Shown: one piece after another, positions 1 through 64,000 of the stretch
Position numbering within the stretch: position 1 is the stretch's first letter
How the letters are laid out: each line of letters opens with the position of its first letter
Source: an uncultured Gammaproteobacteria bacterium
GTDB taxonomy: Bacteria; Patescibacteriota; Microgenomatia; Woykebacterales; RBG-16-39-9b
Assembly: GCA_964367355.1 (NCBI GenBank)
Contig: CAYIWY010000004.1
Location: 35,976-99,975 of the forward strand
DNA length: 64,000 nucleotides
Direction: 5' to 3'
Translations under genes and position numbers: made by a program
The notes under the pieces: model-generated
Told to the model about the DNA's origin: nothing
The model's input: the letters and a program-made list of their open reading frames with translations, nothing else
The model's database searches: none

Positions 1-127
1 GTCTTTAAGGGGAAACTGGAAGCCTGAATTAAAAAAGACCCAAAGTTATTTTGGGAACTGCGAAATAGGTGAAGTTTTACCGATCCACAACTCTTCGGGG
101 ATTCGTGATCAAGAACAAATTTCACAA

Positions 128-508
128 ATGCAGGAGAATTTAAAAGTCGGTCAAGATATCTTAGAAAAAGATCAGCTACCAAATATTAAGCTAGTAGTTG
201 CTCCGAATCAGAAACTGCTACTCTTTGATGGTCACCACTCCCTCTTGAGTTATTTTAGTCACGGTAAGAGATTCATGCGTGAGATACCATATATAATAAT
301 TAGTTCAGAGAACTACAGGGAGGTTTCAAGTGAAGAAATCAGCTATTTTTTCCCCGAGAATAGTCGCGAAGAGATCATGAAAGATTGGAAAAGATTTACA
401 GTTAACTGGCAGGCAAATGTGGGTGAACAGCTTGAAGTTCGTAAGGTTTATTCGATTGCAGACTTAGCTAGCGAGCTTAGCAAAAGAAACAAAGGTGCGG
501 TAGAGTAG
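128..508 (+). CDS. hypothetical protein
   Basis: 126-aa ORF with no recognisable motif. Its 3' end overlaps the end of the convergent methyltransferase gene. Confidence 0.3.
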   Translation: MQENLKVGQDILEKDQLPNIKLVVAPNQKLLLFDGHHSLLSYFSHGKRFMREIPYIIISSENYREVSSEEISYFFPENSREEIMKDWKRFTVNWQANVGEQLEVRKVYSIADLASELSKRNKGAVE

Positions 509-1312
509 GAGACCTTTAGGATTGCGGCGAAGTTTTCGCTCCAAATCTTCCCGAACATCTTGATTTTGCTCGGCTTCAAACTTGGCAGGTAAGTAAAAGA
601 GATTGTAGTAAGCTTGGTCAAACTCTGCAAAACCAAAACTTTTCAATTTATCTTTATAACCAATCGGATCTTCCAGTTTCATCGTCTTTTCTTTGTCCAA
701 AACATGATCCGGGTTTTTCAAAACTGAAGTAATTAGCTCATCGGCTTTTTTTATCTCCTCTTTTGGTAATCCGACAGGTTCAAGAATATTTTCAAGTATA
801 GCAGAGACACTCCAGCGATCCATGCCAAAAATATCAAAATAAAGATTGTAGTGTGACGCGATCAAAAATCCGCCTGGTTTCAAGACTTTTTTAATTTCCG
901 CAAAAACAGTATGTTCCTCTTCTTTTGAAATATACGGTAAAACACCGTTGAGTATTATAATTTCAAATTTTTCGTTCAATTTGGACAGTTCTTGCAATGA
1001 AAGATGATGATAAACATCAGGAAGATTTTCTTCCTCGGCCTTCTTTTTTGAAGTTTTTATCATTCCTTGTGAGTAATCACAGGCAACCACGTCCCAACCT
1101 TCTTTTTGCAAAGTTCTGGTCATTAGTCCCGGACCGCAACCAGCGTCTAATATTTTAGTTTTTTCTTGGGTTTTTAGAAAATCAAGAATTAATTCGTAAC
1201 GAAAACTATTGGCCGGATAAAGTTTATGCTTGCGGTGGAAAGAAGTTTCCTCGTATTCATGAGAAACGCTATCCCAAAGTTCTGCTCTCGTGGATGTAAA
1301 CTTTTTTGACAT
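464..1312 (-). CDS. class I SAM-dependent methyltransferase
   Basis: 282 aa. Motif I ILDAGCGPGLMT is followed by a Rossmann-like pattern. Confidence 0.75.
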   Translation of the reverse strand: MSKKFTSTRAELWDSVSHEYEETSFHRKHKLYPANSFRYELILDFLKTQEKTKILDAGCGPGLMTRTLQKEGWDVVACDYSQGMIKTSKKKAEEENLPDVYHHLSLQELSKLNEKFEIIILNGVLPYISKEEEHTVFAEIKKVLKPGGFLIASHYNLYFDIFGMDRWSVSAILENILEPVGLPKEEIKKADELITSVLKNPDHVLDKEKTMKLEDPIGYKDKLKSFGFAEFDQAYYNLFYLPAKFEAEQNQDVREDLERKLRRNPKGLLLYRTFVSFAKLAS

Positions 1313-1342
1313 GAGGGTTATTATACTACAACTTGACCTTGC

Positions 1343-1371
1343 TTGCTTGGTTTTGTATAATAATTCACATT
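1343..1371 (+). promoter_or_regulatory. sigma70-like promoter TTGACC-N17-TATAAT
   Basis: Near-consensus -35 and -10 hexamers with 17-nt spacing, seen directly in the sequence. Confidence 0.5.
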
Positions 1372-1377
1372 GTTTGG

Positions 1378-1790
1378 CGCTGACCCCCTAAAATGGGTCA
1401 CAAGATTCTGAAGGAGCAGTGTTTTGCTTGTCGCGCAACCCCAGAGAGTGGTGTAAAGCAGTCGCTACAAACGTTTCGAGTTGCCTTGAAACTCAGAAGA
1501 GATGTTGACACTGCAAAAATGGAAGGGAGAGCCCTACCGCTTCTGAACGGTATCAAACACGATCACAACTACTTGAATCACGAGTCGATGGTTTGTGATG
1601 AGAGTTTGGTCGTGGTTCGAAGAATTGGTTGTAACTATATAACCTGCAACCTCGTCCTGCTCATGTTCGATAAGTAGCGGTTTAGACCCTAAGGCTACAT
1701 GCAAAAGTTCGCAAAAGTAATGTCCTGGGTGGTTTTGGTTTTTTGCCTTGACCACCCCTTTTCTTTTCCAATTTGTACTAGTTTGATATA
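1378..1790 (+). ncRNA. candidate non-coding transcript of unknown identity
   Basis: Lies between a strong promoter and a GGGUGGUU...ACCACCC hairpin followed by a U-rich tract (about 1745-1790). The ORF 1393..1677 has no Shine-Dalgarno sequence and a non-protein-like composition. Confidence 0.25.
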
Positions 1791-1831
1791 ATAAGCGTAA
1801 GAATGTAGCAATTCCAAGAAGGAGGCAGGGA

Positions 1832-2200
1832 TTGGTTTTGGCAATAGCGAGTCGAGTAAGGAGAATGTTACCCACACGGGCAGCGGTGCTAGTCAGGAAG
1901 CAAAGTTTTCGTGATGCAGTCATTCTGACAGCTCGCGCTGTACTAGAAGATGGTTATCGAAAACTTGTTCCACTCCAGTCCAAGGGTTACACGCAGAACC
2001 TCACGGAGGCGAAAGCGAAGGTTGTTAAACACAATCGCCATTACTCGCTGAAGGAACAGCTGATTTTTCAGGAAGCTGCTCGTTTAATTCTCCAGGAGGT
2101 GACCGAGTTCCACAACCTTGAGGTTTTTGGAAACGTTACAGATCAACCAAAAGAGGGTCAGAGGCTTGTTCAGCTTTTTATTCGTCAGAAAAGGTCGTAG
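1832..2200 (+). CDS. hypothetical basic protein
   Basis: AAGGAGG sits 6 nt upstream of a TTG start. 122 aa, and higher GC than its flanks. Confidence 0.45.
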   Translation: MVLAIASRVRRMLPTRAAVLVRKQSFRDAVILTARAVLEDGYRKLVPLQSKGYTQNLTEAKAKVVKHNRHYSLKEQLIFQEAARLILQEVTEFHNLEVFGNVTDQPKEGQRLVQLFIRQKRS

Positions 2201-2242
2201 TTAGAGGCACGTTGATCGATTTTCGATTAGCGTGCTTTTTCT

Positions 2243-2674
2243 TTAGGAGTTTGTTGGCGGGAGATTGGTTCTGGGGTGGTGTTTACGTTTAAAGTGCAAT
2301 TGGGCTAAAGATTTTTCGAGTTCGGCGGCAGTACGGGCAAATTCCTCGCCACTCAGCGTATGGCTTTGCTTCATAGCTTCTTCTGCGCGTTTTTTGGCTT
2401 CCTCAATTTTCTTCTCATCTAGATTGTCTGAAGTTTCGGCAAGATCAGTCAGAATCGATATTGTTTGGCCGGTGACTTCGACAAAACCAGAACCAGTGAC
2501 GAAATGTGAGACTTTATTGTTCTTCTTTATTGTCAGCTCTCCAGGTTTAACTTGAGTTATCAACGGAATGTGGTGAGGAAGTACTGTAATTTCGCCGTCT
2601 GAGGTTGGCAAAGACACTTGGTCAATTTCATCACTAAACACTATTTTTTCTGGAGTAACCAATTCTAGCTTCAT
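2243..2674 (-). CDS. atpC: F1F0 ATP synthase subunit epsilon
   Basis: N-terminal beta-sandwich (MKLELVTPEKIVFSDEI...VLPHHIPLIT) followed by a C-terminal helical hairpin. Confidence 0.85.
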   Translation of the reverse strand: MKLELVTPEKIVFSDEIDQVSLPTSDGEITVLPHHIPLITQVKPGELTIKKNNKVSHFVTGSGFVEVTGQTISILTDLAETSDNLDEKKIEEAKKRAEEAMKQSHTLSGEEFARTAAELEKSLAQLHFKRKHHPRTNLPPTNS

Positions 2675-2780
2675 GCGGTTAATTATAATCTGTACTGGGT
2701 GCTAGAGCAAGTTGCAACTAAGTGTTTGCATTATAACGATAACGTTGACAGAAGAATACTTTTTTGTTTAATATTGTAAA

Positions 2781-4112
2781 GTGCAAACAAAACATGCCCG
2801 ACTACTATTTGTGCTTTCAATTTTCCTTCTGAGTTTGGTCGTGGTCGATTTTGTTAGAATCTCAAAAAATAATTCAATCACCAACTCTACCCAAAAAAGT
2901 GTACCTAATCTTGTCGCTAAAGTAGACGAAATCGGTCAAGTCCTGAACGAAACCTCAAACACCACCAATTACTACAAATTTTATCTCAAAGATCAGACTG
3001 GGGTAGCAATCACATCCCAAAGTGTTGATGCGTCTTTAATAAAAGGGGCCACGATAACAGTTTCCAACAAATCCACATTTACTTGTGGCGATACCGGTAG
3101 CAACTATTCATTTGCTGAAGTAGATGGGCTTTACAAGTTGATTTGTAACTCAGCTGCCTCAATGAACATCAAAATCACAAAAAATGGTTACAGTACCAAA
3201 AATGCAACACTCGCGTATTATCAAGGCGAAATTCCAACAATTTATCTGAGCCGCTATGTGGCTCCACCACCAACACCATCAGCGCCACCGGAAACAATTA
3301 AGACGATCACTTTACCGTCTGTGTTCAAAGAAGTAGGTAGTGAAACAACTGATTTGACCAAGATTACTGATCCAGCTAAGGTTGATAACCTTGTCCTAGA
3401 TGCCAAGACTGCTTCAATCAAATATTCGCAATCAGTTGACCTCTCGTCTACCGAGACTAAGGATAAATTTAAGGAATTAGATAAATATGTAAAAATTGAA
3501 CAAGTTGGGAAGGTAGCTGTTGATTCGACAAACCTTCCGGTTCTCAACAAAAAAGCGACAATAACAATGAAATCTTTAGGTTATGTCAAAACCCCAAAAA
3601 TTTTGGTAGATGGGAAAGAAGATAAATCTGTCGTTTCCAATATTAAATACAAAGATGGGGTGCTTACTTTTGACGTCACCCATTTTTCAACCTTCACGGC
3701 TGCACCAACTGTTGGGATCAATGAACCAGCCAATAATTTTGAAACCAACAACAAAACTGTAACTCTCAAAGGGACAGTTTCAGATCCAACAGCTTCTGTT
3801 TCCGCGAAACTGAACAACAAAAATCTGGGAAAATTGAAAATTGCCACCAGCGGAGCGTTTCAAAAAGATATTGATCTCGAGGAAGGTTTAAACAAAATTG
3901 TTGTCTCAGCTCTTGGAGCTAATTTGGCAACAGCGTCTGCATCAGTTTCAGGTACTTTACTAACGAATGTTAGTAGTCTGATAAATCCGTTAAACCTTCT
4001 ACTGGCATTTCTTGGGATTTTGGCAATTGCAATAATTGTTTGGACATTCAAACATCTCAAGAAAAATATGGACAAAAAAGTAGCTGCAAACAACAAACCA
4101 CCGATTCAGTAA
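2781..4112 (+). CDS. membrane-anchored surface protein
   Basis: GTG start. N-terminal signal/TM, a PPPTPSAPP linker, repeated beta-rich segments, and a C-terminal TM anchor with a basic tail. Confidence 0.55.
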   Translation: MQTKHARLLFVLSIFLLSLVVVDFVRISKNNSITNSTQKSVPNLVAKVDEIGQVLNETSNTTNYYKFYLKDQTGVAITSQSVDASLIKGATITVSNKSTFTCGDTGSNYSFAEVDGLYKLICNSAASMNIKITKNGYSTKNATLAYYQGEIPTIYLSRYVAPPPTPSAPPETIKTITLPSVFKEVGSETTDLTKITDPAKVDNLVLDAKTASIKYSQSVDLSSTETKDKFKELDKYVKIEQVGKVAVDSTNLPVLNKKATITMKSLGYVKTPKILVDGKEDKSVVSNIKYKDGVLTFDVTHFSTFTAAPTVGINEPANNFETNNKTVTLKGTVSDPTASVSAKLNNKNLGKLKIATSGAFQKDIDLEEGLNKIVVSALGANLATASASVSGTLLTNVSSLINPLNLLLAFLGILAIAIIVWTFKHLKKNMDKKVAANNKPPIQ

Positions 4113-4277
4113 GCAAACCTATTTTTTAACTTCTTCGATTTGACCCTTCATGAGTCACTACGTTCTATGCGTGTGCTATTTCTTCGTCACCTCAGAAATA
4201 TCACCTAGCATATAACGCGCTAATTGAAGTTTTGAAAAACTGGATATTTTATTGTCTGCGCGCGATGCATGCTTGGA

Positions 4278-5669
<1,392 letters not shown>

Positions 5670-5745
5670 TCACGCGAGAGTCTTTCAGAAACCTGTGATT
5701 TCTGAATTACGAAGCGGGTTATAACTTGTACTACTTTTCCTTTGT

Positions 5746-6138
5746 TCATTTTAAAAAACCTCCATTTATTAATATCGGCATTACGTGAGTTTTAACGTGG
5801 GAGCCTAACTCTAAAGTTGAATCAGTACTATACCAGATTGCTTCTTCGATTTCTTTACCATCGGGTTTTATATTCTCACCGATATTTGCCGAAAAAATAT
5901 AAGTGTCCCACTCTTCCAGAGTTTCCGGGTTTTTGTAAAGATAGTTGGCAACAAGCTTAATTGATGAGTCATCAACTTCAGTACTCAGTTCTTCCATAAC
6001 TTCACGAGTTAAGGTATCTTTAGTCGTTTCGCCTTCTTCCCCCCGACCTCCTGGAAGTTTGTAAACTGTTTCATCGACCTTCCGAACAAGAAGAACTTTA
6101 TTATCTTTTATGTGTGTTAAGTAACTTCGTCGTTTCAT
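5746..6138 (-). CDS. NUDIX hydrolase
   Basis: Nudix box GGRGEEGETTKDTLTREVMEELS. It sits 2 nt downstream of atpG on the same strand. Confidence 0.85.
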   Translation of the reverse strand: MKRRSYLTHIKDNKVLLVRKVDETVYKLPGGRGEEGETTKDTLTREVMEELSTEVDDSSIKLVANYLYKNPETLEEWDTYIFSANIGENIKPDGKEIEEAIWYSTDSTLELGSHVKTHVMPILINGGFLK

Positions 6139-6139
6139 A

Positions 6140-6997
6140 TTAATTTAATGCTATCGCTGCTGTAGAGATATCCAAAATTTCATTGGTAATATTGGCTTGT
6201 CTTACTTGGTTATAAGCGAGAGTCAGATCATCGACCAATTCAGAAGCATTATCCGAAGCATTTTTCATGGCCACCATTCGAGCCGAGTGTTCACTAGCCG
6301 AAGAATCTAAAAGAATTTGGTATATTTCCATCAATATATAATGTGGCAAAATAGCTTCCAAAACCAAGTCGGCACTTGGTTCAAAGAGATATTCATCAAC
6401 AGTCAAATCAGAGCTGTCAGAAAGTTTATTTATTATTTCTAGATCAATTATCGGAAAAAGTTGGCGAATAATTGCCTCTTGTTTCAGAGTTGAGTGAAAC
6501 TGGGTGTAGATCACGTGAATTTTATCAAATTCGTTACTTAAAAAAGCTTCGGTTAGAAAACGGGTAATTGTCCCAGCAAATTCCAAGGTTGGTTTGTCTA
6601 AAAGTTCAAAATCAGCTGCTAGTGGTTTGGCAGAGCGGCTGACAAAAACCTGGCCTTTTTTACCAAGTGTAATAAATGAAACATTTCCAGTTACGTCAAG
6701 AGATTTTTTGAAAAGATTAGAATTTAATGAACCACACAAACCGCGGTTGGTAGTAATCAACAGTATTCCTTGTTTTTCGTTTTTTTCTCGAGAAAGTAAA
6801 GGGTGAGAAGTCAAATCAATTTTAGTTGAAATATGTTGCAACACGTCATTCATCAAGGCCGAGTAGCGTCGCCCTTTAGTTGCTTGATCTTGGGCGCGGC
6901 GCATTTTTGCAGCTGAAACCATCTCCATGGCTTTGGTCACCTTGGAAGTATTTTTAATGGATTTAATTCTTTGTCTTAGTTCTTTAGTTCCTGCCAT
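6140..6997 (-). CDS. atpG: F1F0 ATP synthase subunit gamma
   Basis: N-terminal MAGTKELRQRIKSIKNTSKVTKAMEMVSAAKMRRAQ and conserved C-terminal helix. Confidence 0.9.
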   Translation of the reverse strand: MAGTKELRQRIKSIKNTSKVTKAMEMVSAAKMRRAQDQATKGRRYSALMNDVLQHISTKIDLTSHPLLSREKNEKQGILLITTNRGLCGSLNSNLFKKSLDVTGNVSFITLGKKGQVFVSRSAKPLAADFELLDKPTLEFAGTITRFLTEAFLSNEFDKIHVIYTQFHSTLKQEAIIRQLFPIIDLEIINKLSDSSDLTVDEYLFEPSADLVLEAILPHYILMEIYQILLDSSASEHSARMVAMKNASDNASELVDDLTLAYNQVRQANITNEILDISTAAIALN

Positions 6998-7000
6998 AAG

Positions 7001-8497
7001 TTACGCCTTAAATGATTTTTTGAAATCAACTGTAAATTTCTCTAACTCTTTTGTAATTTTCTCGGTTAAAACTTTCTCGTCCTTAATTTGTTTGAGTAGA
7101 TTTTTGCCTTTGGTGATTAAACTATCCAGGTATTTCTCCTGGAAAGAGCTGAGATTTTCAATTGCGATATCGTCTAGAAAACCATTAGTAACGGCCCAAA
7201 TTAAAACCACTTGCTGCTCGACTGGGATTGGGTTGTATTGGGGTTGTTTGAGAATTTCGACAATTCTACGACCGCGGTCAAGTTGGTTTTTTGTCGCTTC
7301 GTCTAGGTCTGAACCAAACTGGGCGAAAGCTTCGAGGCTGCGGAACTGTGCCAAATCAAGCCGCAGAGTTCCGGCAACAGATTTCATTGCCTTGATTTGG
7401 GCTGATCCTCCAACCCTGGAAACCGAGAGACCAACGTTGACAGCCGGGCGATTGCCTGCGTTAAACATATCCGATTCCAAGTAAATTTGTCCGTCGGTGA
7501 TAGAGATTACATTGGTTGGGATATAAGCTGAGACATCTCCGGCTTGAGTTTCGATAATTGGAAGAGCTGTCAAAGAACCGCCGCCATTATCCTTACTTAA
7601 ACGAGCTGCGCGTTCGAGTAGGCGAGAGTGGAGGTAAAAAATATCACCTGGGTAAGCTTCTCGACCAGAAGGTCGACGCAAAAGCAGGGAAATTTGACGG
7701 TAAGCCCAAGCGTGTTTTGAGAGATCGTCATAAATTGCTAAAGCATCTCTGCCTTGTTCCATAAAATACTCACCGATAGCACAGCCTGCATAGGGCGCTA
7801 GAAATTGCAATGATGCTGAATCCGAGGCTGAAGCTGCAACAACGATTGTATGATTCATTGCCCCATATTTTTCTAGAGTGTCGATGATTTGGGCAATTTT
7901 TGAAGTTTTTTGTCCGATAGCTACATAGATACAAATTACGCCGGAATCTTTTTGGTTAATGATTGTGTCAATGGTGATAGCTGTTTTACCAGTCCCCCGA
8001 TCACCAATGATCAACTCTCGTTGTCCACGCCCAATTGGAATCATACTATCAATTGCTTTAATACCGGTCTGTAGTGGGGTATTAACCGATTGTCTAGTAA
8101 TTACACCCGGAGCAATTTTCTCAATCGGATTGTCTTTGGTAGCTTTAAGTGGACCTTTTCCATCAATTGGGTTACCAAGCGGATCGACGACTCGACCGAT
8201 TAAACTTTCCCCAACTGGTATTGATAGAATTTTCCCGGTTGTTTCAACTTGATCACCTTCCTTTAGAATTTTGTAATCACCAAAAACAACAATACCAACT
8301 TGATCTTCTTCTAAGTTAAGTGCTAAACCAAAAAGTTCATAGGGAAGTTTGACTAGTTCGTTATAAGCAACTTCAGATAGACCTTCAACTTTGATAACTC
8401 CGTCCCCAATTTCAATTATTTTACCGACATTCTTTTTTGTCGTTGTTGTTTTTAATGATTCAATTTCCTTTTTAATTGTTTCTGCTAGTTTACTCAT
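7001..8497 (-). CDS. atpA: F1F0 ATP synthase subunit alpha
   Basis: Walker [11 protein letters not shown]; 498 aa. Confidence 0.95.
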
Positions 8498-8869
8498 TGG
8501 TTAATTACGCCTTTCAATTGTTCTAAATTACTCAAAACCGAGTCTTCCCAGACAAAGTCTCCGTTGCGAACTTTTAAACCTCCGATAAGGTCTTTATCTT
8601 CTTTTACTTGTGCTTCTAATTGCTTCCCGAGTAATTTTTCAAAATCGGTCTTTATTTTTGAAGTTGTGCCCTTATCTAGTTCGAAGGCCGATTCAATATA
8701 AAGTTGACTTTGTTTTTCGTTTTTCAATATCATTTTTTCCAAACTTTGCAGTATTGCTAGGGCATTAGCTGAACCATCTTTTCTTAGAACCTGGAAAATA
8801 TTTTCCAATTCTTTTGTCTGACCGTCTGTTTCTGTGTAGATTAACTTGGTTAGCTTTTTAACCTGATTT

Positions 8870-8877
<8 letters not shown>
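8494..8877 (-). CDS. atpH: F1F0 ATP synthase subunit delta (OSCP), short form
   Basis: Placed between atpF and atpA, helical, 127 aa. Called from operon context plus weak OSCP-like pattern. Confidence 0.65.
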
Positions 8878-10353
<1,476 letters not shown>

Positions 10354-10803
10354 TTATCTGATTCTTTCAACAGCGTCAAATTTGATGTAATAAAGTTCAA
10401 TTGGGATATTCGGAAACTGAATATTTAGGAGTTGCTCAGCTTTTTCGAGTGATTTGACGTGATCTGCTCGGCTATTATTTTCCCCAAAAGCTCCACAATC
10501 CTCGTGGTCCATAATTAAAATCTTTTTTGGTTTATGAAGACGATTTGAAACTTCAATTGCATCAAATAATTGGTGAATACTTTTTGATGCGCCGGGGAAA
10601 GCAAGCAAATCATATTTATCTTTTAATCCAGCATCCTCTTTAAATTTTCGTGACTGAGTTACAAAGCGATAATCGATACATCGGATTATCAGAGCTTCAA
10701 TTTTTTCTGCGTGTAAATTTGACATAACAGCTGACAATGATAGCAAACTTGAGTCAACCTGACAAGACTCCTGCAAAATGTGTAAAATAGTTATATGATC
10801 CAT
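10354..10803 (-). CDS. beta-class carbonic anhydrase-like protein (Cab type)
   Basis: CIDYR (CxDxR) and HEDCGA (HxxC) lie about 57 residues apart, the spacing of the beta-CA zinc ligands. Its stop is immediately adjacent to the atpB start. The true start may be the internal MSNLHAEK. Confidence 0.6.
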   Translation of the reverse strand: MDHITILHILQESCQVDSSLLSLSAVMSNLHAEKIEALIIRCIDYRFVTQSRKFKEDAGLKDKYDLLAFPGASKSIHQLFDAIEVSNRLHKPKKILIMDHEDCGAFGENNSRADHVKSLEKAEQLLNIQFPNIPIELYYIKFDAVERIR

Positions 10804-12387
10804 CTGCCAAAACCGCTACGACCAGTTGTCCTTGTAATTCTTGATGGTTGGGGTATTGCTGCTGAAAATACTGGAAATGCTATCAGCCGAGCAAATAAGC
10901 CATTTTTCAATTCAATAAATGTGAGTTATCCGCACACACAACTTAATGCTTCAGGTGAATCTGTTGGCTTACCAAAAGGAGAAGCCGGGAACAGTGAAGT
11001 GGGACATTTGAATATTGGAGCTGGAAAGATAGTTTACCAAGATTTACCGAGGATCAATGGGGCAATTGCTGATGGAACATTTTTAAATAACGAAGTTTTC
11101 AAAAGAGCGTTTCAACAGGTGACAGATAACAATTCTGCCCTTCATTTAATGGGCTTAGTCGGGACCGGTGGTGTTCATTCAAGTGTAGAACATTTGTACG
11201 CCCTTCTTTGGGCGGCAAAAGAGAGTGGTGTTAGCAAGGTTTTTTTACACCTTTTTACTGATGGTCGGGACTCTTCACCAACGAGTGGTTTGCAACTAAT
11301 TCAGGAAATTCAGTACAAAATTGCAGCGATCGGAATTGGCAGAATCGCCTCGATAATGGGTCGTTATTGGTCTATGGACCGTGACAGGCGCTGGGAGCGA
11401 ATTTCTCGAGCTTACAGAGCGCTTGTTTTTGGAGAAGGTGCTCAAGCTATCGACCCAAGAGCAGTGGTGGAAACATCATATCAAAAAAATATTACCGACG
11501 AATTTATCGAGCCAACATTAATTCGATTTAACGACAACAGCTTTGGAACGATAAAGAATAACGATAGTGTGATTTTCTTTAATTTTCGCTCCGACAGAGC
11601 TCGGCAACTAACCCATGCGTTTGTATTGCCAAATTTCACTGATTTCAATCGCGGAGAGCAGTTAAAAAATCTCAACTTTGTGTCAATGGCAGAGTATGAA
11701 AAAGGTTTGCCAGTGGAAGTAGCATTTACTCATCAGGAGATCGACCAGCCACTTTCAAAGGTAGTTAGCGACCATCTTTTGAAGCAGCTACATATTGGAG
11801 AAAGTGAGAAGTATGCCCACGTTACTTATTTTATTAATGGTGGTCGAGAGGATCCGTTCCCATTGGAGGATCGGGTTCATATACCTTCCCCTAAAATACC
11901 AACCTATGATTTAAAACCGGAAATGAGTGCTGTCGAAATTACTGATTATGTTGTCAATAAATTACGTTCAAGTATGTATGAATTTTACATTGTCAATTTT
12001 GCAAATTCTGATATGGTTGCGCATACTGGTTCTATTAGTGCAACAATTAAAGCCGTTGAAGTAGTCGATCAATGTTTGAAAAGAATTGCGGAAGCGACTT
12101 TAGCTAAGGGTGGGGCAATGGTAGTGACGGCAGATCACGGTAACGCGGAAACAATGCTCAACCTTTCGACTGGGGGCGTTGACACAGAGCACTCAACCAA
12201 CCCCGTACCTCTGATTGTTGTGGCTAAGGAATTTCAACATTCTTCTACGTTGCAATTTCCGTCAGGTGTTTTAGCCGATGTTGCTCCAACAGTTTTAGCT
12301 CTGATGGGAATTACTAAACCAGGAACGATGATGGGTCAGGATTTACTTGGAATAAAAATTCTCAATAATTCTTTTGAAGCTGAGTAG
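10795..12387 (+). CDS. gpmI: 2,3-bisphosphoglycerate-independent phosphoglycerate mutase
   Basis: N-terminal VLVILDGWG, SEVGHLNIGAG, and a metalloenzyme C-terminal domain containing TADHGN. Confidence 0.9.
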   Translation: MIHLPKPLRPVVLVILDGWGIAAENTGNAISRANKPFFNSINVSYPHTQLNASGESVGLPKGEAGNSEVGHLNIGAGKIVYQDLPRINGAIADGTFLNNEVFKRAFQQVTDNNSALHLMGLVGTGGVHSSVEHLYALLWAAKESGVSKVFLHLFTDGRDSSPTSGLQLIQEIQYKIAAIGIGRIASIMGRYWSMDRDRRWERISRAYRALVFGEGAQAIDPRAVVETSYQKNITDEFIEPTLIRFNDNSFGTIKNNDSVIFFNFRSDRARQLTHAFVLPNFTDFNRGEQLKNLNFVSMAEYEKGLPVEVAFTHQEIDQPLSKVVSDHLLKQLHIGESEKYAHVTYFINGGREDPFPLEDRVHIPSPKIPTYDLKPEMSAVEITDYVVNKLRSSMYEFYIVNFANSDMVAHTGSISATIKAVEVVDQCLKRIAEATLAKGGAMVVTADHGNAETMLNLSTGGVDTEHSTNPVPLIVVAKEFQHSSTLQFPSGVLADVAPTVLALMGITKPGTMMGQDLLGIKILNNSFEAE

Positions 12388-12522
12388 CAAATAATACTGT
12401 TTTTAGTTTTCAGTGTCTGACACTAAAAATTATTAACGCTTCAATCTATTGATAAATTGAAACGCAAATTAAAGAAGCAAAAGAAAAACGACCCCGGAAA
12501 AATTTCGAGGGTCGTCTGTTGT

Positions 12523-12972
12523 TTAAGCGCAGAGAACTTCCTTGATTTTTGCGCTGTTTTTTGGGATCCAGGCCTGATGCTTTTGCCAACCAGCCAAACT
12601 ACCGTACGTCATGATTTTGATGTAGTACATCGTCTTCGACTCGTAAAGAATGTCGGCGACGCGATAAGTCGCTAGGGCGTCACTGACTTCGTATAGAAGT
12701 TGCCTTTTCGGTTCGCGTGAACGATTGAGAAAGGACAACAAACGCTGGATCAGTGACTTTGAAACCGTGATTTCATCGAAACTGACATTGGCGTCGACCA
12801 ATTCCCGGCGGAAGATTCGCTCACCTTTATTGTCATGAACAGCAAAATGTGCGTCGGTTCCGTATGACTCGAAAGAAATACGCGAATGCTGTTCGTTACG
12901 TACATCCTGCTGGTCCCAAACTTGATCCATTGCCTTAAGGCCTGATCCAAGATTCAGAAAGAACGTCTTCAC
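12523..12972 (-). CDS. hypothetical protein
   Basis: CAGGAGGT site followed by a GTG start (MKTFFLNLG...). Higher GC than the surroundings, no recognised motif. Confidence 0.4.
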   Translation of the reverse strand: MKTFFLNLGSGLKAMDQVWDQQDVRNEQHSRISFESYGTDAHFAVHDNKGERIFRRELVDANVSFDEITVSKSLIQRLLSFLNRSREPKRQLLYEVSDALATYRVADILYESKTMYYIKIMTYGSLAGWQKHQAWIPKNSAKIKEVLCA

Positions 12973-13095
12973 ATTTACCTCCTGTGACTTCACGACCGGT
13001 TCTGAAATTGTACAAATTTTAACACAATAAAGAAGAAAAGTCAATACTATAAGCCGCTTCGCGTCTTGCGTCCAGAAAATGCTGGACTAAGGTTA

Positions 13096-13767
13096 TTAAT
13101 TGAGGACAATTGTGAACTCGCCTTTGTGGGATTTACCGGTTAACTGTTTTCTAACCTCATTAATCGAACCTGTTAAAACTGTTTCATGGATTTTGGTTAA
13201 TTCGCGTTGAACTGAAACTTGAGATTCCGGAAAGACTTTTGATAATTCTTCAAGTAGTTTATCAACCCGATGGGGGGATTCATAGAAAATAATACTGGTT
13301 GGCAGTTTATTTTTAATTTCAACTAAAGTTTCTAATAACTTTTCTCGTTTGCCGGAAGTTTTTGGCTGGTAGCCAACAAAAAGAAATTTGTCTGTCGGCA
13401 GGCCTGAAATCGACATCGCCGCAATCGCGGAGGCGGGTCCGGGAATTGTTTTTACATCAATACCTTCTTCACGAGCTGCTCGAACTAACTTAAAACCAGG
13501 ATCAGAGATTAGCGGTGTTCCGGCGTCAGAAATTAAAGCAATGTTTTCACCATTTTTTAACCTTTGAATTATTTCTGGGATACGGGTTAGCTCGTTGTAT
13601 TCGTGAAATGACAACAAGGGTTTTTTTATCTTATAATTATGGAGAAGTTGGCCAGAATGTCTGGTATCTTCACACAAGATTAAGTCGACTTCTTTTAGAG
13701 TTTCAAGTGCTCGAAGAGTAATGTCTTTAATATTTCCAATTGGTGTAGCAACAATGTACAAAGCCAT
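13096..13767 (-). CDS. rsmI: 16S rRNA (cytidine1402-2'-O)-methyltransferase
   Basis: MALYIVATPIGN...LILCEDTRHSGQLL, the tetrapyrrole-methylase fold typical of RsmI. Confidence 0.85.
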   Translation of the reverse strand: MALYIVATPIGNIKDITLRALETLKEVDLILCEDTRHSGQLLHNYKIKKPLLSFHEYNELTRIPEIIQRLKNGENIALISDAGTPLISDPGFKLVRAAREEGIDVKTIPGPASAIAAMSISGLPTDKFLFVGYQPKTSGKREKLLETLVEIKNKLPTSIIFYESPHRVDKLLEELSKVFPESQVSVQRELTKIHETVLTGSINEVRKQLTGKSHKGEFTIVLN

Positions 13768-13773
13768 AAGATT

Positions 13774-13815
13774 GAATCAAGAATCAAGAATCAAGAATCA
13801 AGAATCAAGAATATA
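13774..13815. repeat. tandem heptamer (GAATCAA)x5 plus a degenerate sixth copy, abutting the -10 TATAAT
   Basis: Perfect heptamer tandem array in the divergent rsmI / response-regulator intergenic region, read directly from the sequence. Confidence 0.9.
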
Positions 13816-13834
13816 ATTGTGCTATTATACTCGT

Positions 13835-14206
13835 ATGGACTCCCAAAAGAAAATTTTAATGGTTGAAGATGACGAATTTATCCGTGAGCTTTATCAAAGA
13901 CAGTTGGAACAGGCTGGATTCAATATCCAGTCGACTGCTTCAGGCCAAGAGGGTTTAGACTTACTTGATAAAAATGACTATGATTTGTTAATGTTGGATT
14001 TGAATATCCCGGATGTTTCTGGGTTTCAAATTTTAGAGCATCTCCAAAAAAACCCAAAAGAGAGTATGCAAATATTGATTTTGAGTAATGTTGCTCAAGA
14101 TGAATATATTCAGAAGGGTATAGATATGGGTGCCCAAGCTTTTGTAATTAAAAGTACTTACACCCCGAGTCAAGTTGTGTCTCAGGTTAAAGATCTCTTA
14201 GGCTAA
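13835..14206 (+). CDS. single-domain response regulator (CheY-like receiver)
   Basis: KKILMVEDDEF...LLMLDLNIPDVSGF...KSTYTP. Start chosen at MDSQ; the ORF track begins at 13817. Confidence 0.75.
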   Translation: MDSQKKILMVEDDEFIRELYQRQLEQAGFNIQSTASGQEGLDLLDKNDYDLLMLDLNIPDVSGFQILEHLQKNPKESMQILILSNVAQDEYIQKGIDMGAQAFVIKSTYTPSQVVSQVKDLLG

Positions 14207-14209
14207 AAA

Positions 14210-15580
14210 CTACAGGAATAAAGAAACGATAGTTGCTACTCCAACTAAACCCATTGCAATCGTTACAATCCAACCAAAGGTTGTTATCAGTGGGTGATTT
14301 TTTCTTTGTCCCATAATTTTTTCATTACTACTAATTAACACAATTAAAATCAGAATAATTGGCGCAACTAATCCGTTGGCCACTGCTGAAAAAATCAATG
14401 CTTTTATCGGATCGATATTCAGAAAATTTATCAACAAACCGACTCCCATGGCAATTATAATTACACCATAGAAAGCCGTGGCGTCAGAGAGTTTTCGATA
14501 GAGACCCTGACGTAGTTTTAAGCTTTCAGAGAAGGCGTATGAAGCTGAACCGGCTAAGATTGGTACTGCGAGCAAACCAACACCGATGACACCGACTGCA
14601 AAGAGTAGGTAAGCTTGATCGCCGGCGATAGGTTTAAGAGCCGAAGCGGCATCCGCAGCAGTACCTATGTTAGTGACTCCTTTCGAAAAAAGTGTTGCTG
14701 CGGTAGTTAAAATTATAAAAAACATAACCATATTTGATAAAAACATTCCCGACCAGACGTCGATCCGCATCCGTTTAATTTGTTGATCAGAGGTTTCTTG
14801 GCGCATTTCCAGGTTAGTTTTACCAGCTAATATTTCCTCTTCAACTTCTTGAGACGTTTGCCAAAAGAAAAGATAAGGTGAAATAGTTGTACCCAAAATA
14901 CCGCAAATCAAAAAGATCTGTTCCTTGGAAAAAGTTAAAGAAGGAATTACCGCTTGTCGTAAAATCACTCCCCAGTCTAGACCTTTAATTAGAAATGCTG
15001 CAATTACGTAAGACAACAAAACAAAAGCCAGCCATTTAAGATACCGAGCGTATTTTTCGTAGGTAGAAAAAATTTGCAAAACTAAGCAAAGAATCGTAAA
15101 TCCTAGAACAAGCAACCCAAAGTTAAAGTTTGGAACCAAAAGTTGAGTTACTTTGGCCATGGCCCCTAAATCTGCACCAATGTTTAAGGTATTAGCGAAA
15201 AAAAGTAGTCCTGTGCAACCATAAAGAACCCATTTAGGAAAATTAAGACGGATATTGGCCGCCAGTCCGCGACCTGTAACAATACCAATACGAGCACACA
15301 TTTCCTGAACTAAAGCCATTAAGGGAAAGGTGAGAGGGGCTAACCAAAGTAGTTGAAAACCGTACTTCGCACCAGCTTGAGAATACGTTGCGATTCCTGA
15401 TGGGTCATCGTCTGCTGCACCAGTGGTTAAACCAGGACCGAGCATTTTCCAGTAGGCCTTGGCTTTTTTTACTGGTTCTTGGTTAGCAATTTTTTCGCCG
15501 AGTTGTCCCGCAGCATCAATAGCTTTCTCAACTGCCACAGCGGGCGCTTCGGCTACTTTTTCGGCAATTTCTTCAGGCAT
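14210..15580 (-). CDS. mntH: Nramp-family divalent metal (Mn2+/Fe2+) transporter
   Basis: GPGLTTGAADDDPSGIATYSQAGA motif; 456 aa polytopic membrane protein. Confidence 0.9.
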   Translation of the reverse strand: MPEEIAEKVAEAPAVAVEKAIDAAGQLGEKIANQEPVKKAKAYWKMLGPGLTTGAADDDPSGIATYSQAGAKYGFQLLWLAPLTFPLMALVQEMCARIGIVTGRGLAANIRLNFPKWVLYGCTGLLFFANTLNIGADLGAMAKVTQLLVPNFNFGLLVLGFTILCLVLQIFSTYEKYARYLKWLAFVLLSYVIAAFLIKGLDWGVILRQAVIPSLTFSKEQIFLICGILGTTISPYLFFWQTSQEVEEEILAGKTNLEMRQETSDQQIKRMRIDVWSGMFLSNMVMFFIILTTAATLFSKGVTNIGTAADAASALKPIAGDQAYLLFAVGVIGVGLLAVPILAGSASYAFSESLKLRQGLYRKLSDATAFYGVIIIAMGVGLLINFLNIDPIKALIFSAVANGLVAPIILILIVLISSNEKIMGQRKNHPLITTFGWIVTIAMGLVGVATIVSLFL

Positions 15581-15660
15581 TTTTAGTTTTCCTAAACGTA
15601 AGCAATAATATTATTGCTTAATTTAAGATTAGCCTAAATAAGGGATCAGAAGCAAGTTTT

Positions 15661-16281
15661 TTAGTGGTATTTGCGAATAACTCCGGTGACTTTGCCCTGA
15701 ATTTTGATATCCCCACGAACAATTATCGGGTTCATTGAGGAATTAGCAGGCTCAAGTCTGATATGATCGGCTTCCTTGTAGTAGCGTTTTAGTGTTGTGA
15801 AATTATCGTTTAAAAGTGCCACGACAATCTCTCCGTTGTTAGCCGTTTCACTTTGTTCGATTAAGACATAATCCCCATCGAGTATGGCAGCTTCAATCAT
15901 TGATTCTCCCTTGACTTGTAAAACGTAACTTCTACGATTACCAATCATGTCCTCTGGTACCGTGATAGTTGCAGTTGGGTCGGCGATAGCTTCAATCGGT
16001 TGACCGGCCGCGATTTTCCCCATTATCGGTACCTCAACTCCTGACGGAATCCAACCCATAATTTTTTGATCGACTATTTCCAGTCCTCGCCTAGCGCCCT
16101 CTGTTTTTTTCAGTACTCCCTTATCGATTAAATTCTGAATATGTTCATGGGCTGTTGCAGGGGAACGTAGACCCAGGCCATCACAAATTTCAGCTAGTGT
16201 CGGGGCATAACCCCTTTTTTGCATGTATTGGGAAATAAATTCTAGCAAGTCTCTTTGTCGGCGGTAAACAATCGGTGGCAT
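15661..16281 (-). CDS. lexA: LexA repressor (S24 peptidase)
   Basis: N-terminal winged helix-turn-helix, catalytic GESM serine motif, and the conserved Lys in LKRYYK. Confidence 0.9.
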   Translation of the reverse strand: MPPIVYRRQRDLLEFISQYMQKRGYAPTLAEICDGLGLRSPATAHEHIQNLIDKGVLKKTEGARRGLEIVDQKIMGWIPSGVEVPIMGKIAAGQPIEAIADPTATITVPEDMIGNRRSYVLQVKGESMIEAAILDGDYVLIEQSETANNGEIVVALLNDNFTTLKRYYKEADHIRLEPANSSMNPIIVRGDIKIQGKVTGVIRKYH

Positions 16282-16439
16282 AGTTTCTCCTTTTTCGCAA
16301 CCAGGGGAATTTATTTGGTTAATTTCTGGTTAAATTATTGCTTATTTTTCGGCTCTTGGCAACTGGGACATTGTAGAACCTATTACAAAGTTTCTATATC
16401 AACTTACAGATCCTTGCGCACTCGTGTTAAAATAATATT

Positions 16440-17035
16440 TACCTAAGGAGATGGGCACACCTGGAAACTTTGCGCTGTTGAGTCCAGTTAGGTTATTGGG
16501 GGGGGTGATGCTTTCAGACAGTCGGGAACAGCGGGCTGTTACGAAACCGTAATCTACACGGTTCTGAATAGATGTAGTGGTCCCCCTTTTTTGAGATCAA
16601 ACCTGTTTTGGCTATTCGCTGTATCGGCCGGGGGCGAGTGCCTTATGAAGAGCAGGTGGGTCTGGAGAGAGACCGGGTGAGTTTGGGTGCGCGAAGGTGG
16701 CCTTGATGGAAAAATCACTCAGCCCACCCGGTCTTAGATCCTTTGGCTCAACCTGAAACCTTTACTACCCTCTAGGTTTCAGTGAAAGCAATGGCAGGAG
16801 AGGAAACGCTTTGGCGAAAAGGAAATGATGCGTGCATCGACCTTTTTCCGGGGAAGATAATGACGGTACCTGGATCTCTCCTGCCTTCTTTTGCGCGCTT
16901 CCTGAATTGTCGAGACACTTGATGACCCAAGTTGGCTCCGATTTGGGTTGTTGCTTGCCGCAGTTAATGATTTTGAAAGGCTTTGGTCTCCTTTCACTTT
17001 CAAACTCTTAACTGCGGCATCCTTTTTTAACTTCC
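16440..17035 (+). ncRNA. GC-rich structured non-coding region (one or two candidate ncRNAs, unassigned)
   Basis: A G7...C5+U6 bracketed element at 16490-16595. Perfect hairpin CUGAAACC...GGUUUCAG. Long-range 10-bp pair GGCAGGAGAG (16792) / CUCUCCUGCC (16878). Terminal 11-bp stem GCCGCAGUUAA / UUAACUGCGGC followed by a U tract at about 17030. Confidence 0.3.
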
Positions 17036-17069
17036 TTTATTCAAATTTTTGGTTTAGAATTGCTTTCCT

Positions 17070-19082
17070 ATGGATAGATTTAAATTGAACCTACCCTTTC
17101 AACCAACGGGTGATCAACCAAACGCAATTGAAAAATTGGTAGCTGGTTTGAAAAAAGGCTATAAGCACCAGACCCTACTCGGCGCGACTGGAACAGGCAA
17201 AACTTTTACGGTTGCCAATATCGTCAATCAAATTAACAAACCGACCTTAGTGTTGGCACACAACAAGACTTTAGCGGCTCAGCTTGCTAGCGAATACCGT
17301 GAATTTTTCCCGGAAAATTCTGTCGAGTATTTTGTTTCTTATTATGATTACTATCAGCCAGAAGCTTACGTTCCCAAGATTGATTTATATATAGAAAAAG
17401 ACTCAAGCATAAATGAAGAGATCGATCGCTTGCGGTTAGCAGCGACTAAAGCACTGATGACACGAAGTGATGTTTTGATTGTTGCTAGCGTTTCTTGTAT
17501 CTACAACCTCGGTTCCCCGGTAAACTACAAAAATAGTCTCGTTAATCTTAAAGTTAGCGATAAAGTAGTTCTCAAAGATATTTTCCGCTCCCTGAATGAA
17601 ATTCAATACGAGCGCAATGATTTTGAATTGAAGCGAGCGACTTTCAGAGTTAAAGGCGATGTTGTGGAAATCTATCCAGCCTACGAAGAGTTTTCTTTAA
17701 GAGTAAATTTACTCGGAGACACGATTGAAAAAATTGAAAAAATTAATCCAACTTCAGGTGAGAAGGACAGCGAACTCTCAGAAATTAGTATTTTTCCAGC
17801 CCGGCACTATGTTATGCCGGAACGAGATTTGAAAAGTCCGCTTTCTGAAATTAAGAATGATCTACGAACTCGCCTCAAAGAGTTAAGAGATCAAAATTTA
17901 TTAGTTGAAGCCCAAAGGTTGGAAAGCCGTACTCTTTATGATCTGGAAATGATTGAGCAGCTTGGTTATTGCACAGGGGTGGAGAATTATTCGCGTTATT
18001 TTGATGGTCGCAAAAGAGGAGACCCACCATTTACCTTGCTTGATTATTTTCCCAAAGATTTTCTTTTGATTGTTGATGAGTCGCATATGACACTGCCGCA
18101 AATTCGCGGTATGTGGCATGGTGAAAAAGCCAGAAAAACAATGCTAGTTGATCATGGTTTTCGCTTGCCGTCGGCTTTTGACAACCGACCGCTAAATTTT
18201 GAAGAATTTTCCCGCCACATTAACCAAGTTGTCTATACTAGCGCCACTCCAACTGATTATGAAATTTCGATGTCAGAACAGGTGGTTGAGCAGATTATCC
18301 GCCCGACCGGGATAGTCGATCCGGAAATTGAAATACGAAAAACTGAAGGCCAGATCCCAGATTTGATCGAAGAAATAAAGATTCGAGTTAAGAAATCAGA
18401 AAGAATTCTTGTCACAACTTTGACCAAAAGAATGGCGGAAGAATTGACGGAATATCTAAAAGAAAAAGATATCAAGGTAATGTATATTCATTTTGAAGTT
18501 GAAACCATGGAGCGAGTTAAAATTCTAGCTGACTTACGGCGGGGAATTTACGATGTTTTGATTGGTGTTAACCTGTTGCGTGAAGGCCTCGATTTGCCAG
18601 AAGTTTCACTAGTGGCGATCATGGACGCCGACAAAGAGGGTTTTTTACGCAGCCGTACTTCTTTAATTCAAACTACCGGGCGAGCGGCCCGTCGGGTTAA
18701 TAGCCGAGTTATTATGTACGCTGATAAAATTACCGGATCGATGCAAGCCGCGATCGACGAAACTGACCGACGACGGGAAATACAAGTTGCTTATAACAAG
18801 AAACACAATATTACCGCCAAAACAATTGAAAAAACAATTCATGATATCTCTGAACGGCTAGCTGAAATACAACCAGAAGCAACAACGGTCGAAGAACTTG
18901 ATTTTACAAAAATTCCACAGTCCGAAGTTAAAAAGTTAAACAAGGAATTAGAAACAGAAATGAAAATTGCCGCGGAAAACCTAGACTTTGAACGGGCAGC
19001 TCTGCTGCGGGATCAGATTATTGAACTGCGGAATAGTGACTTGAAAATTCCCGAGACGATTACTCCGGATAAAGTTAAATAA
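17070..19082 (+). CDS. uvrB: excinuclease ABC subunit B
   Basis: GATGTGKTFT Walker A, helicase motifs, and a C-terminal UVR domain. Confidence 0.95.
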   Translation: MDRFKLNLPFQPTGDQPNAIEKLVAGLKKGYKHQTLLGATGTGKTFTVANIVNQINKPTLVLAHNKTLAAQLASEYREFFPENSVEYFVSYYDYYQPEAYVPKIDLYIEKDSSINEEIDRLRLAATKALMTRSDVLIVASVSCIYNLGSPVNYKNSLVNLKVSDKVVLKDIFRSLNEIQYERNDFELKRATFRVKGDVVEIYPAYEEFSLRVNLLGDTIEKIEKINPTSGEKDSELSEISIFPARHYVMPERDLKSPLSEIKNDLRTRLKELRDQNLLVEAQRLESRTLYDLEMIEQLGYCTGVENYSRYFDGRKRGDPPFTLLDYFPKDFLLIVDESHMTLPQIRGMWHGEKARKTMLVDHGFRLPSAFDNRPLNFEEFSRHINQVVYTSATPTDYEISMSEQVVEQIIRPTGIVDPEIEIRKTEGQIPDLIEEIKIRVKKSERILVTTLTKRMAEELTEYLKEKDIKVMYIHFEVETMERVKILADLRRGIYDVLIGVNLLREGLDLPEVSLVAIMDADKEGFLRSRTSLIQTTGRAARRVNSRVIMYADKITGSMQAAIDETDRRREIQVAYNKKHNITAKTIEKTIHDISERLAEIQPEATTVEELDFTKIPQSEVKKLNKELETEMKIAAENLDFERAALLRDQIIELRNSDLKIPETITPDKVK

Positions 19083-19312
19083 ATTTCCTTCTCGTTACTT
19101 TTTAGAAAAGTAACCAAAACTTTCACCTTGCAGCGTAAGCTAAAGAAATTCAAGTCGCTCGTATACGTCGACAACTCGCCTTAAGAAAGTCTCAAACACG
19201 TCCGACTTAATATCTCACTTTGTTGAATTTCTTTCATACGCTTACTTGCAACGGTGAGTTAAGACTGATTAAAAAAGAGAAAGCCTAACTTGGGGTGCAG
19301 CAAGTTAGGCTT

Positions 19313-19351
<39 letters not shown>

Positions 19352-19789
19352 ATTGCAGATGCGGAACGAGTACGCTACTTCTTCCAACCCATCTTCACTG
19401 TGCACCCTACTCGAATTTGGGTTTGAAAGCATGGCGGGGGAGTACTAGAATTGTGCGCGCACACCCCTCTAGAATTTGCGTTGTCTGGGACGCAAACCTG
19501 CCGTACTCTCCCCATTGGCAGCTTTTTTGAGGGTTTGACTAGTGAACGACTCACATATTCCGATTTTGTCGGAACGTTTTTTTTGTCACTAGCGAGGGAA
19601 CCCTGCCTGACCTCTCACCACAACACTCCACCGCAACCAACTTAATCAATCACGGCAAAACAAACAACAAAGTTATAGGGGAGGTGCCAAGAACCACGGG
19701 AACCCGGTACCCTGTCCAAGTGTCATAAACCCGGCAAATCCGAAGTTCACCAGGCGCTGACTTTTGCCGCATCTCTCCCCAGAGGGCAC

Positions 19790-20060
19790 AATTCAAGTGT
19801 TTGCAATATACCGTATTGTGGCCAGAAAGTCAAGTTTGGGGAAAAAGAAGGCTCTCGCAGAGGGTGCGTACGAGAGCAGCGATGGCCAAAGGGAGGTGTT
19901 CGTGGTTCCTTCTGGCAAGTGAGCTCTACCTTAAGCTTGACTAGCACCGTTAAGTTCAAGGGGAAATAATCATCTGGGGTGAGAGACAAAAGTTTCATCG
20001 CCCACCCCTTGATGTCCACAAACACTGAAATTCAAAAGCCCCCGCCTGCCTGAGAAAATC
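19790..20060 (+). ncRNA. rnpB: candidate RNase P RNA-like structured RNA
   Basis: Recalled type-A landmarks appear in order: GAAAGUC, AGGGUGCGUACGAGAGCAGCGAUGGCC (cf. ACAGAGAGCAAACCGCCGAUGGCC), CAAGGGGAAAUAAU (cf. CAAGGCCAAAUAGG) and UGUCCACAAACACUGAAAUUCA (cf. GUCCACGACAGAACCCGGCUUA). A long-range 8-bp pair AGUGUUUG (19795) / CAAACACU (20020) is also present. Not confirmed by covariance search. Confidence 0.35.
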
Positions 20061-20200
20061 AGTGTTGCAACCAAATTTAACTCTCTCCAAAGCAATTGAG
20101 TGTAGCAAGTGAAAATTTTTCCGTCAACAAGGGAGCGGCTCGACTCTTGTTTAATCTTGATTTTTTCGATATAATCTTTCGGTAATTTTGTGGAATATTT

Positions 20201-23032
20201 ATGAAAGATAAAATAATAATTCGCGGTGCCTCCGAACATAATCTAAAAAATATTAATCTCGAAATACCCAAAAATTCCCTAGTTGTATTCACTGGCATAT
20301 CCGGGAGTGGAAAAAGCTCCCTTGCTTTTGACACAATCTATGCGGAAGGGCAAAGACGTTATGTCGAGTCGCTTTCAGCTTACGCTCGGCAATTTCTGGG
20401 GTTGATGGAAAAGCCAGATGTTGACCAAATTGAAGGCCTTTCGCCAGCAATTTCAATTGATCAAAAAACAGCTTCAAAAAATCCCCGTTCTACGGTCGGA
20501 ACTATTACTGAAGTTTATGATTACATGCGGCTTTTGTGGGCAAGAGTCGGTGTGCCGCATTGTTCGATCGACGGTAAAGCAATTAAGGCCCAAACGGTTC
20601 AGGAAATTGTCGACCAAATTCAAAACGAAATAAAGGAAAGCAAAAAAGAAAAACTATCGTTTATTCTTGCTCCGATAATTAAAAGTCGAAAAGGAATCTA
20701 TGAGGAAGTCTTCCGCGATTTGAAGAAAAAAGGCTTTGCTAGAGTACGAGTTGATAAAAAGATTTATGAATTGGACGAGACGCCAAGTTTAGATCGTTAT
20801 AAAATTCATGACATCGAAGTTGTCATTGACCGTCTTGCAGACCTGGTCGATGACCAAAGGGTAACGGAATCAGTCGAAACCGCTTTGCGCTTTGGTGAAG
20901 GTTTGGTTACTCTAGCGACCGAGGAGGGGGTTGATAAAACTTTTTCTGAAAAATTTGCTTGCCCGGAACACGGGCTTTCGTTGCCAGAGTTGGAACCAAG
21001 AACATTTTCCTTCAATAGCCCGCAGGGAGCTTGTCAGACCTGTGGGGGCTTGGGCGTAAAGCTAACAGTTGATCAAGATTTGGTAATACCAAATAAAAAC
21101 CTTTCAATTACAGAAGGGGCGATCCATCCTTGGAGTCGAATGATCTCGCATGATTCTTGGTCATCACGCAGACTGGACGCACTCGCTGTGCATCTGAACT
21201 TTTCACTTTCATCACCAATAAAAGATTTATCCAAAGAAGTGTTAGATATAATTCTTAACGGAAGTACAGAGGAAACGTTTCGGGTTTCAGGTCGCAATCG
21301 GTTTGGTCGGTCAATAACCTTTGATACTAGTTTTGAGGGTGTTGTCTCGGAATTGCTCAGACGCCATCGTGAAAGTGACAGTGATTGGGTCCGGAGGGAA
21401 ATCGAAAAATATATGCGCGAGGAAGTTTGCGATAATTGCAACGGCAATCGTCTCCGCAGTGATGTTCTCTACATCACGGTAGCTAACAAGTCTATTGTTG
21501 AGGTTGCAAACTATCCAGTAAGCACGGCTGCAAATTGGTTTTCGAAACTTTCGCTAAATTCAAGGGACCAACTAATCGCCAAGCAAATTCTCAAAGAAAT
21601 AAACAGCCGGCTGCGGTTTTTAATGGACGTTGGTTTGAATTATTTGACGATCAATCGTGCCAGTGCAACTCTTTCTGGTGGAGAAGCCCAAAGAATTCGT
21701 TTGGCCAGCCAAATTGGTTCTGGGTTGTCGGGGGTACTTTATGTTCTCGATGAACCAACAATCGGACTTCATCCAAAAGACAATGACAAGTTGATAAAGA
21801 CGCTTTTGGATTTGCGTGACCTAGGAAATACGGTGATTGTTGTCGAGCATGATCGGGAAGTTATGCTAGCCGCTGATTATCTGGTTGACATTGGTCCTGG
21901 CGCAGGGGAACACGGCGGCAGAATAATTGCTCGTGGGACTCCCTCGGAAGTAATTGCCGATCCTAACTCTCTGACCGGGCAATATTTAGCTAACAAAAGA
22001 AAAATCGGGGAAATTAAAACAAAAAGAGTCGTGAATGAAAATGTTTTGAAAATAGTTGGCGCAAGTCAGCATAACTTGAAAAACATTGATGTCGAAATTC
22101 CCCTAAGTAAGTTTGTTGCTGTCACTGGAGTTTCGGGAAGTGGTAAATCGACTCTGGTTGAAGATATTTTGAAAAAAGCACTTTCTGCTAAATTTTATCG
22201 TTCCAAAGAAAAACCAGGTGTTCATAAAGAAATTATTGGAACCGAACATATCGACAAGGTAATTGATATCGATCAGTCCCCAATTGGTCGGACTCCGCGA
22301 AGTAATCCGGCCACGTATACCGGAGCCTTTACCAATATTCGGGAGCTTTTTTCCTCCACTCCTGATGCTAAGGCGAGAGGTTACAACGCTGGACGATTTT
22401 CTTTTAACGTCAAAGGTGGGCGTTGTGAGACCTGTGAGGGTGATGGAGTAATAAAAATCGAGATGCAGTTTTTACCGGATGTCTACGTAACTTGTGAAAC
22501 CTGTTTGGGTAAACGTTACAACCGAGAAGCTTTGGAAATATTCTACAAAGGGAAAAATATTGCCGATATATTAGATATGACAATTGCCGAAGCAACAGAG
22601 TTCTTTGATAAAATTCCGTCAATCAACGCTAAATTTAAGACATTACTTGAAGTAGGTTTGGGTTATATGCGTCTTGGGCAAGCAGCGACAACCCTTTCGG
22701 GTGGGGAAGCGCAAGGAATTAAACTTGCTGCCGAGTTGTCAAAAAGAAGTTCTGGGAAAACGCTTTATATTCTAGATGAGCCGACCACTGGTTTACATTT
22801 TGCCGATATTGATAATTTGCTCTCGGTGCTGCATCGATTAGTGGAGATTGGTAATACAGTTTTAATAATTGAGCACAATTTGGATGTAATAAAGAGCGCT
22901 GATTACATTATCGATCTTGGTCCCGAAGGTGGGGAAAAAGGTGGTTACTTGGTCGCCGCCGGAACGATCAAAGAAATTATCGCCAATAAAAAAAGTACTA
23001 CCGGAGAATATCTTGCTAAGATGAAACTTTAG
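20201..23032 (+). CDS. uvrA: excinuclease ABC subunit A
   Basis: Two ABC ATPase modules (GISGSGKSSL and GVSGSGKSTL) plus zinc-finger cysteine pairs. Confidence 0.95.
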   Translation: MKDKIIIRGASEHNLKNINLEIPKNSLVVFTGISGSGKSSLAFDTIYAEGQRRYVESLSAYARQFLGLMEKPDVDQIEGLSPAISIDQKTASKNPRSTVGTITEVYDYMRLLWARVGVPHCSIDGKAIKAQTVQEIVDQIQNEIKESKKEKLSFILAPIIKSRKGIYEEVFRDLKKKGFARVRVDKKIYELDETPSLDRYKIHDIEVVIDRLADLVDDQRVTESVETALRFGEGLVTLATEEGVDKTFSEKFACPEHGLSLPELEPRTFSFNSPQGACQTCGGLGVKLTVDQDLVIPNKNLSITEGAIHPWSRMISHDSWSSRRLDALAVHLNFSLSSPIKDLSKEVLDIILNGSTEETFRVSGRNRFGRSITFDTSFEGVVSELLRRHRESDSDWVRREIEKYMREEVCDNCNGNRLRSDVLYITVANKSIVEVANYPVSTAANWFSKLSLNSRDQLIAKQILKEINSRLRFLMDVGLNYLTINRASATLSGGEAQRIRLASQIGSGLSGVLYVLDEPTIGLHPKDNDKLIKTLLDLRDLGNTVIVVEHDREVMLAADYLVDIGPGAGEHGGRIIARGTPSEVIADPNSLTGQYLANKRKIGEIKTKRVVNENVLKIVGASQHNLKNIDVEIPLSKFVAVTGVSGSGKSTLVEDILKKALSAKFYRSKEKPGVHKEIIGTEHIDKVIDIDQSPIGRTPRSNPATYTGAFTNIRELFSSTPDAKARGYNAGRFSFNVKGGRCETCEGDGVIKIEMQFLPDVYVTCETCLGKRYNREALEIFYKGKNIADILDMTIAEATEFFDKIPSINAKFKTLLEVGLGYMRLGQAATTLSGGEAQGIKLAAELSKRSSGKTLYILDEPTTGLHFADIDNLLSVLHRLVEIGNTVLIIEHNLDVIKSADYIIDLGPEGGEKGGYLVAAGTIKEIIANKKSTTGEYLAKMKL

Positions 23033-23034
23033 AA

Positions 23035-23085
23035 AAAGAAAAGCACAACCAGAGTGGCCGTGCTTTGTTGATCCCGCTCGTTATT
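23035..23085. terminator. hairpin repeat R1 (AAAAGCACAACC...GGCCGTGCTTTGTTGATC)
   Basis: First of four about 50-nt copies (R1-R4). The hairpin folds best as minus-strand RNA and is flanked by A/T runs. This copy directly follows the uvrA stop. Confidence 0.55.
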
Positions 23086-23700
23086 CGTTTCAGCAAGGAC
23101 CAATACAATGACTTCCGGCTCCTTTTAACCGCTTAGCATTTTGCACTCGACGAGCTCTTGCCCTCTCCTTCAACTCTTTGTCAGCTCTCTTCAACCTGAC
23201 CTCAAGAGGTTCCTTGTCCGCTTCAGGTTTCTTCTGCACTTTTCCTCCAGTACTTTGGCTTCTTCAGATCACAAAAACCGTCTGCTTACTGTTCCGGCGA
23301 GGGGCTCGAGATACTTTCCTTCTGGCTGCTCGCTGTTCTTCAACTAATCTTCGCTCAGATTCCCGAATGATTCGATCAATCTTGTCTGGGTTTGCATGCG
23401 AGTTACGATACTTGATCTGTAATCGTTCAGTCGCATTACCTGCCCCCTATGGAAACTTTAAGAAGAATCTATGTGCTGCCCTAACAGTGCGCTCTTGAAC
23501 TCGTCTCCAGTAAGTGTGTCGAGCAGATACGCGTTCTGCTGTGTTCTTACCTTGAGCCAGCTCCGAAGGTCTTTTGTCACCAACTTTAGATTGCCAACAA
23601 TTGACCCAAACAGGTTCTGTAAAAGACATTTTCTCTCCTCGCCTTCTTTTACTTCTTCTCTTGTGTTGATTACCTGCATTTTACTTTCTGGAGTAGCCAA
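23074..23700 (-). pseudogene. frameshifted remnant of a charged, helical protein gene (higher GC)
   Basis: The minus strand yields protein-like segments in three frames (MQVINTREEVKEGEE..., RRLVEEQRAARRKVSRAPRR..., KVQKKPEADKEPLEVRLKRADKELKERARARRVQNAKRLKG). No tyrosine-recombinase motifs were recognised. Confidence 0.25.
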
Positions 23701-23760
23701 AATGCAAACAGCGAATTCTTAAGCTATGCCACTTTTTGGAGTAACCAAAATGCAAACAGC
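23674..23760 (-). promoter_or_regulatory. two tandem copies of a conserved minus-strand promoter (TTGCAT-N18-TAAAAT/TGGCAT)
   Basis: The 22-mer GCTGTTTGCATTTTGGYTACTC occurs here twice and again at 29927-29967. Confidence 0.45.
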
Positions 23761-23836
23761 TAATTTTCAAGATACTTGAGTAACGCTGTGCTACTTTTTG
23801 AAGAAAAATTAAGCAACTGAAAAATTTAAAAAAAAG

Positions 23837-23893
23837 AAAAGCACAACCAAGATTGGTCATGCTTTGTTGATCTCACTCGCTATTTGGTTGTTG
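23837..23893. terminator. hairpin repeat R2
   Basis: Matches R1, R3 and R4. Sits at the 3' end of the minus-strand gene 23894..24112. Confidence 0.55.
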
Positions 23894-24112
23894 TCACATA
23901 TCACCGATCCTAAAGGCTCTGGCAAGCAGGTAAGTTGCAATGCTAAAGAACCCTAATCCGGCTGGAATAAACCCTCCGGCGTACTCTGGTCTGGTCACAG
24001 CCGAAAAAACAAACACGGCAGCTACAACAAAAAACCCGATGGACGGAAAGACTAAAGCTAGCCAACGTTTGTTGACGTTGGTCTCAATTGGAGTCTGTCG
24101 ACATGACCTCAT
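23894..24112 (-). CDS. small two-TM membrane protein (72 aa)
   Basis: GGAGGT site followed by an ATG start; preceded by the conserved GUAGCCGAAAGG 5'UTR motif. Confidence 0.5.
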   Translation of the reverse strand: MRSCRQTPIETNVNKRWLALVFPSIGFFVVAAVFVFSAVTRPEYAGGFIPAGLGFFSIATYLLARAFRIGDM

Positions 24113-24135
24113 TTAATCTACCTCCGGCCTTTCGG

Positions 24136-24336
24136 CTACTTCTTCCGACTACTCGAAACAAGTTCGTACTTAACCCCCGACTTGTCGAGAGCTTCCAGGT
24201 GGGCATCTCCGATAAGGCATACGCCAGCATTGAACCACATTGGTGCTTCTGTGGCAAAGATGACCTCTTTTGCCCTCGAGTATTCCTCGGGTTCGAATCG
24301 AACTCTGGGGCATTCGACCCCTTCTACTCTTGGCAC
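24136..24336 (-). CDS. small hypothetical protein (66 aa)
   Basis: GGAGGAGG site followed by a GTG start. Preceded by a second copy of the GTAGCCAAAAGG-type 5'UTR motif, upstream of the 72-aa membrane protein. Confidence 0.4.
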   Translation of the reverse strand: MPRVEGVECPRVRFEPEEYSRAKEVIFATEAPMWFNAGVCLIGDAHLEALDKSGVKYELVSSSRKK

Positions 24337-24562
24337 TATTTCCTCCTCCAGCCTTTTGGCTACCTTTTTCGCCTTACTTCAATCTTCTTCATCTGGTTCC
24401 AAACAAATTGGATTGTACAAAGTGCAAGAAAGGTGAAAACTCCTCCTAGCACTGGCGTGCCGACATACAAATACCACTGTTCCCAGACTGGCATTAAACC
24501 TCCAACTACCTTCCATCCAATTATTGATGATTACCTTGCATTGTACTTTCAAAAAACCAATT

Positions 24563-24592
24563 TTGCAATTTGTTTGCCCATGCAGCGTATAA
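24563..24592 (+). promoter_or_regulatory. repeated promoter module copy 1 (TTGCAA-N19-TATAAT within TTTGYYYRYRCAGCGTATAAT)
   Basis: The 15-nt core CAGCGTATAAT with upstream TTTGC is shared with copies at about 25811-25840 and 30002-30032. Confidence 0.5.
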
Positions 24593-24616
24593 TAGCTGTA
24601 ACTGAGAGGTTTAGAG

Positions 24617-24820
24617 ATGGAGGTAGAAATGGCAGAGGAGTCCATTGCAGAGCAAAAGTATCAGGCCGCTCGGCGAATCCGATCTATTCTTGGGGTAGTA
24701 GATGACTTCTTCGTTGAACCGACTAAGGATCGCGAAGAGTTAGCACTTCAGCAGCTCGAACAGCTCCCCGAGCGTCTGCGTTCGTACGGTGAGCTGTGCA
24801 GAAAGAGTGAGAAGAGTTAA
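24617..24820 (+). CDS. small acidic helical protein
   Basis: GGAGG site before the ATG. Protein-like composition (MAEESIAEQKYQAARRIRSILGVVDDFFVEP...). Confidence 0.5.
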   Translation: MEVEMAEESIAEQKYQAARRIRSILGVVDDFFVEPTKDREELALQQLEQLPERLRSYGELCRKSEKS

Positions 24821-24849
24821 GCAGTTGACGAAAACCAAGGAGGGTGTTT

Positions 24850-24960
24850 ATGCTATTACTGAGTTCTGGAGATTTGGGTGCCACCTTAGTTGGTATTGTC
24901 TGCGTAGGATTGCTGCTATTCGGTACTCTTGCTCTTGTTATACTGACTAAACACGGATAA
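24850..24960 (+). CDS. 36-aa single-TM peptide (MLLLSSGDLGATLVGIVCVGLLLFGTLALVILTKHG)
   Basis: AAGGAGGGTGTTT site then ATG. It shares this RBS-plus-start context with the 25892 gene. Too short for the ORF track. Confidence 0.4.
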   Translation: MLLLSSGDLGATLVGIVCVGLLLFGTLALVILTKHG

Positions 24961-24977
24961 ACCAAGGAAACATCCCA

Positions 24978-25004
24978 CAAAGGGAAAGAATGCACTCTTA
25001 CCCT
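24978..25004 (+). terminator. repeated terminator module copy 1 (CAAAGGGAAAGAATGCACTCTTACCCT), degenerate
   Basis: Related to the near-perfect hairpin AAAGGGAAAGAATGAACTCTTTCCCTTTC+T-run at 26678-26715. Confidence 0.4.
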
Positions 25005-25204
25005 ACATACCAACGGCTTTCTTCTTCGAGAGAGCCGTTTTCCTTTTTAGTCAACTCTCTGCCAAATAAGCAAGTCAATAGGGTTTAAAGAGATTTATCG
25101 GTTCTAACGATCCAAAAGTAAAATTTTTCTGTGTTAAATGCTTGGAAGTTGACAATACTTGTTGAATTGGTTAAAATACGTCAAGAATCACTACGGAAAG
25201 CGCC

Positions 25205-25741
25205 TCATAAGGTTTTGTCCTTACGAGGTTCTTTCTTTTTATACTCCACTTTATTTTTTAAATCTGAGGCAAATCCCAAGTATTCTGAAGGAAATCCTTT
25301 AAGAAGTGCAGAATATTTTCTCTGGTTTGGTATAAGAATTTTCTCTAGTTTTTTCCGTTTAACGAGATAGTCTACAAGGCAGTAGAAATCACCGTCCCCA
25401 GTGATAATAACCGCCTTATCATAATTACCAAAATCGATCATCGCTTGCAGTACCAATTCTGCGTCACAATTGCCCTTGGTTTTTCCATCTTTATATCTCA
25501 GAACTGGTTTAAAAATAAGAATGTAGCCTTTTTCCTGAAGCGATTTGTATAAATCGGCATTTTCTTCTATGTACCCTAGAAATAAATACGCTTTATCGAC
25601 AAGATACTTATCTGCCAGGTATTTACGAAACCGTAGATAATCAAGTTTCCAACCCAACTCTCTTACCGAAAGGTTTAGGTTTTGACTGTCTATGAAAGCG
25701 AAATTTTTAGACTTTTGTTTCGGGTTTCTGGTTTTTAGCAT
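25205..25741 (-). CDS. NYN / LabA-like domain protein (predicted RNase)
   Basis: FIDSQNL...NCDAELVLQAMID...AVIITGDGDFYCLVDYL, the typical NYN-domain pattern. Confidence 0.75.
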   Translation of the reverse strand: MLKTRNPKQKSKNFAFIDSQNLNLSVRELGWKLDYLRFRKYLADKYLVDKAYLFLGYIEENADLYKSLQEKGYILIFKPVLRYKDGKTKGNCDAELVLQAMIDFGNYDKAVIITGDGDFYCLVDYLVKRKKLEKILIPNQRKYSALLKGFPSEYLGFASDLKNKVEYKKKEPRKDKTL

Positions 25742-25810
25742 TGTTTAGTAATTTTAGCACAAGAGAAAGACCAAGATTTATAGGGAATAACTAAGTAACT
25801 TTGAGAAACC

Positions 25811-25840
25811 TGTAATTTATTTGCTATTGCAGCGTATAAT
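25811..25840 (+). promoter_or_regulatory. repeated promoter module copy 2
   Basis: TTTATTTGCTATTGCAGCGTATAAT. Confidence 0.5.
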
Positions 25841-25891
25841 GGTTGCAACAAGAAGAGATGGAAGTTGGCTTAAAGCCAAGGAGGGTGTCAG

Positions 25892-26104
25892 ATGTTACTG
25901 GCAAGTGGAATCCTATTGATTGCAGTGTGGATGGTGTTTGAGTGGCACTATGGATGGGGCCGAGGACGGGTAGCTCCGCGTGCGTTTGATCTTCGCCAAA
26001 AGTATGGTGATAGGGCCTTGCTATTCCTAATCCCACTGCGATTAGCGATGACAGCAACAGCGGTTGTAGGATTGATCCTCGTTGTCAAATATTTCGGCAA
26101 GTAG
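25892..26104 (+). CDS. small two-TM membrane protein (70 aa)
   Basis: CCAAGGAGGGTGT site and an MLLAS start, paralogous in context to the 24850 peptide. Confidence 0.5.
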   Translation: MLLASGILLIAVWMVFEWHYGWGRGRVAPRAFDLRQKYGDRALLFLIPLRLAMTATAVVGLILVVKYFGK

Positions 26105-26209
26105 TAACTTCTGTCGGTGTCGAAAGACTTAACGTGCGTCCGTTAATCGCACCTTTTGCAGCTCATCGAAAACGAAGGACTGTAGCTGGCGAAAGCCAAG
26201 GGGGAGAGG

Positions 26210-26635
26210 ATGGTCGATCAAGATTCTGTAATCCAATCGATTCGTGATTGGGTGGGACAGCATCGAGCGGTTGCGGAAACTGAAGCGGATTCAATTCTCA
26301 AATCTCTGCAGGAGTTTTGCGAGCAGGTTCTGCAAACTGAGCAAGAAGCTGAGATTTCATTCTCGGCAATTGAGGAAGGTAGGATCCACATACGTGTGAT
26401 GCTTACCTGGCCAGGGATGGACATGTTCGATGCCGATCATTCAACGAGAATGAGGTGGGTCGGGCAATCGTTCAGCATAGTCGAACAAGATAGAGATATC
26501 CACCCTTATCTTGGTTACGTACAAAATGAGTGGAGAGTTGGGTCAACCTTCGCAGACTACACCAAGAGTCACCTTGATTTCCTGGATGCCGAAGAAAATA
26601 AAATTGGGGAGTATGAGTTTATTGGGGTTTGGTAA
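26210..26635 (+). CDS. hypothetical protein (141 aa)
   Basis: GGGGGAGAGG site before the ATG. Protein-like, with higher GC than the surroundings. Confidence 0.5.
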   Translation: MVDQDSVIQSIRDWVGQHRAVAETEADSILKSLQEFCEQVLQTEQEAEISFSAIEEGRIHIRVMLTWPGMDMFDADHSTRMRWVGQSFSIVEQDRDIHPYLGYVQNEWRVGSTFADYTKSHLDFLDAEENKIGEYEFIGVW

Positions 26636-26677
26636 AATGCTAAGCTCCATAACCTAGTGCAATTAGGTAAACAGACA

Positions 26678-26715
26678 ACAAAGGGAAAGAATGAACTCTT
26701 TCCCTTTCTTCTTTT
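26678..26715 (+). terminator. repeated terminator module copy 2 (near-perfect hairpin + T-run)
   Basis: AAAGGGAAAGAATGAACTCTTTCCCTTTCTTCTTTTC. Confidence 0.6.
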
Positions 26716-26818
26716 CTTTTTGTAAACCGTTGCAAATCGCCTACTAATCGACTATAATACGGCTAGTATTACATCGTCTTGTATCGCAAGCGATATAATT
26801 CGACTATACATATATACC

Positions 26819-27859
26819 ATGTTTAAACCTCGCTATACTATTACTGATCGGCTGCTGGCTAATATTAAAAGGATCAATTCTTTGGTAAGCGAACTCAATA
26901 ATAAGCGCTTTCCCTCTGTAGTTTTACTTGAGTTAGAGAGAACTGCTAGAGAAGTTTCTTCCTATGCTTCAACCAGCATTGAAGGTAACCCGCTTCCGTT
27001 AACTGAAGTCAAAAAGATCCTTAAGTCAAAACCTATTTCATTGCGCGATAGTGAAAAAGAAGTCCTCAACTATAACCAAGCTCTTAGGGAATTAAACAGT
27101 GAACTCGATAAGGGAGAAATTCGGCTTTCTTTGAGTCTTGTTTTAGATATTCAAAAACAAGTAACTGAAGGTTTACTGCCTTCTTTTGAATCAGGGCAGC
27201 TGCGCGAAAAGGCGGTAGTTGTCAATGATCCAAGAACTGGTCAGGTTGTTTATTTGCCTCCTGATGCAGCTGAGGTAAAACCGTTAATGGAAGAACTAGT
27301 CGAATTCATTAGTAACAGGACTCAAATCGATCCACTTATTCTGGCTGGTATATTTCACAAACAAATGGTAATTATCCACCCGTTCATGGATGGCAATGGC
27401 AGAACAACACGCCTAGTTACCAAAGTACTGCTGGCAGCCATGGGTTTGAATACCTTTAACCTCTTTAGTTTTGAAAACTACTATAACCAAAATGTCACCA
27501 AATACTTCCAAACAGTGGGGGAGTCTGGAAATTATTATGAACTAGTTGAAAAAATAGATTTTACTCATTGGTTGGAATATTTCACCGAAGGAATTATTGA
27601 TGAACTTCTTCGGGTCGAAAAACTGTTACCTAAGACCGCTATAAGTCCGGAAACTCAGTTAAAACCACATCACTTGAAACTCATCGGGTCTATCCAAGAA
27701 AAGGGATTTATCTCCGACCGAGACTATGCAGAGCTGGTCAAGCGTGCTAAGGCAACGAGAACCCAGGATTTTAAGAAGCTCCAAGAACTAGGCTTAATTG
27801 AGCGCAAAGGCAAGGGCAAGGCAACTTATTATATCTTGAAGGGAGAAAGTAAAATTTGA
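26819..27859 (+). CDS. Fic/Doc family protein
   Basis: Canonical Fic motif HPFMDGNGRTTR; 346 aa. Confidence 0.9.
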   Translation: MFKPRYTITDRLLANIKRINSLVSELNNKRFPSVVLLELERTAREVSSYASTSIEGNPLPLTEVKKILKSKPISLRDSEKEVLNYNQALRELNSELDKGEIRLSLSLVLDIQKQVTEGLLPSFESGQLREKAVVVNDPRTGQVVYLPPDAAEVKPLMEELVEFISNRTQIDPLILAGIFHKQMVIIHPFMDGNGRTTRLVTKVLLAAMGLNTFNLFSFENYYNQNVTKYFQTVGESGNYYELVEKIDFTHWLEYFTEGIIDELLRVEKLLPKTAISPETQLKPHHLKLIGSIQEKGFISDRDYAELVKRAKATRTQDFKKLQELGLIERKGKGKATYYILKGESKI

Positions 27860-28061
27860 GGATTTATACCTAAAAGGATGAGATGCCTTATAAGCTTGTT
27901 TTGTCCTAGCTTAGCCAAACAGATGAATGGGAACACTAGAAACAACCTATAACGGACTTATCACTCATCAAATATAGATATTAACAATTTTGTCACATAT
28001 AAGCAACCTTCAAGCGTGTTTAAACGAGAAAAAGGAAAATAACTTTTGATATAATCCAGTT

Positions 28062-28352
28062 ATGATGAACGAGCCTTCTAAAAGAATGGGGATAATTTTT
28101 GGGTTTTTGGCTCTAGGAATAGCTATCTTATCCTTAGCCTTTATTATTCCAAATACACTTTATTTATTGAAAGTGGGATTTACCATTCAAAACATTTTAA
28201 CTGGAAAACTACCAGAGAATTACGTTACTGGAGATGGATCAACTTTTAATGCTGTTGAGACAGTAATGTGGGTCGGGGGAGTTTTAACCATTCTTTTTTG
28301 TCTAATTTCTACTATTTTATTATTTAAATCCCAAAAGGTTGTAAGGAACTAG
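28062..28352 (+). CDS. small membrane protein (96 aa, 2-3 TM)
   Basis: Hydrophobic segments and its own TATAAT upstream. Confidence 0.45.
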   Translation: MMNEPSKRMGIIFGFLALGIAILSLAFIIPNTLYLLKVGFTIQNILTGKLPENYVTGDGSTFNAVETVMWVGGVLTILFCLISTILLFKSQKVVRN

Positions 28353-28397
28353 TTACAAAGCTAGCTTTTTGTTGGACAATAGTACTTTATAGAAAGA

Positions 28398-28453
28398 GCG
28401 AAGCACGGCCAAGTTGGTCGTGCTTTGTTGATCTCACTCGCTATCGGTTGTTG
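28398..28453. terminator. hairpin repeat R3
   Basis: GCACGGCCAAGTTGGTCGTGC hairpin plus the TTTGTTGATCTCACTCGCTAT tail. Overlaps the 3' end of the 28441..28641 gene. Confidence 0.55.
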
Positions 28454-28641
28454 TTTATCACTGGCTTGGTCTTCGCCTGATCGGTGTCCTTGTCTGAGTT
28501 GCCGCCTTGGGTCAGATATGCTGGTGTTAGAACTTCTCTAAGCTGTCCGATTGGAAGACTATCGATACAGCTGGACCACAGCCTTGGATGGAGATCGCGA
28601 TTCATCCAAAGGTACAACCGCTCAGTTGCGTTACTCTTCAT
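28441..28641 (-). CDS. small hypothetical protein (66 aa)
   Basis: AGGAGAGGAAATA site then ATG, placed immediately after the stop of the 61-aa membrane protein. Confidence 0.4.
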   Translation of the reverse strand: MKSNATERLYLWMNRDLHPRLWSSCIDSLPIGQLREVLTPAYLTQGGNSDKDTDQAKTKPVINNNR

Positions 28642-28655
28642 TATTTCCTCTCCTC

Positions 28656-28841
28656 TTACTCCAGTAAAGTTGCTCTCATACCCCATGCAATTAAAGGGGC
28701 GCCGACAACCATAGCAACTACAGCGAACATCAATCCCACTTCACGTCTTTTTTCGAATCTGACGGTTGCAACCGCAGCCAGACAGATAAAAATTCCCACG
28801 ACCAACGCCAAAGATCCAAGTAGTTTAAGTAGAAGCTCCAA
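28656..28841 (-). CDS. small two-TM membrane protein (61 aa)
   Basis: GGAGGA site followed by a TTG start; preceded by the conserved GUAGCCGAAAGGCGAGGAGG 5'UTR motif. Confidence 0.45.
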   Translation of the reverse strand: MELLLKLLGSLALVVGIFICLAAVATVRFEKRREVGLMFAVVAMVVGAPLIAWGMRATLLE

Positions 28842-28903
28842 TTGATCCTCCTCGCCTTTCGGCTACTTCCGTCCCGTTTGATTATCAATATTATACAACA
28901 TTC

Positions 28904-29281
28904 TTGCTGCTGAGAGGTATAATTATTAAAACAAGAAAAACCGGAGCAATGAAACTTCCAAATTCGGAACAGGCCATCGTTCCTGAAAAGAAATTAACAG
29001 AATATTTACTATCTGAGACTCATGCGGTGGGAAAATTTAAAGCCAGGTTTTTCCGCCGGTTGGGTTTTGACTTGACAAATGCTAGTCTTTTGCAGAAAGA
29101 AATTATGAACCTGGTTCAAGTACAAGACGTAGAGAATATTATACCATCAAATTATGGTACCAAATATATCGTGAAAGGTGCTATCAAGACACCTATTGGT
29201 GAAAGTGTTAGAATAAAAACGGTCTGGATCATTGAGAAAAACCAGACACAACCAATTTTTATTACGGCTTATCCTGTCTAG
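28904..29281 (+). CDS. DUF6883-like protein (putative toxin-like partner of DUF4926)
   Basis: EKKLTEYLLSETHAVGKFKARFFRRLGF pattern recalled for this family, immediately upstream of a DUF4926 gene. Family assignment is from memory. Confidence 0.5.
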   Translation: MLLRGIIIKTRKTGAMKLPNSEQAIVPEKKLTEYLLSETHAVGKFKARFFRRLGFDLTNASLLQKEIMNLVQVQDVENIIPSNYGTKYIVKGAIKTPIGESVRIKTVWIIEKNQTQPIFITAYPV

Positions 29282-29295
29282 GCGAAAAGGAGTAT

Positions 29296-29529
29296 ATGTT
29301 TAAAGAATTAGATACTGTGGTTTTCACTCATAATATTGATAATTACGGCCTTGAGAAAGGCGATATTGGTACAATTGTTCATACTTATGGTGCTGAAAGA
29401 GCTGTGGAAGTTGAGGTGGTGAGAGCTGACGGTAGGACTGTTGCGGTACTTACATTGGAGCCTAATGACATACGTAATATAACAAGGGACGAAATTCTTA
29501 AGGTGAGAGAATTTGCTACCAGTAATTAA
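29296..29529 (+). CDS. DUF4926 domain protein
   Basis: LDTVVFTHNIDNYGLEKGDIGTIVHTY...VEVVRADGRTVAVLTLEPNDIR, a typical DUF4926 sequence. Confidence 0.65.
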   Translation: MFKELDTVVFTHNIDNYGLEKGDIGTIVHTYGAERAVEVEVVRADGRTVAVLTLEPNDIRNITRDEILKVREFATSN

Positions 29530-29651
29530 TTTCCTAATAATGATACCTCTAATCATTTATCAAGGTTCCACTAGCCTTTAACTACTTTGGTTATTAACTG
29601 AATTTTTAATTTTAAGAAAATAATTTAGTAACTAAAGAAATTTAAAAAAAA

Positions 29652-29700
29652 GGAAAAGCACAACCAGATTGGCCATGCTTTGTGTTGATCTCGCTCACGA
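29652..29700. terminator. hairpin repeat R4
   Basis: AAAAGCACAACCAGATTGGCCATGCTTTGTGTTGATCTCGCTC, at the 3' end of the 29739..29879 minus-strand gene. Confidence 0.5.
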
Positions 29701-29738
29701 TTCAGCTGTGAAAGGTTTTTGTTGACCTTTTCGACTAA

Positions 29739-29879
29739 TCATTTGATCTTCGCTTCTCTCACCGAACGTGGTATTCGTCTTTGCGCCTTAACTTTCTTGA
29801 GAAAGGGCTTAACTACTTCCTCAACCCCTTTCTGCACCGAACGTCGAATTTCATCTGGACTAGGTGGCGGATTCGACAT
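29739..29879 (-). CDS. 46-aa basic small protein (MSNPPPSPDEIRRSVQKGVEEVVKPFLKKVKAQRRIPRSVREAKIK)
   Basis: GGAGG site then ATG, preceded by the third copy of the GTAGYCGAAAGG 5'UTR motif and the conserved minus-strand promoter. Too short for the ORF track. Confidence 0.35.
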   Translation of the reverse strand: MSNPPPSPDEIRRSVQKGVEEVVKPFLKKVKAQRRIPRSVREAKIK

Positions 29880-29926
29880 TACCCTTAACCTCCTAAACCT
29901 TTCGACTACTTCCTTTATCGTTATTG

Positions 29927-29967
29927 CCTACATTTTACTTTTTGAGTAACCAAAATGCAAACAGCTA
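29927..29967 (-). promoter_or_regulatory. conserved minus-strand promoter copy 3 (TTGCAT-N17-TAAAAT)
   Basis: GCTGTTTGCATTTTGGTTACTCAAAAAGTAAAAT. Confidence 0.45.
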
Positions 29968-30001
29968 CTTTTCTAAAAATAATTAAGCGACTCTAAGGAA
30001 C

Positions 30002-30032
30002 TTGCAGTTTATTTGCTGCCACAGCGTATAAT
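30002..30032 (+). promoter_or_regulatory. repeated promoter module copy 3
   Basis: TTGCAG-N19-TATAAT within TTTATTTGCTGCCACAGCGTATAAT. Confidence 0.5.
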
Positions 30033-30378
30033 TCAAATAATCAGAGATCAAAAGACGAGAGGAGGTCGAAGCGTGGAGGTTTATTTCCCAGTTATTATCG
30101 AGACTCTGGAAGCTAATGATGGTTTGGTACTTGTAACTTCCTTTGTTGCAGGAAAACCATGGACATTCTGGACCAAAGCAGAAAGTGTGGTTCTGGACTG
30201 TCAGCCACTGGTAAAAGACGTGTTAACAAGAGGTTACAGCGGTTGGGTTAAAGGAACGATCCATTCCCAGAAACTAGGCTTTACTTTTGTTGAAGTAGGG
30301 GATTTTCTAATCCCTGTGTTGCAAGACCTATTGAGAGAGAACCTCGACTTCAAAGTAAACAAGAGGACCGAAGGTTAG
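30013..30378 (+). CDS. hypothetical protein (about 105-121 aa)
   Basis: GAGAGGAGG site then a GTG at about 30073 gives the likely start. Followed by an AAGGGCGACC...GCCGTCCTTTTCTTTTTT terminator. Confidence 0.45.
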   Translation: MLPQRIIQIIRDQKTRGGRSVEVYFPVIIETLEANDGLVLVTSFVAGKPWTFWTKAESVVLDCQPLVKDVLTRGYSGWVKGTIHSQKLGFTFVEVGDFLIPVLQDLLRENLDFKVNKRTEG

Positions 30379-30500
30379 AAAGAACAAGGCATTAACAAGG
30401 GCGACCAATAGGCCGTCCTTTTCTTTTTTAAAACTATTGCAAATTTGGAAAAATCATTTTATAGTATTGCTGTCAGTTTTAGTTACAGACTAATACACAC

Positions 30501-32582
30501 ATGTCTCCAAGATTCAAATCAAAACGTGAAACATTCAAGATTTCAGAAAACAGTAAAGATTTGCAATTAGATTTTCAAAAAAATTATTCCAAGACTAATT
30601 TTTTGGTTGAGTTGATGCATAAATTAAACGCCGCCAAGAGTGAGGATCATTTACTTAAGTTGACTGCTGAGGCTTGTTTTAAAATTTTTGATATTGACGG
30701 TATTGCTGTCTTTTTCCCAGATAAGGAAAAAAAATTTCTTGTGGCGAAAATCATTCAAGGAATAGAAAAAAATCGGTTAATTAAAGCACAGAGGCTAGTA
30801 CTCTTCAAAAAAATGCCGCTTGAAGCTAACTATTCAGTTGCAAAGGCCTATATTAGTAAGAAGATTGCTATAGTCCAAAGTACCTTAACGCCCTCTTTAA
30901 AGAAGGTTGGCATAAAAACCGTAATTGCACTACCAATGGTGGTGAACAATGAATCGCTAGGTGTATTAGCCTTGGGTTTTGGGAGAAAAGCTGCTCCTAA
31001 TGAAAGCGACCAGCGAACCGGAGAGATGTTGGCAACCCACCTCGCAACTAGTATTTACAATTTAACATTAGTTTCCTCACTTAAAACTCAAAATGAATGG
31101 TTACAGATCGTCCAAGAGAATATCAGGGAAGGTTTTTCGTTGATTGGGCCGGATGATGTAATTTATTACACCAACAAAACTGTAGCTAAACTATTCGGGA
31201 CTAAGGGAAATATAGTGGGAATGAAACGTGACGAAATTGTTAAACATTGGAACAAATTACACCGCTTCCGAGTTGAGCGGTTTTTCGAAAGTAGTGATTT
31301 AAAAAAAGTGATTTTTGAAAAAAAAGAGCCTTTTCTTGGCGGCTTAATGAAAGTTTATTCAAACCCGCCAAGGTTTGTTGAAGCAAACTATTATCCTGTA
31401 ATGCAAAACAAAAAATTATTAGGTATGGCCGCTTCTTATCGTGACGTGACCAAGGAAAAAAAGCAAGAGGTAGTACTTGAGGAACAAATGCAAATCCTAG
31501 AGACTGAAAAGGAACGTTTTGAAGCGATTGTCAGTAATGTTGAAGAGGGTATTTGTCTAGTCGACAGCAGTTTGCGAATTTTGCATATGAATAGTGCTTG
31601 CGAAAATACATCTGGGTGGGGTTTAGAGGAAGCAAGGGGTGAGTATTACTATAAAGTTTTTCGTTGCCACACAAAATTAGGGCTTTACTATCCGGACTTT
31701 TCCCCGATTGAGAAGGTTTTGATTACCAAAGAGCCGACAGTTTACGAAGAGTATTTACAACACAACCGTGAGGGTGACGAGTTTTGGGTTGGAGTTAGTG
31801 CTTCTCCCATTTTGAATTCGCTTGGAGAAGTGAGCGAAATAGTTTTGGTAATTCGTGACATATCTTCTCTGAAAGAGGTTGAGAAAGCAAAAAGTGAATT
31901 TGTTTCAATTGCTTCTCACGAGCTACGGACCCCACTAACGGTTGTTAACGGCTACCTTTCCTTACTTCGAGATGGCGATCTTGGGGATTTTACTACACAA
32001 GAGTCCCGCACTCGTTTGGGTGAAATTTTGGAAAAAGTCTCCAATGAAACTACTCGATTGACTCATTTAGTGAGTGATCTACTGAATGTTTCCCGAATTG
32101 AGGAAAATCGAATTGTTCTTAATAGAAAAAGTCAGGAGTTAACAGGTGTAATTGAAAATGTTGTTGAAGAAATGAGAATAGGAGCTATGAGGAAAAAAAT
32201 AAAGCTTTATTACAAAAAAGCTCAAGGTGAGCAAATTTATGCAAACTTTGATTTTGATAAAATTTGTCAAGTGATTATAAATTTAATTGATAATTCAATG
32301 AAATTTACACCAGGAGGAGGAGAAATAATTATTAATTCATGGCAAGAAGACAGTCGTGTTTTTGTTGAAGTAGCGGACAACGGAAGCGGAATACCTCACA
32401 AACTTTTACCGGTTGTCTTTGAAAAGTTTCAACAAGTACCCGGTAGTTATCTGAAGGAAAATCGGGGAACAGGACTGGGGCTTTTTATCGTTAAGTCGCT
32501 TGTAGATCTTCATGGCGGTGACATTAATATTGAGTCAGAAGTCGGGAAAGGTACAAAAGTTACTTTTAGTGTTCCAACTTAA
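30501..32582 (+). CDS. sensor histidine kinase with GAF/PAS-like input domains
   Basis: H-box FVSIASHELRTPLTVVNGY and HATPase_c motifs (NLIDNSMKF, GTGLGL). Confidence 0.85.
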   Translation: MSPRFKSKRETFKISENSKDLQLDFQKNYSKTNFLVELMHKLNAAKSEDHLLKLTAEACFKIFDIDGIAVFFPDKEKKFLVAKIIQGIEKNRLIKAQRLVLFKKMPLEANYSVAKAYISKKIAIVQSTLTPSLKKVGIKTVIALPMVVNNESLGVLALGFGRKAAPNESDQRTGEMLATHLATSIYNLTLVSSLKTQNEWLQIVQENIREGFSLIGPDDVIYYTNKTVAKLFGTKGNIVGMKRDEIVKHWNKLHRFRVERFFESSDLKKVIFEKKEPFLGGLMKVYSNPPRFVEANYYPVMQNKKLLGMAASYRDVTKEKKQEVVLEEQMQILETEKERFEAIVSNVEEGICLVDSSLRILHMNSACENTSGWGLEEARGEYYYKVFRCHTKLGLYYPDFSPIEKVLITKEPTVYEEYLQHNREGDEFWVGVSASPILNSLGEVSEIVLVIRDISSLKEVEKAKSEFVSIASHELRTPLTVVNGYLSLLRDGDLGDFTTQESRTRLGEILEKVSNETTRLTHLVSDLLNVSRIEENRIVLNRKSQELTGVIENVVEEMRIGAMRKKIKLYYKKAQGEQIYANFDFDKICQVIINLIDNSMKFTPGGGEIIINSWQEDSRVFVEVADNGSGIPHKLLPVVFEKFQQVPGSYLKENRGTGLGLFIVKSLVDLHGGDINIESEVGKGTKVTFSVPT

Positions 32583-32626
32583 GTTTGCAACAGGGACTTA
32601 TACTTGGTAAAATCTCTTAGCTACAT

Positions 32627-33007
32627 ATGAACGACACTCTTAAAGTTTTACTAATCGAAGATGAAAAAGAGGTGGCTGAACTCTACCGCTTGAAACTAAG
32701 TCTTGATGGCTACAACGTTTTTGTTGCAGCAGATGGGGAGAGTGGTTTGAAGAAAGCGATTGAGGAAAAACCAGACCTAGTTTTTTTGGATATCAAAATG
32801 CCTGGTATGGATGGTTTTGAGGTTTTGAAACATTTACGCAAAAACGATGTTACAAAAAAGATTCCAATTGTAATTCTTTCCAATTTTGACGAGCAAGAAA
32901 TGATCGAGAAGAGCTTAGCGTTGGGGGCTAATGAATATTTGATAAAATCACAGTTCAATCCTAGTGAACTATCCGCCAAAACCAAAAACTGGTTTAAAAA
33001 AGAGTAA
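32627..33007 (+). CDS. single-domain response regulator (receiver)
   Basis: VLLIEDE...LVFLDIKMPGMDGF...KSQFNP. Confidence 0.85.
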   Translation: MNDTLKVLLIEDEKEVAELYRLKLSLDGYNVFVAADGESGLKKAIEEKPDLVFLDIKMPGMDGFEVLKHLRKNDVTKKIPIVILSNFDEQEMIEKSLALGANEYLIKSQFNPSELSAKTKNWFKKE

Positions 33008-33019
33008 GTTATCAAAATA

Positions 33020-34921
33020 ATGAAAGCTAAATTCTTAAAAATAGTTTCTGCGCTGCTATTTTTTTCTGTTCTTTTAACACCAGTGTCTTTGATCCCAAAA
33101 GCACAGGCAGCCTCACAATTTTCAGTTAGTTTAGATTATTCTTTTACTTTTCAAGACAATGGAGTAGCGAATGTCAGCCAAAAGGTTACGAGCAAAAATT
33201 TAACTAAGGATTATTTCACACAAAAATATAGTACTACCATACACAACAAAAACGTCACCAATGTTTCCGGTTCGGACGGTTCGGGAAGTATTGCTGTAAC
33301 TAGCGAAGTTGTTAACGAGTCCACGGTTATAACTGCAGTACTGAAGCAGGAAGTAGTAGGTTTAAATGAATCGGTAACTTTCACTATCAACTATTCGACT
33401 GATTCATTTGCGATCAAACGGGGAAAAATTTGGGATGTTTCAATACCGCAAATAGAGACCAGTGAAAATGTTGCCAGCTATCAGGTCACAATTTCTGTGC
33501 CAGATAGTTTTGGAAAGTTGGTCAAAATCGCGCCGAATTCAGTTTCGCAAAGTGAGGCTGAGGGACACAAATCCTACGTTTTCACAAAGAATAGTTTAAA
33601 TAATTCCCGGATTGGCGCTTCTTTTGGAGATTATCAACAGTTTAAATTTACCTTGAAGTATCGTTATAAAAACACCAAGGTTTATGCCGTTAAAGCGACA
33701 ATTGCACTTCCTCCGGATACTGAATACCAGGCTTTATATTACAAAGATATTGATCCGCGACCCGTCGAACTTCGGACAGATTTTGATGGAAACTATCTGG
33801 CTGATTACATTATCAAACCTGGAAAAAAACTTGAGGTTATAGCAAGTGGGGATGTGAAAATCATCGATTCCAACACTCCGCTGCAAAAACCAAAAACTTG
33901 GACTGAAACAGATTTGGAAAAATTTACTAAAAGCGACAAGTATATTGAGGTAGACAATCGGCAAATTCAAAAGAAAGCTAAGGAATTAAAAAATATTGAT
34001 GAAATATATAACTTTGTTGTTTCAGCAGTCAAATACGATTTTACCCGCCTAGAAACCAATAAATACAATCGTCGCGGCGCACTAGCAACAATTAACCAAC
34101 CAGATAAATCTATCTGTGTTGACTTCGCTGATCTTTTTGTCGCACTAGCTCGGGCTAAAGGAATCCCTGCTCGCGGTTTGGTTGGTTATGGCTATTCGGA
34201 CGACACAAGCAAAAGACCAACTAAAATCGAAGGTTTGGTAAACTCAACCGTTTTACACGCTTGGGCGGAATACTATGATAAAAGCCAAAAGCGTTGGATC
34301 CAGGTCGATCCGACTTGGGGTTCGACTACAGGCGGAGTGGACTATTTTAACAGAATTGACACCAACCACTTTGTTTTCGTGATCAACGGCGTTTCCAGTA
34401 CTTTACCGATTCCAGCGGGTGGTTACAAAACTTCAGTCAATCAAACCGATGATGTCAGCGTAAAATTCTCCGATGAGAAGTTGTTTGAGAGCGCTATGCC
34501 AGATATTAGTTTGTCGCTTGAACAAATTGTTTCTGGATTCCCGGCAACAAGTAAACTTAAAATAACTAATAATTACGGTCGAGCTCTTTTTAATGCTGTC
34601 ATTGAAATCGAGAGCAGCAAAACCTTAAAGCTAATCAAGCCAAATAAAGTAACTATTGGAATCCTCCTACCTTTTGCGTCAAACTCTTACGATATTAAAC
34701 TAAGAAGTGATTCATTATTGGACAATCAAGTGGAAAATATTAAACTTAAATTTAGTGCCGTTGGTGATAAGGGTGAAACAGAAAAAAGACTGGCCAAGGA
34801 ACTGAAAATTAAGCCCTTTTTTAGTTTTCAAATCCCGCAAATAATGCTTTTGATTTTTTTAATCATTACTTTGACTTCTTGGGTTCATCACTTTCAAGTT
34901 AAACGCAAGCTTAAGGCTTGA
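33020..34921 (+). CDS. secreted transglutaminase-like cysteine protease family protein with C-terminal TM anchor
   Basis: Signal peptide, then the Cys-His-Asp core (ICVDFADLF, HAWAEYYD, QVDPTWG), then a C-terminal TM segment. Confidence 0.75.
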   Translation: MKAKFLKIVSALLFFSVLLTPVSLIPKAQAASQFSVSLDYSFTFQDNGVANVSQKVTSKNLTKDYFTQKYSTTIHNKNVTNVSGSDGSGSIAVTSEVVNESTVITAVLKQEVVGLNESVTFTINYSTDSFAIKRGKIWDVSIPQIETSENVASYQVTISVPDSFGKLVKIAPNSVSQSEAEGHKSYVFTKNSLNNSRIGASFGDYQQFKFTLKYRYKNTKVYAVKATIALPPDTEYQALYYKDIDPRPVELRTDFDGNYLADYIIKPGKKLEVIASGDVKIIDSNTPLQKPKTWTETDLEKFTKSDKYIEVDNRQIQKKAKELKNIDEIYNFVVSAVKYDFTRLETNKYNRRGALATINQPDKSICVDFADLFVALARAKGIPARGLVGYGYSDDTSKRPTKIEGLVNSTVLHAWAEYYDKSQKRWIQVDPTWGSTTGGVDYFNRIDTNHFVFVINGVSSTLPIPAGGYKTSVNQTDDVSVKFSDEKLFESAMPDISLSLEQIVSGFPATSKLKITNNYGRALFNAVIEIESSKTLKLIKPNKVTIGILLPFASNSYDIKLRSDSLLDNQVENIKLKFSAVGDKGETEKRLAKELKIKPFFSFQIPQIMLLIFLIITLTSWVHHFQVKRKLKA

Positions 34922-34950
34922 TACCCCTGACCTCGTGGTAAAATAGCCAC

Positions 34951-36207
34951 ATGAATTTGAATTTAAAAAAATTACCCTCAAATCCTGGTGTTTACCTTTT
35001 CAAAGATAAATTCGGAAAAATAATCTATGTCGGAAAAGCGATAAATCTAAAAAGTCGCGTGGGGAGTTATTTTCAAAAAAATCTCCAAAATGAGAAATCA
35101 AGAATTCTGGTTTCAGAGATAGTTGGGCTTGAAACCATTCGAGTACAGTCAGAAATCGAAGCGCTTTTGTTGGAAGTAAAACTAATTAAAAAATTTCAAC
35201 CCCAATTTAACGCTCAATTAAAGGACGACAAGGATTATCTTTATATTCTAGTTACTAAGGAGAAATACCCGGCGGTTATTACCGGAAGGAAGCAGGATTT
35301 AGGTAAGGCGAAACCTTATTTTGGTCCTTTCCCCAGTGCCAATGCAGCGAGAATAACCCTCAAAACCTTGAGAAGAATTTTACCGTTTCGGATCAATTGC
35401 ACACCGTTACAAAACAGAGCTTGTTTAGGTTATCATATTGGACTATGTCCAGGGGTGTGTGCTGGGAAAATTTCGGTTCAAGAATACGCAAAAATTATTA
35501 CTAGGATTAAAAAATTCCTGAACGGGGACAGTCAGCAGCTAATTTTTGAACTAGAGGGGGAAGTTAAAAAGCTTTCAAAAGAACTAGAATTTGAAAAAGC
35601 AGCCTTGATTCAGAACAAAATAAATTCAATCAAACATATTACTCAAAAAGTCGAATCAGTCGAAAAATACCTTAGCGGCCCTTCAATTTTGGAGTCAAAG
35701 TATCAATCCCAACTTGAGGGCTTAAAAAATGCACTTGATTTGAATAAAATACCAGAAAGAATCGAATGCTATGATATTTCCAATATTTCTGGTACCAGTT
35801 CTACCGGTTCGATGGTGGTTTTAACAGAAGGTCAGGTAACAAAGAGTGAATATCGCCGCTTTAAAATAAAAAAAGTTAAAGGTATAAATGATCCGGCAAT
35901 GATGAAAGAAGTTTTGGAGAGAAGATTTAGAAATAAATGGCAAAAGCCAGATTTGATAATTGTTGATGGTGGTAAACAACAGCTTTCAGCCGGATTGGAC
36001 GTACTAAATAAGTTTAATCTGCAAATTCCAATCTTTGGTTTAGCCAAAAAACTTGAGGAAATTTATATACCTGGTAAAAAGACCACCATCAGATTTAAGC
36101 CCAATTCACCAGCTCTTTTTTTGCTGCAACGTATTCGTGATGAAGCTCATCGGTTTGCAATAGGCTACCATCGACTCTTGCGCAGCAAAAGTTTTTTGCA
36201 AAAGTAG
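34951..36207 (+). CDS. uvrC: excinuclease ABC subunit C, shortened form lacking the C-terminal HhH region
   Basis: GIY-YIG domain (GVYLFKD...IIYVGKAINLKSRV), UVR motif, and RNase H-like endonuclease core ending in DEAHRFAIGYHR. 418 aa. Confidence 0.8.
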   Translation: MNLNLKKLPSNPGVYLFKDKFGKIIYVGKAINLKSRVGSYFQKNLQNEKSRILVSEIVGLETIRVQSEIEALLLEVKLIKKFQPQFNAQLKDDKDYLYILVTKEKYPAVITGRKQDLGKAKPYFGPFPSANAARITLKTLRRILPFRINCTPLQNRACLGYHIGLCPGVCAGKISVQEYAKIITRIKKFLNGDSQQLIFELEGEVKKLSKELEFEKAALIQNKINSIKHITQKVESVEKYLSGPSILESKYQSQLEGLKNALDLNKIPERIECYDISNISGTSSTGSMVVLTEGQVTKSEYRRFKIKKVKGINDPAMMKEVLERRFRNKWQKPDLIIVDGGKQQLSAGLDVLNKFNLQIPIFGLAKKLEEIYIPGKKTTIRFKPNSPALFLLQRIRDEAHRFAIGYHRLLRSKSFLQK

Positions 36208-36250
36208 TTTTGACTCTTCTTTTTTTTGCTGTTAGAATTTAGCTTAAAGT

Positions 36251-36652
36251 ATGAAAAAATATGCCCGCTCAATTGTAACCTCGCTACTAGCCTTTGGATT
36301 AGTTGCTTATTTTTATCCTGGTTTTAGTTATCACAACAACTATTACACACTTTTGTTAGCTGGGGGAATTTTTGCACTTTTGACAATTTTTGTTAAGCCA
36401 ATTTTAAAACTATTGTCCCTACCGTTTAATCTAATCACCTTTGGTCTGTTTAGTTTTTTCATAAATATAATTATTCTTTACAGCATTAGTTATTTTGTCC
36501 ATGATTTCAAAATAGTTGGCTTTCATTTTCCAGGCTTAACTTTGAGCGGTTTCTTCCTCCCGGCTTATGATCTGAATCAGTTAGTCTCAGCTTTGGTTGC
36601 TAGTGTTATCATCGGAATGTTCTCAACCTTTCTTCACTGGATTTTCAAATAA
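36251..36652 (+). CDS. membrane protein, phage-holin-4_2 (YvlD-like) family
   Basis: Four TM helices with the family's typical pattern. Called from architecture. Confidence 0.5.
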   Translation: MKKYARSIVTSLLAFGLVAYFYPGFSYHNNYYTLLLAGGIFALLTIFVKPILKLLSLPFNLITFGLFSFFINIIILYSISYFVHDFKIVGFHFPGLTLSGFFLPAYDLNQLVSALVASVIIGMFSTFLHWIFK

Positions 36653-36694
36653 GTTGCCTTATCCTGAGGGTGTGTGCTAATATATCCACTGTTT

Positions 36695-36922
36695 ATGATA
36701 GAAAAAATACTTTTAGTCGCCCAAGTAATAGTCGCCGTCGCACTGGTAACAACCATCATTCTCCAACAAAAAGGTAGTGGTGTGGGTGGGGTTTTTGGCG
36801 GGGGATCTGCAGTTTACAGAAGTCGTCGGGGAGCAGAAAAAATTATGCATTACGCAACTATAGTTTGTGCAATTCTTCTTGGTGTAATTTCACTTACCCT
36901 CGTTCTCTACGCTGCCAGATAG
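36695..36922 (+). CDS. secG: preprotein translocase subunit SecG
   Basis: ILQQKGSGVGGVFGGGS motif flanked by TM helices. Start chosen at the internal Met. Confidence 0.8.
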   Translation: MIEKILLVAQVIVAVALVTTIILQQKGSGVGGVFGGGSAVYRSRRGAEKIMHYATIVCAILLGVISLTLVLYAAR

Positions 36923-36950
36923 TTTTTACATACTTGCTATTAAGTATTTT

Positions 36951-38546
36951 ATGGCAAAAAAGTTTCGTTTTTTTTATCGCCTTACTTTCGCTCTAATTAA
37001 AAAAGAGTGGAAAAAGATTTCTCTTGTTTTGCTTTCTTTTAGCGTAATTTTAATTTTTCTGGTCTTTTTTAGCCAATTTGTACTGAGCGCAATTGCCAAT
37101 ACAACCGGCAAGGTAATCAAACCCTTATATGTAGAAGCCTTAGTCGGCAAACCAACGACTTTTAACCCATTGTTTAGTAAGACTGAAGCTGAAAAAGAGA
37201 TCAACAGTTTAGTTTTTCGCGGCTTGATAAAAATTTCTCCTGAGGGTTTGCCGGTTGGCGACCTGGCTGAAAAATATGAAATCAAGAATGACACTGAGTA
37301 CACATTTTATCTGAAAAAAGATGTCCGTTGGCAAGATGGTGCTAAATTTACTGCTGATGACGTGGTTTATACAATCCAAACTGGCCAAAATTCACTCTAC
37401 AATTCCGAAATTGAGGACACCTTTAGGGATGTTTCTGTAAATAAAAAGGACGATTATACGGTTGTCTTTCAACTGCAGGAAGCCTTCTCCCCGTTTTTAT
37501 CCGCGTTGACTGTTGGAATAATTCCGCGACACATAAAATTAACTGATTATCGTCCGATTGGAACAGGAGACTTTCGATTTGTGGAAATTAAAGATGGGCA
37601 TTCAATTTTGGAAGGAAATAAAGCTAGGATTAAATTTCAATACTATCCAACCACACAAACCGCAGAAACCGCAGTCAAACTTAGTCAAGTTCATGGTTTA
37701 CCAAATTATGGTTCTTTAGGGAACACCTTTAAGGGATGGTCGAATTTTCAAGTAAAAATCTCAACCTTAGCTTACCAAGAGGTTATGGCTTTTTTTAATC
37801 TAAAAGATGAGGTTTTGAAGGAAAAACTCGTTCGTCAAGCACTTTCCTTTGCAACACCAAAAGAAGAAATTTTGAATAATTCATTTGGAAAAAAAGGCAC
37901 AATTGCCTTTAATTCTCTTCCCAACCTCCCAACTTTTCAAAATAAAGCAGTGGAAAAATACCCTTACAATCTTGAAAAGAGCAGCACAATGTTAAACAAT
38001 GCTGGTTGGATTTTAAAAGACGACTTTCGTTACAAGGATAACAAAAAATTGACTCTGACTATAACAACGATTGATAATCCGGAGTTTGAGGATTCGGCGG
38101 TCAAAATGCGAAATTCTTTTCGAAAAGTTGGTGTCGATGCTGAGGTAATTATTGTTTCTGGATCAGAGCTGACAACTAAAATTGTTCCAAATCGTGATTT
38201 TTCGATACTATTAACTTCTCAGCTTTTAGACCCCGATCCTGACCAGTATGTTTTGTGGCACACAACACAAACAAAAGAATCCAATGTATCTGGAATTGCG
38301 ACTGCCAAGATCGATAAGTTGCTGGAAGACGGTCGAAAAACTGCTGACCAGAAAGTACGGTCCGAAAAGTACCAAGAGTTTACGCGAATACTCCTTGATG
38401 AAGAGCCGGCTATTTTTCTTTATTACCCTCGCTACGTCTGGTTGGTATCAAAGAGAATTCAAAATATCGACTTAAAGAATTTTCGAAGTTCTGCAGATAG
38501 GTTTCAAAGTATTGATAGGTGGGTTATTAATAAACCACTACTTTAG
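36951..38546 (+). CDS. ABC transporter substrate-binding protein, family 5 (peptide/nickel type)
   Basis: N-terminal TM anchor and the SBP_bac_5 pattern (EIKNDTEYTFYLKKDVRWQDGAKFTADDVVYT). Confidence 0.8.
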   Translation: MAKKFRFFYRLTFALIKKEWKKISLVLLSFSVILIFLVFFSQFVLSAIANTTGKVIKPLYVEALVGKPTTFNPLFSKTEAEKEINSLVFRGLIKISPEGLPVGDLAEKYEIKNDTEYTFYLKKDVRWQDGAKFTADDVVYTIQTGQNSLYNSEIEDTFRDVSVNKKDDYTVVFQLQEAFSPFLSALTVGIIPRHIKLTDYRPIGTGDFRFVEIKDGHSILEGNKARIKFQYYPTTQTAETAVKLSQVHGLPNYGSLGNTFKGWSNFQVKISTLAYQEVMAFFNLKDEVLKEKLVRQALSFATPKEEILNNSFGKKGTIAFNSLPNLPTFQNKAVEKYPYNLEKSSTMLNNAGWILKDDFRYKDNKKLTLTITTIDNPEFEDSAVKMRNSFRKVGVDAEVIIVSGSELTTKIVPNRDFSILLTSQLLDPDPDQYVLWHTTQTKESNVSGIATAKIDKLLEDGRKTADQKVRSEKYQEFTRILLDEEPAIFLYYPRYVWLVSKRIQNIDLKNFRSSADRFQSIDRWVINKPLL

Positions 38547-38860
38547 TAGGAAAAAGACCACGAAGTGCAAAGTGCCAAACAAGTTGTTTGTGCAAATGTT
38601 ATTCGTGGTCTCTTAGGTTGAACTTTCTAACGCTACTTTCCTTTTCTACGTCAGCCAATCTCCCTTTTAGTAAGCTTTAAACCTACAAGATTGTCTGACG
38701 TAGAAACAGTTCATCCGTTTCGTCTAAAGTCTACGTAAGACCACTTGTTAAAGCTCACTGTCCCTTTCAGGACACTAGTAGCGTTTGTGACGCAGGTGCT
38801 TTATAGCACAAAAAAGGCCGATAGTCAATTGTTTAGCTAGATGATATAATGAATTAATAC

Positions 38861-38936
38861 GCGCCCATAGCTCAGCGGATAGAGCAGGACGGTTCTAACG
38901 TCAAGGTCGGGGGTTCGAATCCCTCTGGGCGCGCCA
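38861..38936 (+). tRNA. tRNA-Arg (anticodon TCT)
   Basis: Cloverleaf folded by hand. Anticodon loop GTTCTAA, T-loop GGTTCGAATCC, encoded CCA. A TATAAT lies 10 nt upstream. Confidence 0.85.
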
Positions 38937-38983
38937 ACTACAAAAATTAAAGGACAGCCAAATAATTTAGCTGTCCTTGTTGT

Positions 38984-40123
38984 TTAGATTGTAAATCGAT
39001 CCTCAAGTGTATTAGCACCGGGCATGGAAAGTACTTCCGCATTTGCTGCTTTTACTCTCGGGTCGTCCAAATCTGGGGTGACACCGATGAAAAATTGGGC
39101 AACACCGGATGGGAGTATTGTCTGGGCCATTGTGGTCGTTTTGTCGACCTCGTGTTTGTCGAAACAACCAAGAACCTGAGCCAGTAATCCAACGATGTTT
39201 TCCGGCTCTGAAAATTCAAAACCAACCGCACCGCCGTTTAAGTCCCCGAGAACCCGGACAAGCCAGTCACTGATTGCAAGAACTTTATCCAAGGTTTCCT
39301 TTTCGATCATCTCCCGGGAACGCTTCATCTCCGCTGCAATTTGAGCAGTGTTTCCGTTCTTTATCATTTGCGATAAATCAGCAAAAACATCTGCTAAAGT
39401 ATCTACCAATTTGGGTCCGTCAGGATGGCTGGTAATGATTTCCGATACCACGTCCTGCTGACCTAGACTGCGGATTGCTCCAAAAGCTTGAAGTTTGGCA
39501 GGTGCGCCAGCAACCTTAAGCATCTGAGTTACATCGATGTTGGATCTTTGCCAGACCATACCGACTGCGACTGCCAATATCATTGGCAAGAGTTGTGACC
39601 CTTTAGTGAGAGCGTCGTGTTCCGCAATCGTTCTTTCGGCCAATTTTGCCTTTTTGGCCTCAAGCAGGTTAACCATCCAGGTTTTCCACCTAGGATTTAG
39701 CAATTCCTGTGGGAAACCAAAGACGATTGATTGTCCGTGTAATGACCGCACATTTGGCGCGATCATAAAATGGACAAAACCGGTGTCCACCCTAAACACT
39801 TTTAAGGTTTGCCACTCTAGTACGTTCCCGATTGGGAAATCGCGCACCTGCTGGATTGAGCTTCCATGCAACCATAAAGTATTGGGACAGGCATGGACGA
39901 CTAAACGTCGCATCGTGGGGGCAACATCTGCTAGCGGTAGGATCGAAAAAATGACAACGTCGGATTTGGCAATAACTTCTGCATTGCTCAAACCATCCGG
40001 GTCACTAATGTCTGATCCAATTACTTCAAGACCTGCTTCTCTGAACAGGGGCTCGTAAATGTTTCGAGCCATCTTTCCTTGATTACCGATGATTCCAACA
40101 ACTTTGGCAGGAAACATCCCCAA
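38984..40123 (-). CDS. prephenate/arogenate dehydrogenase-like NAD(P)-binding oxidoreductase
   Basis: N-terminal Rossmann GIIGNQGKMA and a TyrA-like C-terminal domain. Noticeably higher GC than its neighbours. Confidence 0.5.
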   Translation of the reverse strand: MGMFPAKVVGIIGNQGKMARNIYEPLFREAGLEVIGSDISDPDGLSNAEVIAKSDVVIFSILPLADVAPTMRRLVVHACPNTLWLHGSSIQQVRDFPIGNVLEWQTLKVFRVDTGFVHFMIAPNVRSLHGQSIVFGFPQELLNPRWKTWMVNLLEAKKAKLAERTIAEHDALTKGSQLLPMILAVAVGMVWQRSNIDVTQMLKVAGAPAKLQAFGAIRSLGQQDVVSEIITSHPDGPKLVDTLADVFADLSQMIKNGNTAQIAAEMKRSREMIEKETLDKVLAISDWLVRVLGDLNGGAVGFEFSEPENIVGLLAQVLGCFDKHEVDKTTTMAQTILPSGVAQFFIGVTPDLDDPRVKAANAEVLSMPGANTLEDRFTI

Positions 40124-40217
40124 ACCTCCTTCTTTCTTAGAATGTGTGGGGAGTATAACAGGATTTTTGACCTAAGTCAAAGCTATAGGGTAATAGTTTT
40201 TACAGGCGAAATATATT

Positions 40218-40293
40218 TGGTGAGCGACCTGGGACTCGAACCCAGAACCGATTGCTTAAGAGGCAATTGCTCTACCGATTGAGCTAGTCGCCC
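40218..40293 (-). tRNA. tRNA-Lys (anticodon CTT)
   Basis: The reverse complement folds as a cloverleaf with anticodon loop CTCTTAA and encoded CCA. A GC-rich perfect hairpin CCCGCCCGC...GCGGGCGGG lies immediately on its 5' side. Confidence 0.85.
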
Positions 40294-40356
40294 CCGCCCG
40301 CCAAGCAAGGCTAGCTTGCTAGGCGTTGCGGGCGGGCACGAAGCCCACCCACCAAG

Positions 40357-40602
40357 TTAAGTTTTTGATATTCTACTTTTTAAAAATCTCCTACCAAAGC
40401 CTGTTTTAAAATATTTCTCTCGTTTTATAGCATCATTCTGAACAAGACACGCTTCGTAATAAACTAGTTTCAAGGGCCGTCGATCTTTAGTTGAAGGAAC
40501 AAAACCGTGACTATGTTCTTCAAATCTTTCCTTCAGGTTACTTGTAAAGCCAATATAGAATTTACTATCTTTTTGACTTAGTAAAACGTACGTGAAGTAC
40601 AT
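40357..40602 (-). CDS. stand-alone GIY-YIG nuclease domain protein
   Basis: YFTYVLLSQKDSKFYIGFTSNLKERFEEH; 81 aa. Confidence 0.8.
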   Translation of the reverse strand: MYFTYVLLSQKDSKFYIGFTSNLKERFEEHSHGFVPSTKDRRPLKLVYYEACLVQNDAIKREKYFKTGFGRRFLKSRISKT

Positions 40603-40690
40603 CTGACCCTCATATTACCATTTTAAAGCTAATTTTTCAATTAATCTTTGTTGTTTCTTATGTTTTCAAAATATATTACACTGTTATTTC

Positions 40691-41614
40691 ATGGAAAATG
40701 TTTTGGAAGTTAAAAATTTAGTTAAAAATTTTGGCGACTTTCGAGCAGTTAACAATATTTCTTTTTCGGTACCAAAAGGGAAGATTATTGGTTTACTCGG
40801 TCCCAATGGGGCGGGGAAGACAACAACGATTCACATGCTGCTTGGAGTAACGAGTCAAACTTCCGGCAAAGTAGCATTTTTTGGTCAGAACTATGCTATA
40901 AATCGTTCGGAAATACTTCAGAAAGTTGGCTACGTTTCAGCTTTCAATACTCTTCAGGGCAGAATTTCTGTCTGGGAAAATCTTAATGTTTTCGCCCATT
41001 TATACGGCATTAAAAACCCAAAGGAAAAAATCGCGCAGCTTGTTGACTACTTTGAAATTAAAGATTTGTTAAACCAAAGGTATTGGGATCTTTCTTCGGG
41101 ACAGAAGACCCGCGTTAATTTAATTAAAGCTTTTATCAACGAACCAGAATTAGTTTTGATGGATGAACCGACTGCCAGCCTAGATCCGGATATTGCTGAT
41201 AAAACAATTACTTTCATTGAGGAAAAACGTAAGTCCAAAAATACTTCAATTCTTTATACCAGCCACGATATGGAAGAGGTGACAAGAATTTGCGATGAGG
41301 TTATTTTTCTTGATCACGGTAAAATCTTTGCACAAGACACGCCACTCGGTTTAACTAAGAAAATCGAATTCGCCACTTTAAATCTGACTTTCGACGGCGA
41401 AAAAGCAAAAGTTGAAGAGTTTCTAAAAAAAGAAAAAGAAGAGTTTGAATTCACCCATACTTATTCGGTGACGATTAAAACTAAGGAAAAAAGGATTCCA
41501 AAACTAATTTTTGGTCTCTCTGAAGAGGATATTTGGATTACTGATATTGAGGTTAAAAAGCCAACACTAGAAGATGTGTTTTTAAAGATTGCCAGGGGTA
41601 AAAATGAATCTTAG
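40691..41614 (+). CDS. ABC transporter ATP-binding protein
   Basis: Walker A GPNGAGKTTT, signature LSSGQKTR, Walker B LVLMDEP. Confidence 0.9.
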   Translation: MENVLEVKNLVKNFGDFRAVNNISFSVPKGKIIGLLGPNGAGKTTTIHMLLGVTSQTSGKVAFFGQNYAINRSEILQKVGYVSAFNTLQGRISVWENLNVFAHLYGIKNPKEKIAQLVDYFEIKDLLNQRYWDLSSGQKTRVNLIKAFINEPELVLMDEPTASLDPDIADKTITFIEEKRKSKNTSILYTSHDMEEVTRICDEVIFLDHGKIFAQDTPLGLTKKIEFATLNLTFDGEKAKVEEFLKKEKEEFEFTHTYSVTIKTKEKRIPKLIFGLSEEDIWITDIEVKKPTLEDVFLKIARGKNES

Positions 41615-42392
41615 ACGAATTTACGCAGTTTTGCTGCAGGAACTCTATATCACCAAACATTCACTTGAAGTGATGATTGATCTATTTTTCTTTTCAACGA
41701 TCACAATCATAGGATTTGGATTGACTTCAGTATTTCTTACCGGGAAGATCGATGGGGCTTCGGCATATTACCTAATACTTGGTTTATTACTTTGGGAGAT
41801 TGTTCGGGTTGATCAGTATTCAATTTCGGTTGGAGCTTTGTGGAATATCTGGTCACGTAACCTAAGCAATATGTTTGTTTCCCCGCTTTCAATGGCAGAA
41901 TATATTGGCGCTTTAATGTTTTCCGCGATTATTAAAAGTAGCTTGGTTTTTGTTTTGCTATCGATTTTGACCGCAATATTGTTTAAATTTAATATTTTTA
42001 ATCTTGGGGTAGTCAACCTTTTATTATTCTTTATAAATTTGACTCTGTTTTCTTGGACAATTGGTTTGCTGCTTTTAGGTTTAATATTTCTCTACGGTAC
42101 CAGAATACAAGCTCTGGCCTGGGGTTTGATTTTTCTTTTTCAACCACTTGTGGCGACCTTTTTTCCGGTTACGGTCTTACCAAAATTTATTCAACCGCTT
42201 TCATATGCCCTGCCTCCAACCTATGTTTTTGAGGCAGCACGGGTTGCGATTGAGAGCAGAGGGGTTAACTGGACTTACTTTGGAATTTCTTTTACCGAAA
42301 ACCTCGTGTATCTACTCCTAGGCCTTTTACTTTTTAGGGTGATGTACAACAAATCCAAAGCCACCGGCCAATTCGTCCGCAACGAAGGCTAA
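41604..42392 (+). CDS. ABC-2 type transporter permease
   Basis: Six predicted TM segments. Its start overlaps the end of the ATPase gene. Confidence 0.75.
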   Translation: MNLRRIYAVLLQELYITKHSLEVMIDLFFFSTITIIGFGLTSVFLTGKIDGASAYYLILGLLLWEIVRVDQYSISVGALWNIWSRNLSNMFVSPLSMAEYIGALMFSAIIKSSLVFVLLSILTAILFKFNIFNLGVVNLLLFFINLTLFSWTIGLLLLGLIFLYGTRIQALAWGLIFLFQPLVATFFPVTVLPKFIQPLSYALPPTYVFEAARVAIESRGVNWTYFGISFTENLVYLLLGLLLFRVMYNKSKATGQFVRNEG

Positions 42393-42430
42393 ACCCATAG
42401 TATTGACTTTTGGACATAAATACCCTATAA
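42391..42430 (+). promoter_or_regulatory. promoter with shared upstream 19-mer AAACCCATAGTATTGACTT (TTGACT-N17-TATAAT)
   Basis: The same 19-mer plus -35 recurs at 45480-45520 (TTGACT-N17-TATACT). Confidence 0.5.
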
Positions 42431-42440
42431 TAATAGGGTG

Positions 42441-42635
42441 ATGGTACTTCAAGTTCTAGGCACAACTCTAATTAAATTTTCAATACTCCTAGTGATAGGA
42501 GGAATTTTGGTGCTTGGTTTAAATCTAAAAGTGCCTATGAAAACGACTCAGGGGACTAGCTTTCAATCTCAAGCTACGGTTTTAACACTAGATTGTAATG
42601 CCGAAGGCCTTTGTGAACTTACTCTGCAAAAATGA
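42441..42635 (+). CDS. small exported/membrane peptide with two Cys (DCNAEGLCELTL)
   Basis: N-terminal hydrophobic helix, polar Cys-containing tail. Placed directly downstream of the ABC-2 exporter pair. Confidence 0.4.
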   Translation: MVLQVLGTTLIKFSILLVIGGILVLGLNLKVPMKTTQGTSFQSQATVLTLDCNAEGLCELTLQK

Positions 42636-42738
42636 ACCTCCGAGGGTTAAAACCCTCGGTTTCATCTCTAGAGTTTCGTTTTCTTCGACCTTCATCCGTG
42701 GATTAAGAATCCACGGTTTTCGGTACGCGAAAATAAAT
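42633..42738 (+). repeat. 100-nt dual-hairpin repeat, copy 1 (CCGAGGGTTAAAACCCTCGG ... CCGTGGATTAAGAATCCACGG)
   Basis: Near-identical to 61706-61811. It begins at the TGA stop codon, and each hairpin is followed by T runs. Confidence 0.85.
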
Positions 42739-42792
42739 ACAGAAATAACTAGTACCTTGACAAATACTCTAGGATATGTTATATAATTACTG

Positions 42793-43029
42793 ATGTATAG
42801 AGAGATACACCAAAGGCAATACTGGAAGAAAAAAGCCTTAGCAGGCTTGTACCTGATTTTTATACTCGCCACCGTCGGCGAGATTTTTTTAACCTTAAAT
42901 CACCTTAAAGAAGCCAGAATTAAAAATATTGAAGTCGAAGAAAGTGTAACTATACCAATCCATCTACCTGAAAGCACTCATTACGAATTCATTCGAATAG
43001 AAAGACTACAAAGGTACAAAGAAAACTAG
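42793..43029 (+). CDS. small membrane protein (78 aa)
   Basis: One TM helix; weak call. Confidence 0.3.
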   Translation: MYREIHQRQYWKKKALAGLYLIFILATVGEIFLTLNHLKEARIKNIEVEESVTIPIHLPESTHYEFIRIERLQRYKEN

Positions 43030-45395
43030 GCCGCCGCGGTTCCGCTTTGTAGGGGATTAGTTGCAGTAGGCGTGAAATGTCCTTTACTCGGGTAGCTCAG
43101 CAGTGCTGTTTTTAGAACCTCATCCATTGTTTCGACAAACACAAAATTTAGATCAGCTCTGGTTTTTTCCGGTATCTCCTCTAGATCCTTTTGATTTCTT
43201 ACAGGTAAGATAACGGTCTTTAAGCCCGCACGATGAGCTGCAAGTACTTTTTCCTTAACTCCACCAATCTCGAGAACTCTACCTAGCAAAGTAATCTCTC
43301 CGGTCATACAGACCTCTTTGCGAACTGCAATTTTACTAATGGCACTCATCAGAGAAGTTGCCATTGCAGTTCCGGCACTCGGCCCATCTTTAGGAATCGC
43401 ACCAGAGGGGACATGCAGGTGAATATCGTATTTTTGCGATATATTTTCTTTGATTCCAAACTCGACAAGCTTCGAACGAACGAAGGAAAGTGCCGCTTGG
43501 GCTGATTCTTTCATCACGTCTCCAAGATGACCGGTTAATATTAGAGTGCCTTTACCTGGCATAAGAGTTGTTTCAATGTTGAGTACCTCACCACCGGCTT
43601 CGGTCCAAGCAAGGCCGGTCGAAACCCCAACCTCGTCGCGTTTACCGACAGTCCAAGGTTCAAATTTTTCCGGACCTAAATATTTATTCACCTGGTCGGC
43701 AGTAACAACTTCTTTCTTGGTTTTTTCTTCGACAATTTCCCGCGCAACCTTTCGGCAGATAGCAGATAGTTCACGCTCCAAACTTCGCACACCAGCTTCA
43801 CGAGTATATTTTGTGATAATTTTTAATAAAGCTTCATCCCTAACTTCCAATTTCTTTTGAGTTAAACCGTGATTTTCCACCTGTTTTGGTAAGAGATAAT
43901 CTTTGGCGATATGCAATTTTTCCTCTTCAGTGTAGCCGGGGAAATCAATAATTTCCATCCGGTCTCGTAAAGCGGGAGGAATAGTCTCAAGATTATTGGC
44001 GGTTGTAATAAAAACAACATCCGAGAGATCAAAAGGCACTTCAAGGTAATGGTCACTAAAATCTTTATTTTGTTCTGGATCAAGGGCTTCAAGTAGCGCA
44101 GATGATGGATCACCACGGTAGTCAAACCCAAGTTTATCAATTTCATCAAGCATAAAGACTGGGTTTTTGGTTTCAGCATTCTTAATCGCTTGTATTACTC
44201 TTCCCGGTAGTGCGCCAACGTAGGTGCGACGGTGGCCACGAATTTCCGCTTCGTCCCGGATACCACCGAGAGAAACTTTAACGAATTTTCGGTCCATAGC
44301 CCTGGCGATTGAACGTCCGATTGAAGTTTTTCCGACTCCCGGAGGTCCGTAAAAACAGAGGATTGGACCTTTAAGTTTACCAGTGAGTTTTTTTACGGCT
44401 AGGTATTCAAGAATTCTTTCCTTGACTTTTTTTAGGCCGTAGTGATCTTGATTAAGAATTTCTTCTGCTTTTTTAACGTCGATTTTACTCTCACTACTTT
44501 TGTTCCAGGGAAGATCGACTAACAGATCAAGATACGTTCTAATGTAAGAAACCTCAGGAGAAAAAGGTGGAACTCTTTTCAGACGGTCCAGCTCTTTTAA
44601 TGCTTTAGATTCGGTTTCTGGACTCATACCGGAGGCTTTAATTTTCTTTTCGAGTTCAGCGTATTCTTCTTTTTCCTCCTTAACCCCAAGTTCCTTTTCG
44701 ATGGTTCTAAGTTGTTCACGCAGGAAAGCTTCTTTAGCATTTTTGCCGATCTCTTCGGCTGTTTGGTCTTGGATTTTGCGGGCAGTACCTAAAATAGACA
44801 GTTCATTTGAAAGTTGTTTTTCAATAGTCTTAATTCGTTTTTTAATATCATCTGTTTCCAGCAGAGCTTGTTTTTCAGAAGATTTGGTATCCAAATTGGC
44901 AATTATTATATCGAGTATCTGAGTCGGGGAGGAGAAATCTGTTAAAAGTTGCAAAACGTCCATCGGAACAGGTTTGCCAAAGGAAATTAGTTTTCTAAAC
45001 TGGTCGATAATTGGTTTAATAAAAATTTTTAAATTTTCTGGTTCAATTGTCTGCTCCTCAATCTCGTCAACTTCGACTTTGAAAAAAGGAGACTCCTGGA
45101 CAAAAGTTCTGATTTTGGCCTTTGTTTCACCGCTGACTTGGATATTGATCAAACCGTCAGGAAGTCTTTGAGTTCGAATTACTTTAGCAATCGTGCCGAC
45201 TAAATAAAGTTGCTCGGCTGTTGGGCTATCAACGTCTTTGTTTTTCTGCATCGTCAGAAAAACTCTTTTTTCATCGGCCAAAGCTTCTTCTAAAGCCGCA
45301 ACCGACTGTTCTCGTTTTAATGAAATAGGAATAGTACTACCGGGGAAGATAACTACGTCTCGAACTGCGATTAAGGGTAAAATATTTTTGTCCAT
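43026..45395 (-). CDS. lon: ATP-dependent Lon protease
   Basis: Lon N-domain, AAA+ module GPPGVGKTS, and proteolytic serine in PKDGPSAGTAMATSL. Confidence 0.95.
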   Translation of the reverse strand: MDKNILPLIAVRDVVIFPGSTIPISLKREQSVAALEEALADEKRVFLTMQKNKDVDSPTAEQLYLVGTIAKVIRTQRLPDGLINIQVSGETKAKIRTFVQESPFFKVEVDEIEEQTIEPENLKIFIKPIIDQFRKLISFGKPVPMDVLQLLTDFSSPTQILDIIIANLDTKSSEKQALLETDDIKKRIKTIEKQLSNELSILGTARKIQDQTAEEIGKNAKEAFLREQLRTIEKELGVKEEKEEYAELEKKIKASGMSPETESKALKELDRLKRVPPFSPEVSYIRTYLDLLVDLPWNKSSESKIDVKKAEEILNQDHYGLKKVKERILEYLAVKKLTGKLKGPILCFYGPPGVGKTSIGRSIARAMDRKFVKVSLGGIRDEAEIRGHRRTYVGALPGRVIQAIKNAETKNPVFMLDEIDKLGFDYRGDPSSALLEALDPEQNKDFSDHYLEVPFDLSDVVFITTANNLETIPPALRDRMEIIDFPGYTEEEKLHIAKDYLLPKQVENHGLTQKKLEVRDEALLKIITKYTREAGVRSLERELSAICRKVAREIVEEKTKKEVVTADQVNKYLGPEKFEPWTVGKRDEVGVSTGLAWTEAGGEVLNIETTLMPGKGTLILTGHLGDVMKESAQAALSFVRSKLVEFGIKENISQKYDIHLHVPSGAIPKDGPSAGTAMATSLMSAISKIAVRKEVCMTGEITLLGRVLEIGGVKEKVLAAHRAGLKTVILPVRNQKDLEEIPEKTRADLNFVFVETMDEVLKTALLSYPSKGHFTPTATNPLQSGTAAA

Positions 45396-45437
45396 ATATC
45401 TTTTTCAAAATCTTTAGAAATTGAATAATATCGTAAC

Positions 45438-45464
45438 TTAGCAACACTGTCAAGTGACTGCTAA
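45438..45464. promoter_or_regulatory. CIRCE-like inverted repeat TTAGCAACA-N9-GACTGCTAA upstream of lon
   Basis: 27-nt element resembling the HrcA operator TTAGCACTC-N9-GAGTGCTAA. The right arm matches 8/9, the left arm 6/9. Confidence 0.3.
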
Positions 45465-45591
45465 GAATTTTACCAACTAAAACCCATAGTATTGACTTCC
45501 TGGTCAATTTCAGCTATACTCTCGCAATAAGCAGGCCAAAATAGTCTACTGTTAGCCTAGTACAAAACCAGTAAAGAAAGGGAGAAACTAA

Positions 45592-46107
45592 ATGAAAGGT
45601 GTATTAGCTTTTGTGGCCGTCGTTCTGCTAGCATTCTCGATCGGTCTTACCGTTGGGTGTGTTGCCCAGAACATTTCGGTAAACAACGATGTTAACGCTT
45701 GGCTCACGCGAGCTCAAGTGGCAGCGGACATCGAGGATATGATGATCTACCTGGATCGGGCTGAGCAAGGTCTGGACGACCGAAACATGAATTCTGGTCA
45801 CTCAGGAGTGGTCATCAAAAACGCGGCCAACGACTTCACTTTGATCCGACAGAACATCGATCGGATCCAGGAGCGAGCCGGTCAGCTTTCTAAGACTCCA
45901 GTCGAGCAACGAGGTGGTGACGCCGCCTACCAACAAGGGCTTGACGATCTCCGTGGTACTCTCCGCGAATTGAGTGTACCCGCAGAAGGCTATTACTGGC
46001 GTCACGACGGACTTCTCTACCTAATCAGTGTTTGGTTCGTGTGGGCACTGCTCGTGGTGGTGGCCATTATCGCGGGCTACGTCATATTTTTTAGAGACAG
46101 CTACTGA
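45592..46107 (+). CDS. membrane-anchored hypothetical protein (N- and C-terminal TM)
   Basis: 171 aa, higher GC, driven by the shared AAACCCATAGTATTGACTT promoter. Confidence 0.5.
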   Translation: MKGVLAFVAVVLLAFSIGLTVGCVAQNISVNNDVNAWLTRAQVAADIEDMMIYLDRAEQGLDDRNMNSGHSGVVIKNAANDFTLIRQNIDRIQERAGQLSKTPVEQRGGDAAYQQGLDDLRGTLRELSVPAEGYYWRHDGLLYLISVWFVWALLVVVAIIAGYVIFFRDSY

Positions 46108-46261
46108 CGAAGCCGTTCGCTACTAACAGAGAGGAACTCCTTTGGGGTTGTGGTGAGTGAAAGTAACCACCTGTAAAGCAATTTACAGCCATTTTCCCCT
46201 AAGCAAATCTCTCAAGAGGTTTCCTTAGGACAAGTAACTCCGAATTAATTCGGAGTTTTTT

Positions 46262-46370
46262 GTTGGCTGAAATGGATAATCTGAGGCTAAAAAGCTATGG
46301 GGGGACAACGAGATTGAGATAGAACCCTTACTAGACAGTATGATCCTACTATTTAATCAACTAAGAGGTA
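46262..46370. repeat. tRNA-His-derived repeat, copy L (contains a degenerate tRNA-His 3' end ATGGGGGGACAACGAGATTGAGATAGAACCC)
   Basis: Aligns to 47038-47133 and 47985-48035 and to the authentic tRNA-His 3' end TGGGGGGGAGTATGGGACTTGAACCC. Confidence 0.6.
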
Positions 46371-46476
46371 CAAACTTAGTTCTGTAAGGTTAGTTTTTGT
46401 TGGTAGAAAGTTTCAAAATACTCGACCAGAGCAAAGCCACCCTTCAGCAAGCTTTTGATTATGCTACAATTTCCTT

Positions 46477-46710
46477 GTGATTAAATTTACTGAGCACGTA
46501 GAAACTAGACTTGAAGAAAGAAATATTACTAAGGAACAAATTGGTGAAGCCATCGGAAGTCCAGACGTTGTTTTACCAGCAAGGGCAAATCGTTCGATTG
46601 CAATTAAGAAGTTTGAAAATAATTTTCTCAAAGTAGTGTTTATTAAAGATCAAGGTGATATAATCGTGATCACTACTCACTGGATTAGTAAATTGAAACT
46701 TAAGGAGTAA
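46477..46710 (+). CDS. DUF4258 family toxin-like protein
   Basis: FTEHVETRLEERNITKEQIGEAIGSPD...IAIKKF...VVF pattern; paired with a DUF2283 gene. Confidence 0.6.
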   Translation: MIKFTEHVETRLEERNITKEQIGEAIGSPDVVLPARANRSIAIKKFENNFLKVVFIKDQGDIIVITTHWISKLKLKE

Positions 46711-46712
46711 AT

Positions 46713-46940
46713 ATGAACGTTCGTTACGACCCAAAAGCTGATGCAGCTTACATTTATTTAACTGAAAATAAAGGTAGTTCCTCTAATAGTAAAACTAAAG
46801 TGGCTGAGACCAAGGAACTTTCGGATGAAATTTTTGTGGACTACGACAGCGAAGGCCGCCCACTTGGCATTGAAATAATTGGTGTTAAAGATAGAGTACC
46901 CTCTAAAACCCTTCATTTTTTTGAAACCCAAACACGCTAG
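46713..46940 (+). CDS. DUF2283 family protein (antitoxin-like partner)
   Basis: MNVRYDPKADAAYIYL...FVDYDSEGRPLGIEII, the DUF2283 signature. Confidence 0.65.
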   Translation: MNVRYDPKADAAYIYLTENKGSSSNSKTKVAETKELSDEIFVDYDSEGRPLGIEIIGVKDRVPSKTLHFFETQTR

Positions 46941-47133
46941 TTTTTTTAGGCCACGAAGTGGTCGCAGAATGCTTTAGCGATCATTAGATTTCTTAATCGC
47001 AGAGAGCAAAGCGAACTATTGGTTAAAATTGGTTATTATGAGGCTAAAAATCTATAGTGGGACAACGCTCTTGAGATAGAACCCTTACTAAACAGTATAG
47101 TCTTACTATTTAATCAATTAAGATATTCAAACG
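46936..47133. repeat. tRNA-locus-derived repeat, copy M (CCACGAAGTGGTCGCAG ... TTGGTTAAAATTGG ... ATAGTGGGACAACGCTCTTGAGATAGAACCC ...)
   Basis: Its 5' part matches 47896-47990. Its 3' part matches copy L, including the degenerate tRNA-His 3' end. Confidence 0.6.
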
Positions 47134-47166
47134 TAATTCTTTAAAGTTTGGTATAATTGTTTCAAC

Positions 47167-47463
47167 ATGAAAACTGAAACTATCGATATAGACCAAATTA
47201 AAGAAAAGGTTTTGCCAATACTCAAAGAGGTAGGTGTCACTCGCAGTTCTATCTTTGGTTCTTTTGCTGCAGGTGAAAACACTAAGGACAGTGATATCGA
47301 TATTCTGATTGAGCCGCCTGAAAGTATGACGTTATTTGGTTTTGCTGGTCTAAAGTTGGAGTTGGAAGAAGCACTCGGTCGGGAAGTTGATTTGGTAGAG
47401 TATTCTGCTATTAAACCTCGTATTAAACAGCAATTACTAAGTACTCAAATTCCCATTCTATGA
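47167..47463 (+). CDS. nucleotidyltransferase (MNT/MntA-type antitoxin)
   Basis: GSFAAGENTKDSDIDILIE: a minimal nucleotidyltransferase fold with the GS...DxD motif. Confidence 0.85.
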   Translation: MKTETIDIDQIKEKVLPILKEVGVTRSSIFGSFAAGENTKDSDIDILIEPPESMTLFGFAGLKLELEEALGREVDLVEYSAIKPRIKQQLLSTQIPIL

Positions 47464-47813
47464 AAGAAGAAAAAAGAGACATGGGTCTTTATCTGGAAGA
47501 TGTTTTTGAAAGTATTAAGCAGATACAAGAATATACTGATGGTATTGAAGAGGATGAGTTTTATACTAATCAGTTAATCCAAGACGCAGTGGCGAGAAGA
47601 TTTGCAATTATTGGCGAGGGAGTTAAACACGTTCCTGAGTATTATCGAGAAAAACACCCGGAAACTAATTGGAAAAGTATTGCTGGTATGCGTGACATTC
47701 TTGTCCACGAATATTTTGAAGTCAATCTCAAAAGAATTTGGAATACAATTCAAGAAGAACTATCCACTTTTAAAGAGCAGATTAAGAACTTACCCGAAAT
47801 GTCTAATAGTTAA
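47460..47813 (+). CDS. HEPN-domain toxin (HepT/DUF86)
   Basis: Rx4HxY motif in MRDILVHEY. Overlaps the MNT gene by 4 nt. Confidence 0.85.
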   Translation: MKEEKRDMGLYLEDVFESIKQIQEYTDGIEEDEFYTNQLIQDAVARRFAIIGEGVKHVPEYYREKHPETNWKSIAGMRDILVHEYFEVNLKRIWNTIQEELSTFKEQIKNLPEMSNS

Positions 47814-47895
47814 GCAACTACTTAAAAACCTCCCACACTTAAGTAAATCTTGAATAAAGGTTTTCTTAGGACAAGTAACTAGCTGAAAGGCTAGT

Positions 47896-48035
47896 TTTTT
47901 TAGTCCACGAAGTGGTCGCAGAACGCTTTATCGATCATTAGATTTCTTAACCGCAGAGAGCAAAGCGAACTATTGGCTAAAATGGTTAAATCTGAGGCTA
48001 AAAAACGATGGGGGGAGCTTGGTATCAAAAAGGGT
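47896..48035. repeat. tRNA-locus-derived repeat, copy R, abutting tRNA-His
   Basis: CCACGAAGTGGTCGCAGAACGCTTTATCGATCATTAGATTTCTTAACCGCAGAGAGCAAAGCGAACTATTGGCTAAAATGG... reads directly into the tRNA-His 3' end. Confidence 0.6.
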
Positions 48036-48036
48036 A

Positions 48037-48113
48037 CTGGGGGGGAGTATGGGACTTGAACCCATGACATGTAGTTCCACAAACTACCGCTCTACCAACT
48101 GAGCTAACTCCCC
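48037..48113 (-). tRNA. tRNA-His (anticodon GTG) with encoded G-1 and CCA
   Basis: Reverse complement folds as GGGGAGT/ACTCCCC acceptor, anticodon loop TTGTGGA, an extra 5' G pairing with discriminator C. Confidence 0.85.
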
Positions 48114-48119
48114 CACGAA

Positions 48120-48196
48120 GTGGCGCGCCTGAAGGGACTCGAACCCCCAACACCCAGTTCCGAAGACTGGTGCTCTATCCAATTGAGCTACAGGCG
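48120..48196 (-). tRNA. tRNA-Arg (anticodon TCG)
   Basis: Reverse complement GCGCCTGTAGCTCAATTGGATAGAGCACCAGTCTTCGGAACTGG...TTCGAGTCCC...CAGGCGCGCCA. Confidence 0.85.
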
Positions 48197-48331
48197 CTTG
48201 CAGTAGGTGTATTTTAACAAATTTAACCTAAAATTGATAGTTCTGTGGTGGTTTTGAAGCGGGCGCGTAAATTATGTGAAACTAATCTTAGCTCATTTTG
48301 ATAGGTTGATAAAATTGCACGAAGCGTTAAT

Positions 48332-48604
48332 CTATTTGTACAACTGGCTATGTGTTCCTAAAGCTTCGAAAGTAATAATTATTGTACCTAATTTATCTGT
48401 GCTTTCACTATAAAGAGCTCTCCAGTCACCAGTAATATTAATACTTCGGTAGTCTTTTAATTTTCCTTTTAACAAATGGTTATTGAGCAGGGGATCAAGA
48501 GGGTTCTGTAGGAAAAGTTTTATTCTTTCTTGAAAAGCTAATTTTATCTTTGGTTCCGTCCTGACGTATAGCTTAGAAAACTTTCTGCTGAATTTAATTT
48601 TCAT
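48332..48604 (-). CDS. RelE/ParE family toxin
   Basis: LKGKLKDYRSINITGDWRALY, the RelE/ParE fold signature. Confidence 0.7.
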   Translation of the reverse strand: MKIKFSRKFSKLYVRTEPKIKLAFQERIKLFLQNPLDPLLNNHLLKGKLKDYRSINITGDWRALYSESTDKLGTIIITFEALGTHSQLYK

Positions 48605-48887
48605 TACTTGTTGATCTATTTAACCAAGTAATGGCGTCGTCAGCATTATCGAATTGAGGGGATACCTTCCCCTTCTCGATGTCTTCTTTTGATTCTTTGA
48701 GAACTGTTAGGAGATACTCAGTTGGAAGCTCATCAGAAACACTGAAACTAACGCTCTTAGTTTTGATAAGTTGCTTTAAATAGGCATTAATCAAAGAACT
48801 AAGACTAAAACCTAACTCATCAGCCACTTCCTTGGCTTTTGTTTTGGTTTCTGGATTGGTTTTAATATTAATTACACTAGAATTCAT
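48594..48887 (-). CDS. RelB/DinJ-type antitoxin
   Basis: INIKTNPETKTKAKEVADELGFSLSSLINAYLKQLI. Overlaps the toxin gene by 11 nt. Confidence 0.65.
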   Translation of the reverse strand: MNSSVINIKTNPETKTKAKEVADELGFSLSSLINAYLKQLIKTKSVSFSVSDELPTEYLLTVLKESKEDIEKGKVSPQFDNADDAITWLNRSTSNEN

Positions 48888-49029
48888 ATAGATAAAGTAT
48901 ACATATTGTATACACTTTTGTCAATAAATTAAATTGTAGAAGACTTTTATAAAGAGGATAATCTGCTAATATTTGGAGCGGGTGAGGGGAAGAATAACCA
49001 TTTGCTATGCAAAAGTTGAGCCCTCGAAA

Positions 49030-49104
49030 TGGAGCGGCGGACCAGATTCGAACTGGCGACCTTCTCCTTGGAAGGGAGACATTCTACCGCTGAACTACCG
49101 CCGC
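49030..49104 (-). tRNA. tRNA-Gly (anticodon TCC)
   Basis: Reverse complement GCGGCGGTAGTTCAGCGGTAGAATGTCTCCCTTCCAAGGAGAAGGTCGCCAGTTCGAATCTGGTCCGCCGCTCCA. Confidence 0.85.
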
Positions 49105-49111
49105 TTAATTT

Positions 49112-49160
49112 ATTAACCCCTTGGAAGGGAGATGTTGTACCATTCAACCACACCCGCGTG
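49112..49160 (-). pseudogene. tRNA-Gly (TCC) 5'-half fragment
   Basis: GCGGGTGTGGTTGAATGGTACAACATCTCCCTTCCAAGGGG reproduces the acceptor 5' strand, D-arm and anticodon arm, then breaks off 7 nt upstream of the intact gene. Confidence 0.5.
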
Positions 49161-49266
49161 TGGTTTTTGTGATTATAACTCGCAAGAGTTACAAGAGCGA
49201 GATGTAATCGATGCGATTATAACATTTTCCAACCTGAAATTACAGAAAATTTAAAAAAGGAGACAA

Positions 49267-49845
49267 TTAATTGTTTGAGGGAGCAGCTGCAGCTTGGGTG
49301 ATTTCGGAAAGCAAGACACCCTCCACGATTAAACCTTTTGGTGCAAATTCCACTTCGAGTTGATCTTTAATCTTTTTTTCAGCCTCGTGTCGAACCGAAG
49401 AATTAATTTGTTGAAAGGTGAATTCGGATAGTGAAGTGCGAATACGGCTGCGACAAACCGGACGGACAATTTTTGAAACAAAGCGATCGCCAATATTTTC
49501 CCAAAGACTAACCACCTGATCGCGGTTAATTCGAACCAAGACTGTTCCTTGAACAGATATGTTAATACCGTCATTGGTCGTGGCGTTGATTGGATCGTCA
49601 CCAAGAACTTCTGGGTTTTGGTCAGTATTGAAGCCTGTTCGTATCCCGTATTCTAGAGTTTGGGCGTTAAAAAGTTTTGCTTTTTGCAGGAACGGAAGTT
49701 TAAAATGGAGCCCTGGCCCCCAAGTGTGACGCAAAACGCCGCGCAGACGGTCATAAACACAGGCGACCTGCCCGGGTTGGACATCGACAAAAAACCCGCC
49801 GGCGACTTCATCAACAAAAAATCCAACTACAAGTTTATCGAACAT
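49267..49845 (-). CDS. SPFH/Band-7 (prohibitin-like) domain protein
   Basis: GQVACVYDRLRGVLRHTWGPGLHFKLPFLQKAKLFNAQTLEY. Confidence 0.75.
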   Translation of the reverse strand: MFDKLVVGFFVDEVAGGFFVDVQPGQVACVYDRLRGVLRHTWGPGLHFKLPFLQKAKLFNAQTLEYGIRTGFNTDQNPEVLGDDPINATTNDGINISVQGTVLVRINRDQVVSLWENIGDRFVSKIVRPVCRSRIRTSLSEFTFQQINSSVRHEAEKKIKDQLEVEFAPKGLIVEGVLLSEITQAAAAPSNN

Positions 49846-50563
49846 TTTCTTCTTTTGGTCTTCCAGATCGACCGAGAGTAAACATTAAACGAATTCCGAG
49901 ACTAAAAAGTATTGAGACAATTAAAAATATCGCTTTGGTCGCTGGAAGTATTATTAATAGTATAAAAGTGAAGATAGGCAAAAGCAAGGGATACCATCGT
50001 TCCGAGAAGGTTGCTTCCGGAATATTCTTCTTTACTTCATACTCCCAAATTTGTTCTATAAAAAGCAAAACAGCCGCGATTGTACAGAGGATAAGATTAA
50101 AGGGTTTGGAAATATCAAAGCCGAAAAATTGATGGTAAACATTGCCAACTGGTGCGGTAACAAAACTGTAAAGCTTATCGTATCCTGAAGGAGTAATACC
50201 ATTTTGGACAATCTGAAAAAGAACTAAAAGAAAAATTATTTGTCCAAATAGAGAAAGTATCTCGGAAATTGGATTAATACCTTTTTCCCGGAGAAGAGCG
50301 GTGGTTTTTTCTCGTTTTTCTTTAGCCAGAAAGTGAGAGTCCTCCTCGATCGCTCTAACTTGCGAAGCTATTTCTTCAAGTAAGCTATCGGTTTTATAGC
50401 CTTTTAAGGTTAAGGGGAGAAAAATTAATCTGACAATAATCGCTAGCATTACGATAGCCCAACCTAAATTGGGACCAGGAGAAAAATTGTAAAGAGCGAT
50501 TACCAGATTATAAATTGGTTGGTAAAGAATTATGTTGTAGAGGTTGCCGAAAAGTTCAAGCAT
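49835..50563 (-). CDS. yidC: membrane protein insertase YidC (short Gram-positive type)
   Basis: YQPIYNLV...GWAIVMLAIIVRLIFLPLTLK and five TM helices. Confidence 0.85.
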   Translation of the reverse strand: MLELFGNLYNIILYQPIYNLVIALYNFSPGPNLGWAIVMLAIIVRLIFLPLTLKGYKTDSLLEEIASQVRAIEEDSHFLAKEKREKTTALLREKGINPISEILSLFGQIIFLLVLFQIVQNGITPSGYDKLYSFVTAPVGNVYHQFFGFDISKPFNLILCTIAAVLLFIEQIWEYEVKKNIPEATFSERWYPLLLPIFTFILLIILPATKAIFLIVSILFSLGIRLMFTLGRSGRPKEENVR

Positions 50564-50736
50564 TAGTTAAAATCAATTGTACTAGATTTGTAACAATCAA
50601 GCAAAGAAGCAGCCACTTCCTTTTTAACTTATTTTGTGTTATATTCCCCAATAGTTTTGGGAGAGTCTTATTTGTGTAATTTGAAATCAAAAATACTGTT
50701 AGTTAAGCAAAGACTCGTTTCCAAAAGGGTCTTTTT

Positions 50737-51153
50737 TTGTTTAAAATGGCAAAAATACTTTTGGTCGGTTCAGACCCTTCGATTACCGATATGTACGTTA
50801 AGGTACTCGAAACGAACGGGTTTGATAGCATAATTGAAAATACAGCCAAAGATGGGCTTGACCGTTTGTCAGATGAGTTTTTTCCGGCAACCATAGTTTT
50901 TCTGCCACGGGAGGAAAGCCTTTGGTTTCTAATTAAACTTAGAGCTTTTCATAGTGTTAAGGTTTCTTCGATTCCAGTTTTGGCCGTTGCTGATGAGTCC
51001 AGTGAAAATTTCATTGAATTTATTGAAAGTGGTGCCACCAAAGTTATTTCCAAATTCCCAACCAGCGGTGATAAAATCGTAACTGAACTTAGGAATATAT
51101 TAAATATTCCAAGAATGCGTCCAAACAATGAAGCAAACCAGTTCAAGAATTGA
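50737..51153 (+). CDS. receiver-like domain protein lacking the phospho-acceptor Asp (pseudo-receiver)
   Basis: CheY-like fold pattern (ILLVGSD...VLAVAD...TKVISK), but the D54-equivalent region reads IVFLPREE. Confidence 0.5.
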   Translation: MFKMAKILLVGSDPSITDMYVKVLETNGFDSIIENTAKDGLDRLSDEFFPATIVFLPREESLWFLIKLRAFHSVKVSSIPVLAVADESSENFIEFIESGATKVISKFPTSGDKIVTELRNILNIPRMRPNNEANQFKN

Positions 51154-51487
51154 AAGTTTTAAATATGCCGGTGATGGTTTAAAACATGCTTTTTATACCC
51201 AGGCAAATTTTCAGATTCAACTTACCTGTGGAATAGTTGTTTTGGTATTCGCGTTTGTTTTTAAGTTCAATCGTTTCGAATGGCTGATTTTGATAATTAC
51301 AGTTGGATTAGTTTTAATAGCTGAACTCCTTAATACTGTAATCGAAGTAGTGGTAGACCTGGCGGTTCAGGAAAAGCTGATTCCTGAGGCAAAAATTGCT
51401 AAGGATGTTTCCGCTGCGGCTGTACTTTTGACTAGTATAATTTCCGTTGTTGTTGGGATAATCCTCTTTTGGCCACACCTCTTCTAA
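51128..51487 (+). CDS. dgkA: diacylglycerol kinase / undecaprenol kinase family
   Basis: AELLNTVIEVVVDL...AKDVSAAAVLL pattern with three TM helices. Confidence 0.8.
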   Translation: MKQTSSRIESFKYAGDGLKHAFYTQANFQIQLTCGIVVLVFAFVFKFNRFEWLILIITVGLVLIAELLNTVIEVVVDLAVQEKLIPEAKIAKDVSAAAVLLTSIISVVVGIILFWPHLF

Positions 51488-52470
51488 TCAGCAAACATTT
51501 CAGTAAACATTTTTCCGTATTTAACTGTATCGTAAACCCCAATTCCAACTCGAGTATATTTAGTTGAAATCATTGATTTTAAATGATTGGGAGAACGCAG
51601 GAAACCTTCGTGAGCTGTAATTGCGTCTGGAGCGAAAGATAGGTTCTCGGCTAAGGAATTAAAAATTAAATTTTCAGCAAGTGCTCGATCGTAAGGACTT
51701 TTTCCCTTCGGGTCAATGTGACCGAAGTAGCTCTCATCGATCATGGCCTTTGAGTGGTCGCGGGCGATTTTTGTTATCAGATGGTCTGATTGAAGCTGCG
51801 GTAAATTTTTTTCAACTCGAGTTTGATTTAAGGCGATAAAAAGTTGTTTTTCCGAGTCTGTGTCTAAAATAGCTTTGTGGTCAGGAATCGATAAACGCAC
51901 GAAACTATCGCTGTCTTGTTTTGTCGAGGTAATGGAAATAATACCTTCCCGAATTGAGCGTGAAAAAGCTTGTTCTAGCGGAACATTAAAGCGAGTTGTA
52001 AAGGGCAGTAGATTGCCGACAATTTTTGAGGACGTCAGGGCCGTTTTTACGCTGGTTGGTATTGGTAAGACGATTATGACAGTAGAAATAAAGGAAATTA
52101 TCAAGAAACTAGAAAACAAATTTGGGACAAGTCCCAAGTAGCGGTTAAATCTTGAAAGAATTAAGGTCATTGGTAGTTTTTTGAAAAAATCATTAAAAAA
52201 AGCACTAAAGAGAACCTCGACAAAGATAAAGATGAAGATAAAAGAAATTAAATTTACCAACTCTGACCTAAATCCAATATAAACAAGTATGAAAGATAGT
52301 AGTGGGAAAAGAGAAATAGAACTAACTAAGGAAATTGAAAAACCCAAAAATTCAAAAAACTGTGCTAAAAAACCGCGTTTAAAAACAAACGCAGCATAAA
52401 TAACAACGAATAAAATAATTCCTAAATCTACCCAATTAAAACCCATTAGCATTTCGAATCTTAGTTCCAT
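51484..52470 (-). CDS. CvpA-family membrane domain fused to a YkwD-like CAP/SCP extracellular domain
   Basis: N-terminal MGFNWVDLGIILFVVIYAAFVFKRGF (CvpA-like, four TM). C-terminal SPYDRALAENL...AENLSF...FLRSPNHLKSMI...RVGIGV, the CAP-domain pattern. Confidence 0.7.
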   Translation of the reverse strand: MELRFEMLMGFNWVDLGIILFVVIYAAFVFKRGFLAQFFEFLGFSISLVSSISLFPLLSFILVYIGFRSELVNLISFIFIFIFVEVLFSAFFNDFFKKLPMTLILSRFNRYLGLVPNLFSSFLIISFISTVIIVLPIPTSVKTALTSSKIVGNLLPFTTRFNVPLEQAFSRSIREGIISITSTKQDSDSFVRLSIPDHKAILDTDSEKQLFIALNQTRVEKNLPQLQSDHLITKIARDHSKAMIDESYFGHIDPKGKSPYDRALAENLIFNSLAENLSFAPDAITAHEGFLRSPNHLKSMISTKYTRVGIGVYDTVKYGKMFTEMFAD

Positions 52471-52568
52471 CCCCAGGGCAAAGTAATTACGTTAGTAGAA
52501 GCAAGAACTGCGATGATTGCTATTACTAAGGCTGTTAAAGCAATATAAAGCGTTGTGTTTTTTGACAA
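52461..52568 (-). CDS. 35-aa hydrophobic peptide (MSKNTTLYIALTALVIAIIAVLASTNVITLPWGWN), TTG start
   Basis: AAGGAGGTGA site. The stop overlaps the ATG of the CvpA-CAP gene (ATGGAACTAA). Paralogous to the peptide at 52600..52707. Confidence 0.45.
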   Translation of the reverse strand: MSKNTTLYIALTALVIAIIAVLASTNVITLPWGWN

Positions 52569-52599
52569 TTAAATCACCTCCTTATAATTTAAGCTAAAA

Positions 52600-52707
52600 T
52601 TAGTTAAATCCCCAAGGTAAAGTTATCACGTTCGTTGAAGCAAGCACAGCAACAACAGCTACTACTAATGCGATAAGTGCGACCCAGAGGGCCGTGTTTT
52701 TAGGCAT
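52600..52707 (-). CDS. 35-aa hydrophobic peptide (MPKNTALWVALIALVVAVVAVLASTNVITLPWGFN)
   Basis: CAAGGAGGTGACA site then ATG. About 70% identical to the downstream paralog. Confidence 0.45.
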   Translation of the reverse strand: MPKNTALWVALIALVVAVVAVLASTNVITLPWGFN

Positions 52708-52795
52708 ATTTAAATTGTCACCTCCTTGAGAAAATTAATGAGTTGTTGGGTAGTCATTTGCGATAGATAAATTGTCCTATTCTTTGGTAATTTTG

Positions 52796-54262
52796 TCAAA
52801 CTGAAGAGTCTCCTTTTGGTAAACTGACAAAAAAAGTAGAGCCTTGATTGGTTTTTGATTCAAACCAAATCTTACCTCCGTGAGTCTCAGCAATAACACG
52901 CGATAGATACAAACCTAAACCTAAACCTTGATAATCGTATTGTAAAAGATCAGTGGCCCGATGAAATTTCTTAAACACTAATGGAATTTCCTTTTCGGAT
53001 ATGCCAATACCAGTATCTTTTACACTAACGACAAAATTGTTCTTATCCTCTTCAATAGCTAATGTGACTGAACCGCTGTCCTTGTTAAATTTAATCGCGT
53101 TTTCAACAAGGTTGTTAAACAAAAGTTTTAATCTAGTGCTATCTCCGTTAATAAAATAGTTTTCTGCCGGGGAAACAAAATGGAGTGAAACTTTTTTTGC
53201 CAAAGCCGCAGGTGAATAAAGAGAAATAACCTGATTGATTATTGAAGCTAGATCTAGCTTTGACTCGGTAGAAATTTTTTTATCGGTTTCCAGAGACACA
53301 ATACTTAAAAATTCCTCCACCAGACTTTCAAGTTTTGAAACTGCGACTGAAATAGCCTTGTACTTATCCTTGTAAGGTTTTGTTGCTTTTGGATCTGCAA
53401 TTAACTGGCTAGTGTAGCCTTTTAGAATAGTTAAAGGCGTACGAAGGTTATGGGAAGCAATGATAATAAACTCGTCCTTAAGCCTATCCAAATCCTTTAG
53501 GTCTTCAATATTTTTTTGTAGGGAGCTGGCCATATTGTTTACCGATCCTGCTAAAGTTTCAAGCTCATCACCGGTAACTACAGATATTCTTTCGTTTAGT
53601 TTACCTTTGCTAACTAGTATGGCACCTGAGACAATCTTCTCGATTGGGGAAACAATTAAACGGTTGACTGTAAATAATACAATCAAAGTTGACAATATTG
53701 CGACTAAAAAACTAGTACCCAGTACAATCGCAATTGTGTAAACAAGACTTTCACGAATGCTATCGTAATTTAAGAAAAAACGAAATGAATATGGGTGTGC
53801 CCCAAAATCGTCAAAGAAAGGTTCAATAATCACGGTTACTTCACCAAGACTGTTTTTGAATTCACTGTGTGTGTCGGAATTAACCGCATTTATTGTTTCT
53901 AGTTCAGTAATTTTTCTATCAGAATTACTCGGGGTAGCGGAGTCATAAAGTACGACTGCATTAACGTCAATTATTTGGAAACTTCGTACACTTTTTTCAA
54001 GCTCTAGTGTTTTTTCAGTTATTTCTCTCATTTTGATATCACCCGAGTCAAAATAGGTTTCGTAAGCACTAGCTAGCGGTTTGACCGAAAGACTAGTAAA
54101 ACCCCGTGCCGAATTTAGGAGGGCCTGTCTTTGGTCGCTTAATTGGTAGGTAATAAATACTATTGAGATCAGGGCGGCCAGAAGAAATAAAATAGAAAGT
54201 AGTAAGATAAGAAACTTTACTTTAAGTGATTTTTTAGCAAATCTGAACATGGGCAGGCTCAT
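52796..54262 (-). CDS. membrane sensor histidine kinase
   Basis: Two TM helices flanking an extracytoplasmic loop, H-box IIASHNLRTPLTILKGY, and HATPase_c motifs. Confidence 0.85.
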   Translation of the reverse strand: MSLPMFRFAKKSLKVKFLILLLSILFLLAALISIVFITYQLSDQRQALLNSARGFTSLSVKPLASAYETYFDSGDIKMREITEKTLELEKSVRSFQIIDVNAVVLYDSATPSNSDRKITELETINAVNSDTHSEFKNSLGEVTVIIEPFFDDFGAHPYSFRFFLNYDSIRESLVYTIAIVLGTSFLVAILSTLIVLFTVNRLIVSPIEKIVSGAILVSKGKLNERISVVTGDELETLAGSVNNMASSLQKNIEDLKDLDRLKDEFIIIASHNLRTPLTILKGYTSQLIADPKATKPYKDKYKAISVAVSKLESLVEEFLSIVSLETDKKISTESKLDLASIINQVISLYSPAALAKKVSLHFVSPAENYFINGDSTRLKLLFNNLVENAIKFNKDSGSVTLAIEEDKNNFVVSVKDTGIGISEKEIPLVFKKFHRATDLLQYDYQGLGLGLYLSRVIAETHGGKIWFESKTNQGSTFFVSLPKGDSSV

Positions 54263-54279
54263 GATTTAATAGGGATACT

Positions 54280-56007
54280 TTAGTAGCTTTTGTTTCGGAT
54301 TTCTCGACCGGTTACTGACTCAAGTATGAAGTCAGCTAAAGCATTTGTTGAAAAGTCGTAATTGTTGCGAAGTACAAATGTATTAGTTATAGAGTAAAGA
54401 GGGACAACAGGAACATCAGCAACAATTTCTTCAACTAAGCTTTCGAGTAGTTTTTTCCTTTCGGTTGGAACAAAACTTTTGTTTATCTTGTCAATTTCTT
54501 GATCGACTTTTGAATTCGAATAACTTAGAAGATTGGAATCTGCCTCTGTGCGGAAAATGCCGTCAATGTATTCTCCACCGTCATTAGCCGTCGGACCTGC
54601 AATAAAGGCTGCTGCTTTTCCGGAAAACAGATCTTTGACTAGTGAACCGAAGGTTTCAACGGTTATAACGCTTGTTTTAATATCGGAGTCTGCTAGTTCT
54701 GCAGAAACAGCCTTAGCAACCTCTTCACGGTCGGCTGTAGTATAAATATCGAACTCAAGATTTGCTGAATTGGCATCTTTAAGTAGTGCCTTTGCCTTGA
54801 CTGTGTCCTTAACACTGTCTTGAATTTCGCTGTTGTAGCCGACAATTGATTTAGTAATGAATTGGTTGGCTTTTTTTCCAGAGACGGATGCGACTTTGAT
54901 GACATTGTTATTATCGATAGAAAGTTTAACTGCTTCTCTTACGTTTTTTTGTAACAAAGGGTTTGGCTTACCATTCAATTTTGTGGCAGCAAAATTGATC
55001 AATAACATGACAACTCTAGGTTCGTCTTCCTGGCGGATTTGAAATTCATCCCCCAAATTTGTTTGCTTTGTTTCTACCCGTGCATAGTCAATTTCCTTAT
55101 TTTTTAACGCTTTAAGCATGTCGTCGTCAGTTTCATAAACGATAAATTTAGCCGTCTTAAGCTTTGGTTTTTCACCCCAGTAGCCATCAAACCGCTCAAC
55201 TTCAGCTTTTTTATCTTTTGTGAAACGCACGATTTTAAACGGGCCGGTTCCGGAAACCTTATCCAAACCATCGCGTTCAATTTGCTTTTTGGAAAGAATG
55301 TAAACGTCAGTAATACGATTTAGTAATATTGGGTCCGGTTTACTTGTAATTATATCCACGGTTTTGTCGTCAATTATTCTTATTTCTTTAATTGTTGAAA
55401 CTGAGTTTGTTGAGGGCCAAGATTTTTCTTCATTGTCGGCGTTTTCTAAGACCTGGTCAAATGAGTATTTAACATCATCAACCGTTAGTATGTCCCCAGA
55501 CTGGAATTTAATTCCAGTACGAATGGTGAACCGCCAGGTTGAAGTATCCGGGTTAGTCCATTTGGTTGCAATTGCGGGAACGATACTCGATCCTCGAACC
55601 TTAGTCAGAGCTTCAAATACCGCGTCATTAAAATTATTAGCGTCAACTGTGGGTGGATTTGAACTTGTTGGATATATTCCTGACAATGTTGTCCATCCTA
55701 AGTTAATTTGTTCAGTTTCCAATCCAGTCACGACCCTGGCTTCTTTGGGTTTTTCCTTAAGGAAAAAGATATAAGCCAGGAAAGCCCCAATAGATAGAAT
55801 TAGAAGAAAAATAATAATTTTTGAGAAATTTCCAAAAGAAAAATTTGCTTTTTGAGGATTAATTGTGCTCACTTGAGCGCTGGCTGATGTTTGTTCTTCA
55901 GGCATTGTTATAATTATAGCAAATTTTGAAAATGTAAAGCAATGGACACAAATTTCCGATACGGAGGGTTTGCCAACGCAGGGGACGGTAGACAAAAAAG
56001 CGTACAA
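54280..56007 (-). CDS. ABC transporter substrate-binding protein, family 5 (peptide/nickel type), membrane-anchored
   Basis: SBP_bac_5 architecture. The real start is probably the internal MPEEQTSAS, just before the TM anchor. Confidence 0.8.
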   Translation of the reverse strand: MYAFLSTVPCVGKPSVSEICVHCFTFSKFAIIITMPEEQTSASAQVSTINPQKANFSFGNFSKIIIFLLILSIGAFLAYIFFLKEKPKEARVVTGLETEQINLGWTTLSGIYPTSSNPPTVDANNFNDAVFEALTKVRGSSIVPAIATKWTNPDTSTWRFTIRTGIKFQSGDILTVDDVKYSFDQVLENADNEEKSWPSTNSVSTIKEIRIIDDKTVDIITSKPDPILLNRITDVYILSKKQIERDGLDKVSGTGPFKIVRFTKDKKAEVERFDGYWGEKPKLKTAKFIVYETDDDMLKALKNKEIDYARVETKQTNLGDEFQIRQEDEPRVVMLLINFAATKLNGKPNPLLQKNVREAVKLSIDNNNVIKVASVSGKKANQFITKSIVGYNSEIQDSVKDTVKAKALLKDANSANLEFDIYTTADREEVAKAVSAELADSDIKTSVITVETFGSLVKDLFSGKAAAFIAGPTANDGGEYIDGIFRTEADSNLLSYSNSKVDQEIDKINKSFVPTERKKLLESLVEEIVADVPVVPLYSITNTFVLRNNYDFSTNALADFILESVTGREIRNKSY

Positions 56008-56040
56008 AAAAACCTCGCGCGAAGCGAGGCTTTTTGTAAT
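55996..56040 (-). terminator. rho-independent terminator after the csp gene
   Basis: CCTCGCTTCGCGCGAGG hairpin followed by TTTTTTT on the minus strand. Confidence 0.7.
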
Positions 56041-56056
56041 GCATTGTTTGACCTAA

Positions 56057-56254
56057 TTAGGCAAGTTTTACATTCTTTGCACTTGGGCCTTTTTGACCAT
56101 CAACAACATCAAATGTAACTGATGCGCCGACTTCGAGAGCGTCAAAAGAAACATCGATTAAATCGTTAGAGTGGAAGAAAAGATCTTTGGTTTCTCCTTC
56201 TCGAGAAATAAATCCAAAGCCTTTTTCTGTTTTTGTTTTAATTGTTCCGTCCAT
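56057..56254 (-). CDS. cold-shock protein (CspA family)
   Basis: KGFGFI RNP1 motif, FFHSNDL; 65 aa; long 5'UTR. Confidence 0.9.
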   Translation of the reverse strand: MDGTIKTKTEKGFGFISREGETKDLFFHSNDLIDVSFDALEVGASVTFDVVDGQKGPSAKNVKLA

Positions 56255-56405
56255 AGTTTTATTGTGTAGATTTTTTATTAAAAGCTACTAATACCTCCTT
56301 TCATTTTTGATTATACTCTATTTGCTACTAATTAGCTAATTGAGACTAATTGGCACTGTTATTTTGCAGACAACACACCCAATTTTTCGTACCTCGGAAA
56401 TAGCA

Positions 56406-56535
56406 GGATTCTCACGTAGGTTCGAGTCAACTCCAGAAACTAAAAAAGAAACTTGAGATGGACCCAACTGACTTCTTCTGGCTGCCAGACTAAGTCGCTT
56501 CGCGCCTTGCGACCACTTCGTGGGCTAAGGATTCG
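56406..56535. repeat. 130-nt direct repeat copy 1, containing a copy of the tRNA-Gln 3' end TGGCTGCCAGACTA
   Basis: Segments X (GGATTCTCACGTAGGTTCGA...), T (TGGCTGCCAGACTA) and Y (AGTCGCTTCGCGCCTTGCGACCACTTCGTGGGCTAA) align to 58446-58583. Confidence 0.85.
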
Positions 56536-56750
56536 AAAATCTAATCTTGTCTATGACAAACCAGAAAGTATGTTCGAAGTTTCAAACACACTTTCTGGCT
56601 GGCGAAGTTGCCCGCAGGTGGAACCTCATTGAACCTAGTCTCCACAATACCTACGAAAAACTAATGAATCTGGGTTTTATCTTCCACAACGGACAAGTCA
56701 CTAAAATACTACAAGAAAAAAGAGAATAAAAATGATTTAAAAATAACTCC

Positions 56751-58397
56751 TTGAAATTCTTTCTTTTAGTTGTAATAATATTACAAATGCCTGAAAGTTC
56801 ACCCATTTCTACACCTGTAGTAGAAAATTTTAACACATCCTTATCACAAACAGTTAAAACTCCAACGAAACCACGAAAGCCGATCCTTATTATATTGGTC
56901 TTAATATTATTATTTGTGGGTGCGGCAGTTTTTGCATTCATTTGGAATCAGAGGGGAGATCAGTTAAGAGTGCTTGATAATGGAAACTCGTCTCTTCTAA
57001 AAGACCGAGTGTTTGTACGCTACGAGGAAAATGGTGCGTACGAGAAAGACTCTAGTACAGGTGAGGTTAAAAAAATAACAGATGCTAAAGGTAATGTTAA
57101 CAGCATTCGCAAAAAGACGTTTGAAATAACTTTGGAAAAAAATGGCACAAAGCATCCCGTAATCCTAGACGATAAAACTATAGAGTTTGGTGCAACTACG
57201 GACAATAAACTTTATTCGATATCATGCAGTGTTGCGGAAGATGGAATGGTAGGTGCAGATAACGCTAGTTTTACAGTCCAGTTCTATGACCAAGATGGCA
57301 ATAAAACTAAACAAGCAAATTGGAAAGAACAGGATACAACGAGACCTGCTGATTTAGGAAATGACTGCCAGAGCAACTATTTTAGTATTCGCTCAAATCG
57401 GGTTGATTTTGCTGCACGTAACTACGGGCGTGAATTAGTTGATGATCTTAACTACAAGCTTGTCTTTGTTAAGAATGATGGTTCAAAACAAGATGTGGAT
57501 ATTGAGACTACGGCAGACATCAATATTCCATTGGGTCCAACCCCAGATAAAAAATTATTTCTCTACAATCGAATTAGTGCGAAAAGATTGCCCGATGGCT
57601 GTGGTGGTCCGATAACTGAGTTACCGTACAAGGTAGTAGACTTTTCAGGTCCAATTAACGAGCTGCATGCTGTCGATCTCTTGGCTAAAAAAGACACTCT
57701 CATCGGAACAGAGAAATCCTTTTCCGCGACAGATCATCAGATTAATTTAAGCCACAGAGGTGATTTTTCAAAAGATAGCGCTAGGTATTACCTAGTTGAT
57801 GTAGGATCTGTCGGCCACGGTGGCTGTTCTGATGGTAATATTGTACCAATACGTATACCTTATATTGATCTTAAAACTAACAAATTAGAAACAATTTCTT
57901 CACCTGATGGGAAAGAGTACTCCAACTATTGTTTCAATGAAAATGTAAATTACATTTTAGAATCTGGGGTTGTAGATGACTATGACGATGCAACTCCAGC
58001 CAAAACTCCAGCAGCACCTACAGTTTTAAATATCATGAATAGCACTGTTTACCAAGATAACAATCTTACTGATGGATTTGGCTGTGAAAGTTGGCTGCCA
58101 AACACTTTTATGAAGTTAGATACAACTGCCGACGAAACAGAAGAAGAACACACTTATTCCCTTCTTGGTTTCAGCACCTTCGATCCAGCTACTAAAGCTA
58201 TTCAGAAAACTACCTTGAAAACGCCTGTATTGTACAAGTCGGTGTTATTCCTTAAGGGTAGTTTTATCTCTAGTATTCAAAAAACTGGTGCTGCTAATGT
58301 TGGCTATATTAATAGAGATAGGGTGGAAAAGACTGTCCTATTCAACGCCAAAACCGGAGAAATCCAGGAAGTAGATTACGCGCAACTTGTGTTGTGA
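56751..58397 (+). CDS. large secreted/membrane-anchored hypothetical protein (Cys/Asp-rich, beta-rich)
   Basis: 548-aa ORF with an N-terminal TM (PILIILVLILLFVGAAVFAFIW). The start is ambiguous between TTG 56751 and ATG 56787. Confidence 0.6.
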   Translation: MKFFLLVVIILQMPESSPISTPVVENFNTSLSQTVKTPTKPRKPILIILVLILLFVGAAVFAFIWNQRGDQLRVLDNGNSSLLKDRVFVRYEENGAYEKDSSTGEVKKITDAKGNVNSIRKKTFEITLEKNGTKHPVILDDKTIEFGATTDNKLYSISCSVAEDGMVGADNASFTVQFYDQDGNKTKQANWKEQDTTRPADLGNDCQSNYFSIRSNRVDFAARNYGRELVDDLNYKLVFVKNDGSKQDVDIETTADINIPLGPTPDKKLFLYNRISAKRLPDGCGGPITELPYKVVDFSGPINELHAVDLLAKKDTLIGTEKSFSATDHQINLSHRGDFSKDSARYYLVDVGSVGHGGCSDGNIVPIRIPYIDLKTNKLETISSPDGKEYSNYCFNENVNYILESGVVDDYDDATPAKTPAAPTVLNIMNSTVYQDNNLTDGFGCESWLPNTFMKLDTTADETEEEHTYSLLGFSTFDPATKAIQKTTLKTPVLYKSVLFLKGSFISSIQKTGAANVGYINRDRVEKTVLFNAKTGEIQEVDYAQLVL

Positions 58398-58445
58398 TCC
58401 TGTTATTAAAACTCCTAAATTGTTCCGAAAAACCCCACTATTTTT

Positions 58446-58583
58446 TGGCTGCCAGACTAAGTCGCTTCGCGCCTTGCGACCACTTCGTGGGCTAAGGATT
58501 CTCACGTAGGTTCGAATCAGCTCTAGAAACTAGAAAAAGACACTTGAGATAAACTCAATTGCCTTTTTCTGGCTGCCAGACTA
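58446..58583. repeat. 130-nt direct repeat copy 2 (T-Y-X-T order), running into tRNA-Gln
   Basis: See copy 1. The final T segment is the genuine 3' end of tRNA-Gln. Confidence 0.85.
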
Positions 58584-58643
58584 GGATTCGAACCTAGATA
58601 ACGGGATCCAAATTCCCGTGTCCTACCATTAGACGATCTGGCA
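58570..58643 (-). tRNA. tRNA-Gln (anticodon TTG), U1-A72
   Basis: Reverse complement TGCCAGATCGTCTAATGGTAGGACACGGGAATTTGGATCCCGTTATCTAGGTTCGAATCCTAGTCTGGCAGCCA. Confidence 0.85.
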
Positions 58644-58722
58644 ACGCGTGCTCAGTATAGCATTTTAGGCTTAGAGAATCCAGATAATTTCTGTAACCTC
58701 TTTTTAAGACTATTTCCTTGAC

Positions 58723-59649
58723 TTGAAGCTTAATTCTAGGCTAGACTTGAATAAAGAAAGCAAAAAAACTGTGGAAGAAAATCCTAAGCTTAATTCAGTT
58801 CCGCCAACAACAGAAGCCTACAACCGAGCGATTCGGGAATTGACGCATGCCAACTTGCGTTTGCATCAATTGGATAAGGCAAAGGATGAGTTTATTTCCA
58901 TCGCCAGCCACGAACTACGCAACCCGATGGCAATTATTAAAGGGACCATTAGTATGATTTTGGCGGGGGATGATGGTGAAATTAACCCCGAGGTTAAGAA
59001 TGATTTGAGGGATGTAATGGTTGTAGTTGCTCGCCAAATTAGAATGGTTAATGAACTACTCGATATTTCCCGAATTGAAGCAGGGGTAATCTATTTTAAT
59101 TTACTTTCCGAGCTTGATCTTGTGAATTTAGCGCATTTGCTTGAGGCTTCACTGAATTTGGTTGCCGATCAGAATAGTGTTAAAATAGTTGTTGTACCTA
59201 GTCCAAATATTCCCAAAATTCAAGGTGATCAGGACAAAATTTCCCAAGTATTGATTAATTTAGTTTCCAATGCCTTAAAATTTACAAATAACGGATCAAT
59301 CACAGTTAGCTTCAAAAAAGCTGGTGATTTTGTTGTAACTTCGGTAACCGATACTGGATCTGGAATGCCGGAAGAAAAAAAGGAGGAATTATTTAAAAAA
59401 TTTACCAAACCAGCTGATCCAACGGTAGCGACTATGTCAACTGGAAGCGGGTTGGGACTTTATATTTCGAAAAAATTTGTCGAGCACTTAGGTGGTAAAC
59501 TTTGGCTTGAAAGAAGTGAACCTGGAAAAGGTTCGACCTTTTGCTTTTCAATGCCAATTACTGGGAGCACTTCAGCCAAAGAGGTAGAGGATGATATTGC
59601 GGTGTTACAAAATCTTAAGCAAGTTTATTTTAAAACTAAAGGAGGATAG
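58723..59649 (+). CDS. soluble histidine kinase (DHp + CA only)
   Basis: H-box FISIASHELRNPMAIIKGTI, N box LINLVSNALKF, G boxes DTGSGM and GSGLGL. No TM helix. Confidence 0.8.
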   Translation: MKLNSRLDLNKESKKTVEENPKLNSVPPTTEAYNRAIRELTHANLRLHQLDKAKDEFISIASHELRNPMAIIKGTISMILAGDDGEINPEVKNDLRDVMVVVARQIRMVNELLDISRIEAGVIYFNLLSELDLVNLAHLLEASLNLVADQNSVKIVVVPSPNIPKIQGDQDKISQVLINLVSNALKFTNNGSITVSFKKAGDFVVTSVTDTGSGMPEEKKEELFKKFTKPADPTVATMSTGSGLGLYISKKFVEHLGGKLWLERSEPGKGSTFCFSMPITGSTSAKEVEDDIAVLQNLKQVYFKTKGG

Positions 59650-59653
59650 CAAA

Positions 59654-60022
59654 ATGAGTAAAGTCGTTTTAGTTGAAGATGATGAGCTGTTTGTAAAAAT
59701 GTATCAGAAGAAATTTGTCCGTGAGGGTATTGATCTGGATGTTGCTTTTAACGGTGAAGACGGTTTTAACAAAATAAAGGAATTAAAACCTGATATTGTA
59801 ATTTTGGATTTAATGATGCCAAAAATGGGTGGTGTGGAGGTTTTACGTAAGCTTAGTGCAGATTCAGATTTGAAAGACATACCGGTGATTGTGATGACAA
59901 ATCTTAATGCTGGTTCCGAAGAAGTCAACGAAGCAATGAGTTTAGGAGTAAAGGAAACCGTCTTAAAAACCGATGTAACACCAGAACAAATTGTTGGCAT
60001 TGTCAGAAAATATCTAACATAG
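59654..60022 (+). CDS. single-domain response regulator (receiver)
   Basis: KVVLVEDDELF...IVILDLMMPKMGG...KTDVTP. Start chosen at MSKV, downstream of the ORF-track start. Confidence 0.8.
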   Translation: MSKVVLVEDDELFVKMYQKKFVREGIDLDVAFNGEDGFNKIKELKPDIVILDLMMPKMGGVEVLRKLSADSDLKDIPVIVMTNLNAGSEEVNEAMSLGVKETVLKTDVTPEQIVGIVRKYLT

Positions 60023-61708
60023 ATGAAATTATCAAATCAAGAAATAAAAGATTCAGTTGTTAAATCTGGTTTTGTTACTAACGAGGATTTGAAACAAGCT
60101 GAAAAAATAGCCCACGATCAAAACCGCTCATTGGTTGAAATTTTGATTGAACGGGGAATTTTGGTTGAGAAATTTTTAGGTCAAATTTTAGCTGAAACAT
60201 TAAACTATCCTTACGTAGATTTGCGTAACAAGATTATCCCGGATGAGATTCTAAACTTAATTGATGAAAAATTTGCCAGCGAACACCGAATCCTCGTTTT
60301 TGATAAGCACGATAAGACCTTATCTCTGGCAATGGAAAATCCGGATGATATCGAAATCGTCGAGTTTATCAAAAAGAAAACTAACTTTTTGGTGGAAGTG
60401 TTTTTCAGTTTGCCGGCGGTTATGGATGAAGGTTTGGATCAATACCGCAAAGATATTCAACTCGATTTTGAAAAATCTATTTCGAAACATATTTCGCAGG
60501 CGGAAAAAATGGCAATTCTGGGGGCGGCGGATTTACCGGTTGTCAAAATACTAGACGCTCTGCTTGATTACGCGGCCAGTGAACAAGCGTCTGATTTGCA
60601 TATTGAAAACGTCGGTGACCGTCTGGTGGTGCGCTTTCGGATTGACGGTAAGCTCAAAGACGTACTCGATTTACCCGACAAAATCCAATCTGGTCTAATA
60701 ACCAGAATAAAAATTCTAGCAAATCTACGTACCGACGAGCATCGCATACCCCAAGACGGGCGTTTTCGTTTTAGACATCGGGTTGACGAAATTTCTGTCA
60801 GGGTTTCGATATTGCCGACGTTCCATGGAGAGGACGCTGTCTTGAGATTGCTTTCCTCGGCGGCTCGTCCCAAAACCCTTGAAGGTTTGGGATTAACAGG
60901 GTCCAATTTGCAAAAAATTGAAGCAGAATTAAAAAAACCACACGGCATGATTCTTTCGACTGGTCCGACCGGTAGTGGAAAAACAACAACTTTGTACAAC
61001 ATTTTGACAATTTTAAATACGGCCGAAGTTAACATTTGTACAATTGAAGATCCAATTGAGTATGGTTTGGCTCGGGTTAACCAAACGCAAGTTAATCCTG
61101 CGGCTGGGTTAACTTTTGCCAATGGGCTGCGGTCAATACTGCGACATGATCCTGACATTATTCTAGTCGGTGAAATTCGTGATCAAGAAACTGCCGAAAT
61201 TGCTATTCACTCCGCTTTAACCGGACATCTGGTACTTTCGTCACTACACACAAACGATGCTATCGGGGCAATCCCAAGATTAATCGATCTTGGAGCGCAG
61301 GCGTATTTGATTGGTTCTAGTTTAAGTTTGGTTATCGCTCAAAGGCTAGTTTCGCGCAATTGTCAAAGTTGTTTGGTTGTCGAGGAGATAAAACCGGATA
61401 TGCTCAAGTTACTGAAAACCGAATTTGGTACGGAAACCCCAGAGAATTTCCTGAAAGAAGCAAAACAGCATCGTGGTAAAGGCTGCAAAGTCTGCAACAA
61501 TGAAGGTTTTCACGGTCGAATCGGTATTTTTGAAGTGCTAGACATTAGTGAAAAAATCAAAGAGCTTATTTATACTAAAGCGCCAGTTAACGAAATTGAA
61601 GCAGAGGCAAAAAGAGAAGGTTTCAGCCGGATGTTTATCGATGGCTTAGCCAAAGTGCAAGCTGGCCAGACAACGATCGAGGAAGTTTTCGGAGCGGTCA
61701 GAGAATGA
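60023..61708 (+). CDS. pilB: type IV pilus assembly ATPase PilB (GspE family)
   Basis: N-terminal GSPII domain, Walker A LSTGPTGSGKTTTLY, Asp/His boxes, and a tetracysteine motif (CQSC...CKVC). Confidence 0.9.
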   Translation: MKLSNQEIKDSVVKSGFVTNEDLKQAEKIAHDQNRSLVEILIERGILVEKFLGQILAETLNYPYVDLRNKIIPDEILNLIDEKFASEHRILVFDKHDKTLSLAMENPDDIEIVEFIKKKTNFLVEVFFSLPAVMDEGLDQYRKDIQLDFEKSISKHISQAEKMAILGAADLPVVKILDALLDYAASEQASDLHIENVGDRLVVRFRIDGKLKDVLDLPDKIQSGLITRIKILANLRTDEHRIPQDGRFRFRHRVDEISVRVSILPTFHGEDAVLRLLSSAARPKTLEGLGLTGSNLQKIEAELKKPHGMILSTGPTGSGKTTTLYNILTILNTAEVNICTIEDPIEYGLARVNQTQVNPAAGLTFANGLRSILRHDPDIILVGEIRDQETAEIAIHSALTGHLVLSSLHTNDAIGAIPRLIDLGAQAYLIGSSLSLVIAQRLVSRNCQSCLVVEEIKPDMLKLLKTEFGTETPENFLKEAKQHRGKGCKVCNNEGFHGRIGIFEVLDISEKIKELIYTKAPVNEIEAEAKREGFSRMFIDGLAKVQAGQTTIEEVFGAVRE

Positions 61709-61811
61709 ACCTCCGAGGGTTAAAACCCTCGGTTTCATCTCTAAAGTTTCGTTTTCTTCGGTCTTCATCCGTGGATTAAGAATCCACGGTTTTAGGCACG
61801 CGAAAATAAAA
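61706..61811 (+). repeat. 100-nt dual-hairpin repeat, copy 2, between pilB and pilC
   Basis: Near-identical to 42633-42738 and again begins at the TGA stop codon. Confidence 0.85.
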
Positions 61812-61812
61812 T

Positions 61813-62895
61813 ATGAAACTGCCCACCTTTTTTTCAAATTCAAAAAATATCAAGCTAACAGATGCGGATAATTTATTTATTTTGGAAAGTCTTTCCGCAA
61901 TGCTGTCTTCTGGTATTCCCATAAGCGAAGCTCTAAGCTCAATTGACGAAGACACAAATAGCAAAAAAACCAAGCAGGTGGTACGGACAATTAATGAAGA
62001 AATCAGTAGTGGAAAATCGCTTTCCGAAAGCTTTGGACGTTTTCCTGAAAGTTTCGATCCGGTTTTTTTAAGCATTGTCAAATCTGGCGAAGCAAGTGGC
62101 AAGCTTGATTCTGTTTTACAAAACGCCTCTAAAAATTTGAAAAAAAATATTGAAACAAAAGGGAACATAAAATCAGCTCTGCTGTATCCAGTAATAATAA
62201 TCGGTGTTTTGTTTTTGGTTGCTTTCTTGGTTTTTGGTTACTCGCTACCGAAAGTCGCTAAGGTCTTTTTTGATTTACATTTAAAATTGCCAGCGTACTC
62301 CACGTTTGTTTTAAAAATGGCACTTTGGTTTGGGGATAATAAAATGACCATTGTGACAATCTCGGTTTTTATTGTTTTTTTGTTTTATTTACTTCTCAAG
62401 TTCAAAAAAATTAAGAGTTTTCTCTTTCGTATTCTTTTTAGCTTGCCAATTATCTCAAATATTGTGCGCCTCAAGGACTTTTCAAGTTTTACCCAAACAA
62501 CTGGACTACTTTTAAATGCTGGAGTACCGATTATTAATGCTTTTGAAATTTCGAAAAACGTTGTAGTTTCAGAAAAATTACGAAATGACTTAACACGAGT
62601 TATTACCGAATTAACTGAAGGTTCAACTCTGTCGAAAAGCATGAAAACAGCTTCAAAAAGTTTTCCTTCTCTTTTGCGTCGGGTGGTAAGTGTTGGAGAG
62701 GAAAGTGGGAAGCTAGATCAATCTTTAGCGGATATCTCAGAATATTATGAGCATAAATTTACTGAGGTTATTAAAAATTTAACTGTGATTATCGAACCAG
62801 TTTTGATCATTTTTATCGCGGTTTTAGTGGCGTTAGTCTTGGTTAGCGTTATTTTACCTATCTATCAAGGTATCGGTACTATCAACCGACAATAG
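61813..62895 (+). CDS. pilC: type IV pilus platform protein PilC (GspF family)
   Basis: Two GspF repeats and three TM helices; 360 aa. Confidence 0.85.
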   Translation: MKLPTFFSNSKNIKLTDADNLFILESLSAMLSSGIPISEALSSIDEDTNSKKTKQVVRTINEEISSGKSLSESFGRFPESFDPVFLSIVKSGEASGKLDSVLQNASKNLKKNIETKGNIKSALLYPVIIIGVLFLVAFLVFGYSLPKVAKVFFDLHLKLPAYSTFVLKMALWFGDNKMTIVTISVFIVFLFYLLLKFKKIKSFLFRILFSLPIISNIVRLKDFSSFTQTTGLLLNAGVPIINAFEISKNVVVSEKLRNDLTRVITELTEGSTLSKSMKTASKSFPSLLRRVVSVGEESGKLDQSLADISEYYEHKFTEVIKNLTVIIEPVLIIFIAVLVALVLVSVILPIYQGIGTINRQ

Positions 62896-62896
62896 T

Positions 62897-63418
62897 ATGG
62901 AAAAACAACCTGCCGGTTTAGAAAACGGCTTTTCTTTGATTGAAATTCTTTTGGTAATATCCCTAATGGTGATAATTTTATCTTTGGCCACACCTAATCT
63001 TTTTAATCCTTTGGGGCAAGAAAAAGTAAATAGCTTGGCAAGCGATATTACGATAAACTTAAAAGATGCTCAGATTAAGGCCATGCATTCAGAAACCTTA
63101 GGTCAAGCCGCAACAAGTGAGTTTGGTGTTCATTTTAGTGCAAGTAGCTATACTATTTTTAGAGGAACAGTTTTTAACCCAGCTGATACCAATAATTTTT
63201 CAGTAGCGCTAACAAATGGTTTATCAATTAGCCAAAATTTACCGTGTTTGTCTAGTCCCAATGACTGTAACAATATTGTCTTTTCAAAATTGTCGGGAGA
63301 AGTGCAAAATTTCGACCAAACAAAAAATAGCCTTTGTCTGACAGATACCTTAAATAATAGAATTTTACTTACCACTAATTTTCTTGGAGTTATAAATGCG
63401 CAAACTGACGCTTGTTAA
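62897..63418 (+). CDS. prepilin-type N-terminal cleavage/methylation domain protein (pilin/pseudopilin)
   Basis: Class III signal ...GLENG|FSLIEILLVISLMVIILSLA. Confidence 0.7.
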   Translation: MEKQPAGLENGFSLIEILLVISLMVIILSLATPNLFNPLGQEKVNSLASDITINLKDAQIKAMHSETLGQAATSEFGVHFSASSYTIFRGTVFNPADTNNFSVALTNGLSISQNLPCLSSPNDCNNIVFSKLSGEVQNFDQTKNSLCLTDTLNNRILLTTNFLGVINAQTDAC

Positions 63419-64000
63419 TAATCAAGGACAAGCATTACTTGAGTTAATTCTGGCAATTTCGATCGCGAGTTTTTTCTTAACTACTTTTGTTGTTGGAATT
63501 ATTTCCGTTCGGGAGGCATTTAACCATTCCAGCATTAGTGCAGAAGCTAAATTGCTACTTCAAAAAGAAGTCGAGGCTCTGCGTTCAATTAAAGAAACGA
63601 GTTGGAACAGTTTTTCTTTGCCAGGAACTTATCATGTCACCGCCGAAGCAGGTAACGTTTGGGGTGTAGCCCCCGGCACTGTAGTCGATAACAAGCTAAC
63701 TCACGGTTTTACTGTTGCCGATGTTTGTCGCTTACAGGCCACTTTTGCACTGGACGATTGTTCAAACCCATTATCTATTCCTGATCCAGCGACCAAAAAA
63801 ATTACTGCCACAGTCAGTTGGTCTTTTCTGGGAAACGAGTCGATCAGTTCGAACCTATATTTGACGAGAAATTACAATAATTCTGTCTGGACACAAACGA
63901 CCCAAGCTGATTTTAATGCTGGGACAAAAACAAATACACAAGTTGTCAATAACGCCGGTGGGGAAGTAGAGCTGACTCAATCCTCCTCAACTGCCGATTA
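63396..64000 (+). CDS. prepilin-type N-terminal domain protein (second pilin-like gene), 3' end outside window
   Basis: MRKLTLVNNQG|QALLELILAISIASFFL. The frame stays open to the window end. Missing from the ORF track because there is no stop in the window. Confidence 0.6.
   Translation, partial: MRKLTLVNNQGQALLELILAISIASFFLTTFVVGIISVREAFNHSSISAEAKLLLQKEVEALRSIKETSWNSFSLPGTYHVTAEAGNVWGVAPGTVVDNKLTHGFTVADVCRLQATFALDDCSNPLSIPDPATKKITATVSWSFLGNESISSNLYLTRNYNNSVWTQTTQADFNAGTKTNTQVVNNAGGEVELTQSSSTAD

What the first reader, a model, noticed from the sequence alone, without database searches (positions are those of the whole stretch)
23035..30430. Mosaic accessory island after uvrA, built from repeated promoter / 5'UTR / terminator modules around many small genes
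Between uvrA and the histidine-kinase gene lies about 7.4 kb unlike the flanking core genes. It holds the following:
- Three plus-strand cassettes, each with the same promoter module (TTTGC...CAGCGTATAAT at about 24563, 25811 and 30002), a strong RBS, a small ORF and a shared terminator module (CAAAGGGAAAGAATGMACTCTT...).
- Three or four minus-strand cassettes, each with a conserved promoter (GCTGTTTGCATTTTGGYTACTC, TTGCAT-N18-TAAAAT), a conserved 5'UTR hairpin GUAGCCGAAAGG with a GNRA loop directly before the SD, a tiny membrane or basic protein, and one of four copies of a 50-nt hairpin terminator (R1-R4).
- Among the cassettes: Fic, an NYN RNase-like gene, a DUF6883-like/DUF4926 pair, several 2-TM mini-proteins, and a frameshifted higher-GC remnant.
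There is no integrase, transposase or tRNA. The modular reuse of regulatory parts around swapped small cargo genes resembles a cassette-shuffling hotspot, which I have not seen described for this kind of genome.
Basis: seen in the sequence. Interest (0 to 1): 0.8.

Follow-up and report, generated by a model that had tools for sequence, protein, structure and literature searches.

The report
Strain-variable gene-cassette hotspot with reused regulatory modules
Between two conserved genes of an uncultured groundwater Saccharimonadia (TM7/CPR) bacterium lies a 7.4-kb insertion hotspot whose content differs between close relatives and which is built from small self-contained gene cassettes that reuse the same promoter, leader and terminator modules, much like the "PeSL" regulatory cassettes known so far only from T4-type phages.

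Summary
The repeats are real, exceed chance, and occur only in the island within the 64-kb window. The gene calls (NYN, Fic, DUF6883/DUF4926, small membrane proteins) hold, with four corrections of detail.

The organism is a Saccharimonadia bacterium from Hainich groundwater. Five species with 65-90% UvrA identity have uvrA next to the histidine-kinase gene, 60-83 nt apart. Same-species lineages (backbone 94-97% nt) carry module-bearing inserts there:
- L183 has one 384-nt cassette.
- L184 has at least 3 kb, including Phd/ParE and a DDE transposase.
- L181 and L182 each have a different minus-strand cargo.
- The window has 7.4 kb with 18 ORFs.

Unrelated cargo shares the same modules. One cargo pair (m7-m6) has different promoters in two lineages. 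The 48-nt promoter units vary in tandem copy number. Flanking core DNA is far more diverged next to the site than further away. Three cargo genes that have orthologues show dN/dS of 0.10-0.42. All 13 cassette ORFs are SD-led, against about 1 in 6 core genes.

Best reading: a "minimal mobile element"-type recombination hotspot of moron-like cassettes, whose terminator-promoter modules act as portable regulation and probably as recombination homology. Cargo function is unknown. This is a new variant of a known kind.

The parts
23033..30436 (.). The whole insertion between the uvrA stop (23032) and the -35 of the histidine-kinase promoter (TTGCAA at about 30437).
   Evidence: Five other species have an empty site of 60-83 nt. 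Same-species relatives carry different content there.
23028..23093 (-). R1 terminator module. It has a stop-proximal CGAGCGGGATCAAC, a 12-bp hairpin and a U-run, and it abuts the uvrA stop codon.
   Evidence: The same module follows uvrA in L183, L184 and L185.
23090..23629 (-). Cassette c1 cargo: a basic ORF of about 180 codons broken by in-frame TAG and TGA stops (pseudogene; pieces m2_60 and m1_49).
   Evidence: No Pfam or PHROG hit. A remnant is also present in L184 at 5260-5440.
23651..23818 (-). P(-) promoter array of c1. It has a proximal unit (-35 TTGCAT, spacer palindrome, -10 TAAAAT), a second 48-nt unit without a -10, and a degenerate distal 'junction' unit (AAATTAAGCAACT).
   Evidence: (D2, D14).
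23826..23891 (-). R2 terminator module.
23894..24494 (-). Cassette c2 operon: m5 (44 aa, 1 TM, 24360-24494), m4 (66 aa, 24136-24336) and m3 (72 aa, membrane, 23894-24112). Each is SD-led.
24114..24150 (-). Leader motif GAAGUAGCCGAAAGGC directly before the SD of m3. Further copies lie at 24339-24373 (m4), 28843-28870 (m7) and 29885-29915 (m8).
   Evidence: The structure is marginal.
24495..24624 (.). Bidirectional promoter region of c2 and A. A diverged P(-) and the P(+) module share a palindromic -35, TTGCAA (24562-24567).
   Evidence: (D3). L182 has the same layout.
24629..25047 (+). Cassette A: p1 (63 aa), p2 (36 aa, TM), the terminator module 24962-25009, and a second hairpin with U-run at 25012-25047.
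   Evidence: (D12).
25205..25741 (-). Low-GC NYN-domain gene (178 aa) with no SD and a leaderless-like start.
   Evidence: Pfam NYN, E = 2e-12. PADLOC NYN, E = 3e-6. GC is 0.35.
25786..26716 (+). Cassette B: junction remnant plus P(+) module (25786-25871), p3 (70 aa, 2 TM, 25892-26104), p4 (141 aa, acidic orphan, 26210-26635) and terminator module 26663-26716.
   Evidence: (D3, D5, D12).
26819..27859 (+). Low-GC Fic-domain gene (346 aa) of the SoFic type, with no SD.
   Evidence: Pfam Fic, E = 3e-18. PADLOC SoFic, E = 2e-46 over the full length.
27876..27970 (-). DUF3800-V RNA motif, convergent with Fic.
   Evidence: Rfam RF02964, 55.7 bits against a gathering score of 37.4.
28062..28352 (+). 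Low-GC 2-TM protein (96 or 88 aa) with a leaderless-like start.
28387..28930 (-). Cassette c3: R3 (28387-28453), m6 (66 aa, 28441-28641), m7 (61 aa, 2 TM, 28656-28841), a GUAGCCGAAAGGC leader, and a promoter not of the P(-) type (TGTTGTATAAT).
   Evidence: Orthologues in L184 are 91% and 79% identical at the protein level, with dN/dS of 0.42 and 0.10.
28949..29529 (+). Low-GC DUF6883 (110 aa) / DUF4926 (77 aa) gene pair.
   Evidence: Pfam E = 3e-31 and 3e-18.
29607..29992 (-). Cassette c4: junction remnant (29607-29633), R4 (29641-29710), m8 (46 aa, basic, 29739-29879), leader, P(-) unit (29904-29980) and junction unit.
   Evidence: (D1, D2, D11, D17).
29996..30429 (+). Cassette C: P(+) module (29996-30062), p7 (101 aa, GTG start at 30073, ends 30378) and an R-type hairpin terminator in plus orientation (30397-30429).
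   Evidence: Orthologues P0002 and P0003 are 86-89% identical, with dN/dS of 0.16-0.24.

Best explanation
The region is a species-specific, strain-variable insertion hotspot in the roughly 15-nt spacer between the uvrA stop codon and the histidine-kinase promoter of a Saccharimonadia bacterium. It holds two kinds of accessory genes.

1. Higher-GC, SD-led expression cassettes. Each consists of a promoter, a leader with an SD, one to three small orphan ORFs (often a 1-2-TM protein with a small soluble partner), and a stop codon followed by an intrinsic terminator. Between co-oriented cassettes the terminator of one and the promoter array of the next form a composite terminator-promoter module. 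The promoter spacer carries a small palindrome.
2. Low-GC, leaderless-style toxin/defence-type genes (NYN, SoFic-like Fic, DUF6883/DUF4926; Phd/ParE in a relative). These sit exactly at cassette boundaries.

**Proposed mechanism**
- The shared modules give each newly arrived ORF its own transcription start, strong translation start and insulation from its neighbours.
- As 50-100-nt repeats that contain 14-24-nt exact stretches, the modules also serve as portable homology for RecA-type recombination. That recombination would duplicate, delete and swap cargo.
- Whole island variants move between lineages by DNA uptake and homologous recombination in the flanking core genes.

**Shown:** hotspot variability, sharing of modules across unrelated cargo and across lineages, reassortment of cargo and promoter, copy-number variation of the 48-nt units, elevated flank divergence, and purifying selection on cargo.

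**Inferred:** that the promoters and terminators are active, that the modules are the recombination substrates, that transformation is the route, and what the cargo does.
For: **The repeats are real and local**
- They exceed chance and occur only in the island.

**The site is empty in other species**
- uvrA and the kinase gene are 60-83 nt apart in L187, L186, L188-192, L193 and L085.

**Same-species lineages differ at the site**
- L183 has one cassette: R, a 78-aa ORF, a GAAAGGC leader and P(-).
- L184 has, in order: R, a 61-aa TM ORF, a c1 remnant, P(-) x3, Phd/ParE, R, m6/m7, P(-) x2 and an rve transposase.
- L181 and L182 have cassette C conserved next to the kinase gene but different divergent neighbours.

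**Cargo and modules reassort**
- Cargo proteins are not paralogous.
- The m7-m6 cargo has a P(-) promoter in L184 but a different promoter in the window.

**The promoter-spacer palindrome is maintained**
- It is kept through three sequence variants, with 95% of positions paired and two pairs changed on both sides.

**Recombination signatures**
- Backbone identity between the window and L183 is 95-97% nt. It falls to 82-89% at the uvrA 3' end and to 61-84% over HK and RR, and recovers at 33.1 kb.
- HK dS is 1.38 against uvrA dS of 0.39.
- Cassette c3 is mosaic: 92-98% identity in m6 and 63-72% in m7.

**The cargo is coding and differs in style from the core**
- Cargo dN/dS is 0.10-0.42.
- All 13 cassette ORFs have GGAG(G) 5-10 nt upstream, against 6 of 36 core ORFs.

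**Other**
- R1, R2 and R4 are canonical intrinsic terminators.
- Saccharibacteria are naturally competent (PMC10633639).
Against: - No recombination event at a module has been caught unambiguously.
- About 30 contigs of the window's own population from several samples share one arrangement at 99.8-100% identity.
- The only variant, L175, joins 23762 to 29967 across a 24-nt exact repeat. It sits at the end of a 2x-coverage contig and may be an assembly chimera.
- Module copies are only 72-86% identical, which is poor substrate for RecA.
- There are no expression data.
- The leader hairpin is thermodynamically marginal.
- Only five lineages were compared, and several are represented by short contigs.
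- Cargo function is unknown: no Pfam, PHROG, PADLOC or NCBIfam hits, and the p7 model matches only generic small beta-barrels at Z <= 4.2.
Confidence: 0.68

Rival explanations
1. The higher-GC cassettes are the decayed remnant of one integrated foreign element (prophage, plasmid or other episome). The repeats would be that element's own family of early promoters, operators or iterons and its terminators, later interrupted by host-style genes. They would reflect common regulation by one repressor rather than any role in shuffling.
For: - Cassette segments have a GC of 0.45-0.49 against about 0.40 for the core, and all are SD-led, unlike the core.
- The promoter spacer is palindromic and the 48-nt units are tandemly repeated, which resembles operators or iterons.
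- The cargo consists of orphan small genes, as in phage early or moron regions.
- A pseudogene is present.
Against: - There is no integrase, replication, structural or lysis gene.
- No PHROG hit was found.
- blastn finds no similarity to 50,697 phage or 72,556 plasmid records.
- The module motifs are absent from IMG/VR.
- The minimal state in L183 is a single 384-nt cassette, not a larger element.
- Lineages carry different cargo sets rather than nested deletions of one element.
Confidence: 0.15
2. A dedicated cassette-capture system is at work. The R hairpins and/or the promoter-spacer palindromes would be recognition sites for a site-specific or single-strand-hairpin recombinase encoded elsewhere in the genome. 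The site would then be an integron-like platform whose cassettes carry their own promoters.
For: - Cargo is precisely bracketed by conserved modules.
- The hairpin or palindrome structure is maintained through compensatory changes (R variants).
- Low-GC genes are inserted exactly at cassette boundaries.
- The hotspot is confined to one intergenic spacer.
Against: - There is no recombinase in the island.
- The R hairpins are ordinary perfect 12-bp stems with U-runs, not attC-like bipartite imperfect palindromes.
- Cassettes lie in both orientations and have their own promoters.
- Elevated divergence of the flanking core genes points to homologous recombination.
- No target-site duplications are seen.
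Confidence: 0.07
3. The cassettes are a family of type I toxin-antitoxin or small toxic membrane-peptide loci (or bacteriocin/immunity pairs). Their conserved untranslated regions would reflect shared post-transcriptional control.
For: - Six cassette ORFs of 36-72 aa are predicted membrane proteins.
- Many are paired with a small soluble protein.
- Bona fide type II TA and defence-type genes share the site.
Against: - The membrane proteins are not paralogous to one another.
- No antisense promoter stands out over the small ORFs.
- The leader motif lies beside the SD and does not sequester it.
- Cassettes c1, c4 and C encode only soluble or basic proteins.
Confidence: 0.06

Closest known systems
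PeSL (promoter-early stem-loop) regulatory cassettes in hyperplastic regions of T4-type phages (Arbiol et al. 2010, PMC2839356; Comeau et al. 2014, PMC4122927)
   Same: - Short repeated composite motifs run from the upstream gene's stop codon through an AT-rich stretch, a sigma-70-like promoter with a stem-loop (often between -35 and -10) and an SD to the next start codon.
- They sit next to small ORFan genes in the most plastic region.
- Close relatives differ by insertion, deletion or replacement of the genes between the motifs.
   Different: - The host here is a bacterial (CPR) chromosome, not a phage.
- Only one site has been seen so far, rather than about 50 per genome.
- The strong terminator (R) and the promoter palindrome are separate elements.
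- The promoter units are tandemly repeated.
- Cassettes lie on both strands.
- Mini-circles and promoter or terminator activity have not been tested.
Neisseria minimal mobile elements (Saunders & Snyder 2002; definition quoted in PMC3082526)
   Same: - Two conserved flanking genes have different whole-gene cassettes between them in different strains.
- No mobility genes are present.
- Exchange is attributed to transformation and homologous recombination.
- The flank-divergence signature is present here.
   Different: - MMEs are not described as being built from reused promoter, leader and terminator modules.
- The organism is a Saccharimonadia bacterium.
Phage morons (autonomous promoter-gene-terminator units of deviant GC content; from my own knowledge of Juhala et al. 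2000 and Hendrix)
   Same: Each cassette is a self-contained transcription unit with its own promoter and terminator, and its GC content and translation signals differ from those of its surroundings.
   Different: - The cassettes are not inside a prophage.
- The regulatory parts are homologous between cassettes.
Integron cassette arrays
   Same: It is an array of small, mostly orphan gene cassettes at one chromosomal site, each ending in a hairpin-forming repeat.
   Different: - There is no intI, attI or Pc.
- The hairpins are plain intrinsic terminators, not attC sites.
- The cassettes have their own promoters and lie on both strands.
Defence/TA islands at chromosomal hotspots
   Same: A SoFic-like Fic gene, an NYN nuclease, DUF6883/DUF4926, and (in L184) Phd/ParE with an IS transposase accumulate at one variable site.
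   Different: Most genes at the site are unannotated small-protein cassettes with shared regulatory modules. No multi-gene defence system was recognised.

Membership tests
PeSL regulatory cassettes (T4-type phages) | A repeated intergenic composite of a sigma-70-like promoter plus a stem-loop or terminator. | tested here: met
   The P(-) units carry a spacer palindrome between TTGCAT and TAAAAT. R hairpins with U-runs sit directly upstream of them.
PeSL regulatory cassettes (T4-type phages) | The motifs are placed next to ORFan genes in the most variable region, and close relatives differ by indels or replacements between the motifs. | tested here: met
   The cargo has no homologues or family hits. 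L181-L184 and the window differ in the cargo between shared modules.
PeSL regulatory cassettes (T4-type phages) | The cassettes reside in a T4-type phage genome. | tested here: not met
   The site lies between chromosomal uvrA and a two-component kinase gene. There are no PHROG hits and no similarity to phage records.
PeSL regulatory cassettes (T4-type phages) | Promoter and terminator activity has been demonstrated, and recombination between motifs yields mini-circles. | not testable with these tools
   This needs reporter assays or PCR across circle junctions. The only hint is the join in contig L175 across a 24-nt repeat.
Minimal mobile element | Two conserved flanking genes have different whole-gene cassettes between them in different strains. 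| tested here: met
   uvrA and HK flank inserts of 0.06-7.5 kb with differing content.
Minimal mobile element | Cassettes are incorporated by homologous recombination in the flanks, without mobility genes. | tested here: inconclusive
   The window's island has no mobility gene. Flank identity drops from 95-97% to 61-89% next to the site, and HK dS is 1.38 against uvrA dS of 0.39, which is consistent with imported flanks. However, L184 carries an rve transposase, and no transfer event has been observed.
Integron | An adjacent intI tyrosine recombinase with attI and Pc. | tested here: not met
   No recombinase domain is found in any island ORF.
Integron | Promoterless, co-oriented cassettes that each end in an attC site (an imperfect bipartite palindrome with a GTTRRRY core). 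| tested here: not met
   Cassettes lie on both strands and have their own promoter modules. R is a perfect 12-bp hairpin with a U-run. GTTGATC does not fit GTTRRRY.
Type I toxin-antitoxin loci | A small hydrophobic toxin with an overlapping antisense RNA, occurring as paralogous repeats. | tested here: not met
   Small TM proteins are present but are not paralogous. No convincing antisense promoter was found. RNA evidence is not available.
SoFic single-gene defence | A full-length match to the SoFic profile, with a Fic domain and a C-terminal wHTH. | tested here: met
   PADLOC SoFic gives E = 2e-46 over residues 11-339 of 346. Pfam finds Fic plus HVO_A0114. The NCBIfam SoFic equivalog scores 73.5 bits, below its cut-off of 550. 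The gene is therefore a relative, not an equivalog, and its defence activity is untested.

The most novel reading that the evidence does not exclude
The conserved modules (R hairpins and the palindrome-bearing 48-nt promoter units) would be the recognition sites of a dedicated, still unidentified recombination system. That would make this a new kind of gene-cassette capture platform in CPR bacteria. In it, small genes would circulate as complete promoter-to-terminator units rather than as the promoterless cassettes of integrons.
Probability: 0.08. Interest if true: 0.9.

Novelty: new variant of a known kind. Interest (0 to 1): 0.62.

Why it matters
- CPR/Patescibacteria have tiny genomes, and little is known about how they gain and test new genes.
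- This is a well-delimited natural example of a single intergenic spacer that has become a species-specific landing pad. In it, orphan small-protein genes are packaged as plug-and-play expression units with shared promoter, leader and terminator parts.
- That architecture has been described for T4-type phage hyperplastic regions but, as far as I could find, not for a bacterial chromosome.
- It offers candidate strong promoters, ribosome-binding leaders and terminators for Saccharibacteria genetics, which now exists thanks to natural competence (PMC10633639).
- It gives a tractable locus for measuring recombination-driven gene turnover in an epibiont.
- It supplies a set of selected small membrane and soluble proteins of unknown role.

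Tried and rejected
- **IMG/VR motif scans.** The two 16-base motifs gave 47 and 35 single hits, which is about the chance expectation. The 22-mer and the cross-lineage degenerate P(-) pattern gave none.
- **Metagenome scan with the 22-mer.** It found only the same organism (L164) and one match inside a 701-aa ORF of an unrelated contig (L165), which I judged to be chance.
- **blastn against related genomes.** The island gave no hit to 80 uvrA loci from GTDB species.
- **Cargo annotation.** Pfam, PHROGs, PADLOC and NCBIfam gave nothing for any cassette ORF.
- **Cargo homologues.** p4_141 has no homologue in 5.8 billion proteins. It has only weak (about 30% identity) matches to repeats in giant proteins in the exhaustive search.
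- **Structure prediction.** The AlphaFold model of p4 is unusable (pLDDT 41). The p7 model (pLDDT 78 for the best of five) matches only generic SH3/Tudor-like barrels at Z <= 4.2 and nothing in BFVD.
- **Cargo paralogy.** All-against-all BLASTP found none.
- **Leader hairpin.** It does not fold better than shuffles.
- **Rejected readings.**
  - Integron, because there is no intI or attC and the cassettes have their own promoters.
  - Control by the adjacent two-component system, because HK and RR are core genes also present at empty sites and the RR is a stand-alone receiver.
  - Frameshift in the c1 remnant, because the breaks are nonsense codons in a single frame.
- **Not run.** The afdb50 fold library was not available.

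Full report
**1. The observation**

- There are four copies of a 60-100-nt module, R1-R4, at 23028-23093, 23826-23891, 28387-28453 and 29641-29710. They are 76-85% identical.
- The 22-mer GCTGTTTGCATTTTGGYTACTC occurs exactly three times on the minus strand (23691, 23739, 29944). Shuffles of the window give none.
- TTTGC-N5-CAGCGTATAAT occurs exactly three times on the plus strand (24573, 25820, 30012).
- GTAGCCGAAAGGC with up to two mismatches gives 7 matches against 0.99 expected. Four of these precede Shine-Dalgarno sequences in the island.
- Profile searches with each module find no further copy in the 64-kb window. They also find none in 1.5 Mb around uvrA of 88 other genomes.
- R1, R2 and R4 fold into 12-bp hairpins followed by U-runs on the minus strand, so they are canonical intrinsic terminators. 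R3 has a weaker U-tract.
- Pfam confirms NYN (25205-25741, minus), Fic (26819-27859), DUF6883 (28949-29281), DUF4926 (29296-29529) and the GAF/PAS histidine kinase.
- The island holds no tRNA, integrase or transposase.

Four details need correcting.
- The CAAAGGGAAAGAATG terminator module is shared by cassettes A and B only. Cassette C ends in an R-type hairpin in plus orientation.
- The canonical minus promoter belongs to c1 (two tandem 48-nt units) and c4. The c2 copy is diverged and c3 has a different promoter.
- The leader 'hairpin' has 3-5 bp and is not more stable than shuffles.
- The 'frameshifted remnant' is one frame with in-frame TAG and TGA stops.

**2. Organism and synteny**

UvrA relatives place the window in Saccharimonadia (TM7, Patescibacteria). 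Identical contigs come from Hainich groundwater wells H51 and H52 and from a few other runs.

The core gene order is uvrB-uvrA-[island]-HK-RR-transglutaminase-uvrC.

In five other species uvrA is followed 60-83 nt later by the kinase gene. The kinase promoter's -35 begins a few bases after the uvrA stop codon.

| Locus | UvrA identity to window |
|---|---|
| L187 | 90% |
| L186 | 85% |
| L188-192 | 84% |
| L193 | 80% |
| L085 | 65% |

The 7,468 nt in the window are therefore an insertion into a spacer of about 15 nt.

**3. The site is hypervariable within the species**

Four lineages have backbones 94-97% identical to the window at the nucleotide level. All carry module-bearing inserts of different content.
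- **L183** has exactly one minus-strand cassette of 384 nt. It consists of an R-like terminator whose stem changes are compensated, a 78-aa ORF, the leader GCAUCCGAAAGGC-SD, and a P(-) unit.
- **L184** has the following order: R, a 61-aa membrane ORF with a GUAACCGAAAGGC leader, a remnant of the c1 pseudogene, three tandem P(-) units, Phd/ParE, R, orthologues of m6 and m7, two P(-) units, and an rve-type DDE transposase.
- **L181 and L182** keep cassette C (P(+) module, p7, terminator) next to the kinase gene. Their divergent neighbours are a 79-aa ORF and yet another ORF respectively, not m8.

The cargo proteins are unrelated to one another. The m7-m6 cargo sits behind a P(-) module in L184 but behind a different promoter with a GUAGCCGAAAGGC leader in the window. 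Modules and cargo therefore reassort.

The low-GC genes lie exactly at cassette boundaries, between the distal 'junction' unit of one promoter array and the next R. This holds for NYN, for Fic with the RNA motif and the 2-TM protein, for DUF6883/DUF4926, and for Phd/ParE in L184.

**4. Signs of recombination**
- Identity between the window and L183 is 95-97% across the backbone.
- It decays to 82-89% in the last kilobase of uvrA and to 61-84% across HK and RR, and returns to 95% at 33.1 kb.
- Synonymous divergence is 1.38 in HK against 0.39 in uvrA, with dN/dS of about 0.11. The excess is therefore imported divergence, not positive selection.
- Cassette c3 is mosaic: m6 is 92-98% identical to L184, while m7 is 63-72% identical.
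- The 48-nt promoter unit is present in 1, 2 or 3 tandem copies, plus a degenerate distal copy.
- Contig L175 joins 23762 to 29967 exactly across the 24-nt repeat shared by c1 and c4. This would be a 6.2-kb deletion. The join sits at the end of a 2x-coverage contig and may be an assembly chimera.
- All other contigs of the window's own population share one arrangement. Turnover is therefore evolutionary, not rampant.

**5. Are the cassettes functional?**
- The three cargo genes that have orthologues are under purifying selection: p7 has dN/dS of 0.16-0.24, m7 0.10 and m6 0.42.
- All 13 cassette ORFs have GGAG(G) 5-10 nt before the start codon.
- Only 6 of 36 long core ORFs have such a motif. 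Many core genes, and also NYN, Fic and the 2-TM gene, look leaderless.
- Cassette segments have a GC of 0.45-0.49 against about 0.40 for the core and 0.33-0.40 for the low-GC inserts.
- The promoter spacer between TTGCAT and TAAAAT holds an inverted repeat kept in three sequence versions: TTTTGG..CCAAAA, TTTTAGC.GCTAAAA and TTTTGTC.GACAAAA. Across these, 95% of cells are paired and two pairs are changed on both sides. The sample is small. The repeat could be an operator or a stem-loop.
- Cargo function stays unknown. No family hits were found. p4 is an orphan. p7 is predicted to be a small all-beta protein with only generic fold matches.
- Six cargo proteins are predicted to be 1-2-TM membrane proteins, usually paired with a small soluble protein.

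**6. Interpretation**

The best-supported reading is a 'minimal mobile element'-type hotspot: conserved flanks, variable whole-gene content and exchange by homologous recombination (definition in PMC3082526). It is filled with moron-like autonomous expression cassettes. Their composite terminator-promoter modules closely parallel the PeSL cassettes of T4-type phages, which include a stem-loop between -35 and -10, a stop-codon-to-start-codon extent, ORFan cargo and indels between motifs (PMC2839356; PMC4122927). Natural competence of Saccharibacteria (PMC10633639) makes transformation plus homologous recombination a plausible route.

That the modules themselves are the recombination substrates is inferred from reassortment, copy-number variation and the L175 join. 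It has not been demonstrated.

The rivals are:
- A decayed foreign element with its own regulon. No phage or plasmid genes or similarity were found.
- A dedicated recombinase system. No recombinase was found, and the hairpins are ordinary terminators.
- Type I TA-like peptide loci. There is no paralogy and no antisense promoter.

**7. Novelty**

Hotspots, TA/defence islands, morons, MMEs and PeSLs are all known. Their combination appears to be new: a PeSL-like modular regulatory architecture in a bacterial, and specifically a CPR, chromosome at a single species-specific site. My searches of the held literature for a description of such modular cassettes in a bacterial or Saccharibacteria chromosome returned none. 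I rate it a new variant of a known kind, of moderate to good interest.

Noticed in passing
window 19370-20130 (minus strand), in the uvrB-uvrA gap 19083-20200: - This is a GC-rich (about 0.50), ORF-free stretch of about 760 nt.
- It folds markedly better on the minus strand (-265 kcal/mol, z = -2.9, 0 of 20 shuffles; the centroid is close to the MFE).
- Against two same-species relatives it shows perfectly conserved blocks separated by variable helices. Of 192 predicted pairs, 19 keep pairing through changes on both sides.
- It has no Rfam family.
- I consider it a candidate for an unannotated large structured RNA. The gap is much shorter (360-665 nt) in more distant relatives.
   Followed up: partly
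window 19305-19352: A tandem hexanucleotide repeat, (CAGACG) in about 8 copies, lies directly after a terminator-like hairpin (19278-19312) downstream of uvrB.
   Followed up: no
window 27876-27970 (minus strand): - A DUF3800-V RNA motif (RF02964, 55.7 bits against a gathering score of 37.4) lies 17 nt beyond the stop codon of the SoFic-like Fic gene and is convergent with it.
- It has its own promoter-like TTGCTT-N17-TAATAT and a trailing U-run.
- No DUF3800 protein gene is nearby, although that association defines the motif (PMC5737381).
   Followed up: partly
L175:1-110, compared with window 23703-23762 and 29967 onwards: A contig from Hainich well H52 joins the c1 promoter array directly to the c4/C junction across a 24-nt exact repeat (GAGTAACCAAAATGCAAACAGCTA). 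This would delete 6.2 kb of the island. It is either a real minor variant or an assembly chimera at 2x coverage.
   Followed up: partly
window 30587-33000 compared with L183:4330-6760: The histidine-kinase and response-regulator genes next to the hotspot are only 61-84% identical between lineages whose backbone is 95-97% identical. HK dS is 1.38 with dN/dS of 0.11. This suggests that divergent alleles were imported together with island variants.
   Followed up: yes
whole window (36 ORFs of at least 150 aa outside the island): Only about 1 in 6 core genes has a Shine-Dalgarno motif, and many have a TATAAT-like box within about 10 nt of the start codon. This suggests widespread leaderless or SD-independent initiation in this organism. 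Start codons were assigned crudely.
   Followed up: partly
L184:5695-6243 and L184:6966-7970: The hotspot version in a same-species relative holds a Phd/ParE toxin-antitoxin pair and an rve-family DDE transposase, which is cut by the contig end. Insertion sequences therefore also use this site.
   Followed up: partly
window 26210-26635 (p4_141): In the exhaustive protein search this orphan acidic protein has only weak (about 30% identity, E from 2e-7 to 3e-4) matches. These are to repeated stretches inside giant proteins of 1,000-2,000 aa (P0124-P0128).
   Followed up: no

Follow-up and report, generated by a model that had tools for sequence, protein, structure and literature searches.

We interpret the repeated element as a portable, lineage-specific translation-initiation leader, part of a putative promoter/leader/terminator kit that frames the orphan mini-genes of a hot spot flanked by uvrA and a histidine kinase gene, and we put the probability of this reading at about 0.55. 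The leader would comprise a GGAAG box that is rich in purines and often has a TAG behind it, a hairpin of only 3-5 bp with a GAAA loop, and a strong GGAGG Shine-Dalgarno (SD) sequence directly 3' of the hairpin, the start codon lying 5-9 nt further on. Around the orphan mini-genes, the predicted kit combines this leader with two promoter classes and a bidirectional terminator family, and the setting is a hypervariable hot spot of a groundwater Patescibacteria (CPR) bacterium. With such a kit, strains would apparently be able to exchange small genes. Small orphan genes abound in CPR genomes and their origin and expression are obscure; the locus offers a concrete architecture for them.

Leader copies and their start-site context

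In the window (the whole 64-kb stretch of DNA that was analysed), GTAG(C/T)C(G/A)AAAGG(C/T), followed after 1-3 nt by GGAGG and then by a start codon, occurs four times, always on the minus strand (c1-c4, Table 1). The pattern GTAGYCRAAAGGY gave four matches against 0.01 expected, and four or more were reached in 0/100 shuffles; a stricter 19-mer of the leader gave two matches against 0.03 expected. The near-identical element that the initial annotation had seen before four tiny minus-strand ORFs was thus confirmed. When a covariance model of the leader was run over the window, c1-c4 were the sole matches at E<1e-5, and the matches ranked fifth and sixth both lay within the strain-specific island, directly 5' of plus-strand ORFs. 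The same model found zero leader matches in about 130 kb of non-island DNA of relatives. Best preserved in these four, the leader forms a family of about 15 copies on both strands, related strains included, which grade from near-identical to degenerate. All copies of the window lie inside the island. Pairwise comparison showed the ORF products behind c1-c4 to be mutually unrelated, and paralogy of the mini-proteins was rejected as the cause of the shared leader because no pairwise similarity was found. These results support the proposal of a fixed module, apparently of the translation-initiation type, that is reused before unrelated small ORFs.

The leader differs clearly from the start regions of ordinary genes. 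GGAGG stands before 10/18 island starts but only 1/46 ordinary starts (Fisher p=2.7e-6), and the leader motif was found at 0/46 ordinary starts of the window. That the motif is just the local SD consensus, an objection which the initial annotation had itself raised, was rejected on these counts. Several ordinary genes carry a TATAAT-like box 5-9 nt 5' of the ATG, and many ordinary genes of this genome look leaderless. As predicted from the start regions, both leadered and internal cistrons obtain a signal for SD-led initiation from the leader, whereas ordinary genes are mostly without an SD. The kit thus contains a conserved leader of the SD type, although the organism's housekeeping genes for the most part have no SD. 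Work on CPR bacteria could use this leader as it stands to drive expression.

Table 1. Positions of leader copies, small ORFs and predicted expression signals in the window.
Feature	Position	Strand	Sequence and remarks
Strain-specific island	23033..30436		uvrA stop codon (23032) to conserved region 5' of histidine kinase gene (starts 30501)
Terminator-family copy adjoining uvrA end	23030..23089		common to L138 and L142
o49, 49-aa ORF	23090..23239	minus	conserved small-protein family; dN/dS 0.15-0.34
Degenerate leader c6	23240..23266	minus	TGAAGAAGCCAAAGTACTGGAGG; ORF behind is o49
Two tandem class A promoter units and degenerate leader c5	23630..23774	minus	units 23774-23731 and 23726-23683; D5, D17; GAAGAAGTAAAAGAAGGCGAGGAG; 60-aa ORF behind
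Operon terminator (predicted)	23829..23888	minus	terminator family D1: AAAGCA..CCAA..TTGG..TGCTTT, then T run
o72, 72-aa two-TM ORF	23894..24112	minus	
Leader c2	core 24139-24127, module 24113..24150	minus	GAAGTAGCCGAAAGGCCGGAGGTAGATTAAATG; CGGAAGAAG-TAG-CC-GAAA-GGCC-GGAGG..ATG; ORF behind is o72; covariance model 41.4 bits
o66a, 66-aa orphan ORF	24136..24336	minus	GTG start
Leader c1	core 24363-24351, module 24337..24374	minus	GGTAGCCAAAAGGCTGGAGGAGGAAATAGTG; AAAAAGG-TAG-CC-AAAA-GGCT-GGAGG..GTG; ORF behind is o66a; covariance model 39.4 bits
o44, 44-aa one-TM ORF	24360..24494	minus	TAG stop inside leader c1; missing from public gene calls
Leader c0	24495..24520	minus	GGAAGGTAG-TTGGAGG-TTTA-ATG; purine box and SD, without hairpin
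Promoter-like site of three-ORF operon	24540..24568	minus	TTGCAA, 17-nt spacer, TACAAT; diverged class A
Promoter-like repeat, family D6	24564..24602, 25811-25849, 30003-30041	plus	back to back with minus-strand promoters
Leader p1	24821..24849	plus	GTTGACGAAAACCAAGGAGG, stem broken; 36-aa TM ORF 24850-24960 behind
NYN-domain protein, predicted RNase fold	25205-25741		island-encoded
Leader p2	25853..25891	plus	GGAAGT-TGGC-TTAAA-GCCA-AGGAGG; 15.9 bits; 70-aa TM ORF 25892-26104 behind
Leader p3	26170..26209	plus	GTAGC-TGGC-GAAA-GCCA-AGGGGGAGAGG; 16.8 bits; 141-aa ORF 26210-26635 behind
Bidirectional terminator-family copy	28390..28449		D1
o66b	28641-28441	minus	dN/dS 0.43
o61, 61-aa two-TM ORF	28841-28656	minus	TTG start; dN/dS 0.09
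Class B promoter (predicted) and leader c3	28842..28938	minus	whole module homologous to two modules in L058
Leader c3	core 28866-28854	minus	GGAAGTAGCCGAAAGGCGAGGAGGATCAATTG; ORF behind is o61
Terminator-family copy	29645..29704	minus	
o46, 46-aa basic ORF	29739..29879	minus	
Class A promoter (predicted) and leader c4	29880..29979	minus	TTGCAT, 17-nt spacer, TAAAAT; family D5
Leader c4	core 29909-29897	minus	GGAAGTAGTCGAAAGGTTTAGGAGGTTAAGGGTAATG; GGAAGTAGTCGAAAGGTTTAGGAGG; ORF behind is o46; covariance model 34 bits

Leaders c1 and c2 belong to an operon on the minus strand. The operon of two tiny proteins proposed initially stands as far as o66a and o72 are concerned, but it probably holds three ORFs, since o44 lies upstream with a promoter-like site of its own. 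The leader of o44 is a hairpin-less version of the element (GGAAGGTAGTTGGAGG). The identical o72 protein is encoded by 13 metagenome contigs. A word-index search of 5.8 billion proteins and an exhaustive HMMER search returned only o66a itself, and o66a had no match in Pfam or PHROG. For o61, o66b and o49, dN/dS values of 0.09-0.43 argue that the mini-genes are real.

Rfam 15 gave no family at any copy, either in a gathering-threshold scan of the window or in a scan of 23000-30500 at E<=5. A wide distribution in GTDB genomes was rejected, because nearly all of at least 118 matches were due to chance (coding sequence, tRNA or tmRNA bodies, and a Kitasatospora tRNA-adjacent terminator) and only L058 was a true relative among the matches listed. 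Two chance matches, both in coding sequence, came from the JGI metagenome scan, and the IMG/VR scan gave 10 isolated matches with no repeated phage element.

The island and its relatives

The uvrA-kinase gap measures 7468 nt here (an island of about 7.5 kb). Among the relatives compared (78-97% UvrA identity), it is 67-83 nt in L139, L140, L144 and L152, 448 nt in L138 and 1971 nt in L142, and homology with L138 resumes at 30437 with 97% identity. The flanking genes are chromosomal (uvrA, uvrB, lexA, ATP synthase and histidine kinase). A phage origin of the island was rejected, as its GC content (0.37-0.46) is similar to that of the flanks and its mini-genes gave zero PHROG family matches. Toxin-antitoxin-type genes occur in the islands, namely Fic and a DUF6883/DUF4926 pair, and PhdYeFM/ParE in L142.

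Repeated modules of a sigma70-like promoter and a stem-loop terminator (D5, D6, D1) are present in the island at the sequence level. A simple promoter/terminator scan called the terminators as well as two of the class A promoters (29961-29932 and 24568-24540); its promoter calls showed no enrichment (15 found against 13.2 expected in shuffles).

Comparison with a more distant genome separated the modules from the genes behind them. L058, the MAG GCA_035480955.1, has a UvrA 76% identical to that of the present strain and carries two leader copies (L058a and L058b). The promoter and leader of c3 align with both of its modules over 97 nt (75% identity, E 2e-10), with different ORFs behind. In this class B alignment the leader core GCCGAAAGGC is conserved as well as the -10 box, and the 26-nt core of c2 is 25/26 identical to that of L058. 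Conversely, L142 has the o61/o66b pair as well (83% nucleotide identity) but with another promoter and leader in front, and a homolog of o49 in L058 sits behind a good leader copy. In L138, a class A promoter and a terminator frame a different ORF of 78 aa in a single-cassette state. Between genomes, the same ORFs thus stand behind different modules and the same modules before different ORFs, with exact breakpoints that are putative. These alignments display island modules and ORFs that are combined differently between strains. The earlier suggestion of a mobile mini-cassette boundary therefore gains comparative support from the strain-specific island and its recombined modules and ORFs, while mobility itself is presumed.

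We infer that homologous recombination between conserved modules would swap, add or delete mini-gene cassettes. The stretch shared by c1 and c2 is only about 25 nt, with flanks lacking similarity, and is thus short for homologous recombination. The near-identity of the best copies would reflect selection on the leader core plus recent copying.

An unlikely account is that the family is a historical trace: one ancestral cassette was duplicated serially and is decaying, with a hairpin and purine box that have no function beyond an ordinary SD. The gradient of copies from near-identical to degenerate and the single-cassette state of L138 fit this account, as does the modelled SD accessibility, which is unchanged by shuffling of the hairpin. 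It is less easily reconciled with ORFs that are unrelated behind a 26-nt core still 25/26 identical at 76% UvrA identity, with a core that stands out in an otherwise 75%-identical module, and with the existence of a compensatory stem subtype.

The hairpin and what it may do

The initial annotation described a conserved tetraloop hairpin fused to the SD, and this claim held only in part. Across 15 copies, the stem cells are paired in 78% of cases compared with 66±3.7% in shuffles (2/500), and the covariation score is 0.35 compared with 0.16 in shuffles (2/500). The plus-strand subtype has compensatory flips (UGGC/GCCA versus AGCC/GGCU), but the both-sided stem changes all trace to this one subtype and may hence be a single event. 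On the other side, the fold z-scores of -0.8 to -1.4 are not significant, c0 has no hairpin, and L138, L149, c6 and p1 have a broken one. The minimum-free-energy fold includes the hairpin in c1, c2 and L058a, but not in c3 and c4. When modelled in context, its probability exceeds 0.9 at c1 (about 0.95), c2, p2 and p3, and is 0.27 at L058a and 0 at c4. Taken together, support for the hairpin is weak to moderate. Candidate roles are docking or stacking next to the SD helix, control of processing or stability, and binding of a protein. Modelling did not support a role as insulator, in which the hairpin would prevent pairing of the SD, since 12-86% of shuffled hairpins performed equally well or better.

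The leader might instead be a cis-regulatory RNA: a factor acting in trans (an RNA-binding protein or else a small RNA) would bind it and co-regulate the mini-genes of the island post-transcriptionally; we regard this as improbable, though with some points in its favour. Sequence is conserved more than structure, C7 and A10 being invariant, and the GGAAG box is kept where there is no upstream ORF (c3, c4 and L058a). Core conservation equals that of the -10 box across genomes at 76% UvrA identity. In a CsrA-like version, the GGA of the purine box and that of the SD would both be used and the hairpin would present the site; most good copies do have a second GGA about 20 nt from the one in the SD. 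The upstream GGA is missing in c1, p1, c5 and L138, however, and none of the island proteins has a CsrA domain. The NYN-domain protein with a predicted RNase fold could be a partner encoded in the island, but co-occurrence does not support this tie, as L138 and L142 have leader variants without the NYN gene. The lack of an Rfam family match and the decay of orthologous copies at approximately neutral rates also count against a bound factor; ahead of o49, where orthologous junctions were compared, leader and synonymous sites have changed at about the same pace.

Doubtful to a slightly greater degree is a broader version, in which the leader would be a novel kind of cis-regulatory RNA, specific to a lineage of Patescibacteria, that is read by a dedicated factor or by the ribosome and acts as a common post-transcriptional switch for mobile orphan mini-genes, in genomes whose mRNAs are otherwise leaderless or SD-less. 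The best copy, c1 (AAGGUAGCC-loop-GGCUGGA), presumably looks like 16S rRNA where helix 45 has its base and the 3' tail starts. More speculatively, this likeness would point to mimicry of the site of a ribosome-biogenesis or ribosome-binding factor.

We give still less credence to a site of mRNA processing or stability, at which an endonuclease would cut the purine box or the TAG and leave the downstream mRNA with a protective 5' hairpin followed by the SD, so that the stabilities of the cistrons would be uncoupled. It is known that 5' stem-loops and SD-like stabilisers (ompA and ermC leaders, STAB-SD) protect mRNAs. The layout of purine box, hairpin 2-3 nt later and SD suits such a site, and so do the presence of the element at intercistronic junctions with an identical spacing of 23 nt and the modelled hairpin probability at c1, c2, p2 and p3. 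In the monocistronic cassettes, however, some 20 nt separate the hairpin from the predicted 5' end, so that it would not be 5'-terminal without processing, and many copies have a weak or broken hairpin.

Very improbable is that the mini-genes encode hydrophobic peptides of the type I toxin kind, with the leader as the target of an antisense RNA: small membrane peptides (o44, o72, o61, the 36-aa and 70-aa ORFs and a 61-aa ORF of L142) and the toxin-antitoxin-type genes of the islands suggest it, but soluble charged products are led as well (o66a, o46, o49, the 141-aa ORF and a 115-aa ORF of L058) and there is no conserved complementary partner, the 12/13 complementarity of the leader to the class A promoter spacer being treated as chance because it is not conserved in L138 or L142.

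Comparison with known systems

Under the preferred reading of a portable initiation leader within a cassette kit, several known systems invite comparison. The island resembles integron arrays in its small, mostly orphan genes, fixed chromosomal hot spot, repeated boundaries and variation between strains. It differs in that Pfam annotations gave no integrase or recombinase domain among island or flanking genes, that the cassettes have their own predicted promoters and stand in both orientations, and that the 3' repeats look more like intrinsic terminators than like attC sites.

Structured 5' leaders such as the ompA hairpins, STAB-SD and the rpsO and thrS operators act by docking to the platform of the ribosome or by stabilising the mRNA. 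The present leader is similar in having a small structure directly 5' of the SD, but its hairpin is much smaller and has no Rfam match or known partner.

A published analogy is provided by the PeSL (promoter-early stem-loop) modules of T4-type phages, a class of mobile regulatory cassettes (Arbiol et al. 2010, PMC2839356; Comeau et al. 2014, PMC4122927). Both the phages and the present strain have a hyperplastic region rich in small orphan genes, in which brief conserved promoter and terminator modules recur. Close relatives differ there by insertions, deletions and replacements, which in the present island are putatively bounded by the modules. The modules also supply expression signals for the intervening content, which for the present island is predicted from the sequence. 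By this analogy, the best reading is that the leader would mark cassette boundaries as well, and that the recombination proposed above would amount to PeSL-type shuffling. Unlike PeSL, the island is chromosomal in a CPR bacterium and not part of a T4-type phage, its mini-genes have no PHROG match, and its kit adds a translation-initiation leader that is also used between cistrons without promoter or terminator. A PeSL-type circular intermediate or single-cassette polymorphism was not seen at the island, nor was single-cassette presence/absence polymorphism among the 13 contigs that bear o72. If the modules do mediate cassette exchange, the PeSL mechanism would be extended from phages to cellular genomes, and with the leader or terminator as a search handle, mini-gene pools that vary between strains could be found and tracked in metagenomes.

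At c1 and c2 the element also resembles a translational-coupling junction or an engineered bicistronic design. Here the upstream ORF ends 23 nt before the next start, inside the SD-bearing element, so that a terminating ribosome would land on a standard initiation site; this arrangement may favour coupled re-initiation. A stop of the upstream ORF inside the element, as described initially, is found at c1 and c2 (TAG) and not at the remaining copies, and an upstream stop no more than some tens of nt before the next start is likewise found at c1 and c2 but not at c3, c4 or the L058 copies. The element differs from a simple coupling junction in that it also heads monocistronic transcripts without an upstream ORF (c3, c4, L058a and L058b). 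Stops just 5' of the leader are also present at c6, L142b, L148 and L149.

Leader copies upstream of small ORFs

The element GTAGCC(A/G)AAAGGC(T/C)GGAGG precedes both the 66-aa and the 72-aa ORF on the minus strand (copies c1 and c2), and a slightly altered form was found before the 61-aa ORF at 28841 (c3) and the 46-aa ORF at 29879 (c4). The pattern GTAGYCRAAAGGY gave four matches across the 64 kb of the window, where 0.01 would be expected, all on one strand and each followed 1-3 nt later by GGAGG and then a start codon, which bears out the shared leader seen in the initial annotation. The ORF products behind the leaders are mutually unrelated. At both c1 and c2, the upstream ORF stops at the TAG within the element and the intercistronic spacer is 23 nt; translation may be coupled across these junctions. 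The operon had been described as encoding two proteins, and both ORFs indeed lie behind leaders. As a 44-aa ORF further upstream has its own promoter-like site and a leader version without the hairpin (GGAAGGTAGTTGGAGG), the operon therefore probably comprises three ORFs.

A covariance model built on c1-c4 and one outside copy recovered c1-c4 at E<1e-5, and its next two matches also lay in the island between uvrA and the histidine kinase gene, on the plus strand and immediately upstream of ORFs. Degenerate leaders were read at other island starts (c0, c5, c6 and p1). The model gave no additional copies within about 130 kb of non-island DNA of relatives, no Rfam family matched any leader copy, and the IMG/VR scan revealed no repeated phage element. 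GTDB genome matches, considered as wider spread, were mostly chance, tRNA bodies or a Kitasatospora terminator, locus L058 being the only true relative among the matches listed; two JGI metagenome matches were both chance hits in coding sequence. At Kitasatospora/Streptomyces loci (L008, L026, L079 and others), the search pattern matched a highly conserved terminator hairpin, GAAAGGCCCGGAGGatccgtCCTCCGGGCCTTTC, which follows tRNA-3'-end-like sequence in 2-3 repeats per locus and has no connection with the leader finding.

Leaders, ORFs and associated signals of the island
Feature	Position	Strand	Remark
44-aa ORF, upstream of 66-aa ORF	24494-24360	-	one-TM
Promoter-like site of 44-aa ORF	24568-24540	-	
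66-aa ORF	24336-24136	-	GTG start
72-aa ORF	24112-23894	-	two-TM
Strong terminator at operon end	23865-23838	-	terminator scan
Plus-strand leader	25853-25887	+	GGAAGT-TGGC-TTAAA-GCCA-AGGAGG
Plus-strand leader	26170-26207	+	GTAGC-TGGC-GAAA-GCCA-AGGGGGAGAGG
c0		-	no hairpin
c5, degenerate leader	23658-23630	-	
c6, degenerate leader	23266-23240	-	
p1, degenerate leader	24821-24849	+	broken stem
Class A promoters	island		TTGCAT, 17-nt spacer, TAAAAT; some as tandem 48-nt units
Class B promoter	island		
Plus-strand promoter repeats	island	+	back to back with minus-strand promoters
Bidirectional terminator family	island		compensatory stem changes

Shine-Dalgarno signal and hairpin

SD motifs, either GGAGG or the shorter GGAG and GAGG, were counted in the last 20 nt ahead of the start (positions -20 to -4). 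GGAGG occurred in 10/18 island genes versus 1/46 ordinary genes of the window (Fisher, p=2.7e-6), and GGAG or GAGG in 14/18 versus 5/46 (p=5e-7). The idea that the leader is just the local ribosome-binding consensus was ruled out by the GGAGG counts. The NYN, Fic and DUF6883 genes of the island, whose domains are recognisable, have no SD, and the DUF4926 gene has GGAG only. Therefore, the SD-led orphan mini-genes are a distinct class. Most ordinary genes are SD-less throughout the window (for example, starts at 1312(-), 2674(-), 10795(+), 17070(+) and 34951(+)). In several of them a TATAAT-like box ends 5-9 nt ahead of the start codon, which suggests leaderless mRNAs; leaderless or SD-less translation may thus be widespread in this CPR bacterium.

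The evidence on the hairpin points both ways. Pairing was seen in 78% of stem cells over 15 aligned copies, compared with 66±3.7% after shuffling (2/500); covariation scored 0.35 against 0.16 (2/500), and slide 0 was clearly the best stem register. In the plus-strand subtype there are compensatory stem flips, and c4 and L142a (a copy in a relative) retain pairing via C-to-U wobble changes. Alignment of the class B modules shows GCCGAAAGGC conserved to the same degree as the -10 box, and c2 is identical to L058a at 25/26 positions. On the other side, the stem is only 3-5 bp long with fold z-scores that are not significant, and the both-sided stem changes may go back to one event. L138, L149, c6 and p1 have a broken stem and c0 has none, and at the orthologous junction upstream of the 49-aa ORF (o49), divergence of the leader is about that of synonymous sites. 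Modelled hairpin probability ranged from 0 (c4) to >0.9 (c1, c2 and the plus-strand p2 and p3), and modelled SD accessibility was no higher than with a shuffled hairpin. The purine box and SD are retained more consistently than the stem.

The hairpin may have a specific role, and the shared post-transcriptional control suggested in the initial annotation is conceivable. We consider a regulon under a trans-acting factor unlikely, judge a pure trace of duplication about equally so, and regard a processing or stability site as still less probable; type I toxin leaders are very improbable. Our preferred reading of the element is a portable leader for SD-type translation initiation, part of a promoter/leader/terminator kit around orphan mini-genes in a hot spot that differs between strains. 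In c1 (24374-24341), AAGGUAGCC-loop-GGCUGGA was compared with 16S rRNA helix 45; it presumably resembles the helix base plus the start of the 3'-tail (..AAGGUAGCCGUA...UGCGGCUGGAUCACCUCC), which could be chance.

Module reassortment at the uvrA-kinase hot spot

No homolog of the 66-aa protein was found by word-indexed or exhaustive HMMER search, and none of the SD-led mini-genes matched Pfam or PHROG. Where variants exist, purifying selection is evident (dN/dS 0.09 for the 61-aa ORF o61, 0.43 for o66b after it and 0.15-0.34 for o49).

The portable-leader reading draws on module comparisons. The c3 promoter-plus-leader (28938-28844) shares 97-nt homology with two modules in MAG GCA_035480955.1 (L058/L145), which precede a 115-aa and a 70-aa ORF; the latter is a homolog of o49 and ends at a terminator from the island's family. 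UvrA of this MAG is 76% identical to that of the window, with no island beside its uvrA. Meanwhile, o61/o66b lie behind a class B module in the window and behind class A promoter repeats in the relative L142. Module-ORF combinations differ between genomes. The leader thus follows promoters of two classes and is also found between cistrons. At the sequence level, SD signals are supplied by the leader, and modules and ORFs are demonstrably reassorted, a pattern that parallels the regulatory cassettes (PeSL) known in T4-type phages (PMC2839356, PMC4122927). Recombination between modules may have driven this reassortment.

By its UvrA, the organism falls in Patescibacteria (CPR), and its best named relatives carry the labels Saccharimonadales (76% identity) and Woykebacteria (about 70%). 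In relatives, the histidine kinase gene follows uvrA almost directly: the gap of 7468 nt in the window compares with 67 nt in L139 and L140 (UvrA identity 85% and 84%), 70 nt in L152 (78%), 83 nt in L144 (90%), 448 nt in L138 (97%) and 1971 nt in L142 (97%). L138 holds one cassette, made up of a class A promoter with a variant form of the leader (ATAGCATCCGAAAGGCAAAAGGAG), a different ORF of 78 aa and a terminator. L142 (4995-6965) carries a different 2-kb island with a PhdYeFM/ParE toxin-antitoxin pair and a mini-gene set partly overlapping that of the window, namely o61 and o66b homologs plus a different 61-aa two-TM ORF behind AAGTAACCGAAAGGCTGTAGGAGG. Comparison of these loci thus points to a hypervariable hot spot, the window's island being one of its states, and supports the suggestion of a mini-cassette boundary. 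The identical 72-aa protein was found on 13 metagenome contigs, Hainich groundwater assemblies among them.

Tandem class A promoters consist of 2-3 units of about 48 nt (window 23683-23774; L142 5450-5640, 6750-6860), with a good -10 (TAAAAT) in the last unit only and TAGCAC or TAGCTC upstream; the units may form an iteron-like array for binding a regulator, or be a mere duplication product. Each strand of the class B promoter region carries a -10 box (ATTATAC and GTATAAT), the two lying about 22 nt from each other. Divergent from the c3 module lies a DUF6883 and DUF4926 gene pair (28904-29529, +), likely toxin-antitoxin-like.

Other elements in the window

Within the island, a full-length match to DUF3800-V RNA (Rfam) at 27876-27970 (-) reached 55.7 bits, the gathering score being 37.4. 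It comes right after the Fic gene, on the other strand, and the island has no detected DUF3800 gene. DUF3800-associated motifs have been described as of unknown function (Weinberg et al. 2017, PMC5737381). At 13768-13815, five tandem AAGAATC heptamers fill the intergenic region of the divergent genes 13096-13767 (-) and 13817-14206 (+). A 107-nt repeat (42631-42737 and 61704-61810, 95% identity) with two clean hairpins (CCTCCGAGGGTTAAAACCCTCGG, CCGTGGATTAAGAATCCACGG) had no Rfam match; its second copy immediately precedes the gene that starts at 61813, and the repeat is a candidate shared structured leader. Other short repeat families occur at 9608-9629, 13049-13070, 56476-56534, 58443-58501 and also 46270-48016; one of them, CTAAGTCGCTTCGCGCCTTGCGACCACTTCGTGGGCTAAGGATTC, is near tRNA-Gln, and another is made up of 127-133-nt repeats upstream of the tRNA-His/Arg cluster.

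Follow-up and report, generated by a model that had tools for sequence, protein, structure and literature searches.

Small cassettes stacked at the 3′ end of a tRNA-His gene in a Woykebacteria-like member of the Patescibacteria

The stretch of DNA analysed here, 64 kb long as a whole and called the window in the following, carries on its minus strand an intact tRNA-His (GTG) gene (48038..48113) and, 7 nt upstream of it, a tRNA-Arg (TCG) gene (48121..48197), both recognized by ARAGORN and Rfam. The tRNA-His gene is unbroken, scores 70.5 bits with Rfam and has the 3′ end ...ACTCCCCCCCA. It is the anchor (i.e. the attB side) of an array of cassettes spanning 2.57 kb (45465-48037) from tRNA-His to the operator of lon, in surroundings formed by the genes for tRNA-Arg, tRNA-Gly, band 7, YidC and Lon. 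The composition of the array is atypical, GC being 52% in its distal gene, geneX, and 36% in its toxin-antitoxin (TA) cassettes, against 40% in the window. The preliminary description of this DNA saw an array of two cassettes; it is larger, since the geneX cassette, a stub of 20 nt left by another cassette and, at the distal end, a degenerate copy of the repeat core also belong to it.

That degenerate copy (c4, 45465..45489, minus strand), recognized in the alignment of all core copies, reads CTA followed by TGGGTTTTAGTTGGTAAAATTC in the tRNA sense. It adjoins the conserved lon operator TTAGCAGTC, which is kept upstream of lon also in two relatives without insertion (L007 and L008), and with it the inserted DNA ends on the side of lon. 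In the distal cassette the cargo is geneX (45592..46107, plus strand), encoding a predicted membrane protein of 171 aa with no family match, which is missing between tRNA-His and lon in L007, L008, L232 and L233. The same cassette ends with an RNA-like structured region (46120..46262, plus strand) made up of the hairpins ‘a’, the R0a hairpin (CCTAAG...CTTAGG) and, in a terminator scan, the intrinsic terminator t1. Homologues of the a/R0 region with compensatory changes, as judged by eye, are found in L133 and L227, and the region matches no family in Rfam 15.

The two following cassettes, also on the plus strand, each hold a pair of co-directional genes. In the first (TA1, 46477..46940), DUF4258 (46477-46710; Pfam E = 1.2e-7, 32.3 bits with a cut-off of 25) is separated by 2 nt from DUF2283 (46713-46940; 1.2e-15, 57.8 bits, cut-off 23). 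In the second (TA2, 47167..47813), an MNT nucleotidyltransferase gene (47167-47463; NTP_transf_2/MNT, 2.4e-14, 53.9 bits, cut-off 21) overlaps by 4 nt a HepT RNase gene (47460-47813; 9.7e-29, 100 bits, cut-off 23.5). All four open reading frames, which the preliminary description had taken for two TA-like pairs, thus score above the Pfam gathering thresholds, and both pairs have the family matches and gene layout of predicted type II TA modules, which plausibly stabilise the array. TA2 is followed by the R0b hairpin and terminator t3 (47838..47903, plus strand), which repeat search and terminator scan identify as an incomplete second copy of the RNA-like region's 3′ end (46195-46262); such an R0/terminator module comes after the core in L235 and L227 too. 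In other strains the cargo includes a riboswitch-controlled DUF4430 gene and a block of 3.4 kb that contains a gene for a HicA toxin, the size of the six cassettes found in five genomes ranging from 0.75 to 3.4 kb.

The cassettes are bounded by repeats, three of which had been noticed beforehand. Positions 46936-47062 match 47890-48016 at 89% and 46270-46402 match 47027-47159 at 80%, and one segment is common to all three copies (46263-46305, 47019-47062 and 47973-48017). This shared core of about 45 nt consists of (C)TCCCCCCA, the acceptor end of tRNA-His, and of a conserved tail. All core copies lie on the minus strand: c1 (46263..46305) has the acceptor-end block, O, at 46298-46305 (TGGGGGGA on the plus strand); in c2 (47019..47062) the block is degenerate (TAGTGGGA, 47055-47062); and in c3 (47973..48017) it reads TGGGGGGAG (48009-48017). 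The O block (C)TCCCCCCA is therefore present in c1 and c3 and degenerate in c2 and c4, and it is found at all junctions of L227, L214 and L235. On the other side of O lies a second arm, d. Arm d1 (46306..46402), which ends in ...GGGTTCTATCTCAATCTCGTTG in the tRNA sense, contains TTGAGA-19 nt-TATGAT and is placed upstream of the DUF4258 operon, aligns with d2, with d3 of L214 and with the d arms of L227 and L235; arm d2 (47063..47159), delimited by repeat search and core alignment, is placed upstream of the MNT/HepT operon. The d-O-c layout is common to all nine aligned junctions.

How far these repeats are copies of the tRNA-His 3′ end, as first proposed, depends on where one looks. Within the window the likeness is limited to TCCCCCCA plus GGGTTC; in local alignments with the tRNA-His 3′ end against shuffled sequences each copy gives p = 0.05-0.38, and the copies align to tRNA-His no better than to other tRNAs. 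The shared O block is short and, taken within the window alone, without significance. In L227 the tRNA-His end CTCCCCCCCA continues directly into TAGGTTTTTAGCTTCA, and two more core copies bound the 3.4-kb block and an MNT/HepT cassette. In L235, which belongs to another species, a single cassette is found in the order tRNA-His, c arm, terminator, R0, a 300-aa gene, ..GGGGTTCGAGCTCAAGGTCGAGACCCCACCA and lon operator. In both, the core begins inside the genuine tRNA-His 3′ end and is fused to its CCA, and it is only through this contiguity in the relatives that the tRNA likeness of the repeats becomes convincing. L235 also shows that the c arm is brought along by the element. The repeats are a conserved att site borne by the elements (a d arm with GGTTCnAnCTCAAG, 8-9 nt of acceptor end and a 35-nt c arm) rather than a decayed long 3′ half of the tRNA. 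On the cargo strand the conserved d motif reads CTTGAGnTnGAACC and might just as well be the −35 region of a promoter.

Empty sites, for which the preliminary description had asked, are found in four relatives (L007, L008, L232 and L233), with tRNA-Gly, tRNA-Arg and tRNA-His 66-78 nt from lon. Related genomes do vary at the site: its content differs in L214, L215, L227 and L235, and strains that are 86-100% identical hold different cassettes, with the breakpoints at the cores. L214 is 100% identical to the window over 1047 nt and L215 99.9% identical over 903 nt; past the core, a new d arm follows in both, and then an AdoCbl-II riboswitch and the DUF4430 gene. TA1 (DUF4258/DUF2283) is lacking in L227, the neighbourhood of TA2 differs between L214/L215 and L227, and the arrangement of the window recurs in L217, which comes from a different well of the same aquifer. 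One feature of the window counts against insertion at the tRNA, namely 20 nt (stub h, 48018..48037, minus strand, GTACCCTTTTTGATACCAAG in the tRNA sense, delimited by the core-copy alignment) that stand between the array and tRNA-His. However, L214 and L227 have full cassettes in the place of stub h and, because the stub ends in CAAG as their d arms do, it is taken for the residue of a tRNA-proximal cassette that has been deleted.

Insertions with a similar relation to a tRNA are seen elsewhere. In the same window, 15/16-nt copies of the tRNA-Gln 3′ end flank a gene for a 548-aa protein that is missing in L098, and an insertion at tRNA-Gly consists of RelB/YafQ in the window, of DHODH in L232 and of a 165-aa gene in L235, four relatives having nothing there.

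Taken together, the locus is probably a tandem array of small foreign cassettes that entered one after the other at the very 3′ end of tRNA-His, through site-specific recombination. Each cassette would bring one att site composed, in the tRNA sense, of a d arm ending ..GGTTCnAnCTCAAG.., the O block and the c arm; the 8-9 nt (C)TCCCCCCA, identical to the tRNA-His acceptor end with CCA, would be the likely crossover region, and the c arm of about 35 nt would usually be followed by the terminator and the R0 hairpin. Integration would keep the tRNA intact and deposit a core copy at each junction, new cassettes joining on the tRNA-proximal side. The core of the initial proposal, successive site-specific insertions leaving a compact array of addiction modules without integrase, is borne out by the empty sites, the core breakpoints and the contiguity with the tRNA; its picture of decayed tRNA repeats, of a copied tRNA junction and of the size of the array is not.

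An alternative is that no site-specific recombinase is involved, the repeats being shared regulatory modules (promoter region, terminator and R0) among which, and with the conserved flanks (tRNA genes and lon), homologous recombination takes place and is the sole cause of the gain, loss and shuffling of cassettes, for instance after uptake of DNA. Exchange of this kind appears to have occurred at least once. At the L214 junction, R0b is followed by a terminator of the t1 type and a core of the c1 type in place of t3-hp-c3 (hp being a hairpin element described below), an arrangement beyond the reach of a crossover in the core alone, which implies homologous exchange outside it, in the shared R0 or terminator modules. 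An exchange of c1-d1 with c2-d2 would likewise yield the absence of TA1 in L227, the d arm does have a −35-like hexamer (TTGAGA/C), and no integrase was found. As an account of the whole array this explanation is nevertheless unlikely: it leaves unexplained why, at each junction, the first bases are those of the acceptor end of just that tRNA which lies next to it, why in L227 and L235 the core joins the CCA of the tRNA precisely, why the insertions at tRNA-Gln and tRNA-Gly have on their flanks copies of the 3′ end of the tRNA concerned and why unrelated cargo has the same arms in different species.

The upstream parts of the repeats, at first taken for copies of the tRNA-His/tRNA-Arg junction, have another origin: CCACGAAGTGGTCGCA belongs to a dispersed hairpin element, hp, as its constant module. 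A covariance model finds five full copies and one partial copy of hp in the window. Two of these lie in the array, on the plus strand, each with a partner, hp′. The first pair (46947..47017), with which the upstream part of that repeat begins, consists of hp at 46947-46986 (E = 2.3e-10) and of an hp′ at 46997-47017 that lacks the constant module and is marginal (E = 7.9); the second (47901..47971) consists of hp at 47901-47940 (E = 1.6e-10) and hp′ at about 47951-47971, and is inserted between TTTTTT and GTTGG, between terminator and core. The same junction is uninterrupted at c1 of the window, in L214 and at c@9380 of L227. Thus, hp in the array is a secondary insertion between terminator and core.

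The constant module, 19 nt long and identical across many genomes, is present on at least 120 metagenome contigs, against about 5 expected by chance according to a rough estimate, whereas free covariation is seen in the stem, even among copies of a single contig. The element folds in a strand-specific manner, with variable sequence, conserved structure and strong covariation; it has a conserved 5′ head (NTAG), occurs in nested or tandem copies, frequently overlaps stop codons and, in its long variants, has conserved internal loops. In tRNA T loops its insertion point is exactly between TTCG and AAT; it is enriched in the vicinity of tRNA genes and lies within tRNA 3′-end copies in several genomes, about 80% of the copies being single, intergenic and unconnected with cassettes. 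In Rfam 15, hp, its long variants and the repeats gave only tRNA, rRNA and intron matches besides noise; in the viral contigs scanned, the constant module gave 7 matches, all by chance and in unrelated contexts; and a full-text literature search for the hp sequence returned only unrelated papers. Compared by eye, hp seems to fit none of the consensus sequences of the hammerhead, the hairpin ribozyme, group II domain 5 or the BHB intron. It is not an intron of coding genes either, the copies of L170 and L112 lying in degenerate duplicates of gene 5′ ends beside an intact gene. The literature on repeats and islands of the Patescibacteria yielded group I introns in anticodon loops of tRNAs (PMC13011429), which are unrelated. 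In being short, dispersed, intergenic and hairpin-shaped, with a 5′ head that is conserved, the hp copies resemble REP/REPINs, palindromes derived from IS200/IS605 and Correia-type MITEs, but differ from them in the identical 19-nt module on a covarying stem, in the T-loop target (TTCG followed by AAT) and in that no linked transposase was found. For hairpin repeats of the REP/RAYT type or derived from IS200/IS605, a Y1 (HUH) transposase encoded by the same genome is expected as well. A widespread and strongly structured repeat without a described family, hp also explains a likely source of assembly breaks and of misread ‘tRNA fragments’ in these genomes.

It might then be asked whether hp is itself the recombination or transposition site, the DNA between direct hp copies moving as a unit, as with attC sites or the hairpin ends of single-strand transposons. 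Direct copies do flank MNT/HepT (46947 and 47901) as well as the 548-aa gene at tRNA-Gln (56491 and 58458), and the strand-specific folding, the variable sequence on a conserved structure, the enrichment near tRNA genes and the position within tRNA 3′-end copies would suit such a role. This is, however, very unlikely, given that the core occurs with no hp at c1, at c of L214, at c0 and c@9380 of L227 and in L235, that hp with hp′ is cleanly explained as an insertion between TTTTTT and GTTGG, that most copies are single, intergenic and apart from cassettes, and that a tblastn search for Y1 transposases over 2.3 Mb of loci, with approximate queries, found none.

No integrase is evident, as the preliminary description had it. 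The Pfam/NCBIfam scan gave no recombinase domain among the scanned open reading frames of the 64-kb window or of the six cassettes, a 68-aa frame of the 3.4-kb block having only weak matches to zinc-finger/ribbon families (E ≥ 0.026). With approximate queries (XerD, lambda Int, Hin and a Patescibacteria Xer), tblastn gave no match in the window; elsewhere its only finds were Xer-like genes in L143 and L167, which have no apparent connection with hp. Three further candidates were considered: a 379-aa frame between tRNA-Arg(TCT) and tRNA-Lys has no Pfam match and a Rossmann-like N-terminus and so does not resemble a recombinase; the 253-aa protein of L227 has no support as an integrase; and neither has the 300-aa protein of L235 which, being rich in Trp with long hydrophobic stretches, looks by eye like a membrane protein. 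No closed d-O-c junction, as expected of a circular attP, occurs among contigs L001-L006 and L214-L231. With no recombinase in any cassette, the enzyme would either act in trans or have been lost.

A further reading is that of a cassette array of the integron type without integrase (a CALIN), in which the 100-225-nt repeats would be attC sites. Small cassettes that lack an integrase, share one orientation, have a single recombination site apiece and are set apart by similar repeats, a fixed chromosomal site, turnover among strains and TA cargo, which is typical of chromosomal integrons, are common features. An actual CALIN is, however, extremely improbable. The 225-nt unit (46940-47166) is unfolded as DNA (z = −0.52 on the plus and −0.60 on the minus strand), so that an attC hairpin is lacking; no R″/R′ sites (RYYYAAC / GTTRRRY) are seen on reading the sequence; the cassettes have their own upstream regions and terminators, and even a riboswitch; and the anchor is a tRNA 3′ end instead of an attI beside an intI gene, no IntI being found.

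A closer parallel is the tandem accretion of integrative elements at tRNA genes, which leaves cis-mobilizable elements (CIMEs) devoid of integrase (reviewed in PMC5704250). Shared with it are insertion at the 3′ end with the tRNA kept intact, att repeats at the junctions, the tandem arrangement, newcomers at the gene-proximal att and the retention of attL and attR without integrase. Of the features by which CIMEs are recognized, insertion adjacent to a tRNA, direct repeats of a tRNA segment (8-9 nt) and an empty site with variable occupancy are all found, while an integrase in the array or genome is not, in the window and cassettes scanned. The present case differs in that all six cassettes of the five genomes are without integrase and transfer genes and measure only 0.75-3.4 kb, in that one conserved att/terminator module is shared and in that the host belongs to the Patescibacteria. 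Small integrase-less cassettes sharing one module look more like a dedicated cassette system than like the repeated decay of large integrative conjugative or mobilizable elements (ICEs/IMEs).

As to the point of insertion, some integrases reportedly target the extreme 3′ end of the tRNA (acceptor/CCA), as opposed to the anticodon or T loop, a distinction said to go back to Williams in 2002. The common block found here, made up of the final 8-9 nt of the tRNA with its CCA, agrees with that class, but the conserved att runs about 35 nt past the tRNA on the side of the element.

The host is an ultra-small bacterium of the Patescibacteria, which have tiny, streamlined genomes and, to our knowledge, on whose acquisition of genes little has been reported. 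The locus between tRNA-His and lon is a compact and actively changing site of gene capture, where flanks that are 100% identical enclose different cassettes. It is conceivable, and put forward here only tentatively, that Woykebacteria-like Patescibacteria have an integron-like platform with the tRNA-His 3′ end (and maybe those of tRNA-Gln and tRNA-Gly likewise) as the fixed site, at which cassettes with a conserved att (a d arm mimicking the T arm, the acceptor end and the c arm) and an R0/terminator module are captured, stacked and lost by the action of one unlinked host recombinase, hp being a second, undescribed mobile or protein-binding element, possibly in att sites of the tRNA-Gln type. 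If one trans-acting enzyme serves all the cassettes, the system would be a tRNA-anchored analogue of the integron, and the d-O-c att can be used directly in the search for that enzyme and in surveys of the cassette content of metagenomes.

Left of the tRNA-His (48038-48113) and tRNA-Arg (48121-48197) genes as drawn, both on the minus strand, four ORFs lie on the opposite, plus strand, encoding a DUF4258 (46477-46710) and a DUF2283 protein (46713-46940), an MNT-type nucleotidyltransferase (47167-47463) and HepT (47460-47813). Each of the four exceeds its Pfam gathering threshold, and by family membership they form two putative toxin-antitoxin pairs. The three repeats around them are also genuine: 46936-47062 matches 47890-48016 at 89%, and 46270-46402 matches 47027-47159 at 80%. 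Since the middle repeat thus pairs with the right copy on one side and with the left copy on the other, it is composite (L + core + R), the left repeat being core + R and the right one L + core; the core itself comprises a short block (O) and an arm (c). Outward from tRNA-His follow a stub, core c3, MNT/HepT, c2, DUF4258/DUF2283, c1, a third cassette with its cargo geneX (171 aa, 52% GC versus 40% for the window) and an RNA-like 3′ region of ~140 nt with several hairpins (46120-46262), and finally a degenerate core (45465-45489). The latter borders the conserved lon operator TTAGCAGTC, part of a conserved inverted repeat, TTAGCAGTC-N9-TGCTAA, that overlaps the lon promoter (window 45425-45465, minus; L007 9930-9965; L008 9960-9990) and that we take to resemble a CIRCE-like heat-shock operator. 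The 20-nt stub (48018-48037) has the CAAG end of the d arms (the att segments on the other side of O) of two metagenome loci, L214 and L227, and may be read as the leftover of a lost cassette.

The downstream parts of the repeats had been described as degenerate copies of the tRNA-His 3′ end. Within the window this likeness is weak, local alignment against shuffled controls giving p = 0.05-0.38 and other tRNAs scoring as well; repeats and tRNA have in common TCCCCCCA (plus strand: TGGGGGGA) and GGGTTC. The rarity of TGGGGGGA, with three occurrences in 64 kb, two of them within repeats, is suggestive of a tRNA-His link and no more. It is related genomes that settle the point. In L227, a related strain (DNA identity to the window 86-92%), the tRNA-His end ...ACTCCCCCCCA joins TAGGTTTTTAGCTTCAAATATA, which is the core, without a gap, and two more core copies follow the tRNA-fused one, at 8458 and 9380. 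L235, a different species (band-7 protein 79% identical), has a single cassette at tRNA-His, reading tRNA-His ...CTTCCCCCCA, TATATTTTTAGCCTCAGATTTATCCATTTTAACTAAC, a reverse-complemented terminator with the R0 hairpin, the gene of a 300-aa protein with a membrane-bound look, ...GGGGTTCGAGCTCAAGGTCGAGACCCCACCA, and TTTACTTA with the lon operator. Because both loci show the core at a true tRNA-His 3′ end, the block (C)TCCCCCCA is indeed the tRNA-His acceptor end, and because the distal junction of L235 is without the 35 nt past O, this arm c is brought by the element.

Related genomes provide both the empty site and the variation that had been set as the test of the proposed successive integrations. 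In four loci (L007, L008, L232 and L233) tRNA-His and lon are 66-78 nt apart with no intervening insert, and content differs from the window in L227, L214 and L215. L227 is without DUF4258/DUF2283 and has a 3.4-kb block of eight genes, including a HicA toxin gene, between tRNA-His and MNT/HepT. L214 and L215, both sampled at Hainich aquifer well H41, are identical to the window at 100% over 1047 nt and 99.9% over 903 nt, respectively, and continue beyond HepT and R0 with a terminator, a core, a new d arm and an extra cassette in which an AdoCbl-II (B12) riboswitch (L214 1329-1401; 41.9 bits, exceeding the gathering score) lies upstream of a DUF4430 gene; L217, from well H51, is arranged as the window. 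Cassette breakpoints among close strains are all located at cores, but a core crossover leaves the L214 junction unexplained: its R0b leads into a terminator of t1 type and a core of c1 type, where the window has terminator t3, the hairpin element hp and c3. This junction requires an exchange further left, in the shared R0/terminator module, so that homologous recombination also has a part in cassette exchange. A purely homologous mechanism, with no site-specific step, would accommodate L214 but does not explain the tRNA-specific cassette ends, and the array is best read as a product of site-specific accretion, in tandem, at the 3′ end of tRNA-His.

Nine junctions, aligned in the tRNA sense, are all tripartite: a d arm ending in ..GGTTC(T/G)A(T/G)CTCAAG.., block O, and arm c with the consensus TrGnTTTTTAGCCTCAnAnTnAyCCATTTyAGCCAA. 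After arm c, the reverse-complemented terminator and R0 hairpin follow either directly or after hp′ (a partner hairpin without the constant module of hp) and hp. The conserved RNA-like region at 46120-46262 closes with the R0 hairpin (CCTAAG..CTTAGG), after which come an intrinsic terminator and TTTTTTGTTGG; it has a partial copy at 47838-47903 and kin in L133, L138, L201, L227 and L235, and its R0/terminator part also terminates other cassettes and is present in further genomes. Comparison by eye shows compensatory changes between the window and L133, and an Rfam search with the region gave no match.

The upstream repeat parts had been taken for copies of the tRNA-His/tRNA-Arg junction, wrongly, as CCACGAAGTGGTCGCA is also found at 56505-56523 and 58472-58490. 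A metagenome scan with TAGNCCACGAAGTGGTCGCA matched at least 120 contigs, several with multiple copies, against a chance expectation of roughly 5 by our own rough figure. The hp element has a constant module, TAG-Y-CCACGAAGTGG-TCGC, and a 7-bp stem whose sequence covaries from copy to copy. In short copies (36-37 nt overall) a loop of 3-4 nt closes the stem; long copies (65-83 nt overall) have instead an extension that contains conserved internal loops. Among 23 long copies, 93% of cells are paired and compensatory changes are seen at 12 pairs; all 500 shuffles fall short on every one of the five measures, and pairing drops to 28-45% in slid controls. G-T pairs exceed A-C pairs by 42 to 5 (a ratio somewhat inflated, the copies having been selected with G-T counted as paired), and therefore one specific strand folds: hp is a structured element, for which Rfam returned no family. 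By covariance model the window holds five full copies (46947-46986 and 47901-47940, plus; 56491-56527, 58458-58494 and 13050-13089, minus) and a partial one (9610-9629, minus); hp is also found in metagenome loci L094-L213. Most copies (81/92) lie outside ORFs of at least 90 aa, with no orientation bias relative to neighbouring genes; hp often provides or overlaps a TAG stop codon, and short copies occur inside loops of the long form (L099, L111); tandem copies occur too.

The flanks of hp read TTYB|TAG...CT|AT, TTCG being the commonest left tetramer. Five tRNA genes or tRNA 3′ fragments carry an hp at the precise point where TTCG (or TCCG) would meet the final three bases of the T loop (AAT, TAT or AGT), and 16 of 114 copies lie within 100 nt of tRNA genes versus 4.6 expected, a ~3.5-fold enrichment. 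That hp itself moves the cassettes does not explain the junctions that are free of it (c1, L214, L227 c at 9380, and L235); in the His array, hp + hp′ is an insertion into TTTTTT|GTTGG, between terminator and arm c. The tRNA-Arg/tRNA-His spacer (48113-48123; CCA-CTTCGT-GG on the tRNA strand) shares an 11-nt identity with the constant hairpin, 5 of the 11 bases being fixed by the tRNAs themselves (hp model E-value 0.18), and differs in relatives; the likeness could reflect chance or an hp remnant, or the hp family could have arisen here. Elsewhere, hp lies inside degenerate 5′-end duplicates of protein genes just upstream of the intact gene (L170 3560-3730; L112 ~2250-2350), a layout matching that in tRNA 3′-end duplicates; in L170 the duplicate, 19 nt upstream, is MKILITGGAGF|hp|IGSYLM*, and the intact epimerase, MRILVTGGAGFIGSHV, comes after it. 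A long hairpin with GACCACGAAGTG...TTCGTGGTC upstream of tRNA-Arg(TCT) (38555-38612) and a GC-rich hairpin followed by GGGCACGAAGCCC adjoining tRNA-Lys (40294-40350) are reminiscent of the constant hairpin; the hp covariance model matched neither.

Other tRNA genes have comparable neighbourhoods. At tRNA-Gln (58570-58643; array 56400-58643) the order is tRNA-Gln, a 74-nt sequence (B1), an hp-split 3′-end copy, a 548-aa gene (56751-58397) of unassigned family, another hp-split copy and B2, the repeat of the 74-nt sequence; the two tRNA-Gln 3′-end copies are 15/16-nt ones, and L098 is without the gene, keeping a 58-nt stub. The composite of ..TCGAACCTnnGTGAGAATCC, hp and an acceptor end with CCA is also found downstream of tRNA-Asn (L133), with tRNA-Gln(CTG) (L114), and in L138 and L201. 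Between tRNA-Gly and tRNA-Arg (48198-49029) a RelB/YafQ pair (48332-48887, minus) is inserted, flanked by CACCCGCTCCA and CGCCCGCTTCA, short look-alikes (48974-48984 and 48255-48265) of the tRNA-Gly 3′ end, CCGCCGCTCCA; the interval holds a dihydroorotate dehydrogenase (DHODH) gene in L232, a 165-aa gene in L235, and no insert in L233, L007 and L008. A 379-aa ORF (38984-40123, minus; 47% GC, Rossmann-like N-terminus, no Pfam match) between tRNA-Arg(TCT) and tRNA-Lys may be another tRNA-linked insertion, since these tRNAs are only ~75-310 nt apart in L008, L233 and L235.

Pfam and NCBIfam searches on the scanned window and cassette ORFs gave no recombinase domain, and tblastn with approximate queries for tyrosine and serine recombinases and Y1 transposases gave nothing within the 64-kb window, in agreement with the earlier statement that no integrase remains. 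An integron-type array is not supported: the 225-nt unit shows no fold (z ~ -0.5), and the window has no IntI. In the proposed accretion, cassettes would have been inserted one after another, site-specifically, at the tRNA-His 3′ end, the crossover probably lying where the sequences diverge. Integrative elements, and the CIMEs derived from them that lack an integrase, are known to accrete in tandem at tRNA genes (PMC5704250). Unlike those textbook cases, all six cassettes seen here, from five genomes, are small and without integrase, one att/terminator module is common to all, across species, and the cargo brings its own regulatory parts; on these grounds a single trans-acting enzyme may serve the cassettes, which would be more economical than six independent decays.
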